Source: an uncultured Christensenella sp.
Lineage (GTDB): Bacteria > Bacillota > Clostridia > Christensenellales > UBA1242
DNA: 64,000 bases
NCBI GenBank assembly: GCA_964564685.1
Contig: CAZMBC010000001.1
Location: 227,206 to 291,205, forward strand
Direction of reading: 5' to 3'
Shown piece by piece: positions 1 to 64,000 of this stretch. Under the pieces are notes generated by a model. It made no database searches. It saw only the letters and a program-made list of their open reading frames with translations, and had not been told where the DNA came from. Positions within the stretch are counted from its first letter, which is position 1. Every line of letters begins with the position of its first letter. The translations under genes were made by a program, and so were the position numbers.

Positions 1-465
1 TAGCCCTACTGGCACTTTTGTGGCGTTCATGCTTACAATATCCGCCGCCATCAGCACAGGATAATTGTAAAGCCCCATATTAACATTGTCGTCTGGGTCA
101 TTGCCTGCTTTAAGGTTTTCTTCCACAACGCTTTTATAGGCATGCGCCCTATTGAGCAAGCCTTTTGGCGTAACATTGTTAAGTATCCAATTAAGTTCAA
201 AAACCTCTGGCACATCACTTTGTTTGTATAGGGTAATATTTGGGTTATCCCCTCCACACGCCAACCACACGCAAGCCAACTCTTGTGTTAGTTTTTTAAG
301 CAGTTTAGGCTCTTTTATTGTGTTAAGTGCGTGATAATCTGCAATAAAAACCAATGTTTGATTGTCGCTATTAGCGCGGTCTAATGTGGGTTTTATTGCC
401 CCAAAATAGTTTCCGATATGTGGCACACCAGTTGGTTTTACACCTGTTAAAATAATATCCTGCAT
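1..465 (-). CDS. trpS: Tryptophan--tRNA ligase, N-terminal part (gene runs off the left edge)
   Basis: Absent from the ORF track because no stop lies inside the window. Manual translation from ATG 465-463 gives MQDIILTGVKPTGVPHIGNYFGAIKP...LYNYPVLMAADI. The PTGxxHIGNY block is the class-I HIGH region typical of TrpRS. AGGAG RBS (rc of 472-476). Frame is open to base 1. Confidence 0.85.
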   Translation of the reverse strand, partial: MQDIILTGVKPTGVPHIGNYFGAIKPTLDRANSDNQTLVFIADYHALNTIKEPKLLKKLTQELACVWLACGGDNPNITLYKQSDVPEVFELNWILNNVTPKGLLNRAHAYKSVVEENLKAGNDPDDNVNMGLYNYPVLMAADIVSMNATKVPVGL

Positions 466-559
466 GGTTTGCTCCTTTATTAGTTTCTGTTTATATTATG
501 TATAAATCCAAAAATATTAGCATGTAAACCTCTATGCCCGTTATGAGGTTACTTTGTTC

Positions 560-1504
560 TTATTTTAAATTTTTCATTTTTAATGCTGTTTTTTCGGCTT
601 TCTTTTGCGCTTTTTTTTCTTGTTTAAGGCGCTTTTTAGTTTCTTTTTTGCTTTCGATTGGAGGAATATCCAAAATTTCTTCTAGCTTTTCGGGGTGTTG
701 TAAATAGTCTTTCCACATTCTAAAGGATTTCATAAAATAAAATCCGTCACAATATCTTTCATCAGTAGTAATGCCAAGGTTCATAACCTTGCCCACCTCC
801 AACTCCTGATTTAGGTTAACACATGGTGCATATTTTTCTTTTCCTATAGAAACAAACATACCCGTAGTGCCAAAGTTATACAAATGATGGAACACATAAT
901 CACCCTTAATTGATTTAAGGTGAGTTACATAAAAACTTGTATGGAAAGGACTAACATCAATTAGTGATTTTGGAGCAAGCCCATATCTATCTATCAACTT
1001 TAAAAATCCCACGCCCAGTCCCATTAAAAAGTTTGGAATGCGGGTTATTTTTGTGGCTGTTTTTGTAGAACCGTTGTTTCTATCTGCTTCTAAAGATTCC
1101 TTTAGCGCTTTGTCTATTTTTTCCTTAACCTCATAAATGCTTTCTCTGCCAGTAAATCTAATTTTTGTGGTTAGCTCTGGCGAGTCATCATTAAGGGCAA
1201 CCTTTGTGGTTATTGCCATATACAAGCCGTTACGCTGATATGTTCTGCCATTAACAACAAAGCGGTTAAGTTTTTGCCTTAGCGCATAAGTTCTAACTGC
1301 GCCCGCCACAACAATATGCAAATAGTTAAAACTAGCGCCCTCATTTTCGTGCTTTTGCTTAATCCATTCATCCATATTTTCCACGCGAATAGGCTCTGTG
1401 TTAAAATTCATTGCGTCATTACGCGTGCGCATAATTTGTGGTATCATTTGGTCAATTGGGTCCATTCCCTTAACCAAAACACCATCACTTCTAAAGCCAA
1501 ACAT
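560..1504 (-). CDS. E2/CAT-like acyltransferase catalytic-domain protein (no lipoyl domain) with Lys-rich C-terminal tail
   Basis: 314-aa ORF. The block GITTDERYCDGFYFMKSF resembles the 2-oxoacid dehydrogenase E2 / chloramphenicol acetyltransferase active-site motif DHRxxDG, with His replaced by Glu. Starts 3 nt after the stop of the upstream SHOCT gene. Confidence 0.45.
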   Translation of the reverse strand: MFGFRSDGVLVKGMDPIDQMIPQIMRTRNDAMNFNTEPIRVENMDEWIKQKHENEGASFNYLHIVVAGAVRTYALRQKLNRFVVNGRTYQRNGLYMAITTKVALNDDSPELTTKIRFTGRESIYEVKEKIDKALKESLEADRNNGSTKTATKITRIPNFLMGLGVGFLKLIDRYGLAPKSLIDVSPFHTSFYVTHLKSIKGDYVFHHLYNFGTTGMFVSIGKEKYAPCVNLNQELEVGKVMNLGITTDERYCDGFYFMKSFRMWKDYLQHPEKLEEILDIPPIESKKETKKRLKQEKKAQKKAEKTALKMKNLK

Positions 1505-1507
1505 ATT

Positions 1508-2065
1508 TTAAACCTCTTTTGTATCGTTTTTAACTTTAGCCTCAAGCAGTTCGTTAAACTTTTGCTCATATTCCTGCTCGCTAATTTTCCCTTGTTTTTT
1601 TAGCTCTTTTAGGTTGTTTATTTTTACTACCAAAACTTCCATATCATCTACTTTATGTTCAGATGTTTTGCCGTTTAGTGTTCTTGTTATATTTCCTGCA
1701 ACAAACATTGCTATTATTGCGGAAAGAAAAGAAGCAGTAAAGAATAATTGAATAAACGCCAAATAGGTAAGCAATTTGTTTACACCTAGCGGAACACCGT
1801 TAACTTTGGAAATTTTAAAGTACACATAACCCACATAGCAATTAATAATTGCCGAAAACAACCCCTCGAAAACAACAAAATATTTGTAGGTTGTTCGCCA
1901 CAAAGTTATGCGTTCACCCAAAACATTAAAAATAATTTCGTTGTAAACCTGTTGAATATCAAACCAGTTAAACGCAAGGCACAAAGCGGCGAATATTGCC
2001 ACAAAGGCCATAAAAAAACTTATGCCCGCCGACACTTTTAAAGCAATTTTATTGTTCTTTGACAT
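1508..2065 (-). CDS. Multi-pass membrane protein with C-terminal SHOCT domain
   Basis: 185-aa ORF with several hydrophobic helices. C-terminus LKELKKQGKISEQEYEQKFNELL matches the SHOCT short C-terminal oligomerisation motif. Lies 2 nt after the upstream paralogue. Confidence 0.6.
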   Translation of the reverse strand: MSKNNKIALKVSAGISFFMAFVAIFAALCLAFNWFDIQQVYNEIIFNVLGERITLWRTTYKYFVVFEGLFSAIINCYVGYVYFKISKVNGVPLGVNKLLTYLAFIQLFFTASFLSAIIAMFVAGNITRTLNGKTSEHKVDDMEVLVVKINNLKELKKQGKISEQEYEQKFNELLEAKVKNDTKEV

Positions 2066-2067
2066 CT

Positions 2068-2610
2068 TTATTTCACCAGCAACTTTGTAAGCAAATCAAT
2101 ATATTCTTGCTTGCTTATTGAGCCCTCTTTTTTAAGATTTTGAATTTCGGTTACACGCGCCTTAAGTTCGGCTGAAGTAAGTTGCTCGGAAAACTCACTT
2201 TCGGGTTGTTGCTTATCCACAAGAAGTGCTACAAAAACAAGCACGCTTGAAACTAGTGTGTTTAGTGCAATAACCGATAGCACCATCATTACAATAATTA
2301 GCGCTCGATTTTTTAGACTAGCGTTTCCACTTTTACTTTCCTGCAAATAAATTATTCCACTTGCAAAGTTAAGCATAATTGCAACAGTTAAGAAAAGGAA
2401 AATTCCTATTACAATTAGCGTAATTAACTTTTCGCCAAGTTCTGGATTTATTGCATAGGTTTGTGTTAAATATATTTTGCGTTTAATTGTTAAATCAATA
2501 ATATCAAAGCAAAGTGAAGTAATTAGCATAACCACACAATAAACAAAACTTTTTATAATTTGTGTTATGCCCGCAATTAAAAGTAATGTATTTCTATTGT
2601 TTCTTTTCAT
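2068..2610 (-). CDS. Multi-pass membrane protein with C-terminal SHOCT domain (paralogue of 1508-2065)
   Basis: 180-aa ORF with hydrophobic helices. C-terminus IQNLKKEGSISKQEYIDLLTKLL is SHOCT-like. Confidence 0.6.
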   Translation of the reverse strand: MKRNNRNTLLLIAGITQIIKSFVYCVVMLITSLCFDIIDLTIKRKIYLTQTYAINPELGEKLITLIVIGIFLFLTVAIMLNFASGIIYLQESKSGNASLKNRALIIVMMVLSVIALNTLVSSVLVFVALLVDKQQPESEFSEQLTSAELKARVTEIQNLKKEGSISKQEYIDLLTKLLVK

Positions 2611-2657
2611 AGTTTTTACACCTTTTTTTAAGTTAATTTTATTATAACAAACAATAA

Positions 2658-2990
2658 TTAATTTTCAAAGTCATTATTGTTATAATTATGACTAGAAACC
2701 TGCAAAATGCGGTCAAAATTATCATCCTGTGCACTTTTATTACGGGTTATTTTTCCGCACCTGGTGCATTTATAAATAATTACATAACCTTTTTTGCTGT
2801 TATTTTCAATTCCTATAGGCCTTTGTAACCCATTGCATGTATTTGCCCGGTCTCCCGGATTTATATCCACATGCAACGAGTAAAGGCAAAACGGACAATG
2901 ATTTCTTGATGTGTAGCCAAGTGGCGAAACTTGTTTTCCGCAGTTTTGACACACAAATCCCCTATCGTTTTTAATAAATGTTTTTGGCAT
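2658..2990 (-). CDS. RNHCP-domain zinc-ribbon protein
   Basis: 110-aa ORF containing the literal RNHCP motif (YTSRNHCPFCLYSLHVD) plus CxxC pairs (CQNCGK, CTRCGK). ATG lies 2 nt after the RadC stop, with an AAGGA RBS inside the radC 3' end. Confidence 0.7.
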   Translation of the reverse strand: MPKTFIKNDRGFVCQNCGKQVSPLGYTSRNHCPFCLYSLHVDINPGDRANTCNGLQRPIGIENNSKKGYVIIYKCTRCGKITRNKSAQDDNFDRILQVSSHNYNNNDFEN

Positions 2991-2992
2991 TT

Positions 2993-3817
2993 TTATTCCT
3001 TATCTTTTTTTAAAGTATCTACATATTTTGCTGCATTTTGTGCTAGGTCCGACTTTGCTAACATTTCACCATATTTTTCCCGATAATCTGCAATTTTGCC
3101 ATTAGAAAAATATGAATAATATCCGTCCTCGCCTATTATTATATGGTCTAACAAATGTATTCCGTTTGTGCCTAGCGACACGTACAAGTTATGTGTAAAT
3201 TGGTCGTCCGAAGCAGACGGGCAACTTGTACCTGCTGGATGATTATGTGCGATAATAATATTGCTGATATTGTTGCTAATAAGAATGCTAGTGATTTTTC
3301 GAATTGTTACGTTTAAAAAGTTAGATGTTCCACGCTCCACAACATTGCTATAAACAATGCGGTTTTTAGAGTCCAATCCTAACAAGTGCAATTCCTCTAC
3401 AATTTTGCCTGATAGTATAGTAGAAAAATACTGAACAGTTTCATCCGATTTCCAAAGAGTGTTAACAGTGCGCACTTTGTTGCGTTGATAAAAGTAAAAC
3501 ATATCCCTAAAATTATGTAAAAAATGTGCAACAACATCACCCACACCATTGACCGTTTTTAAAAGCATTGTATCTGCTTCTAACACTTTTGAAAACGAAC
3601 CAAATCTTTCAATTAACGCATGCGACAGGCCATTGACATCTTTTTGAGGCAAAACAAAAGTTAGCATATATTCCAAAACTTGGTGGTCATGCATGTTTAG
3701 TAGGCCGTTTTTATCCACATTTTCACGCAAACGCTGGCGGTGACCTGCGTGGATGTTTTTATTTTCTTGATTTTGTTTCATAACAAATATTGTACAATAA
3801 AACAAATTATTTTGCAA
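2993..3817 (-). CDS. radC: RadC-like JAB-domain protein (UPF0758)
   Basis: Has an N-terminal helix-hairpin-helix-like region (LKTVNGVGDVVAHF) and the JAB/MPN motif IIAHNHPAGTSCPSASD. The real start may be the internal ATG at 3781 (MKQNQEN...). Confidence 0.85.
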   Translation of the reverse strand: MQNNLFYCTIFVMKQNQENKNIHAGHRQRLRENVDKNGLLNMHDHQVLEYMLTFVLPQKDVNGLSHALIERFGSFSKVLEADTMLLKTVNGVGDVVAHFLHNFRDMFYFYQRNKVRTVNTLWKSDETVQYFSTILSGKIVEELHLLGLDSKNRIVYSNVVERGTSNFLNVTIRKITSILISNNISNIIIAHNHPAGTSCPSASDDQFTHNLYVSLGTNGIHLLDHIIIGEDGYYSYFSNGKIADYREKYGEMLAKSDLAQNAAKYVDTLKKDKE

Positions 3818-3841
3818 GAAAGTAAAACATTTATTAAGTGT

Positions 3842-3870
3842 TTGACAAATATAATTTATAAATATATAAT
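3842..3870 (+). promoter_or_regulatory. Consensus sigma-70-type promoter for degV
   Basis: TTGACA (3842-3847), 17-nt spacer, TATAAT (3865-3870), about 30 nt upstream of the degV start with an AGGAG RBS. Confidence 0.6.
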
Positions 3871-3899
3871 CATATCGATATAAATTTTAGGAGAAAAAT

Positions 3900-4745
3900 A
3901 TGGCTGTTAAAATTACTTGTGATAGTTCAACCGACTTAACCCAACAAATGTATAAAGACCTTGGCGTTAGCGTATTGCCTTTTCAAATTACTTTGGGCGA
4001 CAAAACTTATACCGACGGCGTGGATATTAGTAGCGAAAAAATTTTTAATTTTGTTGACGAAAACAAAATTCTGCCAAAAACATCCGCAATTAACGAATTT
4101 ACTTTTGAAAACTTTTTTAAGGAACATGCTAATGAAGATGGATTGGTTTTTATAAGCATTTCAAGCAAGATTTCTTGTTCGTATTCTAATGGCGTTAATG
4201 CAAGCAAAAACTTTAACAATGTTTATATGGTGGATAGTTTAAGCCTTTCTTCAGGTGGTGGCTTGCTTGTTCTATATGCGTGCGAGCTACGTGATAAAGG
4301 CTTTAGTGCAAAAGAAATTGCGGAAAAATTATCCGAACGTGCAAAGAGTATTCAGGCAAGTTTTGTAATAGATAAGCTTGATTTTTTGTATAAAGGCGGA
4401 AGGTGTTCATCACTGGCACTTCTTGGTGCTAACATCCTTAAAATTCACCCTTCTATTGTGCTTAAAAATGGCACAATGGGAATGCACAAAAAATATCGCG
4501 GAAAAATTATGGAGTGCGCTAAAAATTATGCGGATGACACCTTGTCTGAATTTAACACCCCTTGTTGCGACTATTGCTTTATAACCTATTCTTCCGAGAA
4601 TACTGAACTTATAGAACAGGTTAAAAAAGTGGTGGAAACAAAGGGCAACTTTAAAAAGATATATTATACAACAGCAGGCTCAACTGTTGTGTCGCATTGT
4701 GGCAGAAACACAATTGGTGTTTTATATTTTAACGACGGAAACTAA
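3900..4745 (+). CDS. DegV family fatty-acid-binding protein
   Basis: 281-aa ORF. The N-terminus MAVKITCDSSTDL and overall length and pattern are typical of DegV/DUF194 proteins. Confidence 0.85.
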   Translation: MAVKITCDSSTDLTQQMYKDLGVSVLPFQITLGDKTYTDGVDISSEKIFNFVDENKILPKTSAINEFTFENFFKEHANEDGLVFISISSKISCSYSNGVNASKNFNNVYMVDSLSLSSGGGLLVLYACELRDKGFSAKEIAEKLSERAKSIQASFVIDKLDFLYKGGRCSSLALLGANILKIHPSIVLKNGTMGMHKKYRGKIMECAKNYADDTLSEFNTPCCDYCFITYSSENTELIEQVKKVVETKGNFKKIYYTTAGSTVVSHCGRNTIGVLYFNDGN

Positions 4746-4760
4746 AAAAAATTTTTCACA

Positions 4761-4792
4761 AAAAAAACCTACTAATTTTAGTAGGCTTTTTT
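4761..4792. terminator. Bidirectional rho-independent terminator between degV and ORF 4810-5280
   Basis: Stem CCTACTA (4768-4774) pairs with TAGTAGG (4779-4785). An A-run lies upstream and a T-run downstream. Confidence 0.6.
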
Positions 4793-4809
4793 ATTTGTTA
4801 TAATTATAT

Positions 4810-5280
4810 TTATTTTCCTAGCTCGTTTTCATTTTTTTCAATCTGATATTGTTTAATTGCTTTTTGCAAACCCAATAATTGTGTTTTACCTTGCTCTAAG
4901 CCCCTTTCCCTTATGTTGCAAAAGTGAAACTTAGATTTATTATTAAAAATTACATTAACCTCTGTAAACTTTGAATTTTTTTCGCTTTTCTTAAAGCTAA
5001 AACGCTCAAAATAATCCTTATTAACACAATATTGAATCACGCCAAATAAGTTTATTGGTGCAAAATTATCCATATACATGCTCCCTACTGCATTTTTAAA
5101 TTCAGCAATAGGCTCTATTGGGCAAGTCAAAACGCCTTGCGGTTTAGTAATAGGGATTGTCGTTCCATCACGCAAAATAGCAGCCAGCAGTCTTTTATTA
5201 CCATTTTTGCTATCGCGTCCATAGCCTACAAATAACACATCTTGCGGATTTTTTATTTTCTCTAAATTTATAAAATACAT
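4810..5280 (-). CDS. Hypothetical protein (156 aa)
   Basis: Clean ORF bounded by intergenic AT-rich DNA. No motif recognised. Confidence 0.5.
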   Translation of the reverse strand: MYFINLEKIKNPQDVLFVGYGRDSKNGNKRLLAAILRDGTTIPITKPQGVLTCPIEPIAEFKNAVGSMYMDNFAPINLFGVIQYCVNKDYFERFSFKKSEKNSKFTEVNVIFNNKSKFHFCNIRERGLEQGKTQLLGLQKAIKQYQIEKNENELGK

Positions 5281-5501
5281 AGCAAATTTTCCTAATTTTT
5301 TTTCATTCTAACATATGTCAAAAACAATTTCAATATTTTATTAAGAATTGCAATAAAAAGTTTTTTGTATATTAAAATTTAGTAAAATATATTAGTTTTT
5401 TGCACATATAAATTAGAAAAATTTAAATTTTTTACGGTTTTATAATTATTTATTTAGTTTTTATAAATTTTGTTAACTATTATATTTGTATTAGTTAATC
5501 A

Positions 5502-6047
5502 CTAGTCGCCATAACTAACATTTTGAACTTCAAAATAAGCTTGTGGATGTGCGCAAACAGGGCAAACCATTGGTGCTTTTTTACCAACATGAATGTGCCC
5601 ACAGTTTCTGCAAACCCAAACCTTTTCGCCACGCTTTGCAAAAACACTTTCACTTTTGATATTTGCAGCAAGTTTACGATATCTTTCCTCGTGATGTTTT
5701 TCTATTTTTGCCACGCCTTCAAATTTGGCAGCAATAGCCGAATAGCCTTCTTCGCGCGCTTCTTCTGCCATTCTTTTATACATATCTGTCCATTCGCCAT
5801 TTTCGCCGGCAGCAGCCTCTAGCAAGTTTGTTAATGTATCTGGCACTTTGCCGTCATGCAATTCTTTAAACCACATTTTTGCGTGCTCTTTTTCGTTATT
5901 TGCAGTTTCTTCAAATATAGCAGAAATCTGTTCATATCCGTCTTTTTTTGCTTGGCTAGCATAATAAGAGTACTTATTGCGTGCCATACTTTCTCCGGCA
6001 AATGCTTCTTGTAAATTTTTATATGTTTTACTATCTTTAAATTCCAT
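5502..6047 (-). CDS. rbr: Rubrerythrin
   Basis: N-terminal ferritin-like di-iron domain ([32 protein letters not shown]) plus C-terminal rubredoxin-like CRNCGH...CPVCAHP. Confidence 0.9.
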
Positions 6048-6129
6048 TTATGTTCTCCTTTTATAATGATTATATTATACAAAAATTTAATTTTTAACGC
6101 AATTATTTTATATATGATTGTATTAACTA

Positions 6130-6157
6130 AAAAAGACAACATCACGTTGTCTTTTTT
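6130..6157. terminator. Rho-independent terminator ending the giant-gene operon (bidirectional geometry)
   Basis: AGACAAC (6134-6140) pairs with GTTGTCT (6146-6152), flanked by an A-run and a T-run. It sits immediately after the TAG stop at 6159-6161. Confidence 0.65.
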
Positions 6158-6158
6158 A

Positions 6159-9100
6159 CTATTTTTTTATTGCTGTTTGATTCCACAAAGCATATATAGT
6201 TGCATCTTGTGCGCCAACTGTATACTCTGTTGCTTCACTTCCGTCAGTAGTAAGCGACCAACCCAGATGAGCATAATAATAATTTCTTTTAAATATTAGG
6301 CCTTCAGTATATTCCCAAGTTGCCGAGAATTGTGTTAGGTCAACCACTTCACCCTCGTAATAAGTTAAACTTGTGCCAACTTCTGATCCATTTTGATAGA
6401 ACTTAATTGTGCCTGAATTTCCGCTAAAGGTTTGTAAACTAAAGGTTAGTGTTACTTTGCGTACATATAGGTTTAGGTTGCCATCTGGCATAGTAAAGTC
6501 GCCAGTATATGCAAGCGTGCAGTTAACATCTGTATAGTATTTAAGCGCCTGAGTGCTAAAGTTTTGTATGTTAATGTTAGCACCCTCACCTACTATTTCT
6601 GTATAAAGTAAAGTATTGTTGTTATCATACAAGTTAAATGTATAAGGCAATTTTTCAACAACATTCCAATTAGCATACAAGGTTGTTCCTTGTGGCTGAA
6701 TGTTAGTGCTTTCCAACAACTCTCCACCAGGTGTTAACGACCAGCCTAAGAAGTTGTAGTAAGTTATAACTTTGGTTGTTTCGTTTGTGGTTTGATAACT
6801 AACAAGACTTGGCAGTTGTTTTGTGCCGTTGTATTGAATAGTTGCTGCTGTATAATCATTAACAAGCGTATAGCTACTCCATTTTGCATAAGCGGTTTCT
6901 TTTTCAAAACGTGGATAGTTTATGGTTGTAAATTCATTAGTCTGCTCCGCGTCTGTATACCAACCACTTACAAAATTGTATGTAAACTGGTTGCCATTTG
7001 CTGTTGTGTTTGTTATCACATCAACACCAGGGTAGGAAATTGGCGTTCCAACCTCGCCCGTGGTTGAAATTGTGTTGCCATTTACCACAAAGTCCACACC
7101 AGCACTAGCGGTGTTTGTTGTTGTGTATGTTCCTCCACCCACACTAACTTTTTCCTGGTACATAGTAGTAGTTGCAAACTTTTTAATAAATGCTTCAATA
7201 GGCGTAATATCTACTTCCTTGCCAATATCCAATACAAGTGGGTTGTCGGTTAAGCTATTTTGGATGTTAATCATGCCCATGATGTCGATATTAACTGCCA
7301 TTTTGTGCAAATAATCCATAGTTTTTGTTTGTTCGCCATCAAGAACATCAATAGCAGTGGTTGTAAGTGATACAGCCATTGTTCCAATATCAGTACTAAA
7401 CGCCAATTCACTTAGGTTAATAGCCATATCAAACTGATTTCCTGTTTGAACAAAAGAGTTAATAACATTACATATATTAATTCCGCATGGACGATTTCTG
7501 CCATTTTCTATTGACTGGTTAATTGGGTCTTCTATCATGCTTCCAAAGCCCATCATATATTGCAAGTAGTATTCAATATTACTAAATATTGCGCTTGCAG
7601 GAATTTTAGTTACGCGGTCATATTTTGGCACGCTGCTACTAAATTCCTCATCGCTTGTGTGGATAATTGCAATATCATCCCTTAAATAAATGTTTATATT
7701 GCGCTTTCTACTTCCAAATCCATTGCCACCATTGCTATTTATGCCTGTAAGTTGAATTAACGAACCAGTAATTATTGGCATATTTTGAATAGAAATCATT
7801 GCGGTTGGCTTGCCATCTACAATCTTAACCTGAACACCAACATCAATTGTTGCGGCATCTATATTTAATCCTACTATATTAAATGTTAATGCAACCTTGC
7901 CTGAAATATAGTAATCGTTCATGGCTGATGTGTTAATAAGCGCCTTAAGCAAGTTGCTTGCATCACTTAAATCAATATGCTCGTCTGAAGTGTTGTAAAG
8001 TTTAGTAAAGTCTTTTTCTAACGTTGGTTCTTCCGCTGTGTTAGCTACGTTATGTGTAATTGCAACATCCAAAGTGCGAGAATTGCCCACAGCGATATTG
8101 TTTGCTGAAATGTAATCAAGCACCCCATCTACAAAGTTTATTGTAAGAACAAGCGTCTGACCGTTTACATTAAGTGAAATTGTAAACGTACTTTGATTAT
8201 TCAATACAGTTAAGTTAATATTTTTAACCATAGCTACAATATCACTAATATTACTTAACAAACTATCAACTGAACTAACAAGCTCGCCAGAGTTATTTGG
8301 TTTTATTCCCAACAAGTTGTGGAAGTTTGAAACATCTAAGTCGCATTCTGGAATATTTAATTTTTGAGCAAACGAGCCAAGATCGATATTTAAAACATGC
8401 AAAACTATAGACGCTATTTCGCTAATAGAGTTTTTCCTAATTTTAATATTTAGGGATTGGTCGTTTGTTTTTACTTGTTCTGTAATAACAGTAGATGAAG
8501 AAGATGCATCAAACACCTTTTTGTTATGCGTGTAACTTGCATACAAGTATGAGTTATCATAATAAGCCTTAATAGAGTGCGTTACACTAGGCTCTTCATT
8601 TGGATTAGTGTAGTTGTACTCGGTTAACTCGCCACCTGCATAAAGTTCGCCATCAGTTACGGCAAGTTTATCGTCCAGCGTTAGTGCTGTGTAAATTCTG
8701 CCGTTGTTAAGCGCCACAACCGGTCTAACAGTCTCGCCCACTTGTTCGTTTACAATCAGGTCGGCACTAAAGTCAAGATTTCCTGACTTATAGAAGTTAA
8801 GCGCATATTCTACAACATCAAGTACTTTATCATAACTGTTATAAACCACTACGCTTTCGCCATTTATTTCAGTTATGTTTCCGTTTACATCAAATCCCCA
8901 AACCGTGCTATCCACACCTGCGCCAAACGCAAGTTCGTTAATACGCATGATTAGGTTTTTCTTTTTGCTTGCCTCGCTTTCAAAGTCATATGCATCAGAT
9001 GCATAACCTTGGTCGTAAATAACCGTGTTGTCGTCTGTTACATTAGTTGTTATGTCAATTGCACCCAAGGTATCTTGCATAAATTCTAGATTTAACATTA

Positions 9101-12100
9101 AATCCAAGAACTCGGTATTTAGGTTTCCGCCTAGAACATATTTTGTAATTCCAATGCCAAAATTGTTTTCGGTAAGGTCAAAAATTACATCCCTAAGTGC
9201 TGGGGTTTTAACCTGTAACATAGAACCCTCGAACTTGAATTGAATGTTGGTGTTAAAGTTTTCGTTAACCCAATCAATAATATAGTTAATATCCTGCTCG
9301 CTAATACTAATGCAAATTTTTAAGCCCGCAACATCCACATACACTTGGTTGTTTACAAGATAGATGTTTGTGTTAACGCCAAAAGCATCCGAACTAATAT
9401 GAGCGTAAATTTTGTCGTTAACAACATTTAATGTTAGCTTTCCTTGCAGTTTTAATTTAGAGTATCTAACCGCAATATCGCCTGAAATTGCATAGCCTTT
9501 GTCCGTTTTAACACTTTGATAGCTGTTAATTAGGCGCTCGGTGTAATTGTTAAGGTCCGAAATAACTGTTGTGTACTCGTTAATCTCTTGTTCGGTTAGT
9601 GGCTTAACCTCTTGTTGTTCAAGTAGTGCCACGCTTAGCTGCATGCCCATACTACTAATATCCACTTTATTAACTACGCCATCTGTATGCCATAATTTTA
9701 CATCAACAAGGGTTTCGTCTGTTATTTCTAAAGTTTCTTTTAGGTTAAGCACATCCTTAACATTAAGGTTAACATAATTTTCGCCCTCACCAAAATAGTT
9801 AATTTTAATGGTTGTGAAAATGTCGTTAATATTAAAGTTTTCTAGCCCACTAAACGCAGTTTCACTGCCCGATAAATCTATGTTAAACAACTGGCTTAAG
9901 TAGGCTAAGGTTTCTTTTAGGTTGTTTACACTATCGTATAATTTTAAGCCGTCAACATCTAAATATATGTTGTTGTTTTGATATATAATGTTAAGCTCAT
10001 ATCCTGAAATACTTGTATTTAGTTTTATTATATTGCTATTTAAATCAATATGAGCAAACGCCTTATAAGTATTTTCGTTAAGAACTAGGTTCATTTCCAA
10101 ATTGAATGTGGTGTTATCCACAAGGTCATACACGCTACTAATAATGTCGGCGGTTAAATCCCACTGGCGATACTCTGCCACCGTTAAAGATGGTAAGTTG
10201 TTTTGCGTGCCATAAACCTGCATGTTTGCACTAACGCCATCACCCACAAGCGCAATGTTTGTTAGCTCGGTTTCACCCGATAATGTTAACGTATAACCCA
10301 TATATTTGCCCACAAACTCATGTTGTGTTAGGGTTATATCCTTTAACAATCCATCCACCAACGCTATAATTTCGGAATTTGTTACGCTTATATTTGTGTT
10401 TAAAGTAACATCCAAATTAAATGTGGTATTTAGCCATGTTAAAAATTCGTTAATTTGCGTTAGTTCAAAACTTAATTTGTAACCGTCAACCGCAACATAT
10501 AAGCAGTTGTTTTGTAAATAAACACTAACCTGTTTTTCTAGTATAGTTGTGTAAACATATGCTTTTTGTTGGGAAATATTTGCAATGTAGTTTAGCGTAA
10601 ACACATTTGCACCCACACCAATAGTAATATCCCCACTAATGTTGCCCATTAATGTGTTTTTGGTGTTGTTTGCCCAATCGATATAACTTAAAATATCAAC
10701 ATATTCTGCAGTCACAGGCTGTGATACTTCAAAATAATTGTAAGTTGCGCTGGCACTAACCTCAACATTTTTGTAGGTTAATTTTAACGCGGATAATTTG
10801 CTATTTTCACCCAAAATTTCAACATCAAACTCGTTATTAATTTGCGCAATTAAGCGGTTATCGTTTGCATTAAATTTGGTTAAGTATTTTAGCGCATTTT
10901 GCATATCAAACTCATTTATTGTATTGGTTATATCGCTAAAGTCTAAAGCGTTAGCCGAAATTCCTAGCAAGGTTAAAATGTCATCCTTATAATTTGCAAT
11001 TTCACTAACGTTGCACTTTAACTTAAGGTTGTATGCTTTTAAATACACTAAATTGTTAATATAAACAAAGTTTAATGTGCGCTCGTTGTATTCAATTGAG
11101 CCAGAAAGCACAGGATTTGGATTGTTGTACAAGTTAACGCTGTATGCCACTTGAACACCATTCACCTTAACATATCCGTTAAGATTTATATACTCGCTTA
11201 AATAGGTGTTTTTGCTGTATATAATAAAGTCCGCAAGAGTGCTTATGTTTGTGTATTTTGCCTTTTCTTCGGCCGAAAGCTCAACAGGCTTTGTAACCTG
11301 CTCGTTAAGTTGTGCGTTAAGAACAACATCGTTTAAGCCCACATTAAGCGCAGTTATGCGGTTGTTTGAATAATTTACAGCAAAATAAATGTGTTCACCA
11401 GAGTTAAGTAGGTTATCTGCACTAAAACTTACACCCCTAGTTGTAACGTTTAACGAGGATAGATTTATGTTGTTTAGTATTGTGTTTACATCCAAATTCA
11501 TTAGTGCGTCCAGCAAGTTGTTAAGGTCATCCGTATTTGCACTTGCGTTTAGAGCACTTGTTTGTGATTGGTTAGAAAGTTCGTCTTTAAGCTTTTGAAT
11601 AATAACATCAAGCTCGGTTATTTTTCCGCTAACCTTAATGTTTTCATCTACATTTATGTATAATTCATCACCTTGCACCACAACAGCAACATTATAGTCA
11701 TAAACAGTGGTATCAAGGTTTATAAGCAAGCCATTTGTAAAGTCTATTTTAACACTAATATCAATTACGCTATCCAAAAGATTAACTTGAACATTTGCCT
11801 CGTATGCGGTTTGTTTAATATTATTTACAAACTCATCCAAGCCCGCTTTTGTTATAGTAATAGTCTCGTATTCAGCGCTATTTATTGCACTTATTTGTGG
11901 ATTAATACTTGTGGTGCTAAACACTCCACTTGCGTTGGCATAACTTACACCAAAATCTAGTAGGTTATTGTTAACGCTAATACTAGTTGTAACACCCTCA
12001 AACATAAATTTATAAATATCATCAGTTTTAATAAAGGTTATATATGCATCCAATGCGTTAACGGCATCTTTTATATTTTCTACATCTTCTGCCGAAATTT

Positions 12101-15100
12101 CGGTGTTTGTTTCTACATCAAAGTAATCTTTAATATAATCCACAAGTGTGGTTAGTGATTGTGTAGTTGTACATAACTTGCTGTCGTTTAGGGTTAGGTA
12201 GAAAGTGTCGTTTGAATAAACAACTGCTATTTCTGCACCAAGAATATTAGTGTATAACTCTACTTGTAGTGGGTTGTAATTTACAACAACTTTTGCGTCT
12301 AAATTATACTCACCATAATTTAAGGTTAAGTTTCCACTTATACCTGTGCCATTTATCATGTTTTTTACTGGTTCTACAAAGTCTGCCAAGTCAAACACAT
12401 TTATGTAGTTATATTCTGGCAAGTTAAACTCAAACTCGTTGTAACTAATATTAACCGCATATTCCGTGCCATTAAACGTGCACGCAGCACGGGTAATAAG
12501 ATTGTTATTTATAGTAAAGTTAAGCATCATATCTACAAGGTCAATTGATATTATATTGCCAGTTTGATAAATGCCCGCATAGTCAATTTGAGTGCTATCC
12601 AAAATTGCAAACATAGAAGCAAAAACATCTTTAGCCTCACCATTTGGCAAAGCAGAAATTACTAGCTCTGCTATGTCATCACAATCTGCCACTAGTTTTA
12701 ATGCAGAGGCATCTACATATACTTTGCCGTTTGTGTAGTATAAATCTGCATTAACTCCAAACATGCTTGTGTTAGCAACAGCGTTTAATGTGTTAAGGTT
12801 AAGACTAACGCTAACATCTACATCATCAAACTGACCATCGCAATTAATATATGATTGCTCCGTTAGCATAATTAGGGCTTTTGCCAAATTAAGCGCAGGG
12901 GCAATATTGTTGTAATCCGCCGTGTTAACGCTAGGCAAATGTGCTTGTGTATTATCAATTGTAACTCCCGCACTAAAGTTTGGTGTGGTAATCAAAAGAT
13001 TGTCAAAGCGAGTATTTCCAAACAACTTAACAACATATTCGTTGTAAATTGCTGTAAGTTCCCCGTTGTTAAGCGTAATATCTTTAATCAACCCATCAAC
13101 AATTGCTACAAGTTTGTTTGCATCAATTTGTGGTAATTGAATATTTAAATCAAGATTGTATTTTACTTGTAGCCATTCCACAAATGCGCCAATATCGTTT
13201 ACAGCAACGCAAAGTTTATACTCCTCAACCTCAATGTACAAATATCCTTCCATGTAATGGAAATTAATTTCCACGCCATTTAAGCAACTATTTGCATAAA
13301 TTTGTTTTGCGTTTAAATCAGCAGCATAGTTAAAAGTAATGTTATAGCCAAAACCATTAAACATAATTTCACCCGCAAAAGTGTTTAAAACAGCGTCTTT
13401 TATGTGGTTAATCATATCTAAATAGTTAAGCACATTTTCGTATTGTTGTGCATTAACATCAATTTCAAAAGTAGTATAGTTTAGTTGTGCACAGGTGCTA
13501 ATGTCTTTGTAAGAAATTGCGATGCTTTTAATGCGGTTGTTTTGTGCAGTTATTTGCGCTGAAATGCCATTCGTTAACGACAATTTAAGTGTTCCGTCAT
13601 TTTCGGCAAATTTACTAATGTAGTTTAGTGCGTTTTGCGCATCAAACTCTTGCAATTCGCCAACAAGCCCAATTAAGTCAAGTTCGTTTGCAGTAACTCC
13701 CAAAAGCTTAAACAATTGGTCTTTGTAACTTTCAATTTCATTAAGATTAACTAAAAGTTTAAGGTTGTAAGCAGAGATGTACACAACACTGTTTATAAAT
13801 ACAAGTTCTACACTGCGGTTTTTGTATGTTAAAGTAGCACGAACACTAAAGTCATCCGCATTGTGCAAATTAACAACGTAATCTACAATCTGCTCGTTTA
13901 TGTTAACACTGCCCTCAATCGTGATGTACTCGCTTAAGAAAGTGTTCTTGCCATATATAACAAACTCAGCAAGCGAGTTTACACTAACATATTCCTCTTT
14001 TTGTTCAGGTGTAACCTTTACAATTTCTTGCGCAAGGCTATCAAACGAAACATTAACATTGTAATCGTTATACTTTACACCCACAGCCGTTACTTTGTTG
14101 TTTGCGTAGCTAACCGCAAGATATATACTTTCGCCGTTTCCAAAAAGGTCTTGTGCGCTAAAGCTTACACCCGTGCTAGAAATGTTTAGCGTAGAAAGGT
14201 TAATATTTTTAACAATATTTGCAATATCTAACCCGCCAATAACATTTAGCAGTTTTTCCATGTCGTTACTGCTGGTTGGGTCAGCATTTAGCGTGCTGGT
14301 GTTTGGATTGTTGGCAATTTCTTGCTTAAGCATTTCAATTACATCTTTTAGGTCAATAAGTTTGCCCGTAATTTTAATGTTTTCGTCCACATTTACAAAC
14401 AACTCGTCACCTTGCAAAATCGCAACAACATCATAGCCGTAAAGTGTGGTGGAAAGTTGTACAAGCAATTCACCATCAAAGTCAATTTTAATATTAACAT
14501 CAGCATTCTCGCCCGCAATATTTAAATTAACATCAAGTTCGTATGCGGTTTGTTTAAGGTTGTTTACAATCTCATCCAAACCCGCTTTTGTTACAGTAAC
14601 AGGCTCGTATTCAGCGCTATTTATTGCACTTATTTGTGGATTAACGCTTGTGGTGCTAAACACTCCACTTGCGTTGGCATAACTTACACCAAAATCAAGT
14701 AGCTTGTTATTAATTGCAACCACAGTGCAAACATCAGCAAACATAAATTCGTAAACATTATCCATTTTTACAAGGGTAATGTAATGCTGTAAAGTAGAAG
14801 CCAATCCCTTAACCTGCTCCAAAACATCCGACGGAACAAGATTATCCTTTTCTACGCCCAATGCACCACAGATATAACCAGCAAGTGTGGTTAGTGATTG
14901 TGTAGTTGTACATAACTTGCTGTCGTTTAGGGTTAGGTAGAAAGTGTCGTTTGAATAAACAACTGCTATTTCTGCACCAAGAATATTAGTGTATAACTCT
15001 ACTTGTAGTGGGTTGTAATTTACAACAACTTTTGCGTCTAAATTATACTCACCATAATTTAAGGTTAAGTTTCCACTTATACCTGTGCCATTTATCATGT

Positions 15101-16421
15101 TTTTTACTGGTTCTACAAAGTCTGCCAAGTCAAACACATTTATGTAGTTATATTCTGGCAAGTTAAACTCAAACTCGTTGTAACTAATATTAACCGCATA
15201 TTCCGTGCCATTAAATGTGCACGCAACGCGGGTTATGTAATCTTTGTAAATAGTAAAATCAATTTTAACATCATTTAAGTTAAGGCAAATATTGTTACCT
15301 TGTTGTGTAATTGCCTCAAAGTTGATATTTCCTAATGCCGATAGGTCAATTTCCTTAAGTGAGTTAAGTGCTCCAAACACAAAAGACACAGCCTCTTTTT
15401 CTGGGATGTCTGCAATATACTCTTTTAAAAGTTCTACCACATCCTTACAGTCGGTTTTTAATTTAACAATTGGCGCGTCTAAATACATTTTGTTTTGGGT
15501 ATAGTAAAGCGCACCATTTACACCAAAAGCACTTCCTTTTAATACAACGTTTTGGGTGTTAAGGTTAATGTTTGCATCAAAAGCAAATTCCCCAACTGCA
15601 GTTTTGATATTTAAGTAATCCGCAGTTGCAAGTTTAACTCCTCCGCGAAGCAGTGTGAACGCTGGCGAAACATCCATATAGTTGCTAGGTTCACTAACAA
15701 TAACGCCCGAGTTTGTTTTGTTAAGCACAATTGTTGCATTAATAGTTAGGTCGTTATATTTAAAATCCAACAACTCAACTTTTTGCAAGTTGTAATTGCT
15801 ATCCGTATAAATTTCTACATCTACGCTATCGGTTATTGCAAGTAAAAGTTTTGTGCCATTGTCTAGTTTCTCTTCCACAATTTTTTGCTCTAGCGAGGTT
15901 ATTAACGACATGTCAAAATTATCCAACAAGCCATTAAGGTTGCCCACACCTGCAATAGCAAGCACTGCACCCAAACCCTGCATAGCACTATCTGCCTTAA
16001 AACTAATATTTGCGTTCCCGCCCGCAAGATACAATGTTCCGTTTTTGTAAACAATGTTTCCGCTAAAGCGCTTTTCTTCGGCCTCGATGCCTGCATTAAG
16101 GTTAAGCTCTGCACCCGTAAATCCATCGTATAAAACAACATCTCCGCTAATATCTAGCGAAACAGTTTTGCCGTTTTGGCTAACGCTGGCGCTAATTTGC
16201 GCAGACAGGTCTTTTAACGACATAATATTGTTTACCATTTGCCCTAAAGCCGATTGTTCGGGTTTGGAAAGTATAGGACTAGAACCCGAATAGCTGTTGC
16301 TTGCCGAAAGCACAACAATACCCGCAACCATAACAGTGCACAAAATGTATGTTGCCACATAAACAAACATACGCCTAAAAGAAAACTTAACTTTCTTTTT
16401 TAACTTCTTTGTTTTTTTCAT
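6159..16421 (-). CDS. Giant (3,420 aa) membrane-anchored modular surface protein with C-terminal Listeria-Bacteroides (Flg_new / InlB B-repeat type) repeats
   Basis: Uninterrupted 10.26-kb ORF. N-terminus is MKKTKKLKKKVKFSFRR followed by a hydrophobic helix (signal anchor). At least 13 modules of about 180 aa share a motif like YxxNxxY(L/V)D(V/A)xGLKL followed by a helix. The C-terminus has repeats such as TYNFVSGWYTDAEQTNEF...AYAKWS, YYNFLGWSLTPGGE...LYANWN and YAHLGWSLTTDGSEA...IYALWN. Confidence 0.85.
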   Translation of the reverse strand: MKKTKKLKKKVKFSFRRMFVYVATYILCTVMVAGIVVLSASNSYSGSSPILSKPEQSALGQMVNNIMSLKDLSAQISASVSQNGKTVSLDISGDVVLYDGFTGAELNLNAGIEAEEKRFSGNIVYKNGTLYLAGGNANISFKADSAMQGLGAVLAIAGVGNLNGLLDNFDMSLITSLEQKIVEEKLDNGTKLLLAITDSVDVEIYTDSNYNLQKVELLDFKYNDLTINATIVLNKTNSGVIVSEPSNYMDVSPAFTLLRGGVKLATADYLNIKTAVGEFAFDANINLNTQNVVLKGSAFGVNGALYYTQNKMYLDAPIVKLKTDCKDVVELLKEYIADIPEKEAVSFVFGALNSLKEIDLSALGNINFEAITQQGNNICLNLNDVKIDFTIYKDYITRVACTFNGTEYAVNISYNEFEFNLPEYNYINVFDLADFVEPVKNMINGTGISGNLTLNYGEYNLDAKVVVNYNPLQVELYTNILGAEIAVVYSNDTFYLTLNDSKLCTTTQSLTTLAGYICGALGVEKDNLVPSDVLEQVKGLASTLQHYITLVKMDNVYEFMFADVCTVVAINNKLLDFGVSYANASGVFSTTSVNPQISAINSAEYEPVTVTKAGLDEIVNNLKQTAYELDVNLNIAGENADVNIKIDFDGELLVQLSTTLYGYDVVAILQGDELFVNVDENIKITGKLIDLKDVIEMLKQEIANNPNTSTLNADPTSSNDMEKLLNVIGGLDIANIVKNINLSTLNISSTGVSFSAQDLFGNGESIYLAVSYANNKVTAVGVKYNDYNVNVSFDSLAQEIVKVTPEQKEEYVSVNSLAEFVIYGKNTFLSEYITIEGSVNINEQIVDYVVNLHNADDFSVRATLTYKNRSVELVFINSVVYISAYNLKLLVNLNEIESYKDQLFKLLGVTANELDLIGLVGELQEFDAQNALNYISKFAENDGTLKLSLTNGISAQITAQNNRIKSIAISYKDISTCAQLNYTTFEIDVNAQQYENVLNYLDMINHIKDAVLNTFAGEIMFNGFGYNITFNYAADLNAKQIYANSCLNGVEINFHYMEGYLYIEVEEYKLCVAVNDIGAFVEWLQVKYNLDLNIQLPQIDANKLVAIVDGLIKDITLNNGELTAIYNEYVVKLFGNTRFDNLLITTPNFSAGVTIDNTQAHLPSVNTADYNNIAPALNLAKALIMLTEQSYINCDGQFDDVDVSVSLNLNTLNAVANTSMFGVNADLYYTNGKVYVDASALKLVADCDDIAELVISALPNGEAKDVFASMFAILDSTQIDYAGIYQTGNIISIDLVDMMLNFTINNNLITRAACTFNGTEYAVNISYNEFEFNLPEYNYINVFDLADFVEPVKNMINGTGISGNLTLNYGEYNLDAKVVVNYNPLQVELYTNILGAEIAVVYSNDTFYLTLNDSKLCTTTQSLTTLVDYIKDYFDVETNTEISAEDVENIKDAVNALDAYITFIKTDDIYKFMFEGVTTSISVNNNLLDFGVSYANASGVFSTTSINPQISAINSAEYETITITKAGLDEFVNNIKQTAYEANVQVNLLDSVIDISVKIDFTNGLLINLDTTVYDYNVAVVVQGDELYINVDENIKVSGKITELDVIIQKLKDELSNQSQTSALNASANTDDLNNLLDALMNLDVNTILNNINLSSLNVTTRGVSFSADNLLNSGEHIYFAVNYSNNRITALNVGLNDVVLNAQLNEQVTKPVELSAEEKAKYTNISTLADFIIYSKNTYLSEYINLNGYVKVNGVQVAYSVNLYNNPNPVLSGSIEYNERTLNFVYINNLVYLKAYNLKLKCNVSEIANYKDDILTLLGISANALDFSDITNTINEFDMQNALKYLTKFNANDNRLIAQINNEFDVEILGENSKLSALKLTYKNVEVSASATYNYFEVSQPVTAEYVDILSYIDWANNTKNTLMGNISGDITIGVGANVFTLNYIANISQQKAYVYTTILEKQVSVYLQNNCLYVAVDGYKLSFELTQINEFLTWLNTTFNLDVTLNTNISVTNSEIIALVDGLLKDITLTQHEFVGKYMGYTLTLSGETELTNIALVGDGVSANMQVYGTQNNLPSLTVAEYRQWDLTADIISSVYDLVDNTTFNLEMNLVLNENTYKAFAHIDLNSNIIKLNTSISGYELNIIYQNNNIYLDVDGLKLYDSVNNLKETLAYLSQLFNIDLSGSETAFSGLENFNINDIFTTIKINYFGEGENYVNLNVKDVLNLKETLEITDETLVDVKLWHTDGVVNKVDISSMGMQLSVALLEQQEVKPLTEQEINEYTTVISDLNNYTERLINSYQSVKTDKGYAISGDIAVRYSKLKLQGKLTLNVVNDKIYAHISSDAFGVNTNIYLVNNQVYVDVAGLKICISISEQDINYIIDWVNENFNTNIQFKFEGSMLQVKTPALRDVIFDLTENNFGIGITKYVLGGNLNTEFLDLMLNLEFMQDTLGAIDITTNVTDDNTVIYDQGYASDAYDFESEASKKKNLIMRINELAFGAGVDSTVWGFDVNGNITEINGESVVVYNSYDKVLDVVEYALNFYKSGNLDFSADLIVNEQVGETVRPVVALNNGRIYTALTLDDKLAVTDGELYAGGELTEYNYTNPNEEPSVTHSIKAYYDNSYLYASYTHNKKVFDASSSSTVITEQVKTNDQSLNIKIRKNSISEIASIVLHVLNIDLGSFAQKLNIPECDLDVSNFHNLLGIKPNNSGELVSSVDSLLSNISDIVAMVKNINLTVLNNQSTFTISLNVNGQTLVLTINFVDGVLDYISANNIAVGNSRTLDVAITHNVANTAEEPTLEKDFTKLYNTSDEHIDLSDASNLLKALINTSAMNDYYISGKVALTFNIVGLNIDAATIDVGVQVKIVDGKPTAMISIQNMPIITGSLIQLTGINSNGGNGFGSRKRNINIYLRDDIAIIHTSDEEFSSSVPKYDRVTKIPASAIFSNIEYYLQYMMGFGSMIEDPINQSIENGRNRPCGINICNVINSFVQTGNQFDMAINLSELAFSTDIGTMAVSLTTTAIDVLDGEQTKTMDYLHKMAVNIDIMGMINIQNSLTDNPLVLDIGKEVDITPIEAFIKKFATTTMYQEKVSVGGGTYTTTNTASAGVDFVVNGNTISTTGEVGTPISYPGVDVITNTTANGNQFTYNFVSGWYTDAEQTNEFTTINYPRFEKETAYAKWSSYTLVNDYTAATIQYNGTKQLPSLVSYQTTNETTKVITYYNFLGWSLTPGGELLESTNIQPQGTTLYANWNVVEKLPYTFNLYDNNNTLLYTEIVGEGANINIQNFSTQALKYYTDVNCTLAYTGDFTMPDGNLNLYVRKVTLTFSLQTFSGNSGTIKFYQNGSEVGTSLTYYEGEVVDLTQFSATWEYTEGLIFKRNYYYAHLGWSLTTDGSEATEYTVGAQDATIYALWNQTAIKK
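12143..12476 (-). repeat. 334-bp block 100% identical to 14882-15215
   Basis: Base-by-base comparison of the two stretches shows identity from caagtgtggttagtgattg to ccgtgccattaaa. The first mismatch is at 12477/15216 and flanks diverge quickly. Confidence 0.95.
14882..15215 (-). repeat. 334-bp block 100% identical to 12143-12476
   Basis: See the partner copy. Encodes ...CTFNGTEYAVNISYNEFEFNLPEYNYINVFDLADFVEPVKNMINGTGISGNLTLNYGEYNLDAKVVVNYNPLQVELYTNILGAEIAVVYSNDTFYLTLNDSKLCTTTQSLTTL in both copies. Confidence 0.95.
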
Positions 16422-16447
16422 ATTCTCACCAAAACCTTAAAGGTTAA

Positions 16448-17311
16448 TTATATTTGTGGAATTTCCACATCCTCATAAGTAAAACTATTATTTATTGTGC
16501 CTTTGCAGGTTGTAAACCCCAAAACAGCAATTGAAACATCATAAACTTCTGTAGTAGTGTAGCTAATCAAATTCCAATTTTCATCAATTTCGTAGGTTAG
16601 CACAACGCTTTTAAAATAAGGCAGTTTTTTTGATCCAGCTGTGGCCTGAATTTCGTACATGTAATTCATAACTGAATAGTTTGTATCCAGCGTAATGGTA
16701 GCAGTATAATTGCCTTGCTCGTTTTTAGTAACGGGGCTTTCATCCACCACAGTGTTTGTTCCCACAACTAGCGATATCATGCGCTCTGGCGAAATTCCGT
16801 AGGTGCTTTTGTATTCGTCCAAACTAACTGTTTTAGAAGCTTTCGTTGGCCAAGTTGCAGTTGTGGAACTTGTTACTTTGCCGTCATAAATGTTTACGCT
16901 AGTTGTGCCTGTTTTGTAGTAGTCCATTTGAGCAACCTTAACCATGGAACTTGCGCTAATTTTATCCGCATATACATCACCATTAACAAGAATTTTTTGG
17001 CTTACTAATGTTTGTTTGATTCCCGCAGCAGAAATTTCACCCCTAACTTCTTTTTTTACCGCTGTACGATTGTTTAGTATGTTTTCTGCAACAACAAAAT
17101 TTTCGGTGGCAGAAAGATTTTCTGGTGTGTTTCCTTTGGCCTTTTTTAATGCCACTGTAAGGTCGTTTCCCCTAACCACTGCTTCACTAACATTTGGAGC
17201 AAGAACATTTCGTCCATAATTGGTATTGTAATAGTTGCCCGCAAACAAGCCCGTGGCAACAGCCAATATAAGTATTATAGAAAAGTTGATTATGTATCGT
17301 CTTTTTGTCAT
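16448..17311 (-). CDS. Membrane-anchored extracytoplasmic protein of unknown function (287 aa from ATG 17311)
   Basis: MTKRRYIINFSIILILAVATGLFAG is a signal anchor and the rest is hydrophilic and Thr/Ser/Val-rich. The ATG at 17311-17309 overlaps the upstream TGA (17310-17308) as ATGA. It ends 26 nt before the giant gene. Confidence 0.6.
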   Translation of the reverse strand: MTKRRYIINFSIILILAVATGLFAGNYYNTNYGRNVLAPNVSEAVVRGNDLTVALKKAKGNTPENLSATENFVVAENILNNRTAVKKEVRGEISAAGIKQTLVSQKILVNGDVYADKISASSMVKVAQMDYYKTGTTSVNIYDGKVTSSTTATWPTKASKTVSLDEYKSTYGISPERMISLVVGTNTVVDESPVTKNEQGNYTATITLDTNYSVMNYMYEIQATAGSKKLPYFKSVVLTYEIDENWNLISYTTTEVYDVSIAVLGFTTCKGTINNSFTYEDVEIPQI

Positions 17312-18063
17312 AATGTTTTTTCTCCTTTTGTGTTTTTCTTTTGTGTTAGTGACCACAAAAATCTAAGTGGCAACGCGGTCAGTCTGCCAATTTGTCTTGC
17401 GCTGGCCTTTGTTGCAAGCAAAACATCCTCACATATAGAGGTTATTTTATTTTTGCTTAACTTGTTTATATCAGAAACTTTAATGTTGTATTTGCGGTAG
17501 ATATAGTTAATAACAAACTCGTCATTAGGTTTGTCTAACTTAACTTTTAACACTGCTGACTTTTGTTGTTTTGTGTGTAATGAATAAAACTGCTCTTTAG
17601 AGATTTCCCCCACCACATACGAAGCATCAATAAGACAATTATCAAAATAATTTTTCAAGCTTGTAACATATGCATGCTCGCCCTTTAGCGCACGATTGGT
17701 TTCTAATAAATGTATGCTTTTAATTGCCTGCAAAACCTCCTGCGCTGTGTTTAACGGCTCGCTTAAATAACGATCGTAAAACACCTTTCCAAAATGCAAG
17801 TTTATTTTGTTGTAAGCACTTGCAAACTTAACCGAAAAACTGCGCATAAATTCGCTTAAGGACTTTTCATTTTCCTTAACAACCAAATACGCATCCTTTT
17901 TGCCAACTGCATAGGCTAAAATACTTATTCCGTAGGTCACTTTGCTATCCAAGCACGAAAAAAACATTTGCTTATTTTTGTTATTAGCAAATATATCAGA
18001 TTTTCCGCGTAAAACAACCGTATAAACGCCTATTTGGCTTGTTTTTCTTGCTTGTCGTGCCAA
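17308..18063 (-). CDS. IS200/REP-associated Y1-transposase-like protein with C-terminal DnaA-domain-IV-like HTH; catalytic residues apparently lost
   Basis: The N-terminus MARQARKTSQIGVYTVVLRG and GKVFYDRYLSEPL resemble the COG1943/Y1_Tnp family. The expected HUH block reads KDAYLVV and the expected catalytic-Tyr block reads KSIHLLE. The C-terminus ATKASARQIGRLTALP resembles a DnaA_C-type HTH. Confidence 0.55.
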   Translation of the reverse strand: MARQARKTSQIGVYTVVLRGKSDIFANNKNKQMFFSCLDSKVTYGISILAYAVGKKDAYLVVKENEKSLSEFMRSFSVKFASAYNKINLHFGKVFYDRYLSEPLNTAQEVLQAIKSIHLLETNRALKGEHAYVTSLKNYFDNCLIDASYVVGEISKEQFYSLHTKQQKSAVLKVKLDKPNDEFVINYIYRKYNIKVSDINKLSKNKITSICEDVLLATKASARQIGRLTALPLRFLWSLTQKKNTKGEKTL

Positions 18064-18270
18064 TTTAAAAACCCTCTTTGTGCATTTTAACTTTTATATT
18101 ATATAATACATGCGTATGAATGTCAATAAGAAGCGTCCCTTTTGCTACAAATATTTTATTGTTACACAAGCATATTTATGACTAAATTCGACAAACTTTC
18201 ATATAAACTTATATATCAAAAAAAGCGTGTCAAACATTAGCTTTTTGTCCGCTTTATAGGGAGGTTGTTT

Positions 18271-19107
18271 ATGATAAATAAAGCGGTTATTTTATGTGGT
18301 GGTTTTGCAACGCGTTTTATGCCCGTTTGCAAAGGTGTGCCAAAGGAGCTTTTGCCTCTTTACGACACGCCCATTGTGCAAGTGCTTGTTGATGACCTTA
18401 TGAAAAATGGCGTTAAGGAAATTACTTTTGTAATACGCAAGGGCAAAGAGTGTATTGCGGATTATTTTTCGTTTAGTAAAAAATGGCAAAAGATACTGCA
18501 AAACACTCCGTCCTACACTGTATTTGAAAGAATGCGCAATATAAAAATTAACTTTGTGTATCAAAAGCGCCAACTGGGCACAGGGAACGCGCTGTTGAGT
18601 GCAAAAAAATATTGTAACGAACCCTTTTACTTGCTGAATGGGGACGAAATAATAGAAAACACACCCTCGTTTGTATGCCAACTGCGCCAGGCATACGCCC
18701 AGTCTCACTCACCTATTATGGGCTTGTTTGAGGTGGAACAAAAGGACGCACACAAGTACGGCATGCTAGAATTTGAAAATTCAGAACAACTGCTAAAGTT
18801 AACGCGTGTACATGAAAAGCCTAAAAATTTTGTTGCCAAGCGATATTTATGCAACTTGGGGGGATATGTGCTAACGCCGCAAATTTTTTGCCATATATCC
18901 ACTTCCAAAACACAGCAAGTTCCAATAACTGACGCGCTTAACGAGTATTTTAAGGACCAGGACACTTACGGGATTGTTGTTAAGGGAAAGCGCTACGACA
19001 TGGGAAATCCTATGGGATACGCGCTTGCAAACATTAGCCATCTTTACACCCAACCTGTAACACACAACGCTGTTAAGGAATATTTAACAAAACTTTTACA
19101 AAAATAA
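18271..19107 (+). CDS. galU: UTP--glucose-1-phosphate uridylyltransferase
   Basis: KAVILCGGFATRFMPVCKGVPKELLPL (nucleotidyltransferase G-loop plus PKE(M/L)LP) and VHEKPKNF...GGYVLTP (the VEKP motif). GGGAGG RBS precedes ATG 18271. The track start at 18265 is an upstream TTG. Confidence 0.7.
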   Translation: MINKAVILCGGFATRFMPVCKGVPKELLPLYDTPIVQVLVDDLMKNGVKEITFVIRKGKECIADYFSFSKKWQKILQNTPSYTVFERMRNIKINFVYQKRQLGTGNALLSAKKYCNEPFYLLNGDEIIENTPSFVCQLRQAYAQSHSPIMGLFEVEQKDAHKYGMLEFENSEQLLKLTRVHEKPKNFVAKRYLCNLGGYVLTPQIFCHISTSKTQQVPITDALNEYFKDQDTYGIVVKGKRYDMGNPMGYALANISHLYTQPVTHNAVKEYLTKLLQK

Positions 19108-19155
19108 CCGCTTTAAATATTTCACAATTTGCTAAATATTTAATATAATTAAAAC

Positions 19156-20331
19156 ATGAATACATATGAAGAGAAAAATTGGAAAAAAGAATTGCCGTTT
19201 AATAACGACATTTACAGAAGTGTAAAACACTTTTCGTTTTTGCATGGTTCTGCAGAGCGCAAAATTTTGGACGCGGAAATTGCTTTTTATCGTAAGCATT
19301 ATTCACTAGAACAATTACTAAACGCGTTTAAGTTGTGTAAATCTGCTGATATTGCCCACTTTAAGGAAGTAGTTTCTAAACGCAAATATGATATAATGTA
19401 TTGTCCAAAGTGTTTGCAAGGTCATTATTACAATCGCATAAAAACCGAGTTTTATGAGCACAGCGAATTTTTGCTGGACATGCTTACAGTCGCAACCAAA
19501 CAACCTTGCATAAAAAATCCTTGTATGCCACTTTATAAACTGGTTTTAGGCGGGCTATTTACACCAGTAAAACGCAAAATTATAAAATATTCCAAGCGCA
19601 AAATTGTAGAAACTGCGGATGTTAAAATTCAGCCAACAAAGTATGTAAGTTATGCGCAAGAAATTATTGAAAGCCTTAAAAAGGACTATTTGGCACACGG
19701 AATTTTTGGCGACATGGCTACTCAAGATATTGTTATAAACAAACACTTAGGCCAAGGCCGCGGACACTTGAATAGCATGCATTTTTATGTTGGAAATGCC
19801 GATTTGTACACTATTTCTACCAACGAAAATACGCTTAAGTTAGAGTCTTTGCGACATGATATTTACGCTAATATTTACCCTGGCAGAGCGCATTTATTTA
19901 ACAGCATTTTACCTAAAAGCAACAAAAATTTTGACTGTGGTGCAACCTTCTTTTTAAACGGCTGGGATACTTTTACTGCTTGGCATTACAAACCTAGCGG
20001 CTACACGCGCAATTACAAAACAGTTTATAGCAAAATTTGCAGTTTTTTATTAAAAGGCAATTACAAACATTCTTTAGAAGAGCTAAATCGATATTTACTT
20101 TCAATATTTCCTGCCGACCAGGCACACCAAATACTAATTACAATTACACAATATGCGGGCTTGTTTGAAAGTTATGTTATGGGCGGGCTTGCCACCGAGC
20201 TTTTAATAGAAAAAGGGTTTGCAAGCAGTCCTGTTGACCTTTTAAACAAATATAAAAAAGTAGATTGTGGCGATTTTTTTGGGCTGTATTTACAAAAAGC
20301 CAATAAAAATAAAAAATTATTACAAAGTTAA
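19156..20331 (+). CDS. Hypothetical protein (391 aa), possibly a degenerate DUF885-like fold
   Basis: Clean ORF. The segments NIYPGRAHLF and LNGWDTFTAWH loosely recall the DUF885 blocks HExxPGHH and EGWAxY, but the metal ligands are not conserved. Confidence 0.45.
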   Translation: MNTYEEKNWKKELPFNNDIYRSVKHFSFLHGSAERKILDAEIAFYRKHYSLEQLLNAFKLCKSADIAHFKEVVSKRKYDIMYCPKCLQGHYYNRIKTEFYEHSEFLLDMLTVATKQPCIKNPCMPLYKLVLGGLFTPVKRKIIKYSKRKIVETADVKIQPTKYVSYAQEIIESLKKDYLAHGIFGDMATQDIVINKHLGQGRGHLNSMHFYVGNADLYTISTNENTLKLESLRHDIYANIYPGRAHLFNSILPKSNKNFDCGATFFLNGWDTFTAWHYKPSGYTRNYKTVYSKICSFLLKGNYKHSLEELNRYLLSIFPADQAHQILITITQYAGLFESYVMGGLATELLIEKGFASSPVDLLNKYKKVDCGDFFGLYLQKANKNKKLLQS

Positions 20332-20373
20332 ATAAAAAACTTGTTAACGTAAAATTTTAAAGTATTAAAAACA

Positions 20374-20406
20374 AAAACATTATCTATAAGTAGATAATGT
20401 TTTTTA
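20374..20406 (+). terminator. Rho-independent terminator after ORF 19156-20331
   Basis: AACATTATCTA (20377-20386), loop TAAG, TAGATAATGTT (20391-20401), followed by a T-run. Confidence 0.7.
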
Positions 20407-20485
20407 TTTTTAACTTGAATTGTTAATATTAATTAAGTTTGTTAGTTTGTTCCACATATATCCAAACGACAACAAACACCAAAAG

Positions 20486-20695
20486 TTAATTGCCATCCTT
20501 TTCAATATCTAACAAATAATCTGCAGACACACCAAAAAATACAGATAATTTAGCAACATAACTTGCTTTGGGCTCATTTATATTGTTTTCCCAATAAGAT
20601 ATTGTTCTAACATCCACCTGAATTGCTTCACTTAGTTCTTTGCGCGAAATGCCTGCATTTTCTCTTAAGTACTTAATTGTTGTTCCTATTTTCAT
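20486..20695 (-). CDS. XRE-family helix-turn-helix transcriptional regulator (69 aa)
   Basis: IKYLRENAGISRKELSEAIQVDVRTISYWENNINEP is a classic Cro/C1-type HTH. Confidence 0.8.
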   Translation of the reverse strand: MKIGTTIKYLRENAGISRKELSEAIQVDVRTISYWENNINEPKASYVAKLSVFFGVSADYLLDIEKDGN

Positions 20696-20734
20696 AATTT
20701 TATTATAGGTTAATATGCAAAATTTATTTGACTT

Positions 20735-20750
20735 TGGAAGAATTCTTCCA
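20735..20750. promoter_or_regulatory. 16-bp perfect palindrome TGGAAGAATTCTTCCA, candidate operator inside divergent promoter region
   Basis: Lies between TTGACT (20728-20733) and TATACT (20752-20757) on the plus strand. On the minus strand a TATAAT (rc of 20750-20755) abuts it. It sits in the 66-bp gap between the XRE gene and the divergent small ORF. Confidence 0.5.
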
Positions 20751-20761
20751 TTATACTATAT

Positions 20762-21001
20762 ATGGGTAAACAAATGGAATATGAAATTATAGAGTTAACA
20801 AGAATATTAAACAGATTAATGCCAGACGGTGTAATGCTAGAGGTTACAAAAAAGTGCAGTCATTGTAATCTGCATTTGTGTAATAATGCGGAAGAGGGAT
20901 TAAAACGCTATAACGAAATTGTAAAAACAATAAACAAAGGGTATTACAACACCGAGCAATGCCTAAACGACATTAAGGTTATTATTGATAGTCCTTATTA
21001 G
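20762..21001 (+). CDS. Small hypothetical protein (79 aa; may start at ATG 20774) divergent from the XRE gene
   Basis: ORF with the Cys cluster CSHCNLHLCNN. No obvious SD, so the transcript would be nearly leaderless if the promoter call is right. Confidence 0.4.
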   Translation: MGKQMEYEIIELTRILNRLMPDGVMLEVTKKCSHCNLHLCNNAEEGLKRYNEIVKTINKGYYNTEQCLNDIKVIIDSPY

Positions 21002-21116
21002 TTGTATTTGTTGTAAATCACAAATATTGGCTACGCTTTATTTATTTAGGGTTATACAAGCAATTTCGTTTTTAAACTCTAAATAAATAAGGTTTTTTAT
21101 AAAAAAAATTTTAAAA

Positions 21117-21147
21117 TAAAAACAACACAGGTCCGTGTTGTTTTTTG
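21117..21147. terminator. Bidirectional rho-independent terminator
   Basis: AACAACAC (21121-21128) pairs with GTGTTGTT (21135-21142), with an A-run before and a T-run after. It lies between convergent genes. Confidence 0.7.
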
Positions 21148-21197
21148 CTTTAGATTATATTCGTAATAAACTTTTTTATAATAGTTTGCTTATGTTT

Positions 21198-21791
21198 TTA
21201 GTTTGCTGATTCACTTGGAAATGAAATTTGGGAAATATAATCAAATAATTCATTTTGATGTGCATGAGTAGTAATTTTAAACATATATTTGCCTTCATTT
21301 ACAACATAAACAGTAATTTTTGCAAAACTAGAAGTGTCGTTTATAGCAACAACAAGTTTGTCGTACATGGCAAGTTTATCGGCTGTGCCATCTTTATAAA
21401 CATAGTCTTTTCCTTCCCACTGAAGTGTTCTTTCGGCATTGTCGTAGTTAAATTCTACAAAATAGCCCGCATTACTTGAATTCAAAACAGAAGAAATGTT
21501 TGCCTGATTAACCTTTTCCAACTGCGCTTTGTTTCCAAGTGCACCTTGGAACATGGTTGAAAGAATGTTTTGCTTGTGGCTTTTTTCATTAAGCTCCACA
21601 AGTTTTTTTGCCTGTTCCGAGTCCTTTAAATACATGTTATAGTTTGTTGCAGAATTTTTGTAAACCACAACATAGTTAACATCGCTTGACACCGGGTTAT
21701 ACGTTGTAATTGGAACAATTGCCAACACAACGGTGGCTGTTATTAACAAGCCCACAAGCGATAAAATAATTATAGATATTACTTTTTTCAT
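21198..21791 (-). CDS. Membrane-anchored/secreted hypothetical protein (197 aa)
   Basis: N-terminus MKKVISIIILSLVGLLITATVVLAIV is a signal anchor. No motif recognised. Confidence 0.5.
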   Translation of the reverse strand: MKKVISIIILSLVGLLITATVVLAIVPITTYNPVSSDVNYVVVYKNSATNYNMYLKDSEQAKKLVELNEKSHKQNILSTMFQGALGNKAQLEKVNQANISSVLNSSNAGYFVEFNYDNAERTLQWEGKDYVYKDGTADKLAMYDKLVVAINDTSSFAKITVYVVNEGKYMFKITTHAHQNELFDYISQISFPSESAN

Positions 21792-21864
21792 ATTGTCCTC
21801 TTTTAAGTATTGTTATTTATGATACAAAATTTTGGCTTACATTGTCAAATATAAATTAGTTATG

Positions 21865-24171
21865 TTATTCTTTTTCTTGCTTATCATCTTTTTTAGGTTC
21901 ATCTGTGTTGCTTTCTAAAGAATTTTCCACCTTTGTTTCGTTGTTTTCTTCAGGCTTTGTTACTTCCAAGTTTGTTTTTGCCGAACGCTTTTTAGGTGCA
22001 GATGCTGCAAGTTGCGCTTTTAATTGCTTGCTTTGCTCCTTAATTTTTTCTAGTTCATCCTTGGAAATTACGCCCGCATTATTAAGCGCCTCGGCTGCTT
22101 GCTCTTTTAGTAGTTGCATTTTTAAGGTATGTTCGCGCTCTTGTTCCTTGCGTGCGCTTTCGTTCTTTCTTTTGCGTGCGCGTTCTTCTTTGTCTATGCG
22201 CTTAATAATTTCCTTATAATCCTTGCCTTGCATAATTTCTTCCACTTCTTTTTGATAAATGGTTTCCTTTTCCAAAAGCAAGTTTGCCATGTTTTCCATA
22301 AGGTCCATATTTTCTTTTAAAATTTCAGTGGCTTTTTTATAGTTCTCGTCTATAATGCGTTTTATTTCGCTATCAATAATACCTGCGGTGTTTTCGCTGT
22401 AGTTAACTTGAGTTTGATAATCTCTGCCAATAAACACCTCGTTTTGTTTGCCAAAGCTTAAAAATCCCAACTTCTCACTCATGCCCCAATCAACAACCAT
22501 TTTTCTGGCAATTTCAGTGGCTTTACTAATATCCGAACTTGCACCCGCGGTTATGTCACCAAACTTAAGTTCTTCAGCAATTCTTCCGCCCATAAGCATG
22601 CAAATGCGGTTGTTTAAGCGGCTTAAGGTATAGTGCTCGTTATCATCCGCTGGGCGAGTAGATGTGTAGCCACCTGCCATTCCACGCGGAATAATCGAAA
22701 CTTCATGAACGTCTTCTCCACTATCAAGTTTTTTAGCCAAAATAGCGTGGCCACTTTCATGATAAGCGGTTAGTAGTTTATCTTTAGGGGTAATAAGCCT
22801 ACTTTTCTTTTGAGGTCCCATTAACACCTTGTTAATACCCTCGGTTATGTCTTCCATGTTAATTGTGTATCTGTTTGCACGTGCTGCCAAAATGGCTGCT
22901 TCGTTAAGCACATTTTCTAGGTCAGCGCCCGTAAATCCGCTTGTAAGGCGGGCGATATCTTGAAAACTAATGCTTTCGTCAATAGGTTTGTTTTTAGCAT
23001 GTATTTTAAGAATGCCCTCTCTGCCACGCACATCTGGAACATTTACATAAATTTGACGATCAAATCTACCCGGACGCAATAGCGCTGGATCCAAAACATC
23101 CGCGCGGTTTGTTGCTGCCAGCACAATAACGCCATCGTTACTTTCAAAACCATCCATTTCTACTAAAAGTTGGTTTAGTGTTTGTTCTTTTTCATCATTT
23201 CCGCCACCTAGGCCTGCGCCTCTTTGACGGCCAACTGCGTCAATTTCGTCAATAAATACAATACAAGGAGCGCACTTTTTTGCTGTTGCAAATAGGTCAC
23301 GCACACGGCCCGCGCCCACACCCACATATAGCTCTACAAAGTCGCTACCTGTAGTGGATAGGAAAGGCACATTGCTTTCTCCTGCAACCGCCTTTGCAAG
23401 AAGTGTTTTACCTGTTCCTGGTGGCCCAACTAATAGCACACCCTTTGGAATACGCGCACCCAACGCCTTAAATTTTGCAGGATTCTTTAAAAACTCAACA
23501 ATCTCTTGCACTTCTTCCTTTTCTTCATCCGCGCCTGCCACTTGGTTAAAGCGAATATCGCTTTTTTCTACCAACTTTGCACGGCTTTTGTTAAACGCGC
23601 CCACTGAGTTTCCTTTTCCGCTGAACATTTTAAACAGTAGCACGCCAATAACCACCATTATAACAACTGAAATATATGGCGCTATTGTGGATATAAAGGA
23701 TTGTGTAGGATTTGCTTTAACATAGTTAATTTGAGCAAAATCTCCATATTGGTTAATTACATTTGGGTCTGTTTCTTGCCCTGCTTTAACACGAAACACA
23801 ATCTCGTTAAACTCGTCTATAAATTTTAAGTCATCATTCGAGGTATACTCAAAATAGTATTCCGCTTTATCGGGGAATTCGCTTGCTTTAATGTCGGAGG
23901 ATTTAGAAAGCATTTTTGCTATTCCACCCTTCGCATAAATGTGGGTTATTTCACCACTTCTAATGTAGTTTTGTGCCTCGTTTAGGGAAAGTTGTCTTCC
24001 GCTAACATCTCCACCCGCTATCCAAAACACTAATATAAACGCAAATAAAATTACAAATAGTGTAATCCAGCCTTGCATTGATTTCTTTTTAGGTTTGTTA
24101 TTCAAGTTAAAATCTCCTTTTGCATACATTTTTGTACGATAAGTGTAGCATAAATAATTTTTTTTGTACAC
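21865..24171 (-). CDS. ftsH: ATP-dependent zinc metalloprotease FtsH with long Lys/Glu-rich C-terminal tail
   Basis: Walker [18 protein letters not shown], Walker [13 protein letters not shown] region and zinc motif HESGHAI. Start codon uncertain (Met at 24171, 24129 or 24078). About 130 aa of charged C-terminal extension. Confidence 0.9.
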
Positions 24172-24295
24172 TTATTTTTAATTTTCTTGTAATTATTATA
24201 CAATTTTAAATTGTAATATAGTCATTTCTTTGTTTTTTTTCAAATTTTTCAAAAGGGATTCTATAAAATTTGATGCTTTTAGGAGGTTTTTTATT

Positions 24296-24820
24296 TTATA
24301 CAATGCAATATTTGTATGCTAAATTTATGCTGTTATAAATAAAATTTGCCATGCAAACAACGTTTTTTAATCGCACACTTTTTAAAAATGTTAGGCTGTT
24401 TATTCCGCGCGCATTAACAACACCCAAAAGATGATAGTCTCCCGCATACACTCCACTGTGATACTCACCACCTATTAATACGCCGTTTTTTTCTAATTTT
24501 ACACAACCCACCTCGTCAGCCTCGCCCAACACGCTATCCACAATTATTAACTTGCTATAGGGGTGCGCTTTCTTAATTTCATTTAAATTATCACGCAAAT
24601 TGGCGTATGTTATTGGTTTATCCAAATCACCATAAAATATGGCATTTTTTAAATTTAACGCCTTTACTTTTTGGCTTATTATTGGCGACAAACAATCCCC
24701 AACAACCCTATCTGTACCCACACACACAAACACCAGTTTTTCGCGCTCTTTCAATATAATGTTACAAAGTTCAATTGCAAGGCGCCTTTCGTTTTCTTTT
24801 ATCTCCGTATTAAAAATCAT
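24296..24820 (-). CDS. yyaC: YyaC-like putative sporulation protease (DUF1256)
   Basis: LVFVCVGTDRVVGDCLSPII matches the YyaC signature (CIGTDRxxGDxLGP). Its position near parB is as in Bacillus subtilis. Confidence 0.7.
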   Translation of the reverse strand: MIFNTEIKENERRLAIELCNIILKEREKLVFVCVGTDRVVGDCLSPIISQKVKALNLKNAIFYGDLDKPITYANLRDNLNEIKKAHPYSKLIIVDSVLGEADEVGCVKLEKNGVLIGGEYHSGVYAGDYHLLGVVNARGINSLTFLKSVRLKNVVCMANFIYNSINLAYKYCIV

Positions 24821-25082
24821 ACTTCCCTCTCCAATTACAATTTACAAAATTGTTTACAGTTTGCACGTTTTTAAACGGCACGCATTAAACATATTTGGTG
24901 GGTGCGTGGTATAAATGGGAACAAAACTGCTTGCGTTTTAGTATTTTTTTTTATAATTACATCCGCTATTTCCGTGACAAAATTTATCCTTTGTGTTATG
25001 ATAAACTTAACATTAAATGTGCTGTATAAGTGGTTTTAAGCTTATACACGCACACAATTTTTAATGATTTTAGGAGTATATT

Positions 25083-25799
25083 ATGTGGGTTGATATTGTT
25101 TTTTGGGTTTTAATTGCGCTTTTTGCTATTATTGGTTTGTGGAAAGGCTTTTTTGATTCATTGCTTTCTTTGCTAGGAAGCGCTGTTTCCGTAGGAGTTT
25201 CCATTTGGCTTGCAAAGCCTGCCGCTGCGTTTATTAACAAAATTGTAAATATTCCAAATTTGTTTTTAAAACTGCTTGATAAGGTTTTTCAAAACGACCA
25301 AATAATTAGCGTCTGGGGCAACAGTTTTACTAAACAGGATTTATCTGCTTTCCTTTCACTAGTTTTTGCGGGCTTAGTTGTGTTTATCTTAATCAAACTA
25401 TCCATTTGGCTAATTGCAAAATTGTTTGATAACGTTACTAAAAAAAGTACAATTGCTTCAGGCTTAAACAAACTTTTCGGTTTATTGTTTGGTCTAGTTA
25501 AAGGCGGATTTATTGTTTGCGTGGCTTTGGCGCTATGTTCTATACTTGCAAACACACAGGTTTTTGGAAATGCTATCGACAACGCTATTAACAAATCTAC
25601 CACAACAAAATGGGCCTATAAATATGTTGACGAATTTACTGAAAAACAGCTTTCCAAAATTGATATGCAAGAGTTTTTAAAGGACCTTATTTCAAAAAAT
25701 TCAGAATCTTCTTCCGAGTCCGAAAATGTATCCGCCGATAAGCAAGTTACAATAACGATTACAGATATAAACAATTCACACATTTTCGAAACAAACTAA
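25083..25799 (+). CDS. CvpA-family membrane protein
   Basis: MWVDIVFWVLIALFAIIGLWKGFFDSLLSLLG is a typical CvpA N-terminus. Four hydrophobic helices and an acidic/Ser-rich tail. Confidence 0.6.
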   Translation: MWVDIVFWVLIALFAIIGLWKGFFDSLLSLLGSAVSVGVSIWLAKPAAAFINKIVNIPNLFLKLLDKVFQNDQIISVWGNSFTKQDLSAFLSLVFAGLVVFILIKLSIWLIAKLFDNVTKKSTIASGLNKLFGLLFGLVKGGFIVCVALALCSILANTQVFGNAIDNAINKSTTTKWAYKYVDEFTEKQLSKIDMQEFLKDLISKNSESSSESENVSADKQVTITITDINNSHIFETN

Positions 25800-25889
25800 A
25801 TTTCAAAGGCAAATTTAAATGCTAAAATCACAATAATTTTACTGATTTAATTAAGTGAATTAATTTCCTAATTTAATATATTTTACAAC

Positions 25890-25920
25890 AAAAAAGAGCG
25901 ATACTTTCGCTCTTTTTTGT
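25890..25920 (+). terminator. Rho-independent terminator after cvpA-like gene
   Basis: AAGAGCGA (25894-25901) pairs with TCGCTCTT (25907-25914), followed by a T-run. Confidence 0.7.
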
Positions 25921-26144
25921 TTTTTATAATTTCCAATATATCCAACTTTTTATCGCATTAGTACTTGTATTATAAACATAAAATTGTGTTTTGTAATTAT
26001 TTAAATCAGTGCATATTTTTTATTCATATTTATAGTTTATCACGCTTGCTTTGTATTAATAAAACTTATTTCGTTTTGTTATGTTGTATTTCAGCTTTGT
26101 TTCTATTACAACTTAATAGTATAGTGCGCATCAAATTAATTGGC

Positions 26145-27029
26145 TTACAATCGGTTAATAAGTTCGTAAATACGGTCCAAATCGTCAGCATTGTAGTAGT
26201 CAATATAAATTCTACCCTTCTTTTCGTTGCCCATAATGCCAACTTTAGTTGCAAATTTCTTTTGCATAGTGTTTACAAATTCGTTTAGCTCCATACTTAA
26301 CGTTTGCTTTGGTTTTTTTGTTGGAGATTGCAGTTCCTTAACTGCTTTTTCCATATCTCTAACAGTTATCTTTTTTGTAACCGCCTGTTTTGCTAATCTT
26401 AACTGAACCTCGGGATCTTCCACAACAACCAAACTACGCGCATGTCCTGCACTTAATTTTCCGCTTTCAATTAACTCTATAACAGCAGGGCATAAATTTA
26501 ATAGCCTTAAGTAGTTTGCAACAACAGGTCTGCTTTTGCCCAACTTGTCGGCCAAATATTCTTGCGTCCAACCATAATTGGTTAACAGCTCTTTCATTCC
26601 TTTTGCAGTTTCTATAGGGTTTAAATCTTCCCTTTGTATATTTTCAAGTAGTGCAATCTCTTGAACTTCTTGATTTGTATAATCCCTAATAATTGCAGGA
26701 ATTTCTTTCAAACCAGCAAACTTGCTTGCTCTAAAACGTCTTTCACCAGCAACAATTATGTATCTATCCCCATTTGGTTTTAGTATTATTGGCTGAATAA
26801 CACCATATTCTTTAATACTTTGTGCAAGTTCTTTAATAGCGTTTGAATCAAAATTTTTACGCGGTTGATTAGGGTTGTTGTCAATAAGTGACATATTTAT
26901 AACATTTACATCCGCATTTTTGTCAGAAACCGCCTTTTCTTTAATTTCTTGAATGTCTACTTTTTCTTCTTCGTTTTCAAATATTCCAAGCAAAGAACCT
27001 AAACCTCTGCCTAAACCTCTTTCCTTCAT
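26145..27029 (-). CDS. parB: Chromosome partitioning protein ParB/Spo0J
   Basis: ParB box IIVAGERRFRASKFAGL, HTH region WTQEYLADKLGKSRPVVANYLRLL, 294 aa. Confidence 0.9.
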   Translation of the reverse strand: MKERGLGRGLGSLLGIFENEEEKVDIQEIKEKAVSDKNADVNVINMSLIDNNPNQPRKNFDSNAIKELAQSIKEYGVIQPIILKPNGDRYIIVAGERRFRASKFAGLKEIPAIIRDYTNQEVQEIALLENIQREDLNPIETAKGMKELLTNYGWTQEYLADKLGKSRPVVANYLRLLNLCPAVIELIESGKLSAGHARSLVVVEDPEVQLRLAKQAVTKKITVRDMEKAVKELQSPTKKPKQTLSMELNEFVNTMQKKFATKVGIMGNEKKGRIYIDYYNADDLDRIYELINRL

Positions 27030-27042
27030 GTTTCACCTACTT

Positions 27043-27810
27043 TTATTTGTTTTTTTCTAAAAATTCTTCCGTTAATTGCTTGTATGCAATTGCCCCTGTG
27101 CTTTTGGGGTCATACATATTAATTGGTTCGCCATAACTTGGGGCTTCCGCTAGTCTGATATTCCTTGGAATAATTGTTTTGTATACTTTTTCCTTAAAAT
27201 ATTTGCCTATATCGTTAGCAACCAAATGACCTAAATTACTTCGACCATCTTTCATCGTTAACACCACACCCTCTACGTCCAAATCAGGATTTAGCTCATG
27301 CTTTTTGATAAGTTTAATTGTATACATTAATACGCTAATTCCCTCTAATGCAAAATATTCACATTGAATTGGAATTATTACACTATTGCTAGCCGTTAAT
27401 GCATTCACTGAAATTAAACCCAATGATGGTGGGCAGTCGATACAAATAAAGTCGTATTTATCCTTAATTTTTGTTAATGCTTTTTTTAGCACCTTTTCAC
27501 GATTGTTAACTTCAACCAATTCTATTTCCGCACCTGATAAATCTATATTTGCAGGAATTACAGATAAATTTTGAACTTTGGTTGGCAATATAATGCTCTC
27601 AATTGGCTCTTCATTAATCAAAACATCATAAATGGTTTTAAATTTATCTTCCTTATTAATTCCCACACTACTACTTGCATTACCTTGCGGGTCAACATCA
27701 ATTAGTAAAACTTTTTTACCCATTTCAGCCAAATATGCAGACATGTTAACACACGTAGTAGTTTTACCTACTCCGCCCTTTTGATTAATAAATGAAATTA
27801 CTTTACCCAT
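27043..27810 (-). CDS. parA: Chromosome partitioning ATPase ParA/Soj
   Basis: Deviant Walker A NQKGGVGKTTT, DCPPSLG, 255 aa. Confidence 0.9.
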   Translation of the reverse strand: MGKVISFINQKGGVGKTTTCVNMSAYLAEMGKKVLLIDVDPQGNASSSVGINKEDKFKTIYDVLINEEPIESIILPTKVQNLSVIPANIDLSGAEIELVEVNNREKVLKKALTKIKDKYDFICIDCPPSLGLISVNALTASNSVIIPIQCEYFALEGISVLMYTIKLIKKHELNPDLDVEGVVLTMKDGRSNLGHLVANDIGKYFKEKVYKTIIPRNIRLAEAPSYGEPINMYDPKSTGAIAYKQLTEEFLEKNK

Positions 27811-27918
27811 CTTCCCTCCTTATATTTATTTCAGTTATCGTATTATATCAAACTATTTTGTTATTTCAAAATTATAAAAAGTATTTTCTTATACATTTTA
27901 AACAAATTTAAGTATTAT

Positions 27919-28641
27919 TTATCCCAAAGGTCGCAAACGCACCTTGTTTTGCAAGCGCGGATATTTTTTAGGTGTTGCTTCAGTTTTACTAAACACCATT
28001 ATATTTCTTTCAATGTTTTCGTCATCGTTTTTTAAAGTAAAACTTAAATTTTCTTTTAGTTTAAGATGCAGTATATTTAGCGTATTTTTGCTTTCTTCCA
28101 ATTCTGCCTTATATCTTTTACCCTTATAAGCAAGTATTTCGCCATTTATTTTTACAAAAGCAACACAATATTCCAGCAAACTACTTAAGTTTGCAACCCC
28201 TCTTGCTACACAATATTCAAATTTTTCTCTATATTCAATTTTTTGAGCAACATCCTCACATCTAGTATGGATAATTTCGCAACTATTCAAGTTAAGCTCT
28301 CTTGCTACCATTTTAATAAATTCCACTTTTTTATTAACGCTATCAATAATTAAGAACTTTAAGTCATTTCTTACAATCATTAATGGAATGCTAGGAAAAC
28401 CAGCTCCTGCACCAATATCAACCACACTCGCATTTGCTTTAAAGTATTTATAAGGCAAAACACTATCAATCATATGTTTTATAATCATTTCATCAATATC
28501 TGTTATAGAAGTAAGGTTGTATTTAGCGTTTTCACTTAAAATTAAGTCAATATATTTTTCAAATTGCTCACACTGTCTATCATTTAAAAGCACATCATGC
28601 TTTGCGAATATTCTTTTTATTTTAAACTGCAAATCAATCAT
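27919..28641 (-). CDS. rsmG: 16S rRNA (guanine527-N7)-methyltransferase RsmG (GidB)
   Basis: SAM-binding VVDIGAGAGFPSIPL. Conserved context between mnmG and parA. Confidence 0.85.
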   Translation of the reverse strand: MIDLQFKIKRIFAKHDVLLNDRQCEQFEKYIDLILSENAKYNLTSITDIDEMIIKHMIDSVLPYKYFKANASVVDIGAGAGFPSIPLMIVRNDLKFLIIDSVNKKVEFIKMVARELNLNSCEIIHTRCEDVAQKIEYREKFEYCVARGVANLSSLLEYCVAFVKINGEILAYKGKRYKAELEESKNTLNILHLKLKENLSFTLKNDDENIERNIMVFSKTEATPKKYPRLQNKVRLRPLG

Positions 28642-28677
28642 ATTAAATCCTTTTTTTTGTTTAACAGTTTTTAAAAA

Positions 28678-28693
28678 TGTTTCACGTGAAACA
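28678..28693. other. parS centromere-like site TGTTTCACGTGAAACA (core of 22-bp palindrome 28675-28696)
   Basis: Perfect 16-bp palindrome matching the Firmicutes parS consensus tGTTnCACGTGAAACa. It lies 37 nt upstream of the rsmG start. Confidence 0.8.
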
Positions 28694-29122
28694 TTTGTGG
28701 ATTATGTTAGTTTTGATTTTTTCAACAAAACAAATCTATTCATCTAGTTTTTTTCAATCAATAATACTATTCATAACGCTAGATAAATTATGTAAATTAG
28801 CATAGTTTTAATTTATTTAAATACAAACAATTATAAATTCACCAATATGTTTATTTGTAGCATCAATTAATTAAAAGTTATGCATAGTATTATCTTATTT
28901 ATAATTAAACACAGCGTATTAGTGTCGATTTAAAATTGTTTATGTTTTAGTATAACATGAAACTATTTTCATATCAATCAAATCAACCAATTTAATGTTA
29001 AACTGTATTACTTGATATGTTATTTTGTATTTATTTTTTAATATAAACTTTAATTATAAAAATCACAATAAAGGACACATCTTTAATTTAATTAGTCTAT
29101 GTTTTATCCAATAACAAAAAAA

Positions 29123-29138
29123 TGTTTCACGTGAAACA
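29123..29138. other. Second identical parS site TGTTTCACGTGAAACA (22-bp palindrome 29120-29141), also with terminator geometry after mnmG
   Basis: Identical 22-bp palindrome AAATGTTTCACGTGAAACATTT flanked by A- and T-runs, about 80 nt downstream of the mnmG stop. Confidence 0.8.
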
Positions 29139-29218
29139 TTTTTTATTCTTAAAATTAATTTAACTTACATTCAAACAATAATATCAAAAAGTTTAAAATA
29201 ATGTTTAAATAGATAACT

Positions 29219-31081
29219 TTAATTTTTATTATAAGCTTTCATATAAACAATTAACACACTAATATCTGCAGGACTAACACCGCTTATTCTGCTTGCTTGC
29301 CCGATATTAATTGGTTTTATATTGTTAAGTTTTTGTCGAGCTTCTAATCTTAAGCCTTTAATCTGATTATAATCCATATCTAAAGGCAGTTCCATATTTT
29401 CTTGCTTTAATTGAGAATGAATTTGAACATCCTGTCTATTTAAATATCCCTCATACTTTGCAGATATTTCTACCTGTTTTAGCACTTCGGCATCAAATTT
29501 ACTGAATTCAGGATACAATTGTACAACATCCTTATATGTTACAATCTTTCGCTTTAACGCATTAAACAAACTTATTCCTGTACTTCCAACACTTTCGCCA
29601 CATTTCTCAATATATTTTGCAATAGGGCTTTTAGAATTTTGAATTTTACTCATCATTTGTGTACATTCTTTAATACTAGACATTTTTTGTAAAAATTTTT
29701 CATAATAGTTTTTGTCAATATAACTATACTTTTTGCCAATTTCCGTCAATCTAATGTCAGCATTGTCCTGTCTAAGTAGCAATCTATACTCTGCTCTGCT
29801 AGTCATCATTCTATATGGTTCGGCAGTTCCTTTTGTAACAAGGTCGTCTATTAAAACTCCAATATACGCTTCGTTACGTTTTAATACAAGTTGTTCTTTT
29901 CCTAATACTTTTTGACTTGCATTTATACCTGCAATTATTCCTTGAGCTCCCGCTTCTTCATAACCACTTGTTCCGTTAATTTGACCCGCAAAATACAATC
30001 CGCTATATTGTTTACTTTCCAGTGTTGGGTATAGCTGGCGAGGATCTATGCAGTCATATTCAATAGCATAAGCATCGCGCATTATGTGAGCATTTTCCAA
30101 ACCGATAACCGAATACACCATTTTTTCTTGAATGTCGACAGGCATACTTGTACTAAAGCCTTGCACATAAACCTCTTTAGTAGAAAGGGATTCTGGTTCA
30201 AGGAAAAGTTGATGTTTATCTTTATCTGCAAATCTTACAACTTTTGTTTCGATGCTAGGGCAATATCTTGGACCTTCGCCTTTTATTACTCCCGAATACA
30301 TGGGTGCTTTATCAAGGTTATCAAGAATTATTTTATGTGTTTCTGGCGTAGTATAAGTTAAGTAACAATCGGCCACATTTTGCGGTTTTTCAGTTGTTCT
30401 AAAGGAAAAAGTTTGAATATCATCATCCCCTTTTTGGACTTCGCACTTGTCATAATTTATGCTATCACCATGCAAACGAACAGGAGTTCCTGTTTTAAAC
30501 CTCATTAATTTAAATCCCAAATCTAGCAAGTTTTTTGTTAAATAGGTTGCGTTTGAAAAACCGTTAGGTCCCTCATTTTTAGTATACTCGCCTACAATAA
30601 TTTTACTGTTTAAGTATACACCCGTACATATAACTACTGCCTTACATTCATAAAACTCACCTTGTGCAGTTTTTAACCCAATAACAGTGTTGCCATCAAC
30701 AACAATTTCGCTCGCCTCTCCCTGTTTAATGGATAAATTTGGCTGATTTTCAAGCGTTTCCTTCATTAAAGTATGATATTTAACTTTATCTGTTTGCGCT
30801 CTTAAGCTTTGAACTGCAACACCCTTTGAAGAGTTTAGCATGCGACGCTGAATTGTCGTTTTATCCGCATTTAAACCCATCTGACCTCCAAGCGCGTCAA
30901 TTTCACAAACAAGATGTCCCTTTGCCGTTCCTCCTATACTAGGGTTGCACGCTAAAAAAGCTATGCTATCCAAATTTAAAGTTAGCATTAGCGTATTTAA
31001 GCCTTTTTTAGCAGATATTAAGGCAGCCTCACATCCAGCATGCCCACTGCCCACCACAATTACATCATAATTTTTTTTCAT
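29219..31081 (-). CDS. mnmG: tRNA uridine 5-carboxymethylaminomethyl modification enzyme MnmG (GidA)
   Basis: FAD motif YDVIVVGSGHAGCEAA, 620 aa, conserved throughout. Confidence 0.95.
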   Translation of the reverse strand: MKKNYDVIVVGSGHAGCEAALISAKKGLNTLMLTLNLDSIAFLACNPSIGGTAKGHLVCEIDALGGQMGLNADKTTIQRRMLNSSKGVAVQSLRAQTDKVKYHTLMKETLENQPNLSIKQGEASEIVVDGNTVIGLKTAQGEFYECKAVVICTGVYLNSKIIVGEYTKNEGPNGFSNATYLTKNLLDLGFKLMRFKTGTPVRLHGDSINYDKCEVQKGDDDIQTFSFRTTEKPQNVADCYLTYTTPETHKIILDNLDKAPMYSGVIKGEGPRYCPSIETKVVRFADKDKHQLFLEPESLSTKEVYVQGFSTSMPVDIQEKMVYSVIGLENAHIMRDAYAIEYDCIDPRQLYPTLESKQYSGLYFAGQINGTSGYEEAGAQGIIAGINASQKVLGKEQLVLKRNEAYIGVLIDDLVTKGTAEPYRMMTSRAEYRLLLRQDNADIRLTEIGKKYSYIDKNYYEKFLQKMSSIKECTQMMSKIQNSKSPIAKYIEKCGESVGSTGISLFNALKRKIVTYKDVVQLYPEFSKFDAEVLKQVEISAKYEGYLNRQDVQIHSQLKQENMELPLDMDYNQIKGLRLEARQKLNNIKPINIGQASRISGVSPADISVLIVYMKAYNKN

Positions 31082-31093
31082 GTTATTTTCCGT

Positions 31094-32452
31094 TTATTTT
31101 CCAACACAGAAATTCATAAAGATTGAATTTATAATTTCCTCGTTGTTGCTTTCTCCAGTAATTTCTCCTAGTGTTAACCACAAATTTTTTAGGTCTATAG
31201 AAACTAGTTCTAATTGATTGTTTTGATTAATTGAATCAACTACACTATTAGCGCTTAAAATCGCGCGATGCAAAATATCGACATGACGAGCGTTTGTTAT
31301 TATAACATTTGATTGCATTATGTTGTTATCTATTACGGCATCATAAATTCGTTGTTTAAGCTGTTCTACACCTTGTTTTTTTAACGCGCAAACATTAATA
31401 ATTTTGTTTTTATCAATATTCTTTGGTAAGTTTATTTTACTTTCCAAATCACTTTTATTTACAATAACAAAGTAGTTTTTGTCAGTAATAAGATTTATAA
31501 TGTCAAAATCTAACTCATCTAACTTTTCACTATTATCAAAAACCGCTAAAATTATATCGGCAAACTTCACCGCATTTTTTGCTTTTTCTATGCCAATTTT
31601 TTCTACCTCGTCAGTAGCTTGTCGCACGCCTGCGGTATCTGTTAAAATAAACTTAACACCATTATAAACATATGTTTCCTCTAAAACATCACGCGTTGTG
31701 CCATGTATATTTGTAACAATAGCACGATCGTAGTTTAACAATGCATTCATAATTGATGATTTGCCCACATTCGGTTTTCCCAAAATTAGCACCCTGCAAC
31801 CTTGTTTGATTTGCATTCCTGTTTTTGAAGAGTTTATTAATGTTTGCAGTCGGTCTTTAACGTCATTTATAAGCGCCAATACTTGCGAAGCTGTGGTCTC
31901 TTCGATATCGTTTTCAGGATAATCAAAAGTAACCTCTATAAAGGCAAGCGCATCTGTAATTTGCTTTTGAAGAGCCTTAACTTCTTTAAACAAGTTTCCA
32001 TTTAACAGGTTGTACCCGGCTTTTAGTTCGCTTGTGCTTTCGGCATTAATAACATCCATAACACCCTCTGCCTCGTCTAAACTAATTTTGCCATTCATAA
32101 ATCCGCGTTTTGTAAACTCGCCACCTTGAGCAAGTCTTGCGCCCAAGGACATAACTTTTTCCAATATTAACTGAGAAACAACCACGCCACCATGACACTG
32201 AATTTCAACCAAATCCTCGCCCGTGTATGAATATGGCGCTTTAAAATACACCACCATGCATTTTTCCTGCACATCACCCAGATTTATTGTTCCTAAGTAA
32301 AAATATCTTGGTTGGAATTGCATAACAGGGCATTTTTTGCAAGAAAAAATTTTGGAAACAATGTTTAAAGCATCTATTCCACTAATTCTAACTATTGAAA
32401 TTCCGCCCACGCCAATAGGTGTGGATATTGCTGTAATGGTGTCTTGTTTCAT
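31094..32452 (-). CDS. mnmE: tRNA modification GTPase MnmE (TrmE)
   Basis: G1 GKPNVGKSSIMNALL, DTAGVR, NKSD and the C-terminal CVGK tetrapeptide. Confidence 0.95.
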   Translation of the reverse strand: MKQDTITAISTPIGVGGISIVRISGIDALNIVSKIFSCKKCPVMQFQPRYFYLGTINLGDVQEKCMVVYFKAPYSYTGEDLVEIQCHGGVVVSQLILEKVMSLGARLAQGGEFTKRGFMNGKISLDEAEGVMDVINAESTSELKAGYNLLNGNLFKEVKALQKQITDALAFIEVTFDYPENDIEETTASQVLALINDVKDRLQTLINSSKTGMQIKQGCRVLILGKPNVGKSSIMNALLNYDRAIVTNIHGTTRDVLEETYVYNGVKFILTDTAGVRQATDEVEKIGIEKAKNAVKFADIILAVFDNSEKLDELDFDIINLITDKNYFVIVNKSDLESKINLPKNIDKNKIINVCALKKQGVEQLKQRIYDAVIDNNIMQSNVIITNARHVDILHRAILSANSVVDSINQNNQLELVSIDLKNLWLTLGEITGESNNEEIINSIFMNFCVGK

Positions 32453-32540
32453 AATTCTTCCTTAATAAAATGCTTATATATTATATCATAATCAAACAAA
32501 AAAACAAGGTTACAGCCTTGTTTTTTTATTTTTTACTAAA

Positions 32541-33248
32541 TTAGTCAATATAATCTATAATTAAATAACGATTTGGGTCTACACCCTCGCTGTGAGTGCT
32601 AATATGCTCTACATTTTGCAAACACGAGTGGATGATACGACGCTCGTATCTATTCATAGGCTCAAGCCTCATAGAACGGCGATTTTTAATAACCTTTTGT
32701 GCTAAACGCTCTGCCATATCAACAAGTGTATTTTCGCGTTTATTGCGATAATTTTCAACATCTAAATAAATGCGACGGGCATAGTTTTTAACGCTTTCCT
32801 TAACCACAACATTTAGCAAAAATTGTAAACTTTCCAAACCCTCGCCATGGTGGCCAATAAGACCGCCCATGCCGTCACCGGTTACGATAACATAAATGTC
32901 TTTATCTCGTTCCTCAACAGTTAGGTTATATTCACGACCATAGGTTTTTAAAAAGCCATCCATAAATTTTTGTGCATAGTCCTGTGCCTGCTTGGATGAT
33001 TGCTCGTCATAAGGCAAATTATCGTTGGATTTTTTTACAGGGGAAGCGGATGCAACCTTATTGTTTTTCATAAATTCTTCTTTTTCGGCTTCATCTGCAA
33101 AAACTGTCATTTCGATTTTTGCCTTCGTAAGCATGCTTCCCTGGTTAACCACCTTAACAGAAACATTTTTTTGTTCTGTTCCCAGCATTATTAATCCTTT
33201 TTCAATTGCTTTATCAACTGTAGTTGCTGTAACTTCAATAGTTCTCAT
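32541..33248 (-). CDS. jag: Jag/KhpB RNA-binding protein (Jag_N, KH, R3H)
   Basis: C-terminal R3H block LEPMNRYERRIIHSCL. Position between yidC and mnmE. Confidence 0.85.
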   Translation of the reverse strand: MRTIEVTATTVDKAIEKGLIMLGTEQKNVSVKVVNQGSMLTKAKIEMTVFADEAEKEEFMKNNKVASASPVKKSNDNLPYDEQSSKQAQDYAQKFMDGFLKTYGREYNLTVEERDKDIYVIVTGDGMGGLIGHHGEGLESLQFLLNVVVKESVKNYARRIYLDVENYRNKRENTLVDMAERLAQKVIKNRRSMRLEPMNRYERRIIHSCLQNVEHISTHSEGVDPNRYLIIDYID

Positions 33249-33260
33249 AAATAACTCCTT

Positions 33261-34331
33261 TTATCTACTGTAAGACACCTTTTTAGTTTGTGCTTGTTTT
33301 TTGGCTTTCTTTTCGTCAATTATATCAACCAATAAGGAAACAAAAGGGGAGGTGATAAGAGTAAACAAATTGCCAGTAACAATGTAAATACCAAATGCAG
33401 AGGTATAAAGTAATGTAAACAATCCCATAATAAGCGCCATTATAACAATAGTAACAATGTTGCCGTCAGCGCCTTTAATATACGGAACACCCTTGCGTTT
33501 TGCCCTAAACTTGCGTAACGCGTTTGTAATTAGGGTAGTACCCAACGTAGCCAAGCAGGAAAGTATGGCTAAAATAAAGTAACCATTTGCCCCGCTATAT
33601 TTATCAGATGTAGCAATAGGATTCATGACCACATTGTATTGTGTTTCGCTAATATCCTCGGCAGAAAGCTTAGTTTCTTTTAAAAAGTTTTTGTAACTTA
33701 AGGTTACTTTTGCTGTTGAATCCGGACGCCATATATTTTTAATCCATAAAAATCCGCTTTTTATTTCTCCATACTTTTGAACAACCGCTTCGTTAGCAAG
33801 AGTTAAAGTAACTTCACTTATGCCATTTTCCTCGCTAAAAATAACATCCTCGGATACATCACCCTCTTGTTGCTGGATAGTGGCAACATAAGTGGTTTTT
33901 AGTGTTTCGTATTCTTGTTTAATTTTGTATGCACTCATTCCGCGTAGCGTGCTAAATAAAGTTATAAATACGGTTAGCGTTAAACCCATGTAAACAAGCA
34001 TTCCTGCGCAAGTGCCATACATAGAAACATTGTTCTTTTTATACAACTCCATAGTTTTTTGGTTCAGCAGTTGTTTGTTGTTTCCATAACGCTTGTTTAG
34101 CTTTTCAAGCTCGGGCTGAATAATGGCCTGTTGGCGCATATTTTTTTTGGAAAGATATTTGTTTAAAAAATCAAACGGCAACAATACCAATTTAATCATA
34201 AGCGTAAGCAATATTAATACTACCGCATAGTTTCCAATTCCGCCTTCTAGCCAGTTAATTAGGCTTGCCCAAAGCCCTGTAGGTGCTTTAACTCCATCCA
34301 AAAGCAAGGCAATATTTCCTAAAAAATCCAT
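33261..34331 (-). CDS. yidC: Membrane protein insertase YidC/SpoIIIJ family
   Basis: The block MRQQAIIQPELEKLNKRYGNNKQLLNQKTMELYKKNNVSMYG is the typical YidC C1 region. Multiple TM helices and a basic C-terminus. Conserved context. Confidence 0.85.
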   Translation of the reverse strand: MDFLGNIALLLDGVKAPTGLWASLINWLEGGIGNYAVVLILLTLMIKLVLLPFDFLNKYLSKKNMRQQAIIQPELEKLNKRYGNNKQLLNQKTMELYKKNNVSMYGTCAGMLVYMGLTLTVFITLFSTLRGMSAYKIKQEYETLKTTYVATIQQQEGDVSEDVIFSEENGISEVTLTLANEAVVQKYGEIKSGFLWIKNIWRPDSTAKVTLSYKNFLKETKLSAEDISETQYNVVMNPIATSDKYSGANGYFILAILSCLATLGTTLITNALRKFRAKRKGVPYIKGADGNIVTIVIMALIMGLFTLLYTSAFGIYIVTGNLFTLITSPFVSLLVDIIDEKKAKKQAQTKKVSYSR

Positions 34332-34594
34332 TTTTTGTCTCCTTTAATATTAATTGGAACTAAATCAACTCCGCCCTTATGTTTAGGAGTGCACCTGCAA
34401 AGGCGCTTTAATCCAAGCCACGTTCCTTTAAAAACGCCCCATTGCTTAACTGCCAACAACATATATGCTGAGCATGTGGGGTAGTAGATGCATGTATGTG
34501 GTAAAAAGGGCGAAATAATTAATTTATAAAAATATATTAGCACATATGCCACAAAAGTAATAGGGAAAAACACAACATAAATTACTTTACTCAT
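34319..34594 (-). CDS. yidD: Membrane protein insertion efficiency factor YidD
   Basis: CIYYPTCSAY...CRCTPKHKGGVDLVP is the typical YidD signature. Overlaps both rnpA and yidC. Confidence 0.85.
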   Translation of the reverse strand: MSKVIYVVFFPITFVAYVLIYFYKLIISPFLPHTCIYYPTCSAYMLLAVKQWGVFKGTWLGLKRLCRCTPKHKGGVDLVPINIKGDKKWIF

Positions 34595-34931
34595 TATTTA
34601 ATTTCCCGCTTTTTAGCAAAAGATTAATAACAATGTCTTTTAGTTGGTTATAATCCAAATCACAAATGTCGGGCTTGGCAATAAAAACATAATTAAACTT
34701 TGCGTTAATCTTAGGCATATTTTCCCTAATAATCTCTCTTAATCTGCGCTTTACAAGGTTGCGCTGATGTGCCTTGCCAATTTTTTTACTAACCGAAAAC
34801 CCAAAACGCGGGGTTTTAAGTTTAGTGGGCACTGTTAAAAGATTAATGTATTTGCAAGAAGCTTGTTCGCCCTTGCGATACACAAACGCAAATTCCTTTC
34901 GTTTAGTAAGTCGATTTTCTTTTTTTAACAT
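34587..34931 (-). CDS. rnpA: Ribonuclease P protein component
   Basis: FGFSVSKKIGKAHQRNLVKRRLREI is the RNR motif region. Downstream of rpmH. Confidence 0.85.
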   Translation of the reverse strand: MLKKENRLTKRKEFAFVYRKGEQASCKYINLLTVPTKLKTPRFGFSVSKKIGKAHQRNLVKRRLREIIRENMPKINAKFNYVFIAKPDICDLDYNQLKDIVINLLLKSGKLNNE

Positions 34932-35005
34932 TATATATCCCTAAATTTTGCCAATATACAATTATAGTGCCAAGGCAATTTTGCTGGCACTATAAAAGAA
35001 TTATA

Positions 35006-35140
35006 TTACGCTGTTAATTTTTTTCTTCCACGATTTCTTCTTCTTTGAAGCACATTTCTACCACCTTTGGTTTGCATACGCTTTCTAAATCCGTGTACCT
35101 TTACTCTGTGTCTTTTTTTAGGTTGATAAGTTCTTTTCAT
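35006..35140 (-). CDS. rpmH: 50S ribosomal protein L34
   Basis: Below the ORF-track size cutoff. Manual translation gives [54 protein letters not shown] upstream. Confidence 0.9.
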
Positions 35141-35206
35141 CCTGTAATCCCTTCCTTTTAGTATTTTAAACAATTTTGCATGCACAAACTAACTTGGTTA
35201 GAGCAT

Positions 35207-35238
35207 AAAAAATCGCTAATTTAAATAGCTAGCGATTT
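35207..35238 (-). terminator. Putative terminator after the GNAT gene
   Basis: AAATCGCTA (35210-35218) pairs with TAGCGATTT (35230-35238) across an 11-nt loop, with a short T-run on the minus strand. Confidence 0.4.
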
Positions 35239-35296
35239 AATTATATATAAATTATAGCCAATAGTCAACAAAAATTTTTACTTTGAGCACTGATAT

Positions 35297-36253
35297 TTAG
35301 TTTGTTTTACAGTTATTTTCCATCATTAAAGTTTTTTTAGCTTTATTAAGCCATCGTTCTTCTTCAGTTGTTTTATTTTTTATTTCTTTATGCGCTTTGG
35401 CGTCTAAATCTAATTTGCATACCCATTCCATAATCTCTTTACAATTATTATTAACACTTTCGTTAGGGCTTTTGCTTGCATTTGTAAAGTTTAGAATATA
35501 TTTTTCTACGCCTGTGTTTTTGTTGTTAAGATTGTCTTGCATTATTTTTAAAAGCACAGGCATTTCTTTGGTGGTTGATATAAGAGATTTTATACGCCCA
35601 GCAGTTAGGTTATATTGATACAAATTATCATACATTTTATAGTTAACCATATCTTCAACAAACTTATAAACATCTGTAATATTGTTATCAACAATCTCTT
35701 TATGTATTTCATACATAATTTGCGCTAATTGATAGTTGCGCTCATTTAACGGTCTTACCATTGTTGAACACCCAAGCTCTAAGTCCCCAAAGCACAAAAA
35801 CTGATTATTATAATACAGCTGCTTCGCGTCCCATGTATTTACAGATTGTAATATAACATAGGAATAATCGTCTTTAAATTTTTGTTCTATATGATTAAGC
35901 AATGCGGTTGCGTATCCTTTTTTGCGTTCACCTTTAACAACAGCAAGCTCGTTTATTTCAATAAAGTTTGGCAAAACGCTTTGTATACTTGTTTTTAGTT
36001 CAAACAAGCACATCGCGCACGCTTTATTTTTTTCATTATACAAAACCGCAATCCTTTGCCCATTTTTACAAAAAACCTTTTCTTGCATTTTAATAGTGTC
36101 TTGAAATTTTATTTGGTCAATCTCTCCGCCAATATTTAATATCTCCACACACAAAAATTTTAAATAAGCATAAATCTTTTTTTTATTCTCTTTTATATCT
36201 TTAACTGAATAATATTCAATTGCATTGCCGTTTTTAAGCATATATTTTTCCAT
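35297..36253 (-). CDS. GNAT-family N-acetyltransferase with about 150-aa C-terminal extension of unknown function
   Basis: Acetyl-CoA motif A INELAVVKGERKKGYATALLNHIEQKF. Likely start is ATG 36253 (GAGGTG RBS); the track start at 36292 is upstream. Confidence 0.6.
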   Translation of the reverse strand: MEKYMLKNGNAIEYYSVKDIKENKKKIYAYLKFLCVEILNIGGEIDQIKFQDTIKMQEKVFCKNGQRIAVLYNEKNKACAMCLFELKTSIQSVLPNFIEINELAVVKGERKKGYATALLNHIEQKFKDDYSYVILQSVNTWDAKQLYYNNQFLCFGDLELGCSTMVRPLNERNYQLAQIMYEIHKEIVDNNITDVYKFVEDMVNYKMYDNLYQYNLTAGRIKSLISTTKEMPVLLKIMQDNLNNKNTGVEKYILNFTNASKSPNESVNNNCKEIMEWVCKLDLDAKAHKEIKNKTTEEERWLNKAKKTLMMENNCKTN

Positions 36254-36416
36254 ACCAGCACCTCGTTTAAAATATATTATCACATCCAACAATTATTGTA
36301 AATATCCATAAAGAAAACAACTGCTTACTTTTTTACCTATTTTTCTCTATTTTCCGACAATTCGCGTTATTTTTTATTATAAACCAAACCTTAAAAGTGG
36401 TATTTTATATGAAAAA

Positions 36417-36456
36417 ATAAACTATTTATATAATTTTTAATACATAAATAGTTTAT
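36417..36456 (-). terminator. 13-bp perfect inverted repeat downstream of dnaN (weak, all-AT-rich hairpin)
   Basis: ATAAACTATTTAT (36417-36429) and ATAAATAGTTTAT (36444-36456) with a 14-nt loop. Confidence 0.3.
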
Positions 36457-36496
36457 ACACTGGTTTGTATGATAGTTTGATTATCTATAGCTTTTG

Positions 36497-37597
36497 CTAA
36501 ATTATTCTAACTGGCAAAATCAAATACAAAAATTCATCGCCCTCGTTAGGAGTTATTATGCAAGGTGCGATCGTGCTTGTAAAAGAAAGTTTTAAAAACT
36601 CGTTGTTTACAACCCTTAAAGCCTCAGAAAAATATCTCGCATTAAATGCTATAGTTAGGTCGTTTCCATTTAAGGAAATTGTTATATTTTCTTTAATGTC
36701 ACCCAATTCGCTTTTGGAAGATAACACCATAACCTTTTCAGTTATATCAAACTTAACAAGGTTATTTTTATCTATTCTGGAAAGAAGGGAAGCACGCTCT
36801 AACGCGCTTTCTAATTGTTCCTTGCTTAAAATAACACTTGTAGTAAAGTTTGTAGGAATAATTTGGCGATAGTTAATATAGTCACCATCTAGCAAACGCG
36901 TAGTTATTTTAGTGCTATCCAAATCCACCATTAAATGATTGCGCTGAACATAAACCTTAACAGGCACATCTGTATCTTCCAAAAGTTTAGAAATTTCATT
37001 TAAACTACGAGCAGAAACAATAATATTAAAGTCTTTAGTAGAACTCAACACATCCTTTTTAACAAGTGCAAGCCTATAACCATCCAACGCAACAGCAGTT
37101 ACTGTTCCGCCCTGAACTTCTAACTTACATCCTTTTAATATAGGACGACTATCCTCAACTGCTACCGCAAAAATACTTTTAGAAATTAGTGCTTTTAAAT
37201 CCTTTTGCCTTATTTCAAAATAATCAGAATATTCCACCTGCTTAATTTGTGGAAACTCACTAGCGTTAAGGCAAGCAATTTTACCCACGCTATCCGTATA
37301 TTTTATAGAAAGAATATTGTTGTCGTTAAGGTTAAGTTCAATTTGCTCGTTGTTAAGCTTTTTAATATACTCGCTAAACAACTTGCCAGGAACAACTGTT
37401 TCGCCCTCTAATTTAATTTCGCCACGAATAGTCTTTTCAATAGAAAGTTCTAGGTCAGTTGCGCTTAAAGTTAGAGTGCTTTCCTCAGCGGTTAGCTTAA
37501 TACCCTCTAAGATAGGGTTAGTGTTTTTAGTGCTTGTTCCTTTAGACACTTTAAGTAAAGCATCACTTAACTCTAATCCGTCACAAACTAATTTCAT
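36497..37597 (-). CDS. dnaN: DNA polymerase III beta sliding clamp
   Basis: 366 aa. N-terminus MKLVCDGLELSDALLKVSK...NPILEGIKL and three-domain length. Immediately downstream of dnaA. Confidence 0.9.
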   Translation of the reverse strand: MKLVCDGLELSDALLKVSKGTSTKNTNPILEGIKLTAEESTLTLSATDLELSIEKTIRGEIKLEGETVVPGKLFSEYIKKLNNEQIELNLNDNNILSIKYTDSVGKIACLNASEFPQIKQVEYSDYFEIRQKDLKALISKSIFAVAVEDSRPILKGCKLEVQGGTVTAVALDGYRLALVKKDVLSSTKDFNIIVSARSLNEISKLLEDTDVPVKVYVQRNHLMVDLDSTKITTRLLDGDYINYRQIIPTNFTTSVILSKEQLESALERASLLSRIDKNNLVKFDITEKVMVLSSKSELGDIKENITISLNGNDLTIAFNARYFSEALRVVNNEFLKLSFTSTIAPCIITPNEGDEFLYLILPVRII

Positions 37598-37661
37598 TTT
37601 GTTCTCCTTAAATGTAATTTATTTTTAATATTAATTAAATCGTAATAGTATTTATAAAGAA

Positions 37662-37801
37662 TGTGAATATGTGAACAACTTTTTATTTTACAATATCTTG
37701 TATTTTTTTTTGCTGTTTATTTAAAGTTAAGCACTACATATTGATTTTCAAATGTGTATAAACCTGTGAAAAACTTTAAAAACTTGTCCACATCTTCCAC
37801 A
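37662..37801. other. Cluster of DnaA-box-like 9-mers next to an AT-rich tract (candidate oriC module in the dnaA-dnaN spacer)
   Basis: TGTGAATAT 37662-37670, TGTGAACAA 37670-37678, TGTGTATAA 37753-37761, TTGTCCACA 37784-37792 and TCTTCCACA 37793-37801. Each has 1-2 mismatches to TTATCCACA/TGTGGATAA. AT-only tract at 37610-37660. Confidence 0.5.
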
Positions 37802-37823
37802 AAAGGTGTGTTTTTCGCTTTTT

Positions 37824-39164
37824 CTATACACGATTCGCCATACTTTTGATGTCGTTTATAATAACTTTTAGGCGATTGTTTTCTTTTAGATCGTTAGTTA
37901 TCTTCTCACGCGCGTGTATAACTGTGGTGTGGTCTTTTTTTCCAAACAACTGTGCAATTGACGTTAGCGGAAGGTCAAGCATATCGTAAATAATATACAT
38001 ACAAATTTGCCTTGGCTCTACAATCTCTTTGTTTCGTTTTTTGCCCACAAGGTCATCTTTGCTAATAGAAAAGTATTTACATACGCAATCTATAATGCGC
38101 TCGCTAGTTAAACTAACTCGATTAGTGGAAATATGGTCCTTTAATGCTTCTTTAAGGTCGTCCAAAGTAGCTTCTTCCTTTCCTAATAGGGTAGAGTAAA
38201 AGTAAACTTTGCTTAAAATGCCTTCCATTTCGCGGATATTAGTATCGCAATTATCTGCAATATAACTAAGAACCTCGTCGTTAACATTGTATTTTTCTTC
38301 TTGCACCTTTTTTTGAAGAATAGCCAAACGCGTTTCAAAATCAGGTGATTGAATATCCTGTATCAACCCGCTACTAAACCTGCTACGCAACCTTTCTTCT
38401 AGCGTTGCAATCTCTTTAGGATGGCGGTCAGAAGCAATAATAATTTGTTTGTTGTTTTGATACAAATCGTTAAATGTATGAAAGAACTCTTCCTGAGTAG
38501 ATACTTTGTTTGAAATAAACTGAATGTCGTCAATAATAAGAATATCTAAATTACGATATTTTTCACGGAATTTACTATTAGCATAATCTTTGCCACTTTT
38601 AAGGCTTTCAATATAGTCATTAGTAAACTTTTCGCAAGTTACGTAAAGAACTTTTAATTCCGGATAGTTCTTGCGCACATAATTGCCAATAGAATGTAAC
38701 AAGTGAGTTTTTCCTAGCCCAACACCACCGTAAATAAACAAAGGATTTATTCGGCTAAATGGATGCTCTGCCACGCCGCGCGCTGCTGCATATACATAGC
38801 GGTTGGAGTTTCCTACAACAAAGGTGTCAAATGTGTATTTAGGGTTAAAGTTGCAAAGCACATTATTATCTTCGTTATTTTGCGTAATAAGAGCTTCTAA
38901 CCCATATCGTTCGCGCTCGTTAGGGTCAAGCACAACATAATCCTTTATTTCGTCACTAGCAAGCATAAGCGCTTCCTTAATAGCGTTTCCATGAGAGTTT
39001 ATAATGCGCTGTTTTGCTGTTTCGCTAGTGGTGCTTAAATAAAAAATTCCGTCTTTAAAATCCACAGGCTCAAGCGATTTTATCCAAAGGTCAAAGGAGG
39101 TTACTGAAATCTCTTTTTGCAACTTATTTAACGCACTTTCCCAAACATTGTTTAATTTTAACAA
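37824..39164 (-). CDS. dnaA: Chromosomal replication initiator protein DnaA
   Basis: Walker A GGVGLGKTHLLHS, IIDDIQF, and domain IV KKRNKEIVEPRQICMYI...KDHTTVIHA. TTG start at 39164 preceded by an AGGAGG RBS. Confidence 0.95.
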   Translation of the reverse strand: MLKLNNVWESALNKLQKEISVTSFDLWIKSLEPVDFKDGIFYLSTTSETAKQRIINSHGNAIKEALMLASDEIKDYVVLDPNERERYGLEALITQNNEDNNVLCNFNPKYTFDTFVVGNSNRYVYAAARGVAEHPFSRINPLFIYGGVGLGKTHLLHSIGNYVRKNYPELKVLYVTCEKFTNDYIESLKSGKDYANSKFREKYRNLDILIIDDIQFISNKVSTQEEFFHTFNDLYQNNKQIIIASDRHPKEIATLEERLRSRFSSGLIQDIQSPDFETRLAILQKKVQEEKYNVNDEVLSYIADNCDTNIREMEGILSKVYFYSTLLGKEEATLDDLKEALKDHISTNRVSLTSERIIDCVCKYFSISKDDLVGKKRNKEIVEPRQICMYIIYDMLDLPLTSIAQLFGKKDHTTVIHAREKITNDLKENNRLKVIINDIKSMANRV

Positions 39165-39202
39165 TACTTTTACCTCCTAGTGTTTATATATAAATATAAA
39201 AT

Positions 39203-39231
39203 ATTATATCAATTAATAATCCTAAAGTAAA
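39203..39231 (-). promoter_or_regulatory. Candidate dnaA promoter (extended -10)
   Basis: Minus strand reads TTTACT (39231-39226), 17-nt spacer containing TG, then TATAAT (39208-39203). It lies within the 110-bp recF-dnaA spacer. Confidence 0.4.
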
Positions 39232-39274
39232 GAGAAAATGAAAAAATACCCATTTTTTCAGCATATATAACGCT

Positions 39275-40363
39275 TTAATATTGGGTATTTATAGTTCCAT
39301 TTTCAATTATGAATTTGGTGGCAGGAATATCGTAGTTAAAAGAGGTGCAGGTTACAATAGTTTGCAAGTTTTTAACGCGGTTTAGCAATTTTAATTTGCG
39401 GTTTGTATCCAGTTCGCTTAACACATCATCTAGTAACAAAACGGGATATTCACCAATATTGTCTTTAAAAACCTCTAGTTCTGCCAGTTTTAACGCCAAC
39501 GCCACTGTGCGCTGCTGTCCTTGGCTTCCAAAATGACGCACATCAATGTTGTTAAGCGTAATTTTCATGTCGTCACGGTGTGGCCCTATGGTTGTAAAGC
39601 CCAAATTCATGTCCTTTTCCAATGACATATTGTAGCCGTTAAGCAGTTTTTCTTTAATTTCCTGCTCGCTATTACCCACCATACCAACATAAGTTATTTC
39701 CAAACTTTCGTTGTTCTCTGTTAAATAATTTTGCACTTCGTTGGCATAAACTTTTAGTTTATCTATTAGCTTAATGCGTTCCATAATTATTTTACAGCCT
39801 ACCTCAGCCAACTGTTCGTTCCAAATAGAAATTGTGTCGGCAAGTACCTTGCGGTCAGAGGTTACTTTTAAAAGTTTGTTACGCTGTTGTAATATATTAT
39901 TGTACTTGCCTAAATTATAAAAGTAGTTTTTGTTAAATTGCGAAAGGTCAATATCCATAAAGCGCCTGCGTTCGTCCGGACTTTCCTTAACTAATTTTAA
40001 TTCATCGGGTGAAAAGTATATGGCATTAAATTCTCCCATAAGTTCGCCCATTCTTTTTATAGGCAATGAGTTAATTTTAATTGCTTTGTTTTGATTGTTA
40101 AACAAATAAACCTCAATTTTTCCATTGCCAAGTTTTTTGCTAACTTCTAGCGTAATTTTACTAAATGAGCATCCCCACTTAATAAGGTCCTTATCCTTTG
40201 TGGTGCGTGGACTGCGTCCTATAGCGCATAAAAACACACCCTCTAACATGTTTGTTTTGCCTTGTGCGTTTTGCCCAATTAAAACATTAAGTCCGCTGTT
40301 AAAGTGTATTTTTTGATTACTGTAGTTTCGATAATTATTAAGTTGTAAGCTTTTAATAACCAT
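39275..40363 (-). CDS. recF: DNA replication and repair protein RecF
   Basis: Walker A GQNAQGKTNMLEG, signature FGSQGQQRTVALALKLAE, Walker B LLLDDVLSELD. Confidence 0.9.
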   Translation of the reverse strand: MVIKSLQLNNYRNYSNQKIHFNSGLNVLIGQNAQGKTNMLEGVFLCAIGRSPRTTKDKDLIKWGCSFSKITLEVSKKLGNGKIEVYLFNNQNKAIKINSLPIKRMGELMGEFNAIYFSPDELKLVKESPDERRRFMDIDLSQFNKNYFYNLGKYNNILQQRNKLLKVTSDRKVLADTISIWNEQLAEVGCKIIMERIKLIDKLKVYANEVQNYLTENNESLEITYVGMVGNSEQEIKEKLLNGYNMSLEKDMNLGFTTIGPHRDDMKITLNNIDVRHFGSQGQQRTVALALKLAELEVFKDNIGEYPVLLLDDVLSELDTNRKLKLLNRVKNLQTIVTCTSFNYDIPATKFIIENGTINTQY

Positions 40364-40453
40364 ATTTTATATTATATCACAAATTATTAAAAATTCATAT
40401 TGTTTTATACAATTTTTCATGTTATACTAAAGCGTACTAGGAGATTTCTTGTT

Positions 40454-40978
40454 ATGGAAACAATTATATTTGTAGAAAACAAAGCGCAACAAATAAACCT
40501 TAAAATAACATGCGAACACTTTGACGGCCAGGGCCTTGCACAGCGCACTGAAGAGCTAAATCAACAACTAAACACTAGTGGTAAAATAGAAAGTTTTAGC
40601 GGATTTCAAAACGAACATATTTACTTGTTGCTTATGATGCAGGGCGCGATTGTGTGCGCTCATGAAGAAAACAACAAAAAATGCGGAATAAAATATTGCT
40701 ATAATCCGCAAAGCAATAAATTTACAAGCAGTGAATATAATAAACTTCCACAGGAATATATAATATATGACTTGCCTAAAAATGAAAGCTATTGCAACAA
40801 TAACGCTTTTATACGCATACACGGCATGCAAATTAAAGATAATCATTACGATTTTGAAATAAAACACAATGCACTAGGATTTGAAAGTTTTACAATAACA
40901 AAAACTGATGTAAAACAAAACAACAAAGCCAATGCACAAACAATAACATATGTTAAACAATTAGGAGGCAAAATATAA
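40454..40978 (+). CDS. Hypothetical protein (174 aa from ATG 40454)
   Basis: AGGAG RBS before ATG 40454. No recognisable motif. Occupies the recF/gyrB gap. Confidence 0.45.
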   Translation: METIIFVENKAQQINLKITCEHFDGQGLAQRTEELNQQLNTSGKIESFSGFQNEHIYLLLMMQGAIVCAHEENNKKCGIKYCYNPQSNKFTSSEYNKLPQEYIIYDLPKNESYCNNNAFIRIHGMQIKDNHYDFEIKHNALGFESFTITKTDVKQNNKANAQTITYVKQLGGKI

Positions 40979-41165
40979 AGCCTCCTTTTTTATATCTAAA
41001 ACACGCCCAACTTAAAGTTTTATATATTTTACTAACCTCTTGCGTTTAGCGTGTTTTAAGCCCTATATAATGTGTTATTATATATAATAATATATATTTA
41101 TTATAATAATATAATAAAAACGCTTTGTTTAAAAATAAAAATATGTTATAATCTGCATTAAATAA

Positions 41166-43124
<1,959 letters not shown>

Positions 43125-43139
43125 TAAAGGTGAAAGTTT

Positions 43140-45698
43140 ATGGACAAACACGAAATTGATGAAATTTTAGAAAAAGTAGATAATAGTAAAATTATCGATA
43201 TTAAAGTTAAGGAAGAGCTTGAAAAATCCTTTATTGCCTACGCTATGGCTGTTAATGTTAGCCGTGCTATTCCAGATGTAAGGGATGGTCTTAAACCCGT
43301 TCACCGCCGTATTTTATATTCCATGAACGAATTGGGTTTAACACCAGATAAGGCTTATAAGAAATGTGCTACCATAGTTGGTGATGTTTTAGGTAAATAT
43401 CACCCTCATGGTGATAGTTCGGTTTATGATGCGCTTGTGCGTTTGGCGCAAGATTTTTCTATTAATTTGCCCTTGGTAGATGGCCACGGAAATTTTGGCT
43501 CGGTAGATGGTGACGGTGCGGCTGCGTATCGTTATACCGAGGCTCGTATGAGCAAACTAGCAATTGAAATGTTGCGCGAAATAGATAAGGATACAGTAGA
43601 CTTTTATCCTAACTTTGATGATACATTAATGCAACCTGTAGTGCTTCCTTCTCGCTTTCCTAACTTACTAGTAAATGGCTCGGACGGCATTGCTGTGGGT
43701 ATGGCAACAAACATTCCTCCTCATAATCTTTCGGAAGTTATAGATGGTGTTATTGCACTAATTGATAATAGTGAAATAGAAATTGATGAACTTATTAAGT
43801 ACATTAAAGGCCCTGATTTTCCTACTCGCGCAATTATTATGGGCAGAAACGGCATTCGTCAAATGTATCAAACGGGCAAAGGTACTTTTTTAATCCGCAG
43901 TAAAGCCGAAATTGAGGAACTTGCCAACGGCCGTCAGCGCATTGTTGTTACAGAAATTCCTTATCAGGTTAACAAATCAAAACTTATTATGCAAATTGCA
44001 GATTTGGTTAAGGATAAGCGAATTGATGGCATAAGTGACATTAAGGAAGAAAGCGACCGCGAGGGTATGCGTATTGTTATTGATGTTAAAAGGGATGCTA
44101 ACGCACAGGTTGTGCTAAATACTCTTTACAAACACACACAACTACAAATATCATTTGGCGCAATTATGCTAGCGCTTGTAGATGGCTCTCCAAAAGTGTT
44201 AAATTTAAAAGAAATTTTAACGCATTATCTAAACTTCCAAAAATCAGTTATTATCCGCAGAACAAAGTTCGATTTAGATAAGGCAGAGCAAAAAGCCCAC
44301 ATATTGCAAGGCTTGGTTATCGCACAAGCAAATATTGATGAAGTTATTCGTACAATAAAACTTTCGGACGATAAAAACGATGCAATTGCAAAGCTAGTTA
44401 AACTATTTAACCTAACCGAAAAACAAGCCACAGCAATTTTGGATATGCGTTTACAACGTCTAACAGGGCTTGAGGTTGAAAAACTTAAACAAGAACTTGT
44501 CAGTGTCGAAAATGCTATTAAGGAATTTAAAGAAATTCTTGCTAGCGAAGAAAAGGTTATGTTAATTATTAAACACGACTTAACAGAAATTAAAGAAAAA
44601 TATGGTGTGCCAAGAAAAAGCGAAATTTCAATTGATTATGGCGATATTGATATTGAAGATCTTATTGAAAAAGAGGATGTTGTAATTTCACTTACTCATG
44701 GTGGATATATCAAACGCATGCCTATTAGTGAATACAAGGCACAACACCGAGGCGGAATGGGAGTTATTGCTCACAAAACAAAAGAAGAAGACTTTGTTGA
44801 AAACATTTTTGTAACATCCACACACGATAAATTGTTCTGCTTTAGCACAAAGGGTCGCGTTTATACACTTAAGGCATACGAAGTGCCAGAGGCTCAAAAG
44901 AACAGCAAGGGCAGAGCGTTTGTTAATCTGCTTCAGTTAGACGCAGACGAGCGCATAACCACGCTTATCCCTATTCCAGATGGAACAGAGGGCTATTTGT
45001 TTATGGCAACTCGCCTTGGCATGATTAAAAAGACAAATTTAACCGAGTTTGAAAGCATTCGCAAAAACGGAAAAATTGCAATTAAACTAAATGACGGCGA
45101 CCAGTTAATTTCTGTTTATGTAACAAATGGTGATAACGAAATTATTATGGCATCATCCACAGGCAAATGTATTCGCTTCCACGAAAGCGCTGTTAGGGCG
45201 TTGGGACGCGAAACAATTGGCGTAAAATCAATTAAACTAAACGAAAACGAGTATATTGTGGATATGAGCGTGGTGAAACCCGACCATAAAATGCTAACCA
45301 TATCGGAATACGGTTATGGCAAACGAAGCGAAGAAGACGAATATCGTGTTCAAGGTCGTGGTGGAAAGGGTATTAAGGCTGGCGTGTTTAACGAACAAAC
45401 GGGCGGGCTTGTTAACTTAAAGCAAGTTTGCGACGATAATGATGTTATGATTATTGGTGATGATGGCCAAATAATCCGTGTTAAAGCTGCTGAAATTAGC
45501 GTAATAGGCCGTAACACTAAAGGCGTTAAACTTATGCGTATGAAAGAGGGTAGCAAAATAGTTTGCGTTGCAATTGTTCCTAGTGAAGAGGCTGAAGAGG
45601 TTCTTGCAGAGGGTTTATCCGAACAGTCAACCAACTTGGTTGATGAGGCTGTTACACATGAACAAGTATCCGATACTTTAGAAACCCCAGAACTTTAA
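43140..45698 (+). CDS. gyrA: DNA gyrase subunit A
   Basis: [26 protein letters not shown] and the active-site region [10 protein letters not shown]. 852 aa. Confidence 0.95.
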
Positions 45699-45740
45699 TT
45701 TAAAGCGCAAAACTAAAAAAATAAGCAAAATAGTAAACAA

Positions 45741-45772
45741 AAAAGCATATTGGTTTTCAATATGCTTTTTTT
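45741..45772 (+). terminator. Rho-independent terminator after gyrA
   Basis: AGCATATTG (45744-45752) pairs with CAATATGCT (45758-45766), followed by a T-run. Confidence 0.8.
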
Positions 45773-45864
45773 GTTATAATAATCACAAATATAATTTAAA
45801 ATTAACCGATTAAAACAAAAATTAAAATAACATTTTAATGATTGAAAAAATTAAAAAAAATGTG

Positions 45865-46752
45865 TTACTTTATTATTCTTGCTTTTTTAAACCAAGGAGT
45901 TTGAATAACTTTGCCTGCAAGCGACATAATTATCATAATAACTTTAGTAAGCGTAGTTAACGCAATTAATACAATGCCAAACACCAGCAAAACAGCCATA
46001 CAAAGTTGTACAACATTGTTTTCAAACTTTAACAAATAACCTGCAAGTATAAAGCCTATTCCAAAAACATCAACAATGTTTACTTCCAAACCCTCGTTTG
46101 CGTGAAAGCGAACAAATGGGTTCTTGCCTGCAAAAAGTAGCGGAATAAAAAACAAAATATAAGCAAGCCATGCAACTTTTCTGCCTTTTTTAACATCATC
46201 TGCAGATATATTTTGCAGATTAAGTTCAGCTTTTTGCTTTTCGCGAGCTTTGTGCCCTTCGTCCGTGGTCACGTAAACAGGTTCTCCCGCAGGAGATGCG
46301 TTGTTTTGTTCCATATTGTTTATTGCGCTTGTGTTGCCCTCATATTGCTCAAAATTGTTGTTTTGTAAATATTCCGCTTCGGGGATATATCCGTCAACAC
46401 TCATTCCAAAAGCATCATTTTTATTGCTTTCAGTTAAGTCATTTGCAGAAATGCCTCCTTGAGCAAACTTATTTTCCATATTGTTGGAGTTCACAGTTAA
46501 ATTTTCAGCTTTTTTAGCGTATTCAGCGCTGGCCAAGTTTGCACTTTTTGTATCCATAGTGTTAACACTAGGAGTTTGTTCAACCTCTTCTAATGCTGGC
46601 ACATTTGTCTGCTGTTTCATTTTTAAATCATGTAATTTACGAATGGTGTTTAAAGATGCAATTAGCGAACTTTTAACGTTTGAAGCGTTTTTTACAAGGT
46701 CACTATCGTTCAAAGGCATGCCACCATTAAGATATGGGTTGTTGTTGTCCAT
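45865..46752 (-). CDS. Membrane protein with low-complexity N-terminal half and DUF4870-like C-terminal TM domain
   Basis: C-terminal block VAWLAYILFFIPLLFAGKNPFVRFHANEGLEVNIV resembles the DUF4870 signature (..FVRFHANQ..). Confidence 0.55.
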   Translation of the reverse strand: MDNNNPYLNGGMPLNDSDLVKNASNVKSSLIASLNTIRKLHDLKMKQQTNVPALEEVEQTPSVNTMDTKSANLASAEYAKKAENLTVNSNNMENKFAQGGISANDLTESNKNDAFGMSVDGYIPEAEYLQNNNFEQYEGNTSAINNMEQNNASPAGEPVYVTTDEGHKAREKQKAELNLQNISADDVKKGRKVAWLAYILFFIPLLFAGKNPFVRFHANEGLEVNIVDVFGIGFILAGYLLKFENNVVQLCMAVLLVFGIVLIALTTLTKVIMIIMSLAGKVIQTPWFKKARIIK

Positions 46753-46953
46753 ATATAAAACCTCTAAATATAATTTATACTTTATATAGTATAAAAAAAA
46801 TAATACAAAAAGTAAAACAAAATTAACAATTAAATTTGGTTGAAAAAATTACACAAAAGTTTGCTTTCATGCCAAAATTGCAATATTTTACTAAAATTGA
46901 CAAAAAAATAAAAAAAATTTTAAAATTTATAACATTTTTTTCAATATTTGATA

Positions 46954-46982
46954 TTGACAGCAAGCATTTTTAAGGATAAAAT
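46954..46982 (+). promoter_or_regulatory. Sigma-70-type promoter upstream of ORF 47035-47430
   Basis: TTGACA (46954-46959), 17 nt, TAAAAT (46977-46982). A second TTGACA-N18-TAAAAT lies at 46897-46926. Confidence 0.5.
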
Positions 46983-47034
46983 ACATATACATTTATGGTG
47001 AAATCAAAAAAATTAATTTATTTTAGGTGTTAAA

Positions 47035-47430
47035 ATGTACAAATACATAAAAAGACCAGTTGAACTTAAAAATAAAAAACTTAATGAAACAGCAACAGAT
47101 GTAATTGAGTATATAAGAAATAAAAGTTCTAACAACAACACTAAAAGCAACGAAAAAGAACAGCTTTTAAACTACTTTAAAAGAAAAAATAGTGTTGTGG
47201 AAATAAATAAAAACAAAAAAGCCTCAATTGTTAAAAAAGTTTTAGTAGAAGGACGAGAACGCCCAATAGTGTTTGAAGATATTGTTGTTTATTTAAACAA
47301 ACCATATTATAATCCAAATTTAATAAACACATTTAATCAAAACTCAATAACTAACAAGTTAAATACATCATACAAAAATGCAACTGAAGTAATTGAAATC
47401 TCAAACTATGAACGCATTTCAAGATTATAA
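47035..47430 (+). CDS. Hypothetical Lys/Asn-rich protein (131 aa)
   Basis: ORF with an upstream promoter and a downstream terminator. No motif recognised. Confidence 0.4.
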   Translation: MYKYIKRPVELKNKKLNETATDVIEYIRNKSSNNNTKSNEKEQLLNYFKRKNSVVEINKNKKASIVKKVLVEGRERPIVFEDIVVYLNKPYYNPNLINTFNQNSITNKLNTSYKNATEVIEISNYERISRL

Positions 47431-47480
47431 TCAATAAAAATTGACCGTACAACAAAAATATGTTACATAATAGTTAATTA

Positions 47481-47509
47481 AAAAGTGGAAGTAAACATCC
47501 ACTTTTTTC
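47481..47509 (+). terminator. Rho-independent terminator
   Basis: AAGTGGA (47483-47489) pairs with TCCACTT (47498-47504), followed by a T-run. Confidence 0.7.
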
Positions 47510-47589
47510 TTTTAAATAAACTATGCTCCTATACTAACTACTAATAAAATAATTTTAAGCTGTTTCAATTAACAATTAAATTAAAACCT

Positions 47590-48528
47590 TTAGATAATAT
47601 ACTTAAATAAAATTATTACAAAACTTAAACCTATTAAATAAAAAGAGAAATTAGAAAGCGACTGTTTTTTTACAATTTTAATCATAAACTTAATTGAAAA
47701 TATTCCCGCAACAAATGCAACAATGCACGATAGCAATATATTAATAAAAGAAATGCTTGCCAAAGTTTGCCCGTTTACTGAAAGCAACTCGTATAGCATG
47801 GATGCAAGAATAATAGGAATACTCATCAAAAACGAATATGAGGTTACGTCTTCCTTTTTTGCCCCAACAAGTAAACCTGTTGCAATTGTTGTTCCACTTC
47901 GGCTAATTGCAGGCAAAGTTGCACATCCTTGTCCAATTCCCATTGCAAAGGCTTGTTTATAAGTTAAATTCATGTTTGTTATGTCTTCTACTTCGCTATC
48001 TTCAGTTATAACTTTTCCGCCTTCAATTTTGGCGCTATCACTAGCAAATTCACTATTTTTAGTTGCAATGCTAGAAAATGCGGGCAAATCAGTTATTGTT
48101 GCTGGTTGTGGAGTAATTGTGTCTAATCCTTTAATTTTTGACAAATACTTTGGGTTTGTTGACAAATACTCGCTAACGCCCAACAACACTGCAGTTATTA
48201 AAAACCCGTAAATCAAGAACTCACCAGAAAAAGAACTTTCTATAAAGGACTTAAATATTAACACAATTACAATTGTAGGAATGGTAGAAACAACAAGTAG
48301 TTTGTTTGTTTTGCAAAAAGGATTTTTAATAAGTTGCAAAATTTGTTTTCTATACACTACAACAATAGAAAGTAAGGTTGCTAAATGCAACAAAACGCTT
48401 AAAAAGATTGTATTGTCGGTTATGTTAAAAATAGAATATAAAAGCACCAAATGTCCACTGCTGCTAACTGGCAAAAATTCGGTTAAGCCTTGAACTAAAC
48501 CTATAAACATTGTTACAATAGTATTCAT
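47590..48528 (-). CDS. uppP: Undecaprenyl-diphosphate phosphatase (UppP/BacA) with a hydrophilic insertion
   Basis: LVQGLTEFLPVSSSGHLVL and GQGCATLPAISRSGTTI. GGGGGTGGG RBS before ATG 48528. An insert of about 45 aa (KGLDTITPQ...EDITNMN) lies between the conserved halves. Confidence 0.85.
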   Translation of the reverse strand: MNTIVTMFIGLVQGLTEFLPVSSSGHLVLLYSIFNITDNTIFLSVLLHLATLLSIVVVYRKQILQLIKNPFCKTNKLLVVSTIPTIVIVLIFKSFIESSFSGEFLIYGFLITAVLLGVSEYLSTNPKYLSKIKGLDTITPQPATITDLPAFSSIATKNSEFASDSAKIEGGKVITEDSEVEDITNMNLTYKQAFAMGIGQGCATLPAISRSGTTIATGLLVGAKKEDVTSYSFLMSIPIILASMLYELLSVNGQTLASISFINILLSCIVAFVAGIFSIKFMIKIVKKQSLSNFSFYLIGLSFVIILFKYII

Positions 48529-48675
48529 ACCCACCCCCGCATTACAATATATTTTATTTTTTAATATATACATTAATGCACAAAAAAATACTTTTTAAAA
48601 TTGTGTTTATGTAGTATAATAGTGTGGAAAATTAATAAAAATTTAATTTTACTACAAAACAAAAAAGGGGCATTT

Positions 48676-49773
48676 ATGAAATTAGGCGTTGTTGGTTTGC
48701 CAAATGTGGGCAAAAGTACACTATTTAACGCAATCACAAAAAACAATATTCCCAGCGAAAACTATCCTTTTTGTACAATAGAACCCAATACTGGCGTTGT
48801 TGCTGTACCAGATATAAGGCTGGATGTTTTAGGGAAAATGTATAATACAAAAAAAATCACACCGGCAATAATAGAGTTTGTGGATATTGCGGGCTTGGTT
48901 AAAGGCGCGTCTAAAGGCGAGGGACTTGGAAATAAGTTTTTAAGTCATATTCGTGAAGTGGATGCAATTGTTCATGTTGTTAGATGTTTTGAAAACGAAA
49001 AGATTATACATGTGGATGGAAACATAGACCCTGTTAGGGATATTGAAGAGATTAACTTGGAGCTTATTCTTGCCGACCTAGAAAGCGTAACAAAAAGGTT
49101 AGAGCGCGTTCAAAAAAGTGTAAAGGGCGGAGATAAAAATGCTGTTAAGGAAAAGGAATTGCTAGAAAAACTGCTTAAGGTGTTGGAAAGCGAAAAACCT
49201 GTGCGCAGTTATCCCGCTAGCGAGGAGGAAAAAGAGCTTATAAGAGGTTTCTTTTTAATAACTAGCAAGCCTGTTATATATTGTGCAAACATTAGCGACG
49301 GCCAGTTGGCGCTAAATGAGGATGACATTATAAATGTTAGGCGTGTAAAGGAATACGCCCAAAACGAGAACAGCCAAGTGGTGGTTATTTGTGCAAAACT
49401 TGAAGAAGAGCTTTCACAACTTTCAGGCGAAGAACAAGAGATGTTTAAAGAAGAGCTTAACCTAAAACATTCGGGTTTGGAAAAACTTATTATAGCAGGA
49501 TACTCGCTTTTAGGGTTTATAAGCTATTTAACCGCAGGCGAGCAAGAGGTTAGAGCATGGACAATTAAAAATGGCACAAAAGCACCACAAGCGGCAGGCA
49601 AAATACACACCGATTTTGAGCGCGGGTTTATAAAAGCCGAAGTTGTAACTTACAGCGACCTTGTGGAACTGGGCAGTTACGCAACCGCAAAAGAAAAGGG
49701 AAAAGTGCGTATAGAGGGCAAGGATTATGTTGTTAAAGATGGCGACATAATGTTGTTTAGATTTAATGTTTAA
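48676..49773 (+). CDS. ychF: Redox-regulated ribosome-binding ATPase YchF
   Basis: MKLGVVGLPNVGKSTLFNA, C-terminal TGS-like region IHTDFERGFIKAEV, 365 aa from ATG 48676. Confidence 0.9.
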   Translation: MKLGVVGLPNVGKSTLFNAITKNNIPSENYPFCTIEPNTGVVAVPDIRLDVLGKMYNTKKITPAIIEFVDIAGLVKGASKGEGLGNKFLSHIREVDAIVHVVRCFENEKIIHVDGNIDPVRDIEEINLELILADLESVTKRLERVQKSVKGGDKNAVKEKELLEKLLKVLESEKPVRSYPASEEEKELIRGFFLITSKPVIYCANISDGQLALNEDDIINVRRVKEYAQNENSQVVVICAKLEEELSQLSGEEQEMFKEELNLKHSGLEKLIIAGYSLLGFISYLTAGEQEVRAWTIKNGTKAPQAAGKIHTDFERGFIKAEVVTYSDLVELGSYATAKEKGKVRIEGKDYVVKDGDIMLFRFNV

Positions 49774-49836
49774 GGGTTAAAATAGTTATTAAACACCACA
49801 TAAAAAAATAAATATAAATATTTAAGGAGATATTTT

Positions 49837-50364
49837 ATGAGTAATAAAAAAAATGAATGTCATTGTGAACACGACCACGAGCAAAATGTTAGGTTTAACA
49901 CCGAAAACGACCTAAATATAGCAATAATAAAGGACGGAAAAGATTTGTTAATTAATGAGGACTGCTGTACTTGTATTAACATTATGCTAAAAAATGATGG
50001 ACAAATTTTAACATCCTTTTTAGGTTCGCACAACGAGTATATTGTAAGCCAGTTAGAGCAAGCACAAAAATACTATTTCAAAAGTTTAAAAAAGGCGCTT
50101 AAAGCGCAGGTTTTGGAGCAAGAATACGCGCACGAATGTTCAGACCACTACCATTGTGATGATGATTGTGGCTGTGATGAACACTGTGACGAAGATAATT
50201 GTGATTGCAACGAACATGACTGTAACTGCTCAGAAAATTGCACCTGTGGAGATGATTGCAATTGCACCGAGGAACACAAATGCAACGAAAATTGCACCTG
50301 TGGAGAACATAAACATAAAAAGACAAACAAGTCCGAAACTAAAAAGAAAACACAAAAAAAGTAG
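49837..50364 (+). CDS. Cys/His/Asp/Glu-rich putative metal-binding protein
   Basis: 175 aa. The N-terminus has ECHCEHDHE. The C-terminal roughly 75 aa hold 17 Cys in repeating CxC-x3-4-C units (CGCDEHC, CDCNEHDC, CNCSENC, CTCGDDC, CNCTEEHKC, CTCGEH), followed by a Lys-rich tail. Confidence 0.6.
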   Translation: MSNKKNECHCEHDHEQNVRFNTENDLNIAIIKDGKDLLINEDCCTCINIMLKNDGQILTSFLGSHNEYIVSQLEQAQKYYFKSLKKALKAQVLEQEYAHECSDHYHCDDDCGCDEHCDEDNCDCNEHDCNCSENCTCGDDCNCTEEHKCNENCTCGEHKHKKTNKSETKKKTQKK

Positions 50365-50388
50365 TTAGAAAATAACTACTTTTTTTTA
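50354..50388 (+). terminator. Rho-independent terminator overlapping the stop codon of the Cys-rich gene
   Basis: AGTAGTTA (50360-50367) pairs with TAACTACT (50373-50380), followed by T8. Confidence 0.75.
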
Positions 50389-50487
50389 ATAATCTTTTAA
50401 GTTAAACACTGTTTTGTTAAGTAAATAAAATTTATAAACATAAATGGTTTAAAAATTTAAATAAACTTTATTTTAGCGATGTGAAAA

Positions 50488-50838
50488 CTAAAGCATGATG
50501 TCAAAATTGCTGTCGTTAGAGGTTTGATCGTCCTGTTTTTCATCGTCAGTAGTGCTTTCAGTTTGTTGCTCAGAGGGTTTAAAAATAGCATCACTAGAGC
50601 GATTTTTGCTTAACACAAATGGCAAACTTACGCCCACGATTGCCACAACAACTAGCATGCAACTAGCTAAAATTCCCACCCACTTTTTGTGAGTAGAATA
50701 ACTTTCGTTAATAATTTCCAACTTATTGTTATAAACTTTAACATCGTCAACAATTTCCTTTTTTATAATATTGTAATTGTTGGGCATTATTGAGTTTACT
50801 TCTTTTTTAAGCAGTTTTAAAATGTCTTTATCTTTCAC
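50488..50838 (-). CDS. Putative single-pass anti-sigma factor
   Basis: 116 aa with one central TM helix (WVGILASCMLVVVAIVGVSLPFVL). Its start overlaps the sigma-factor stop by 11 nt. Confidence 0.4.
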   Translation of the reverse strand: MKDKDILKLLKKEVNSIMPNNYNIIKKEIVDDVKVYNNKLEIINESYSTHKKWVGILASCMLVVVAIVGVSLPFVLSKNRSSDAIFKPSEQQTESTTDDEKQDDQTSNDSNFDIML

Positions 50839-51355
50839 TTTCGGCTTCCAAATTATTCCTTAATTTTTTTAATGAGTTGTTATAACTCCAAAGCACTGTT
50901 CCCAGTGGTTTGTTAATTAGTTCGGCAATTTCGCGATGTTTGTAACCGCTAACAACATGAAGCAAAATTATACAAAGCTCTTCTTCGTTTAGCACTTGTT
51001 TGCAAATGTTAAAAATTGGGATGTCCGCATATTGTGCCATTTCAGAAACTGGTTCTTTCTCGTTAAAATCTGATACTAAATTGCGAGATAGTTTTTTGCT
51101 TTCGTTAATGCTTATATTTTTAGTAATAGTAAGAATCCACGCCAAAGCATTGGTGTTGGGCTTGTATAAGTGTATTTTATCGTTAATTTTAATATATGTA
51201 GATTGCATAATATCGCAAGCGTCATGTGGGTTTTTAACAACACTTAACGAAACACTAAAAACAGCCTTGCGCGTAATATTGTAAATGCTTTCTAGCGCGT
51301 TAGCATTGCCGTTTTGCAAACTTATTAAATATTGGTTTAACAGCTTGTTATTCAC
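50828..51355 (-). CDS. ECF-type RNA polymerase sigma-70 family factor
   Basis: Region 2 (DACDIMQSTYIKI) and region 4 HTH (YKHREIAELINKPLGTVLWSYNNSLKKLR). Likely GTG start at 51355 after a GGAGG RBS; the track start is 51385. Confidence 0.75.
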   Translation of the reverse strand: MNNKLLNQYLISLQNGNANALESIYNITRKAVFSVSLSVVKNPHDACDIMQSTYIKINDKIHLYKPNTNALAWILTITKNISINESKKLSRNLVSDFNEKEPVSEMAQYADIPIFNICKQVLNEEELCIILLHVVSGYKHREIAELINKPLGTVLWSYNNSLKKLRNNLEAESER

Positions 51356-51555
51356 ACGAACACCTCCGTATGAATATAATAACACACCGTAACGAATATT
51401 TCAAGTTTTAAACATAAACTACATATATTAAACATTTATACTAGCCATTTTATTGGAGTTTTTATAAATAATCTGCATAACAATTTACATAAATTAATAT
51501 TGACTTTTGTTTTTTTATGCTTTATAATTACATTGATATAACAAGGGGGAAAATT

Positions 51556-51747
51556 ATGAAAAAAAATATTTTTAACATTATCGCTGTGCTGTTGTTTATT
51601 TTTATGATTGTTTATCTTCCTTTAAAAATAGTTTACTACGACCAAAAAATTGCCGATGCAGATAAAGAGTATGAAGAAAGCATGCCAAAAGCAAGCGTTT
51701 CGGCAAACGATATTGAAAGTATTATTGTTAAAAATAATTTAAACTAA
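51556..51747 (+). CDS. Small single-pass membrane protein (63 aa)
   Basis: GGGGGA RBS, then MKKNIFNIIAVLLFIFMIVYLPL as a TM helix. Confidence 0.45.
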   Translation: MKKNIFNIIAVLLFIFMIVYLPLKIVYYDQKIADADKEYEESMPKASVSANDIESIIVKNNLN

Positions 51748-51780
51748 AAAAAAGTAGAATATAGTGTTCTACTTTTTTTA
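51746..51780. terminator. Bidirectional rho-independent terminator
   Basis: AGTAGAA (51753-51759) pairs with TTCTACT (51767-51773), flanked by an A-run and a T-run, between convergent genes. Confidence 0.75.
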
Positions 51781-52713
51781 TCTGTTTTTGCTTATATTTT
51801 GATTTTCGTCTGCGCTTTGGTTTTCGGGTTCAACTTTGCCCATATATATCCATTGGTCATCAACATTTTTCCAAACATCTCCAAAGTAAGCTCTGCCATC
51901 GTTTGTAATATAGTTGCCGTGAGAGTTGTGTAAAGGATTGCCGAAAATGTCGTCAAAATAGAAAGTAAGGTTTCTGTTTTGTTCTTGTTTTTTGTCCTTG
52001 TATATGTCGTTATAAACGCTATCACTTAAACAAAGCGACAAATCCTTATAAGAAATGTTCTTAAGCAAATCTTTTGCGCGTCCAGCCTGCATGGAGTTAT
52101 TTAAAAAGTACACCTCATCAGGGTCAATACGCCCATTTAGGATATGTTGTTTAAAGTTAAACTCAACTTTTTCAATGATATTGTCTATTATGTCTGAATT
52201 TTTGTTTAAGTCCTTAAGGTTTTCAAATAATAAATTGTAATGAGATGCTTCGGAAAGGATTTTGGATTTGTAATCCTTTAACGCTAGCAATGCGTTAATG
52301 CTAAAATAGTCCGCCGAAACCTCCGCCAATGAAAACACATTAGCAAAAGATTCGTTTATTGCCCTGTGAACAGAAATTATTCTTTGCTCCTTTGGGTGTA
52401 AAGAGGTGCTGTAAAAATAAAACCCATTGGTCTTAAGCGCCAATTTGTCTATTTCGTCATTTGTTTTAGCAAGCTCCACACGCAAATAAGCGCGCGCAAT
52501 TTTGTTGCTGGCCTTATATTTGGCTTGTTTCGAAAGTTCCAAGTAGTTCGTTTTTCCGTCTATAAAATCTTGATATTCCTTGTTTAATGCACGAATATAA
52601 GTTTGTAATTCTTTTGAAAGGGTAGAAAACCTTGACCTGTTTTTTTCATATTCTAAATATTGATTAAAAAGTTTTTCGTCCTCAAGTATTTTTTTTGCAA
52701 CTTCGCCGTTCAT
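51778..52713 (-). CDS. Hypothetical protein (311 aa)
   Basis: Clean ORF predicted to be soluble. No motif recognised. Confidence 0.5.
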   Translation of the reverse strand: MNGEVAKKILEDEKLFNQYLEYEKNRSRFSTLSKELQTYIRALNKEYQDFIDGKTNYLELSKQAKYKASNKIARAYLRVELAKTNDEIDKLALKTNGFYFYSTSLHPKEQRIISVHRAINESFANVFSLAEVSADYFSINALLALKDYKSKILSEASHYNLLFENLKDLNKNSDIIDNIIEKVEFNFKQHILNGRIDPDEVYFLNNSMQAGRAKDLLKNISYKDLSLCLSDSVYNDIYKDKKQEQNRNLTFYFDDIFGNPLHNSHGNYITNDGRAYFGDVWKNVDDQWIYMGKVEPENQSADENQNISKNR

Positions 52714-52785
52714 ATTGCACTCCCTTTTTAAATGTTAATATTATTTTAACAAATATTTACTAGTTTATCAACCCCAAATTTTTAA

Positions 52786-53451
52786 TTAATCAAAAGGCCA
52801 AAAAAACTGCAAAAAAAGTTCGCTAAACACACTATGATTTTTGCGTGAATAAAATTCTACCTTGCCTTTAATGTTTTCAAACTTAAAAGCGCCATATCTG
52901 CTAGAGTCCAAACTAACGGCGCGGTTGTCGCCCAAAGCAAAAAATTCGCCTTCGCCCACAACATAGTCTTTACGCACACCATCGCCATCTTCAAACTTGC
53001 TAGGGTAGCGGCTTATTAAACTATTTGCTCCCTCGTACATATTTAGATAGGTTACAGTTAAGCCCTTTTGGGCCTTTACATATGGTTCTATTAATGGCTT
53101 TCCATTTAAAGTAAGCGTAAAAATATTTTCCCCGTCTGCCCCTTGGGTTATGTTAAAATTTATGCGGTCACCCTCCATGGCAATTATGCGTTTCATATAG
53201 TCTTGACTGCTTGAATATTTAAAAACCACCACATCCCCATAGGTTACATTCTGTGTGGGTAAATAATAAACTATGTCTTGGTCGTGATACAAATCTTCCA
53301 TGCATTTGCCGTCCACATTTACGCCCACGTATATAAACGAAAACGCGTACATCATTACAACCAAATACAAACACACCGCAACAAAAAGATTGCCTAATGC
53401 GCGTGGCAAAAATCCTCGTTGTTTTGCAAAAATATTCTTTTTATAGTCCAT
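52786..53451 (-). CDS. Signal peptidase I (S26)-like protein with Cys at the nucleophile position
   Basis: N-terminal TM helix. Box B reads NVDGKCMEDLY where the family has (V)DG(D/S)SM(x)PT(L). Box D YMKRIIAMEGDRI keeps the general-base Lys. Box E FFALGDNRAVSLDSSRYG is conserved. Confidence 0.7.
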   Translation of the reverse strand: MDYKKNIFAKQRGFLPRALGNLFVAVCLYLVVMMYAFSFIYVGVNVDGKCMEDLYHDQDIVYYLPTQNVTYGDVVVFKYSSSQDYMKRIIAMEGDRINFNITQGADGENIFTLTLNGKPLIEPYVKAQKGLTVTYLNMYEGANSLISRYPSKFEDGDGVRKDYVVGEGEFFALGDNRAVSLDSSRYGAFKFENIKGKVEFYSRKNHSVFSELFLQFFWPFD

Positions 53452-53741
53452 ATTTAATCCTTATAATACTATGTTATCATATTTTGCTTTGTTGCCGTAA
53501 ATGTTTTTTAATATATTCCTAATTTTTTACTAAACAACTGCGTTATATAACACATCAACCCTCACAAATTCACTTTACTTTGTTGTGCGTTTGTTATACT
53601 ATATTATAGTTAAACTATAGTACAAACATACAGCCTGGTCTGCGCAAAACTTTACACAAAAGATGTTTGCAATTTAAGTTTTCCGCAATAATACGCGTCC
53701 ATAGTGTTTTGAGATAAATTTCACTATGCCCGCAACAATAT

Positions 53742-53816
53742 GCGTCCATAGTGAAATGGATATCACATAAGTCTTCGGAACTTAGATTTCGGGTTCGAGC
53801 CCTGATGGACGCACCA
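53742..53816 (+). tRNA. tRNA-Arg (anticodon UCG)
   Basis: Manual cloverleaf: acceptor GCGTCCA/TGGACGC, D-stem GTGA/TCAC, anticodon stem TAAGT/ACTTA with loop CTTCGGA, T-arm TCGGG-TTCGAGC-CCTGA, discriminator A and encoded CCA. 75 nt. Confidence 0.85.
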
Positions 53817-53850
53817 CTTTGATATGAAAAAGCAAGGGGGAACAAAATAA

Positions 53851-53876
53851 AAAGATTGCCATTAATGGCAATCTTT
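53851..53876. terminator. Bidirectional hairpin terminator between tRNA-Arg and the convergent 556-aa gene
   Basis: Perfect inverted repeat AAAGATTGCCAT/ATGGCAATCTTT (53851-53876) followed by a T-run. Overlaps the stop codon at 53875-53877. Confidence 0.6.
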
Positions 53877-55545
53877 ATTTTGTTTCTGTGGATATATTGG
53901 TCCAAGTTTCTCCACATATCGAACATTTATATGTCTTTTTATGCTCTTCATAAGTTTTGATTTTCTCTACATAGGCATTTCCTTTATTATCATAACTTAC
54001 ATGCCCATCTGTTACAGTTGTTGGATACGATGTAAACTTTCTTTCTATTTCGTTATGTGAACTCAATACATCGTCATTTATTACTATGCCTTCATGGCCA
54101 CATTTTTTGCAATAGCAAGTTCCTATAGAGTACTTACACATTGAACCATATACTCCAAAACCAAGGGCCATTAAACCTGAAAAACATGTGAACGCTGAGT
54201 CTGATAGAATAATAATAAGAACTAAGCATACTATAGCAAACACCCCAGAAATAGAGAAGCAAACAATCGATTCTATCTTTTTATGTTTTGCAGGTGTTTT
54301 ATTTTCATCTAACTGTGGGGCATTTGGACAGTTATTATAGTACTTATATTTAGCAATTAAGTATTTTATTTTTTTAAGTTCAAACCATGCTGATGTTATA
54401 AAAACAATTATTATTGGTAAGAGGGCAAGCGCGACTATGGGTGAATTTTGTAAAGAGAATATAAAGCCAATAACAATTGCTAAGCCAACTAAACACCAAT
54501 TTATTATTTTATGCGTAATATATTTTTTCTTTGTTGAATTGTATTCTTTTTCAATTTCTGCTTGTTCTTCTTTTGAAGCATGACTTAATTTCATGTTTTG
54601 TTTTGAATATGTATCTTCGTAATACATTTTGGCTATGTATTCAACTTCTTTTCTTTCGTCTTCATTAAGTTCGTCCATGTCAAAATCTAAATTATCAAGT
54701 GAATATTTCTTTAATGCTTTTTCTTGCTTAGTTAAATTCCACTTATTATCTTTATCTTCAAGTTGTACAATATATAACGCACCTATTGCGTATCTATAAC
54801 AACAATCTTTAACTTCTTTATCTTTTAATTCTTCCCAAGATATTTGTTCTTGATTATCTTCTTTAATTTCACTATTTGGCATATTGACTGCTAGGTTATT
54901 TGTTTCTAACTTTTTATTATCTTGTTTTCTTGCTAAACACAAAACAATTGTGATTACATTTAGAATTATAGTTATACACAACACAACCAACATACTTATA
55001 TTTCTTGCCATATTATTCATTAAAACCATGGTATTAGGTGGTGAAGCAATAATCCTATCAACGCAATCATTTAATAAATTAATTGACTCCTTTGATTTTA
55101 GGAAATTTTCTTCATTATTTGCTGTTGGAAAATTATAAATATACACTCTAAGGCTCTCATATTTGATATTTCCGCTTTCATTATATTCAAGATTATTTGT
55201 AGGAGAAACATATAATTCAATTTCTAAGTCGTTATTAGATTTAAATCTATGTCTAAAAACACCTTCATAAGTATATGTAATATAAAAATAATCAGAAAAA
55301 TTTGTTGCATTGGTTTCATAAGCTAATTTACTTGTATCAAACGCAAATATATAATTAGGGTCATTGTTAACTTTTTCCCATTCACTAATCATGTAATCAC
55401 AATCATCTTTAAAATTTTGAATCTGTACTTCGTATTGCTCTTTAAATGCTTGCAATTTTCTTCTTTGTTCTAGTTCGTCATGTGTATAATATGAAAATAA
55501 ACTCAATAAACCAATTGCAATAATCATAGGGATTAAAGAATACAA
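53875..55545 (-). CDS. Multi-pass membrane protein with C-terminal double zinc-ribbon (556 aa), unknown function
   Basis: At least 5 hydrophobic helices. C-terminal CKKCGHEG...CSICGETW pairs. Central acidic coiled region. Confidence 0.55.
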   Translation of the reverse strand: MYSLIPMIIAIGLLSLFSYYTHDELEQRRKLQAFKEQYEVQIQNFKDDCDYMISEWEKVNNDPNYIFAFDTSKLAYETNATNFSDYFYITYTYEGVFRHRFKSNNDLEIELYVSPTNNLEYNESGNIKYESLRVYIYNFPTANNEENFLKSKESINLLNDCVDRIIASPPNTMVLMNNMARNISMLVVLCITIILNVITIVLCLARKQDNKKLETNNLAVNMPNSEIKEDNQEQISWEELKDKEVKDCCYRYAIGALYIVQLEDKDNKWNLTKQEKALKKYSLDNLDFDMDELNEDERKEVEYIAKMYYEDTYSKQNMKLSHASKEEQAEIEKEYNSTKKKYITHKIINWCLVGLAIVIGFIFSLQNSPIVALALLPIIIVFITSAWFELKKIKYLIAKYKYYNNCPNAPQLDENKTPAKHKKIESIVCFSISGVFAIVCLVLIIILSDSAFTCFSGLMALGFGVYGSMCKYSIGTCYCKKCGHEGIVINDDVLSSHNEIERKFTSYPTTVTDGHVSYDNKGNAYVEKIKTYEEHKKTYKCSICGETWTNISTETK

Positions 55546-55557
55546 AAAGAAATTTTT

Positions 55558-55656
55558 TTATTTTCCTTTGCTCTTAACCAATAAAATTATACTTGGAACA
55601 ACCAGTACTGCTACCATTAAACAAACATAAGCAATCACAACAGGAACGTCAACCAT
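55558..55656 (-). CDS. Candidate 32-aa hydrophobic micropeptide
   Basis: Manual translation gives MVDVPVVIAYVCLMVAVLVVPSIILLVKSKGK*. AAGGAG RBS 6 nt upstream. It ends 12 nt before the 556-aa gene start. Confidence 0.35.
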   Translation of the reverse strand: MVDVPVVIAYVCLMVAVLVVPSIILLVKSKGK

Positions 55657-55842
55657 ACTTTTCTCCTTTAATGTTAATATTATAATTTTTTAATCAAAAT
55701 AAATCAACTGTTTGATATACAACACCACATTAACTAGTGTTTAAGTTATATTTTATAAGTTGCTTGTTCTCCCGCTAAATAGTGTTTATGTTTTGTAATT
55801 TTTACAAAAGCAAAATAGTTAAAAAGTAATTTAATAATATTG

Positions 55843-55871
55843 TTGACATCGTTGGCTTTCTTTGTTAAAAT
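55843..55871 (+). promoter_or_regulatory. Near-consensus promoter for tRNA-Ser
   Basis: TTGACA (55843-55848), 17 nt, TAAAAT (55866-55871), about 65 nt upstream of the tRNA. Confidence 0.6.
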
Positions 55872-55935
55872 AATTTTGCGTTTAAATGCAAAAAGGATGC
55901 GCGTTTAAACAATATTTTAATATTTTATTATATCT

Positions 55936-56026
55936 GCAGAAGTACTCAAGTGGCTGAAGAGGCGCCCCTGCTAAGGGTGTAGTACGGGAAACCGTAGCGA
56001 GGGTTCAAATCCCTCCTTCTGCGCCA
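55936..56026 (+). tRNA. tRNA-Ser (anticodon GCU)
   Basis: Acceptor GCAGAAG/CTTCTGC, 3-bp D-stem, anticodon stem CGCCC/GGGTG with loop CTGCTAA, long variable arm, T-arm GAGGG-TTCAAAT-CCCTC, discriminator G and encoded CCA. 91 nt. Confidence 0.9.
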
Positions 56027-56060
56027 AAAAACCTAACATAATGCAAGTTAGGTTTTTTTA
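56027..56060 (+). terminator. Rho-independent terminator after tRNA-Ser
   Basis: AACCTAAC (56030-56037) pairs with GTTAGGTT (56047-56054), followed by a T-run. Confidence 0.8.
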
Positions 56061-56193
56061 TTTTAAGTTTAAGGTATAAGTTAGCTTAATGTGTTATTTT
56101 CAAGATTAAATTTACATAAAATAGTTTGACTATAATCAAAAAAAAGAATAAAGTATTAATAAATATTTATAAAAAAACGGAGGGAAAAATAAA

Positions 56194-57081
56194 ATGGGGA
56201 ACAAAAAACCCGGAACAATTTACAGTGTTTTATCTAATGCTGCATTAGTGGGATTGTTCTTATCGGTAGGGATATTGATTGTTGGGATTATGCAAGGCAC
56301 ATTAAATGCGGGCATGGTTCTTATACTTTCAATTTTATCAATAATCTTTGGTGGCTGTGCGCTGTCATTGGTGTGGGTGCGTAATTTGGAGCGTAAAAGA
56401 TATTTTAAAACTTCTATTGTATTTTTGGCAATTACAGTAGCATGCTGTATATTATGGATAGCTTGCGCGATTGTAATTTATAACATGGTTAAGTCGGTAG
56501 ACCAAGGTACATTCACGGATGTTAAACTTGCCAAAATGCTTAACTTTATAAGAATATCGCTTGTAATAACTGTTCAATTTGTGTTTGCAAATGTAATAAC
56601 AAGAAACATTATTCGTTACAAGAAAAATTTTGTTGCATTTCAAATTATCCATTATTCTAGCTGTGTTTTTGTAGACTTTTACATTTCAATGCTTGCACTT
56701 GCGGTAAGATTTAAGGAATCGGGTGCGGATATAGTGCTTAAATCTGGCACAACAGAATTTTTGTTTAACGGCGTAATGCTAACCATATTTATAGTTGCGT
56801 GCGTATATATTGCCATTTCAAACTCGGTGCTTCAATCCATCGCAAGAAAGAAGAGTGGTGGCAAAACGGGCAAACGAACCGTTCTAGATTCGTTGTTTGA
56901 CGAACCAGAGTTCGAGGAAGACATTAAACAAGAAGAAGCTTTAGAGGTTCAAACTTCACAAAAAGAGGATAAGGTTTCAGTAAAAAAACGCCTTAACGAA
57001 TTAAAGGCGCTTTATGATGATGGAATTATTTCAAAAGAAGAGTATGAACAAAAAAGAAATGATATCTTAAAAGATATTTAA
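56194..57081 (+). CDS. Multi-pass membrane protein with C-terminal SHOCT domain (third SHOCT protein in the window)
   Basis: 295 aa with about 6 hydrophobic helices. C-terminus LNELKALYDDGIISKEEYEQKRNDILKDI is SHOCT-like. Confidence 0.6.
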   Translation: MGNKKPGTIYSVLSNAALVGLFLSVGILIVGIMQGTLNAGMVLILSILSIIFGGCALSLVWVRNLERKRYFKTSIVFLAITVACCILWIACAIVIYNMVKSVDQGTFTDVKLAKMLNFIRISLVITVQFVFANVITRNIIRYKKNFVAFQIIHYSSCVFVDFYISMLALAVRFKESGADIVLKSGTTEFLFNGVMLTIFIVACVYIAISNSVLQSIARKKSGGKTGKRTVLDSLFDEPEFEEDIKQEEALEVQTSQKEDKVSVKKRLNELKALYDDGIISKEEYEQKRNDILKDI

Positions 57082-58193
57082 AAAGATTGCATGTGCAATC
57101 TTTTTTTATATACGCTAAAGGTTGCATACGCTAAAGGTCTAAAAGGTTTAGGAGTGCCAGTTTGTAAACTGTCACTTTCAGCATTTATTGAGTAGGTGTA
57201 GTTAAGGCGAGTAAGTCCGTTATCACCCACGGCATTGTTGTAGTTTGGCAAAAACTTGGCAAGAGAATACGCTGTAGCAATATTGCTGTAGGCCAAACTG
57301 TCGTTGCTATTAACGCCAATAATCTTGCTTGCATCCATAACAGCACAAGCATAGCTTTTAATTAGGTTAATAGCCTCAAACAATTGGCTATCCATATAGT
57401 CGCAGTCACTAACTATATTAAGCGTAACCTCACCATTTCCTGATGGGCTTAGTATAAAAAAGGCAACCTCTTTCATGGCCGAATTGACCACCGACCACGC
57501 CTTTTCTTTGGGCAACAAGCACAAAATAGTGTCCGCAACCCTTGGCTTTATGTATTTGTAATATTTAGAAGTAGTGTCCAAATAAAAAGGGGGATTTTCT
57601 ATTTGCTTATCTTGCGAATAGACCTCTTCTATTTTTTTGCAATCTTCCAAAAGAATAGGTTCTAAAACAAAGTTATCACAAACTAATGTTCCGTTAATTT
57701 TATCGCTTAAAAACTCAAAGAACTTAAAATTATAGGCCTGCTTAAGTTGTGGCTGAGTGATAATTTCAAACTCATTTAGCTCCATATTTTCCTTAACATT
57801 AAGCCCCATGTTAAGCAGTTTTTCGCATTCGCTTTTAAAGCCTAAAACGTTATTATTAAACAATTTGTGCCCATAATATGTTTTATAACAAAAAAATACA
57901 TTTTCGGCTTCCAAATGTTCCATAAATTCTTTAACAACGCTGTAAAAATGTTCATAAGTAAAGTTTTTCGAGCTGTAGCAAAGTTTTAAAAGCAAAAAAT
58001 AGTCGTGCAAAATAGCCGAGCTCTCTTCTTGCCCTAAATATAAATAGCTTTTGTATGGTGCGCCTTCAAAATTATATTCTTCCTTAGGAAAAGTTTCGTA
58101 AAAATTTCTGCTAGATATTTTTGAGGCAAAATTAGGCAATTCTTTTTTCTTTAAGATGTAATTTTTTAAATCAATAGAGTTGTTGCTTTCCAT
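57078..58193 (-). CDS. Hypothetical protein (371 aa)
   Basis: Clean ORF convergent with 56194-57081 (4-nt overlap). No motif recognised. Confidence 0.5.
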   Translation of the reverse strand: MESNNSIDLKNYILKKKELPNFASKISSRNFYETFPKEEYNFEGAPYKSYLYLGQEESSAILHDYFLLLKLCYSSKNFTYEHFYSVVKEFMEHLEAENVFFCYKTYYGHKLFNNNVLGFKSECEKLLNMGLNVKENMELNEFEIITQPQLKQAYNFKFFEFLSDKINGTLVCDNFVLEPILLEDCKKIEEVYSQDKQIENPPFYLDTTSKYYKYIKPRVADTILCLLPKEKAWSVVNSAMKEVAFFILSPSGNGEVTLNIVSDCDYMDSQLFEAINLIKSYACAVMDASKIIGVNSNDSLAYSNIATAYSLAKFLPNYNNAVGDNGLTRLNYTYSINAESDSLQTGTPKPFRPLAYATFSVYKKRLHMQSF

Positions 58194-58222
58194 AATATCA
58201 TTATATCAAACAAACGCGCCAG

Positions 58223-58948
58223 TTACAAGTTATTTATGCTAAAAGAATAGTCGCTTGTAATGTAATCCACGCCAAGGTCACACATTTTTTTTGCGGTTTC
58301 TAAATTGTTTACCGTCCAAACGCCAACCTTTAAGCCAAAGTTGTGAAATTGCGACACAAGTTCCTTTTTTATCAGCGCGTAATGTATAGATATATCCCAA
58401 TTATATTTAACACATTGTGTTAAGGGCTTTGCAAGCGGAGATTTTACTAACAACTGCAATGGCACATAAGGAAGCATCTGTCTTAAATACATTAATATTT
58501 TTTGTTGAAATGATATAAATATAACATTTTTTAAATAGTGTTGCTTTTGGATAATCTTAATAAGCTTGTTAAGTTCCTTTTGCGTAAAACTTGCTTTTAA
58601 TTCTATAACTGCAGTTTTTTTATACTTTTTGCAAATTTTTAGATATTGTGAAAAACTGCAAATGCTGTATCCAATGTCATAAAGTGGCTCATTTTTGTCA
58701 AAAAGTTTATACTTTTTCAACAAAAACCAGGGCGTTTCACTAATTTTAATTTTATTTCCGTTAAGGCGTTTTAAGTTACTATCGTGATACACTATAAATT
58801 GATTATCCAATGTAACTTGCACATCAGCCTCTATTCCAAAAAAGTTATCGTCCTTTCCGGCACAAACAAAAGCGGGGTAGGTGTTTTCCAAATATCTTGC
58901 GCTTGCACCCCTGTGCGCTATTAAATTAGTACTGCGTAATTCGTCCAC
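58223..58948 (-). CDS. Glycerophosphodiester phosphodiesterase (GDPD family)
   Basis: LIAHRGASARYLENTYPAF...GIEADVQVTLDNQFIVYHD and C-terminal VGVWTVN are GDPD signature blocks. Confidence 0.85.
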   Translation of the reverse strand: MDELRSTNLIAHRGASARYLENTYPAFVCAGKDDNFFGIEADVQVTLDNQFIVYHDSNLKRLNGNKIKISETPWFLLKKYKLFDKNEPLYDIGYSICSFSQYLKICKKYKKTAVIELKASFTQKELNKLIKIIQKQHYLKNVIFISFQQKILMYLRQMLPYVPLQLLVKSPLAKPLTQCVKYNWDISIHYALIKKELVSQFHNFGLKVGVWTVNNLETAKKMCDLGVDYITSDYSFSINNL

Positions 58949-59092
58949 GTTAATCCTCTTATAATCACAAAGTGTTATATAATTATATTATGCTCAAATT
59001 GTGTAAATTCTATATTTATTTTAACTAATAAATTGACAATTACCGACAACTATCTTATAATACTAATAACAGATTTAAAGTAGCGGATTAAG

Positions 59093-59752
59093 ATGGAACG
59101 AAAAAATTATATAAGCAAGTTAATATTTTTTGTAATTGCACTAACAATGTTACTTAGCGTAGTATTTTTTTGCGGGGCAGAAATTCGCCATGATGTAAGT
59201 GCAAGCACGCAACACACACTTATCTTTCACTGCGAGCAATATGACAGCACAAAAGCCCCTGTTTTGATTGTTGTTGAACATGGTTCTACATATGACATAA
59301 ACGAACTGCCTGAAATTCCTGCAACTAATGGCTATTACGAATATTATTGGAATATCACAGCAGAAGAACTAACAAATATAACAACGGATATTCATGTGTA
59401 TGCATATACTAGGGTTAATCCAGATAAAAAACACACAGTAACTTTTCTGTTCCCTGATGGAACAATAAAAACAGTTCAAGTTATGCATGGAGAGGATATT
59501 GTTGACCCACCTACAAGCGAAAACCTTGGCTTTGGCGAAAAAAACTCATATAATGTAAGTCTTAAAAATATCGAAGCCGATATGCAGGTTAATGTGACCA
59601 TTAACAAAACAACAAAATATGTTGTTATTTCAATATGTGGGGCGGTATTGGTTGCCGGTCTAACAGTTATTGTTGTGGTGCTTATTAATATGTTCTTTAA
59701 AAATAATAACAATGAGTTTGAAACTCCATCTAACGAGGTTTCACAAAATTAA
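59093..59752 (+). CDS. Secreted protein with C-terminal TM anchor (219 aa), possibly degenerate Flg_new-type repeats
   Basis: N-terminal signal-like helix and C-terminal helix YVVISICGAVLVAGLTVIVVVLI. The segments TLIFH...GYYEYYWN...VYAY and HTVTFLFPDG loosely resemble Listeria-Bacteroides repeats. Confidence 0.45.
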   Translation: MERKNYISKLIFFVIALTMLLSVVFFCGAEIRHDVSASTQHTLIFHCEQYDSTKAPVLIVVEHGSTYDINELPEIPATNGYYEYYWNITAEELTNITTDIHVYAYTRVNPDKKHTVTFLFPDGTIKTVQVMHGEDIVDPPTSENLGFGEKNSYNVSLKNIEADMQVNVTINKTTKYVVISICGAVLVAGLTVIVVVLINMFFKNNNNEFETPSNEVSQN

Positions 59753-59964
59753 GTTGTTTTAATTAACAAAATATAAAACAATCTTGTAATTTAAAATAGC
59801 CCATAATAAAAATTAGCATACAAGTAAAAAAATTAATAGTAAATCATAATTGATATACAAAAGTATATTTGTAAAAATAAAAACGAAAACAATCCTTAAA
59901 TATACAACAAAAATAAATGCAAAAACGAGATAGAGGCCTAGGACAATTGAAACTAGCGAAACAA

Positions 59965-59996
59965 AACACACAATCATATAAGATTGTGTGTTTTTT
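59965..59996 (+). terminator. Strong orphan hairpin terminator about 210 nt after the nearest plus-strand CDS
   Basis: AACACACAATC (59965-59975) pairs with GATTGTGTGTT (59982-59992), followed by a T-run. Confidence 0.6.
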
Positions 59997-60103
59997 GTAC
60001 TTTATTATTTTCTCATTCTATTTTCTTAAAAGTAATCACTCATATTTACCCTTAAAAAACTTTTTGTGACAATTTATTTTCAATCATATTAGTTCTTCAT
60101 TTT

Positions 60104-60391
60104 TTATTCATAATAAATCACTTCTTTGCCTTTTGACAAAGCGTAATTTATTTCATTTCTTGTAGAGTTTCCAATATATCCACCAACATTTACAACGTAA
60201 ATAGCATCGGAAATATCAATTTTCTTATAATGTGCATTTACAACATTTGCCATTTCTTCTTGTGTAGCATTTTCATCAATATCGTAAACACATTGGATAA
60301 CACAATATCCATTTTTTGTTTCTAGCTCCCCAGCTATCTTATGCATTTCTTTTGCAAATTTCATACTTCCGCAAATTGTTACAATTTTCAT
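60104..60391 (-). CDS. Small Rossmann-like protein, nucleoside 2-deoxyribosyltransferase-like (95 aa)
   Basis: The pattern MKIVTICGSMKF...DAIYVVN..GYIGNSTRNEINYA resembles the small deoxyribosyltransferase-like/DUF4406-type family. This is recognition by eye only. Confidence 0.35.
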   Translation of the reverse strand: MKIVTICGSMKFAKEMHKIAGELETKNGYCVIQCVYDIDENATQEEMANVVNAHYKKIDISDAIYVVNVGGYIGNSTRNEINYALSKGKEVIYYE

Positions 60392-60403
60392 TTTGCTATT
60401 CCT

Positions 60404-61039
60404 TTATTTTAAAATTTCTTTAATATCTTCTATAACTTTGTGTTGGTTAAACCTGCCATTTCCAACAGGATAGAATAAAGCATAACTTTCAAATTCTTTA
60501 CCATTTATTTCTAATGCAAATTTCTTTTGTCTTGTTGTTGATACTGTAATGGGCTGTTCTAACATTATTGAAGATACTTGATTTCCAAAGAAAAATATTT
60601 TTTGAGGATTTACAAGTTTCAATTCTTCTTTTAGCAAATCTTTGTATTGTAAAAAAATACTATCATGCAAAGGTCTGGCGTCATCTTGTGTACATTTTGC
60701 AAGATTTGTTATCCATAATCCTTGTTTTTTTACTTAATTATATACATATTCGCAAAATTCAGGTATCCAATCTTTTGGTTTTTTATTTTTGATTTTCTCG
60801 TTTATATTAGAACTAAACAACTCGCACTTCGCAAGAAACTCCCATATTTGTTTTGTTCCCAACCATTGTGCCCTCAAACCTTTCCAAGATTTGTTGGTTG
60901 CAATATTTCATTTTGTTGGGTTCATAAATACTAGGGCGACTCGTGGGTTACAATCTTCTCCGCAACCACAAACTGAATTTAAGTCTTTTGAACCATAAGT
61001 ATTTTGTAATTCATCATATTGTTTAATTAAATTTCTCAT
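60404..61039 (-). pseudogene. Uracil-DNA glycosylase superfamily gene disrupted by two in-frame stop codons
   Basis: A single frame from ATG 61039 reads MRNLIKQYDEL...CNPRVALVFMNPTK*NIATNKSWKGLRAQWLG...EYVYN*VKKQGLWITNLAKCTQDD...FYPVGNGRFN. TGA at 60910-60908 and TAA at 60736-60734. The motifs VFMNPT and ITNLAKC are UDG-family-like. Confidence 0.7.
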
Positions 61040-61050
61040 AGGTTTCCATT

Positions 61051-61611
61051 TTATAATTGTTTAATTTTTTCTACTATCTTTTCATACACAGGTATCATAT
61101 AAGGTTCATCTGATTTGGCTATAAGTTCGTCAAATGTTAGCCAACCAATATTGCTATTTTCGTCTTCTAAAATATGTATAGCATCATTTTCATCGGCTTC
61201 AAGAAGATAAGTAATGTTAAGATGTTGATGTGCTGGCACATATTTACCTTTTCTCACATGACTTTTAACAGGCAATATTTCAACAGATATTGGCATTTCA
61301 CTCACAACTTTAAATCTTTTTAGTGAAGTTTCTTCTTTCGTTTCTTTTTGTGCAACATAAAGCATATCGTCATCACCATCAGCGTGTCCGCCAACCCAAC
61401 TCCAAGATTTATAGATATTATGATAAATACAAAGAACTTTTGTATGCTCTTTGTTTATTACAAACGCAGAAGATGTCAAGTGGCAAAATTGGTTTTCTCT
61501 TGTAAGAATATCTCCAAAAATTTCTTCTGCTTTTACAATCAAAGCAATATCTTCCTTTTCTTGTTCATTGTGTGGAACATAAGTTTTTAACATTTCAACA
61601 GTTTTACTCAT
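61051..61611 (-). CDS. NUDIX hydrolase
   Basis: Nudix box GGHADGDDDMLYVAQKETKEETSL. AGGAG RBS before ATG 61611; the track start at 61716 is upstream. Confidence 0.8.
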   Translation of the reverse strand: MSKTVEMLKTYVPHNEQEKEDIALIVKAEEIFGDILTRENQFCHLTSSAFVINKEHTKVLCIYHNIYKSWSWVGGHADGDDDMLYVAQKETKEETSLKRFKVVSEMPISVEILPVKSHVRKGKYVPAHQHLNITYLLEADENDAIHILEDENSNIGWLTFDELIAKSDEPYMIPVYEKIVEKIKQL

Positions 61612-62068
61612 ATAAATTTCTCCTGCAAATATTATAACATAAGCTTTTTGTATTTGTATTATATGTTTCAAAATATTTTTAAGTTGTCGGTTAGCTGTGT
61701 GCTTGTATTGAAACAATCATTCTCTATTCACGCCACCAAACAAACACATGCCTATAAACCAAATATGTTATATATATTTAAAAAACGTTCGCAGTGCATA
61801 AAACATTTTTGCTTTATTCTATTAAATATAATACTAATTTATTTTATTATACACTTTATAACAGTATCTGAAGCGAGTTTATTTTTATTTGAAAGTTTGT
61901 TTTTTTAACAAGTATCTTTTACTAAATAAAACAGCCAAGAAAAAAGATAATTAGATGTTATATTCTTATTCTCTTAATTATTACACTAGTTTCAAAGGTG
62001 TTAAACAAAATTATCACATTTTATAAATAACTTATTGTTTATAAATAACAATATTTTTTATAGCAAAA

Positions 62069-63028
62069 CTATTTACCTTCGTTAGTTTTTTCAACTATTT
62101 GTTTTTCGTTGTATTTGTTTGATAATTGCTTAAGTTCGCTTTCGTTAAATTCCTTATTGATATCTTGCCAAGCGGAGGTTGTTAGGTTTATGTAATCCAG
62201 CAAATTAACCATATTATCATTAAATGATTGGTCATTAATTTCGTTTAAACGCTTTGAGGAATACAAATTGGATAAATATGCATCCGCTTTAAAAAACACA
62301 TCTAGTATAACATCAACTCCATCTTCTCCTGCTAATAGTTCCGATTTTATGCTGCTTATGTTTGCTGGCACCTGAAAGTTAATGTTTTCATAATCTGTGT
62401 AATCTTTGTTTTCTGCTGACAAGTTGTTATATCCGGAATAGCTGCTTTTAACGTAGTGTGGATTAACATAAATTTCGCCATGTTTTGCAAAGTCTATTAC
62501 TCCGCAAATGTGTTCGGCAGGAATTACGTATTTGTTTTCGCTGTCATAGTGGCCATCTATAACAAATATACAATTGGATTTGCTGTGGTTTAAACATGTT
62601 TCAAATTTGTGTATTTTATCAATAAGCGAAATGCGTCCAAATTTATAATCAGAATTTGAAAGGGATAGTTCCTTTAGTTTATTGTTTTTAAGTGCAACAA
62701 ACTGTGCCGCGCCACATGTGGCAACTACATTTCCTTTAAGCAAAAGCGCGTTTGCCTGTGCAATAAACTGTGGCGAATATTTCTGTTGGGCTTCTTGCAT
62801 ACTTTCAAAACTATATACTTTTTTAAAGGAAAATTTGTTAGAGTTGTAGTTGTTTTGCTCTAAAAGATTATTTAAATAAGGAACTAACCCTTTTAACAAA
62901 CTTATTGGACTTTCCTTGGAAAGATAATACATTAGCTCTGACTTTGCGTTTTTAATATATTGAATTGTGTTTTGCAAGTCTTTTTGTTTAATAAAAATAG
63001 GCCTGCTTTTAATAACTTTACTTTTCAT
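62069..63028 (-). CDS. Hypothetical protein (319 aa from ATG 63028)
   Basis: AGAGGA RBS before ATG 63028. No motif recognised. Confidence 0.45.
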   Translation of the reverse strand: MKSKVIKSRPIFIKQKDLQNTIQYIKNAKSELMYYLSKESPISLLKGLVPYLNNLLEQNNYNSNKFSFKKVYSFESMQEAQQKYSPQFIAQANALLLKGNVVATCGAAQFVALKNNKLKELSLSNSDYKFGRISLIDKIHKFETCLNHSKSNCIFVIDGHYDSENKYVIPAEHICGVIDFAKHGEIYVNPHYVKSSYSGYNNLSAENKDYTDYENINFQVPANISSIKSELLAGEDGVDVILDVFFKADAYLSNLYSSKRLNEINDQSFNDNMVNLLDYINLTTSAWQDINKEFNESELKQLSNKYNEKQIVEKTNEGK

Positions 63029-63101
63029 ATATCCTCTTTTAGTAAAATTTATCTTAACACACCTATTATATTTTATCAATAATTTTTTTATGCTGTAACT
63101 A

Positions 63102-63557
63102 TTAAAACTCTTTAATTGTTACAAAAACCGCGTACAATTCTTCTTCAAACTCGTCATACGAATCCAACAATTCCACAGTAGACGCAATTAAAGTGTTATG
63201 AACAAGTGTAAAGTATGTTACAAATGCATGCTCTTGAGTTTCATCCAAAAACACACGGCGATAAATCCTTCTGCCAAGGTGAGTTTCAAATTCGTTATGC
63301 TCTACTAGGTCAAAGCCTGCATTTTTTAAAAGGCTAACATTATTATCAATTACGGCAAAAATCTCTTCTTCGTTGTTGCAAACTTTATCCTTGCAAATAG
63401 AAAAGACCTTGCTAATTTCGCCACTATCGTCTAACTGCACAAAATAGTTTAGTGTGTTTGGTGCAACCTCAAACGCACTGTAGCTTGTAGACTTAATCTC
63501 GTTATAATCGTCGCTAATTTCAAAAGAAAATTTTAGCTCATAATTTTTAATTAACAT
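63102..63557 (-). CDS. Hypothetical acidic protein (151 aa)
   Basis: Clean ORF 22 nt upstream of the next gene. No motif recognised. Confidence 0.45.
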   Translation of the reverse strand: MLIKNYELKFSFEISDDYNEIKSTSYSAFEVAPNTLNYFVQLDDSGEISKVFSICKDKVCNNEEEIFAVIDNNVSLLKNAGFDLVEHNEFETHLGRRIYRRVFLDETQEHAFVTYFTLVHNTLIASTVELLDSYDEFEEELYAVFVTIKEF

Positions 63558-63670
63558 AACACATCACCTTATTTATATTAATGTAATTATAGAGTATTTT
63601 TTTATTTTCACCAAATAAATATTCTTATTTTGTAAACAAACTTTATGTTAAAATTTTTATAACTACTTTT

Positions 63671-63706
63671 AAAAACAAAAAGCATCCCGCTATATAGGAT
63701 GCTTTT
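63671..63706 (-). terminator. Rho-independent terminator after the aminotransferase gene
   Basis: AGCATCC (63681-63687) pairs with GGATGCT (63697-63703). A T-run follows on the minus strand (rc of 63671-63680). Confidence 0.65.
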
Positions 63707-63712
63707 ATGCTG

Positions 63713-64000
63713 TTACTTAACTTCTAATATATCCAAAACTTCTTTAATGGCTTTCATAGCCTTATCCATTTGTTCTTTTGTATGTGTTGCAGTATAAGAT
63801 GTTCTTAAAAGGGCATATCCAACTGGGGTAGCAGGCGAAACAACTGGGTTAACATAAACGCCTCTATCCAAAAGCAACTTGCACGCAAGGAACGCTTTTT
63901 CGTCGTCGTAGACATAGATAGGTATAATAGGGGTTTCGCTATCAATAAGGTTAACTCCTAATTTTTTAAGGCCGTTACGCATATAGTTAGAAATATTTCT
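63713..64000 (-). CDS. PLP-dependent alpha-oxoamine synthase family (Kbl/BioF-like), C-terminal part; gene runs off the right edge
   Basis: The frame is open to base 64000. The tail ...SETPIIPIYVYDDEKAFLACKLLLDRGVYVNPVVSPATPVGYALLRTSYTATHTKEQMD is typical of class-II aminotransferase acyltransferases. Confidence 0.7.
   Translation of the reverse strand, partial: RNISNYMRNGLKKLGVNLIDSETPIIPIYVYDDEKAFLACKLLLDRGVYVNPVVSPATPVGYALLRTSYTATHTKEQMDKAMKAIKEVLDILEVK

What the first reader, a model, noticed from the sequence alone, without database searches (positions are those of the whole stretch)
12143..15215. 334-bp perfectly identical patch inside otherwise diverged 2,739-bp tandem super-repeats
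Seen: 12143-12476 and 14882-15215 are identical base for base, with the first mismatch at 12477/15216. A second patch (about 11872-11965 vs 14611-14704) is about 97% identical at the same 2,739-bp offset. Elsewhere the two 913-aa super-repeats are clearly diverged at both protein and DNA level. Inference: this mosaic identity is the signature of recent intragenic gene conversion or recombination. The perfect repeat is a substrate for in-frame deletion or expansion of exactly one 913-aa unit, giving length or antigenic variation of a surface protein. If the contig is a short-read or MAG assembly, it could instead be an assembly collapse or chimera.
Basis: seen in the sequence. Interest (0 to 1): 0.6.

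Follow-up and report, generated by a model that had tools for sequence, protein, structure and literature searches.

The report
Gene-conversion patch in giant surface-protein gene
Two old, strongly diverged 913-residue copies inside one 3,420-residue envelope-protein gene of an uncultured gut Clostridia bacterium share a 334-base stretch that is identical letter for letter. This is the footprint of DNA being copied from one copy to the other, a well-known way for repetitive bacterial surface proteins to evolve, so the case is real but not surprising.

Summary
Window 12143-12476 and 14882-15215 are identical over 334 nt, and this is the longest exact run at that offset. The offset is 2739 nt, or 913 codons, so it is in frame. 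Both copies lie in one ORF (6159-16421, minus strand, 3420 aa).

The ORF encodes an N-terminally membrane-anchored protein built from 13 copies of an unannotated ~183-aa domain. Five of these domains form a super-unit that is duplicated in tandem. Outside the patches the two super-units share 36% of residues and 52% of bases, and synonymous sites are saturated. Inside the patch all 110 degenerate codons match (P~7e-39). A second, older tract lies 178 nt downstream.

An independent MEGAHIT contig from another sample (99.7% identical) reproduces the order super-unit 1, junction, start of the second patch copy. The tandem structure is therefore not an assembly chimera.

The closest orthologues have one super-unit, equally distant from both copies. 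Among the other 149 listed family representatives, 27 carry long exact internal repeats.

The best reading is non-crossover intragenic gene conversion, possibly recurrent, between old tandem super-repeats. Length variation through the patch is plausible and in frame but was not observed. This is a new member of a known kind, of modest interest.

The parts
6159..16421 (-). Giant ORF of 3420 aa that contains everything described here. It has no Pfam or NCBIfam family.
   Evidence: identical to P0001 in the protein library
16287..16421 (-). N-terminal basic stretch plus a ~23-residue hydrophobic segment (MKKTKKLKKKVKFSFRRMFVYVATYILCTVMVAGIVVLSAS...), read as a signal anchor
   Evidence: read directly from the translation; inference
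9033..16280 (-). Array of 13 copies of a ~183-aa domain (aa ~48-2463), 13-20% identical to each other. Each has a conserved AEY motif and a ...Y.N..lYv.v...KL motif.
   Evidence: a profile of it finds 457 giant proteins
13056..15803 (-). Super-repeat 1 (aa ~207-1122, five domains)
10170..13055 (-). Super-repeat 2 (aa ~1123-2084, five domains), directly abutting super-repeat 1
14882..15215 (-). Patch copy R1 (aa 403-513), identical to R2. It runs from the last strands of domain 2 through the beta-meander of domain 3 into the first following helix.
   Evidence: In strain L023 it carries two SNPs, at window 15119 (F435L) and 15051 (synonymous).
12143..12476 (-). Patch copy R2 (aa 1316-1426)
14704..14881 (-). 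Diverged spacer between the two tracts in super-repeat 1 (aa ~515-575, predicted helical hairpin). Its partner is 11965-12142. The pair shares 36% of residues and 56% of bases.
   Evidence: no other donor for either version in the window
14539..14703 (-). Second, older tract, copy in super-repeat 1
11800..11964 (-). Second, older tract, copy in super-repeat 2. It is 92.7% identical to its partner, with a 97.8% core at 11865-11957.
   Evidence: 29/30 codons identical, P=1.5e-9
6732..8351 (-). Conserved non-repeat C-terminal module (aa ~2691-3230), present in 86 of 149 family representatives
6162..6974 (-). C-terminal Listeria-Bacteroides-repeat-like units (motifs GWY.D...F...YPR...YAKW, LGWSL...LYANW, LGWSL...IYALW)
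   Evidence: Motifs read. Pfam Flg_new hits 8 of 11 aligned homologues but not the window protein itself.
16448..17356 (-). Upstream 302-aa membrane protein with no family. It sits immediately before the giant gene in at least 14 of 22 related loci and in L023 and L025, so it is probably a partner in the same operon.

Best explanation
The window comes from the origin-proximal chromosome of an uncultured, low-GC gut Clostridia bacterium; relatives are labelled Christensenella, Catabacter or Clostridia MAGs. Gene 6159-16421 encodes a fast-evolving, N-terminally anchored giant envelope protein made of 13 copies of an unannotated ~183-aa domain.

In this species' lineage a block of five domains (913 aa) was duplicated in tandem long ago, and the two blocks have since diverged to synonymous saturation. 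Within that background, homologous recombination without crossover (gene conversion between the two blocks, within one chromosome or between sister chromosomes) has copied at least two short tracts from one block to the other. The 334-nt tract is very recent. The ~165-nt tract 178 nt downstream is older (93-98% identical) and has a decaying tail.

The likeliest dynamics (inferred) are an island of continuing concerted evolution. The region that stayed similar keeps being re-homogenised. The flanks, including a helical hairpin between the tracts, have diverged too far for strand exchange, which explains the sharp borders.

As a by-product, the 334-nt direct repeat at an in-frame 2739-nt spacing is long enough for RecA-type recombination to delete or re-duplicate exactly one 913-aa block. 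That outcome is inferred, not observed.
For: **Shown**
- The repeat is exact and is the longest run at that offset.
- One ORF contains both copies.
- Super-repeat alignment and codon statistics: background 36% aa and 52% nt identity, 45% codon identity at conserved residues; patch 110/110 codons, P~7e-39; second tract 29/30 codons, P=1.5e-9; tail 25/32, P=1.4e-4.
- Mismatch density of about 50% starts within a few bases of both patch borders.
- An independent contig, L023, from ENA ERZ27271066 (MEGAHIT k141) matches window 18712-12381 at 99.73%. It spans R1, the rep1/rep2 junction and 96 nt of R2.
- The positional orthologue P0002 (L025, same synteny) and P0004 and P0006 each have a single unit, equally similar to both copies: 38/38, 27/27 and 26/28%.
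- P0002 is only 48-50% identical to the patch peptide.
- 27 of the other 149 family representatives carry exact internal repeats of 20-767 aa, at offsets that are multiples of the domain length.
- The patch shows no RNA structure signal (z=+0.35) and no excess of promoter-like sites. Rfam gives no hit.

**From established knowledge (my own, not tested here)**
- RecA-dependent recombination needs only tens of bases of identity.
- An internal identical patch with diverged flanks on both sides marks a non-crossover conversion rather than an unequal crossover.
Against: - No reads were available, so the exactness of the identity could be inflated by bubble-popping in the assembler.
- Initiating homologous recombination in a 52%-identical background is hard for a one-off event. 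The island model solves this but is itself inferred.
- The gene-3' border is abrupt rather than graded. Many conversions with varied end points would predict a gradient.
- The direction of conversion and the number of events cannot be determined without a pre-conversion allele.
- The two SNPs in R1 of strain L023 are no more than ordinary strain divergence predicts: 0.3% gives about 1 expected in 334 nt. They do not prove that conversion post-dates the strain split.
- No deletion or expansion variant was seen.
Confidence: 0.8

Rival explanations
1. Assembly or consensus artefact. The two copies are really different, or the tandem duplication is not real, and the assembler collapsed, chimerised or homogenised them.
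For: - The source is an NCBI contig of 327 kb, most likely a MAG, and relatives are all short-read MAGs.
- Bubble-popping can erase a few SNPs between near-identical copies that are then traversed twice.
- The only other strain seen has two SNPs in R1 relative to the window.
- That strain's k=141 contig crosses R1, which should not be possible if R1 and R2 shared a 141-mer there. This hints that the copies are not identical in that strain.
Against: - An independent assembly from another sample reproduces A1-R1-B1-junction-A2 and the first 96 nt of R2, which equal the first 96 nt of its own R1.
- The 10.3-kb ORF stays open. The patch sits in register with the paralogous alignment and with a second tract at the same offset.
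- No assembler can make 52%-identical sequences identical, so at most a few SNPs are hidden.
- The rep1/rep2 junction is a unique sequence that could not arise by merging alleles of single-unit genes.
Confidence: 0.07
2. The identity is maintained by selection on the sequence itself: either an unusually constrained peptide, or a functional DNA or RNA element embedded in both copies.
For: The patch region is somewhat better conserved against P0002 (48-50% identity) than the unit average (38%).
Against: - All 110 degenerate codons are identical while synonymous sites elsewhere are saturated, and peptide selection cannot do that.
- Orthologues keep only about half of the residues.
- There is no Rfam hit, no excess RNA folding (z=+0.35) and no excess of promoter-like or terminator-like sites.
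- There is no DNA-level similarity to the orthologue L025 in this segment.
Confidence: 0.03
3. A one-off event that does not depend on homology, such as replication template switching or microhomology-mediated break-induced copying. This would have pasted a ~340-nt segment of one super-unit over the other, rather than RecA-type conversion in a persisting island.
For: - Both borders are sharp, especially the gene-3' one.
- The flanks are too diverged (~50% mismatch) to support ordinary strand exchange.
Against: - A second tract at exactly the same register, 178 nt away, with intermediate divergence and a decaying tail argues for repeated homology-guided events.
- The replacement is perfectly in register, as expected for homology-guided repair.
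- The two mechanisms cannot be separated from one sequence.
Confidence: 0.08

Closest known systems
Intragenic (ectopic) gene conversion and concerted evolution between paralogous repeats in prokaryotes (surveyed for paralogous genes in PMC6053082; homologous-recombination-based surface variation is reviewed in work cited by PMC8201768)
   Same: - There is a tract of complete identity, synonymous sites included, between paralogous segments that are otherwise saturated.
- Both flanks are diverged, which is the non-crossover signature.
- The two copies are no closer to each other outside the tract than to the orthologue.
   Different: - The partners are two five-domain blocks inside one ORF rather than two genes.
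- The homogenised island is only about 12% of the unit.
- No donor polarity or population data are available.
Periscope proteins: variable-length bacterial surface proteins with tandem arrays of highly identical domains, such as Sgo_0707, SasG/Aap, Rib, Esp and CdrA (PMC8201768, PMC9704523)
   Same: - It is a very long, repetitive envelope protein.
- DNA identity between repeats is proposed to allow intragenic recombination that adds or removes whole folded units in frame.
- Within this family, 27 of the other 149 listed representatives have perfect internal repeats of up to 767 aa. Orthologues range from 2065 to 3420 aa.
   Different: - In the window the array is not highly identical: domains share 13-20% and super-units 36% of residues.
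- Only one 334-nt patch could mediate recombination, and the unit at stake is a 913-aa five-domain block.
- Anchoring is by an N-terminal membrane segment, not a C-terminal LPXTG motif.
- Strain-level length variation has not been seen.
- The rod-like structure is not established, because the AF2 models were poor.
Gram-positive surface proteins with Listeria-Bacteroides repeats (Pfam Flg_new, PF09479)
   Same: The C-terminal module of 8 of 11 aligned homologues hits Flg_new. The window protein shows the same GW..D...F...YP....YAKW motifs.
   Different: - The window protein itself gives no Pfam hit, even at E<=10.
- The bulk of the protein is an unannotated domain.

Membership tests
Intragenic gene conversion / concerted evolution tract | Identity between paralogous segments far above background, including at synonymous sites | tested here: met
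   110/110 degenerate codons are identical against a background of 45% (P~7e-39). The second tract has 29/30 (P=1.5e-9).
Intragenic gene conversion / concerted evolution tract | Diverged paralogous sequence on both sides of the tract (a non-crossover patch, not a block reaching the unit end) | tested here: met
   About 50% mismatch begins within a few bases of both borders. The flanking 30-codon windows are 23-37% identical at the residue level.
Intragenic gene conversion / concerted evolution tract | The tract is not explained by cross-species conservation of the peptide or DNA | tested here: met
   The P0002 orthologue is 48-50% identical to the patch peptide. BLASTN finds no DNA match to L025 in this segment.
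Intragenic gene conversion / concerted evolution tract | Polymorphism between strains that shows the event or its polarity | tested here: inconclusive
   Strain L023 has two SNPs in R1 relative to the window (both window copies carry T), but its R2 is known for only 96 nt.
Periscope proteins | Tandem array of highly identical repeats at DNA and protein level | tested here: not met
   Domains are 13-20% identical and super-units 36% aa / 52% nt. Only 334 nt plus ~165 nt are near-identical.
Periscope proteins | Repeat-number (length) variation among strains of a species | tested here: inconclusive
   One other strain is known, and only partially; it has the same structure through the junction. 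Between species, lengths are 2065-3420 aa, and P0002 lacks one unit.
Periscope proteins | Cell-surface location with an anchor and a projected functional domain | tested here: inconclusive
   An N-terminal signal anchor is read from the sequence, and homologues have Flg_new repeats. There is no LPXTG motif and no experimental localisation.
Periscope proteins | Repeats form an elongated rod | not testable with these tools
   The AF2 models had pLDDT of 58.7 and 43.7. Foldseek against the PDB gave nothing below E=0.1.
Flg_new (PF09479) repeat proteins | Significant match to the Pfam model | tested here: inconclusive
   The window protein gives no hit. 8 of 11 aligned homologous C-terminal modules hit, with a best E-value of 7.5e-8.
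Any curated protein family for the ~183-aa repeat | Match in Pfam-A or NCBIfam | tested here: not met
   Pfam gives no hit. NCBIfam gives only sub-threshold noise.

The most novel reading that the evidence does not exclude
The identity island is not a neutral by-product but is selectively kept identical. It would act as a recombination hinge that lets cells reversibly drop or re-gain a 913-aa, five-domain block of a core, origin-proximal, rapidly evolving giant envelope protein. This would be a periscope-like length switch that works on multi-domain super-units. It would operate across a previously undescribed family of 457 or more giant proteins in uncultured gut Clostridia, always paired with a ~300-aa membrane partner.
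Probability: 0.12. Interest if true: 0.55.

Novelty: new member of a known kind. Interest (0 to 1): 0.3.

Why it matters
- The case gives a clean, statistically unambiguous example of non-crossover gene conversion inside a single bacterial ORF. It comes from an uncultured gut lineage, and an independent assembly confirms the structure.
- It points to an unannotated family of giant envelope proteins whose internal architecture is visibly in flux. The family has a ~183-aa domain, 457 or more members and a conserved membrane partner.
- If the patch mediates block gain and loss, these commensals would vary the reach or antigenicity of a major surface structure in the way known from pathogens.
- There is also a practical point. 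Patches like this are where short-read MAG assemblies break or silently homogenise, so lengths and repeat identities of such genes in MAG catalogues should be treated with care.

Tried and rejected
**Searches that found nothing**
- The exact-protein look-up of the giant protein found nothing. The same held for the 302-aa partner with its GTG start, rubrerythrin and the 156-aa ORF. The source genome is not in that index.
- The search for homologous proteins timed out on the full protein. It found nothing for super-repeat 1 or for the C-terminal alignment, although HMMER on the representative library finds hundreds. The word index evidently fails for this composition.
- The search for related loci with super-repeat 2 found no relatives in genome contigs or metagenome contigs.
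- A degenerate DNA pattern for a patch peptide found nothing in metagenome contigs.
- These failures mean no population series could be assembled.
- DegV and the 180-aa protein are on three contigs each, but only a 3.7-kb contig that stops before the giant gene was returned.

**Structure**
- The AF2 model of one domain had pLDDT 58.7. It showed a helix, a six-strand meander and helices.
- The two-domain model had pLDDT 43.7.

**Ideas rejected**
- A third donor for the diverged spacer: no other DNA match exists in the window.
- Interspecies import: there are no high-identity blocks against L025.
- An embedded RNA or promoter.
- P0002 as the deletion product of recombination at the patch. Upstream of the patch its unit is closer to rep1, but downstream it is not clearly closer to rep2, so this is unsupported.
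- Paralogues elsewhere in the window: none were found.
Full report
**1. The observation**

Window 12143-12476 and 14882-15215 are identical over 334 nt. The run cannot be extended: mismatches sit at 12142, 12141, 12139... and at 12477, 12487, 12489.... The offset is 2739 nt, or 913 codons.

The repeat finder recovers the same two families at spacing 2739 and nothing comparable elsewhere in the gene. Tandem Repeats Finder reports no short-period array.

Its core, 11865-11957, is 97.8%, and the tract 11800-11964 is 92.7%.

**2. What the repeat sits in**

Both copies lie in one ORF, 6159-16421 on the minus strand, of 3420 aa. The protein begins with a basic stretch and a ~23-residue hydrophobic segment, read as a signal anchor. 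It has no Pfam or NCBIfam family.

Tiled self-BLAST and alignment show two levels of repetition.
- A ~183-aa unit is present 13 times (aa ~48-2463). The copies are 13-20% identical and share the motifs AEY and Y.N..lYv.v...KL.
- A five-unit super-repeat aligns aa ~207-1122 with aa ~1123-2084. The offset is 913 aa, or 922 aa upstream of a 9-aa indel.

The patch is aa 403-513 and 1316-1426. It does not coincide with a unit boundary. It runs from the last strands of unit 2 through the helix and six-strand meander of unit 3 into the first following helix. Secondary structure comes from a mediocre AF2 model with pLDDT 58.7.

**3. Codon-level mosaic**

| Region | aa identity | nt identity | Identical codons at conserved residues |
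|---|---|---|---|
| Background, outside the patches | 36% | 52% | 113/251 (45%, saturated) |
| 334-nt patch | about 100% | 100% | 110/110 (P~7e-39) |
| Spacer, aa 515-575 | 36% | 56% | 11/21 |
| Second tract core, aa 576-607 | 94% | 97% | 29/30 (P=1.5e-9) |
| Second tract tail, aa 608-665 | 55% | 71% | 25/32 (P=1.4e-4) |

There are therefore at least two tracts of different age, separated by a fully diverged piece. Neither version of that spacer has another DNA match in the window.

**4. Is it an assembly artefact?**

The exact protein exists in the 15-billion-protein collection as a singleton from an NCBI contig of 326,964 bp.

A search with the 302-aa upstream protein found a 100% identical copy (P0151) on two other assemblies. 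One is contig k141_337815 of ENA ERZ27271066 (L023, 6331 bp). It matches window 18712-12381 at 99.73%, with 16 SNPs and 1 indel.
- L023 runs through R1, the rest of super-repeat 1, the rep1/rep2 junction and the start of super-repeat 2. It stops 96 nt into R2.
- Those 96 nt equal the first 96 nt of its own R1.
- The tandem structure and the presence of the patch sequence at both places are thus reproduced in a different sample.

L023's R1 differs from the window at two sites: window 15119 (F435L) and 15051 (synonymous). Both window copies carry the other allele at those sites.

The contig ends exactly one base before the R2 site homologous to its first R1 SNP, and a k=141 unitig crossed R1. 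Both facts hint that R1 and R2 are not identical in that sample, or that R2 is polymorphic there. Without reads this remains a lead, because a coverage gap would have the same effect.

The perfect identity in the window could hide a few SNPs collapsed by the assembler. Near-identity cannot be manufactured from 52%-identical sequence.

**5. Relatives**

A profile of the 12 distinct units was searched against 1.84 billion representative proteins. It finds 457 proteins at E<=1e-3 and 118 at E<=1e-30. All are 1-6 kaa long with 4-17 units.

The closest, P0002 (2493 aa), aligns at 46% to aa 1035-3419 and at 40% to aa 17-1254. It therefore lacks 927 aa, about one super-unit.

Its locus, L025 (GCA_965354795.1), has the same gene order as the window: FtsH, NTP-transferase, a 249-aa ORF, the 287-aa partner, the giant gene, rubrerythrin, DegV and RadC. 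It is therefore a positional orthologue.

The single unit of P0002, P0004 and P0006 is equally similar to both window copies: 38/38, 27/27 and 26/28%. The duplication is therefore specific to the window's lineage. It is about as old as the split from P0002's species.

P0002 is only 48-50% identical to the patch peptide, and no DNA-level match to L025 exists there.

A conserved C-terminal module (aa ~2691-3230) is present in 86 of 149 representatives. An alignment of it retrieved 22 loci from GTDB species representatives. All are uncultured Clostridia, Christensenella, Catabacter or Lachnospiraceae-labelled gut MAGs. Flg_new hits 8 of 11 members of that alignment.

The 302-aa partner lies directly upstream in at least 14 of the 22 loci. 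L008, L009 and L021 share wider synteny, with FtsH 75-76% identical. Their giant genes encode only 2065-2090 aa and are about 30% identical in the C-terminal module. This is a core but very fast-evolving gene.

**6. Is internal homogenisation a family trait?**

Among the 150 listed representatives, the median longest exact internal peptide repeat is 6 aa. However, 27 proteins besides the window's have exact repeats of 20-767 aa. Their offsets are multiples of the unit length, from 183 to 1150 aa.
- Some are whole-unit tandem duplications, where the repeat length equals the offset.
- Others cover only 8-50% of the offset, like the window's.

Among the 22 species-representative MAG loci none has an exact DNA repeat above 31 nt. 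Two (L002, L015) carry an older 408-aa duplication at 65-68% nt identity. Short-read MAGs probably under-represent such repeats.

**7. Mechanism**

An internal identical tract with diverged flanks on both sides is what non-crossover gene conversion produces. Unequal crossover would instead give blocks that extend to a unit end, or would change copy number.

RecA-type exchange needs pre-existing identity. I therefore favour an island of continuing concerted evolution that has persisted since the duplication. The flanks and the helical spacer escaped and diverged. This step is inferred.

A one-off template-switch event cannot be excluded, and the abrupt gene-3' border fits it. The second, older, in-register tract argues for recurrence.

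Alternative functions for the DNA itself find no support: there is no Rfam hit, folding z=+0.35, and promoter-like sites number 19 against 15.2+/-4.2 in shuffles.

The gene lies 24-34 kb from the GC-skew minimum at ~40 kb (dnaA, dnaN, gyrB and gyrA). It is transcribed co-directionally with replication.

**8. Consequence**

Recombination between R1 and R2 would give an in-frame 2507-aa protein with a chimeric unit, or a 4333-aa one. This is plausible from the repeat length and from the unit-sized differences between species. It was not observed: the one other strain has both units as far as its contig reaches.

**9. Verdict**

The gene-conversion reading is well supported and the artefact reading largely excluded. 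The length-switch idea is untested.

The phenomenon is a known kind: concerted evolution in repetitive surface proteins, with Periscope proteins (PMC8201768) as the nearest named class. The window protein fails their defining feature of a highly identical array.

The surrounding protein family is unannotated and may deserve description in its own right.

Noticed in passing
window 9033-16280 (-), and P0002-P0150: There is an apparently unannotated ~183-aa repeat domain with no Pfam or NCBIfam hit. A profile of it finds 457 proteins of 1-6 kaa with 4-17 copies in the 1.84-billion-protein library. It is predicted as a helix, a six-strand beta-meander, helices and a few further strands, but the AF2 confidence is low.
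   Followed up: partly
window 16448-17356 (-): A 302-aa membrane protein without a family lies directly upstream of the giant gene. It keeps that position in at least 14 of 22 related loci and in L023 and L025, so this is probably a conserved two-gene module.
   Followed up: partly
P0037, P0110, P0008, P0041, P0009, P0015, P0007, P0043 and others: 27 of the other 149 listed family representatives contain exact internal peptide repeats of 20-767 aa at offsets that are multiples of the domain length. Recent multi-domain duplication or homogenisation is common in the family. Their DNA could not be fetched.
   Followed up: partly
L023:6331 (= window 12381): The independent MEGAHIT k141 contig ends exactly one base before the R2 site homologous to its own R1 SNP (window 15119/12380), yet it crosses R1 without breaking. 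This is consistent with a graph branch, meaning R2 is polymorphic or different there, but a coverage gap would look the same.
   Followed up: partly
window 36497-45698: This is the chromosomal origin region. dnaN (36497-37597), dnaA (37824-39164) and a RecF/SMC-like ATPase (39275-40363) are all on the minus strand. gyrB (41175-43124) and gyrA (43140-45698) are on the plus strand. The cumulative GC skew reaches its minimum at about 40 kb. The RecF-like gene upstream of dnaA is an unusual order.
   Followed up: no
window 17308-18063 (-): A 251-aa ORF has a weak, sub-threshold resemblance to REP-associated tyrosine transposases (NCBIfam E=0.007, 16 bits against a cut-off of 80). It is syntenic in L008, L009, L021, L023 and L025, so it is probably not mobile here.
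   Followed up: no
L002:3504-5881 and L015:7626-10033: Two related species carry an older internal duplication of ~408 aa (two domains) at 65-68% nt identity. This is independent of the window's 913-aa duplication.
   Followed up: no
window 14697-14879 vs 11958-12140: The diverged spacer between the two conversion tracts differs in base composition between the copies (GC 0.38 against 0.28).
   Followed up: no
window 6159-16421 compared with L008, L009, L021: Positional orthologues in genomes whose FtsH is 75-76% identical are only about 30% identical in the best-conserved module of the giant protein. They are 2065-2090 aa long against 3420 aa here. This is an extremely fast-evolving core gene.
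   Followed up: partly

Follow-up and report, generated by a model that had tools for sequence, protein, structure and literature searches.

A conserved cluster of perfect parS sites around rsmG, just upstream of parAB, in a lineage of uncultured Clostridia

Two identical palindromes lie in the mnmG-rsmG gap (28642-29218) of the 64,000-nucleotide stretch of DNA analysed here, which we call the window. The gap measures 577 bp, has a GC content of 19% and is followed, beyond rsmG, by parA and parB. The locus raises the question of whether the palindromes form a chromosomal centromere, delimit a spacer that has a function of its own, or serve as control elements for the transcription of the genes beside them.

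The two sites, their partition genes and the origin region

The exact 22-mer AAATGTTTCACGTGAAACATTT was found at 28675-28696 and at 29120-29141 and nowhere else in the 64 kb, and 100 shuffled sequences gave zero matches. A first, sequence-only reading of this DNA had pointed out these two copies, correctly; the direct repeat that they share is actually longer, 24 nt (28673-28696 and 29118-29141). Each copy contains the perfect 16-bp core TGTTTCACGTGAAACA, which is the universal chromosomal parS consensus (compared with Table 1 of PMC7022226), and the two sites are 445 bp apart. The core of the mnmG-proximal site, parS-1 (29123-29138, assigned to neither strand), begins about 80 nt past the mnmG stop codon; its full palindrome is perfect over 28 bp (29117-29144), with an A6/T6 extension. 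The core of the rsmG-proximal site, parS-2 (28678-28693, likewise without strand), ends 36 nt before the rsmG ATG, within a full palindrome of 22 bp (28675-28696). A replicon-wide search for parS had been proposed; run over the 64-kb window, it returned only these two sites, with no third one at up to two mismatches to the core. The single parS-like match with three mismatches, at 18725, is at chance level for the window.

On the minus strand the genes are ordered recF, dnaA, dnaN, an unknown 331-aa open reading frame (ORF), rnpA, yidC, jag, mnmE, mnmG, the gap, rsmG, parA and parB, with gyrB and gyrA on the plus strand beyond recF. Upstream of the gap, mnmG (gidA; 29219-31081, minus strand) matched TIGR00136 with 842 bits, and rsmG, which encodes the 16S rRNA m7G527 methyltransferase (27919-28641, minus strand), matched TIGR00138 with 166 bits at a cut-off of 99.5. 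The parA/soj gene (27043-27810, minus strand) was recognised by ParA-family models and encodes a 255-aa protein of the chromosomal type, with the deviant Walker A motif KGGVGKTT in its translation. The product of parB/spo0J (26145-27029, minus strand) is of the canonical CTPase type (TIGR00180, 182.6 bits, cut-off 58). Its score against the Noc model, 232, was under the cut-off of 315, and its best structure match was Spo0J (1vz0, E = 3e-53), followed by 7bnk, 6sdk, 4umk and 6t1f, with the Noc structures lower. The alignment to the Spo0J/ParB structures showed the GERRFRA CTP-binding motif, ENIQREDL and the helix-turn-helix to be intact. With perfect 16-bp matches and a canonical ParA and ParB encoded alongside, the palindromes are bona fide parS sites, as the initial identification of the core with the Firmicutes consensus had it.

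The presence of the spore-protease gene yyaC in the window, together with the "Clostridia bacterium" names carried by MnmG homologues that are 67-73% identical, places the organism among uncultured spore-forming Clostridia. Some further features of the window were recorded. Between parB and a convergent Colicin-V-production (CvpA-like) gene, at about 25880-25925, the sequence AAAAAAGAGCGATACTTTCGCTCTTTTTT can fold into a strong hairpin (-18.9 kcal/mol) that resembles a bidirectional terminator, an example of what a good one looks like in this genome. A giant ORF of 3420 aa occupies 6159-16421 on the minus strand. Two tRNA genes are found on the plus strand (53742-53813 and 55936-56023); since the first falls inside a 103-aa minus-strand ORF (53615-53926), the latter is probably spurious.

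The parS pair is origin-proximal, with dnaA and dnaN 8-10 kb off. The probable oriC is the dnaA-dnaN spacer (37598-37823, no strand assigned), which has more DnaA boxes per length than any other intergenic region of the window and lies about 8.5 kb from the pair. The GC skew reached its minimum, and its cumulative curve turned, near 40 kb. More exactly, the strand switch and the skew minimum are near 40.4 kb, whereas the DnaA-box cluster is that of the dnaA-dnaN spacer. The gene order of this region (35297-45698) is unusual in that recF lies upstream of dnaA, recF, dnaA and dnaN are on the minus strand like the genes from rnpA onward, and gyrB-gyrA diverge on the plus strand. In one relative, L033, gyrA is found directly upstream of mnmE, so that the origin region has been rearranged within the lineage. 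Two ORFs here had no NCBIfam match, the 331-aa one in the dnaN-rnpA interval (35297-36292, minus strand) and one of 192 aa in the recF-gyrB interval (40400-40978, plus strand).

Conservation of the sites and of the DNA between them

A search of the GTDB species genomes with MnmG gave no close relative (at most 50% identity). Relatives were taken from the protein database as MnmG homologues of 72-85% identity, and their contigs were retrieved by exact-protein look-up, which yielded five loci whose assembly covered the region (L027, L029, L032, L033 and L035). All five had three perfect parS sites around rsmG, and L029 had a fourth with one mismatch. Most of these sites are located in an enlarged, AT-rich mnmG-rsmG gap (189-901 bp, 14-19% GC), some inside the rsmG coding sequence and one, in L035, between rsmG and parA. 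Every relative has a counterpart of parS-1 as the first site after mnmG, and in L027, L029 (there with one mismatch) and L032 a site lies 14-28 nt ahead of the rsmG start. The spacing, 445 bp here, ranged from 137 to 877 bp in the relatives, and neither a fixed spacing nor a helical phasing was seen between sites here, in the relatives or in the more distant loci described below. The geometry of a twin bracket, as first proposed from the one genome, was not supported by this comparison: across the lineage there are two to four sites, variably spaced and in part within the rsmG coding sequence. What is conserved in these loci is the clustering of several perfect sites in the 1.5 kb or so that directly precede parAB, and not a bracket round a functional spacer.

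The sites within rsmG are instructive, as there the parS sequence is read in frame. In L032 and L033 it encodes VSRETF in place of EYREKF, or MFHVKH/Q in place of ILHLKL. The sites concerned (L032:6469-6484, L032:6633-6648 and L033:7288-7303) occupy two different positions of the gene. The site is thus selected for as DNA, wherever it is located. Just past its second in-frame site, the RsmG of L032 has in addition an insertion of about 76 aa. Another site of L033 is part of a perfect 44-bp palindrome (L033:6397-6440), with an extension of 14 bp per side. Several independent metagenome contigs end at a parS or within about 100 bp of one, namely at the start of L001 (site at L001:10-25) and at the ends of L030 (L030:5951-5966), L034 (L034:6133-6148) and L036 (L036:3290-3305). 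It seems that de Bruijn assembly breaks down at this locus because the palindrome is repeated. Gene callers, for their part, start rsmG at the ATG within a parS ("MFHVKHF", L027:6237).

A metagenome scan with an RsmG alignment provided 80 more distant Clostridia loci (RsmG 37-45% identical). In the 43 of these that had both genes, the median mnmG-rsmG gap was 15 bp, so that the split of the two genes, already suspected to be unusual, is indeed so and is kept within the lineage. Only one of the 43, L046, had parS in this gap, which there measures 1.27 kb. At 13 of 44 distant loci the interval from rsmG to the next par gene contained perfect parS, at least two of them in 12 of these 13, typically as pairs 47-102 bp apart or as arrays with a spacing of about 115 bp. 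Nine loci of uncultured Clostridia (L037, L043, L048, L051, L074, L078, L081, L104 and L110) have two to four perfect sites, 47-183 bp apart, in AT-rich DNA directly upstream of parA. There, mnmG directly adjoins rsmG, downstream of which the cluster is found, whereas in the present lineage and in L046 the cluster lies upstream of rsmG. With 12 of 13 such loci carrying at least two sites, clusters beside parAB are the norm; a tight cluster beside these genes is common, and in the present lineage it has moved one gene upstream. The gap of L046 (L046:470-1740) contains three perfect and four one-mismatch sites, and one more perfect site is found inside the 3' end of mnmG; L046 is an independent case of the arrangement upstream of rsmG.

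Does the DNA between the sites have a role of its own? The sequence-only reading had considered a small RNA, a condensin loading site or an origin element, and the unusual size of the gap, its 19% GC and the persistence of the enlargement across the lineage (189-901 bp) would be in line with a gene for an sRNA or a small protein, or with an origin, a DNA-unwinding region or an auxiliary site for the binding of DnaA. The inter-site DNA itself (28697-29116, no strand; about 19% GC) argues otherwise. Outside parS and the immediate A/T flanks, the relatives' gaps could not be aligned (mean column identity 39%), which is the outcome of the check on spacer conservation that had been called for, and blastn of the gap with parS masked gave only short, non-collinear AT-rich matches in the relatives. 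As had been noted, the gap contains no credible ORF: none of at least 50 aa was found within it, and only two of at least 40 aa touch it. One, of 42 aa, is wholly within the gap and starts inside the left parS, an MFHVKH artefact; the other, of 76 aa (28517-28747, plus strand), is mostly antisense within rsmG. A hidden small ORF or pseudogene remnant was rejected, as the six-frame peptides of the gap matched the relatives' gaps in tblastn through parS-encoded residues only. An sRNA was dismissed as well. The best Rfam score in the spacer was 15 bits (E = 7.5), a scan of the whole window at the gathering thresholds gave the two tRNAs and nothing in the spacer, and no conserved alignment block was seen.

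The origin element fared no better. The 9-mers described as inward-facing and DnaA-box-like beside the two sites are present, TGTGGATTA (28696-28704) with one mismatch and TTATCCAAT (29104-29112) with two mismatches to the DnaA box TTATCCACA, but they are at chance level and neither recurs next to parS in the relatives. The single one-mismatch box in the gap speaks for a DnaA-binding role, but there are 40 such boxes in the window, and the density of boxes at up to two mismatches per 100 bp was 0.87 in the gap, 0.60 in the whole window and 2.65 in the dnaA-dnaN spacer. Counted over every intergenic region, the gap was at background and the skew turned elsewhere, near 40 kb; an oriC would be expected to combine several DnaA boxes and an AT-rich unwinding element with a GC-skew switch, and this combination is missing from the gap. 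We therefore regard a function of the spacer itself as extremely unlikely. There is no sign of an independent gene, small RNA or replication origin in it, and it is unconstrained intergenic DNA that probably carries the rsmG promoter.

Taken together, the palindromes very probably constitute a chromosomal centromere, that is, a lineage-conserved parS cluster that serves the adjoining ParB and ParA. The sites match TGTTNCACGTGAAACA; the ParB has GERRxRA and helix-turn-helix motifs and the ParA a deviant Walker A motif; the location is origin-proximal; and the sites are conserved in otherwise diverged DNA. To the observed sites, cognate genes and pattern of conservation and turnover, the established behaviour of the family would add the binding and spreading of ParB and the loading of SMC. 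If it acts like the ParBs that have been characterised, the protein encoded 1.6 kb downstream would nucleate on the two parS as dimers; these would bind CTP, close into clamps and slide to the flanking DNA, and the resulting partition complex would be moved by ParA (Soj) and would load SMC. In the lineage as a whole, the cluster comprises two to four perfect sites and is confined to a stretch of about 1.5 kb that includes rsmG, directly precedes parAB and is some 8.5 kb from the likely oriC. Selection would then act on the presence of several perfect sites in this zone, and not on their exact number, spacing or intervening sequence.

Promoters and hairpins at the sites

The proximity of parS-2 to rsmG suggests a second role, in which the site is an operator: ParB bound at parS-2, or spreading from it, would repress the transcription of rsmG and, by read-through, that of parAB, and the par operon would be autoregulated. 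Indeed, parS-2 ends 36 nt before the rsmG ATG and its counterparts in L027, L029 and L032 lie 14-28 nt before the start, so that in four genomes the rsmG-proximal site is 14-36 nt from the start codon. The weak minus-strand promoter noted earlier by the left site, TTGTTG-N16-CATAAT, does exist (28701-28728, minus strand), although it matches the consensus in 3/6 and 5/6 positions and falls below the threshold of our scan; its start site, if used, would fall inside parS-2. There are precedents in the literature, one itself a hypothesis, for a parS that overlaps the -10 element of a gidB promoter in M. bovis BCG (PMC2346475), and one in P. aeruginosa, where ParB represses genes beside the intergenic sites parS3 and parS4 (PMC7022226, section 10).

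Other observations weaken the case for an operator. The best sigma-A-like candidate for the rsmG promoter, TTGATA-17-TATACT with an upstream TG (28949-28977, minus strand; 10/12, a match to the consensus only), sits between the two parS, and its leader, of about 300 nt, would contain parS-2. The geometry varies among the relatives: the best TGnTATAAT motif is upstream of the rsmG-proximal parS in L027, L029 and L032, but in L033 and L035 it lies downstream of every site in the gap, and there 83-314 nt separate the ATG from the site closest to it. Promoter-like matches are moreover at chance level in this AT-rich region (17 in 27800-29400, with 12.5 +/- 3.9 expected). The strongest of the region, TTGAAA-16-TATAAT with TG (27842-27869, minus strand; 11/12), lies in the rsmG-parA spacer, and its extended -10 element, TGATATAAT (TGGTATAAT in L032), located about 35 nt upstream of parA, is kept in four of six lineage genomes. 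With a promoter of its own, parA would not depend, and nor would parB, on that of rsmG, and parAB is probably transcribed independently of it. In B. subtilis, finally, loss of Spo0J leaves the expression of parS-adjacent genes unchanged (PMC7022226). On balance we consider an operator function of parS-2 unlikely.

Another possible role concerns parS-1, which might double as an intrinsic, bidirectional terminator or insulator hairpin that keeps read-through from mnmG off the ParB loading zone and rsmG. The succession of A-run, hairpin and T-run reported for this site was found (A6-hairpin-U7). The RNA hairpin, with its A:U extension, was calculated at -11.6 kcal/mol, and values between -10 and -14 kcal/mol were obtained for the counterparts in the relatives (z-scores from -2.6 to -5.5). 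The palindromic extension was also longer at the site that comes first after mnmG than at the others (mean 6.4 against 4.5 bp; p = 0.015 in a one-sided Mann-Whitney test on 7 and 11 sites that are phylogenetically non-independent). Changes in the flanks preserve the dyad symmetry, with G-C, C-G or U-A in place of A-U, and the flank covariation of 0.137, against 0.071 in shuffles, was not reached in any of 500 shuffles. Other A/T-flanked hairpins with low-GC stems are apparently used at gene ends in this genome, for example near 20371-20407.

However, a standard terminator scan of 27800-29400 returned none, and a relaxed scan missed the parS sites as well, since the stem, once the A:U extension is left out, has 6 bp with two G-C pairs and is too weak. 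The role as mnmG terminator that had been suggested for parS-1 is weakly supported, even though its geometry is as described. AAA/TTT flanks are found, too, at the relatives' sites inside the rsmG coding sequence, where a terminator would be harmful, and this speaks against an explanation at the RNA level alone. Dyad symmetry can also come from recognition by a dimeric protein, and the template-switch "perfecting" of quasi-palindromes is an established mutational mechanism from which it could arise. A terminator at parS-1 is plausible but rather less likely than not; the longer A/T-flanked palindrome of this site may also give mnmG a weak hairpin terminator.

The flanks themselves deserve attention. 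At the lineage sites, A was found at positions -1 to -4 in 85-97% of the half-sites, whereas the distant set was A-rich only at -1 (89%) and -2 (63%). The A4/T4 flanks and the symmetry-keeping changes go beyond what the standard 16-bp ParB site would account for and hint at an added constraint, be it a hairpin or an extended recognition sequence. A weak bidirectional terminator, a ParB that prefers an extended site and template-switch perfecting would each fit this pattern. A more elaborate reading would take as functional unit a compensatorily symmetric palindrome of at least 24 bp, made of A-tract, parS and T-tract, that combines ParB loading with an RNA or DNA hairpin shield and is lost and re-created within a narrow permitted zone beside parAB, even inside the rsmG coding sequence. 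If this were true, the hairpin, as terminator or insulator, would shield the ParB loading zone from read-through, but we hold it to be distinctly improbable.

Comparison with known systems and meaning of the cluster

The centromere reading can be set against systems that have been characterised. The B. subtilis Spo0J/Soj system with its TGTTNCACGTGAAACA parS shares with the present one the 16-bp consensus, a canonical CTPase ParB and a Soj-like ParA, and in both the sites are origin-proximal and beside the rsmG-parA-parB block (PMC7022226, Table 1). In B. subtilis, however, ten mostly imperfect sites are distributed over hundreds of kb, one of them inside spo0J, whereas in this lineage two to four perfect sites with conserved A4/T4 flanks are gathered in about 0.5-1.5 kb around rsmG. 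The mycobacterial gidB-parA-parB locus likewise has two exact TGTTTCACGTGAAACA upstream of parB (PMC2346475). One overlaps a promoter in the gidB (rsmG) regulatory region, where autoregulation by ParB was proposed (PMC2346475), an idea that the sequence-only reading of the present locus shares; the second is inside the parA coding region in M. bovis BCG and, in M. smegmatis, at the 5' end of gidB. The mycobacteria do not have the enlarged AT-rich spacer, whereas here both sites are in the 577-bp mnmG-rsmG gap.

Several close sites by parAB that form one partition complex are also found in P. aeruginosa (parS1-4) and S. coelicolor, and tight parS clusters next to parAB occur in C. crescentus, M. 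xanthus and C. glutamicum. These clusters of other phyla have different gene neighbours; here there are two sites, and their positions turn over in the lineage to the point of being embedded in coding sequence. The presence of multiple origin-proximal parS is typical (PMC7333895). The locus is an ordinary, neatly conserved case of a well-known system. The lineage departs from it in minor ways only, by the position of the sites upstream of rsmG and by longer palindromes with A/T flanks.

In practical terms, contigs of several metagenome assemblies end at or close to the repeated parS palindromes, which also yield spurious "MFHVKH..." gene starts. For annotation and for the orientation of the replicon it is useful that the sites mark the centromere and, together with the dnaA-dnaN spacer, the region of the origin. 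Why parS sites cluster and stay close to one another is a recognised open question (PMC7333895, section 5). To this question the lineage contributes a data point, with several perfect sites at free spacing, spacers that are not conserved, and sites embedded in the reading frame of rsmG.
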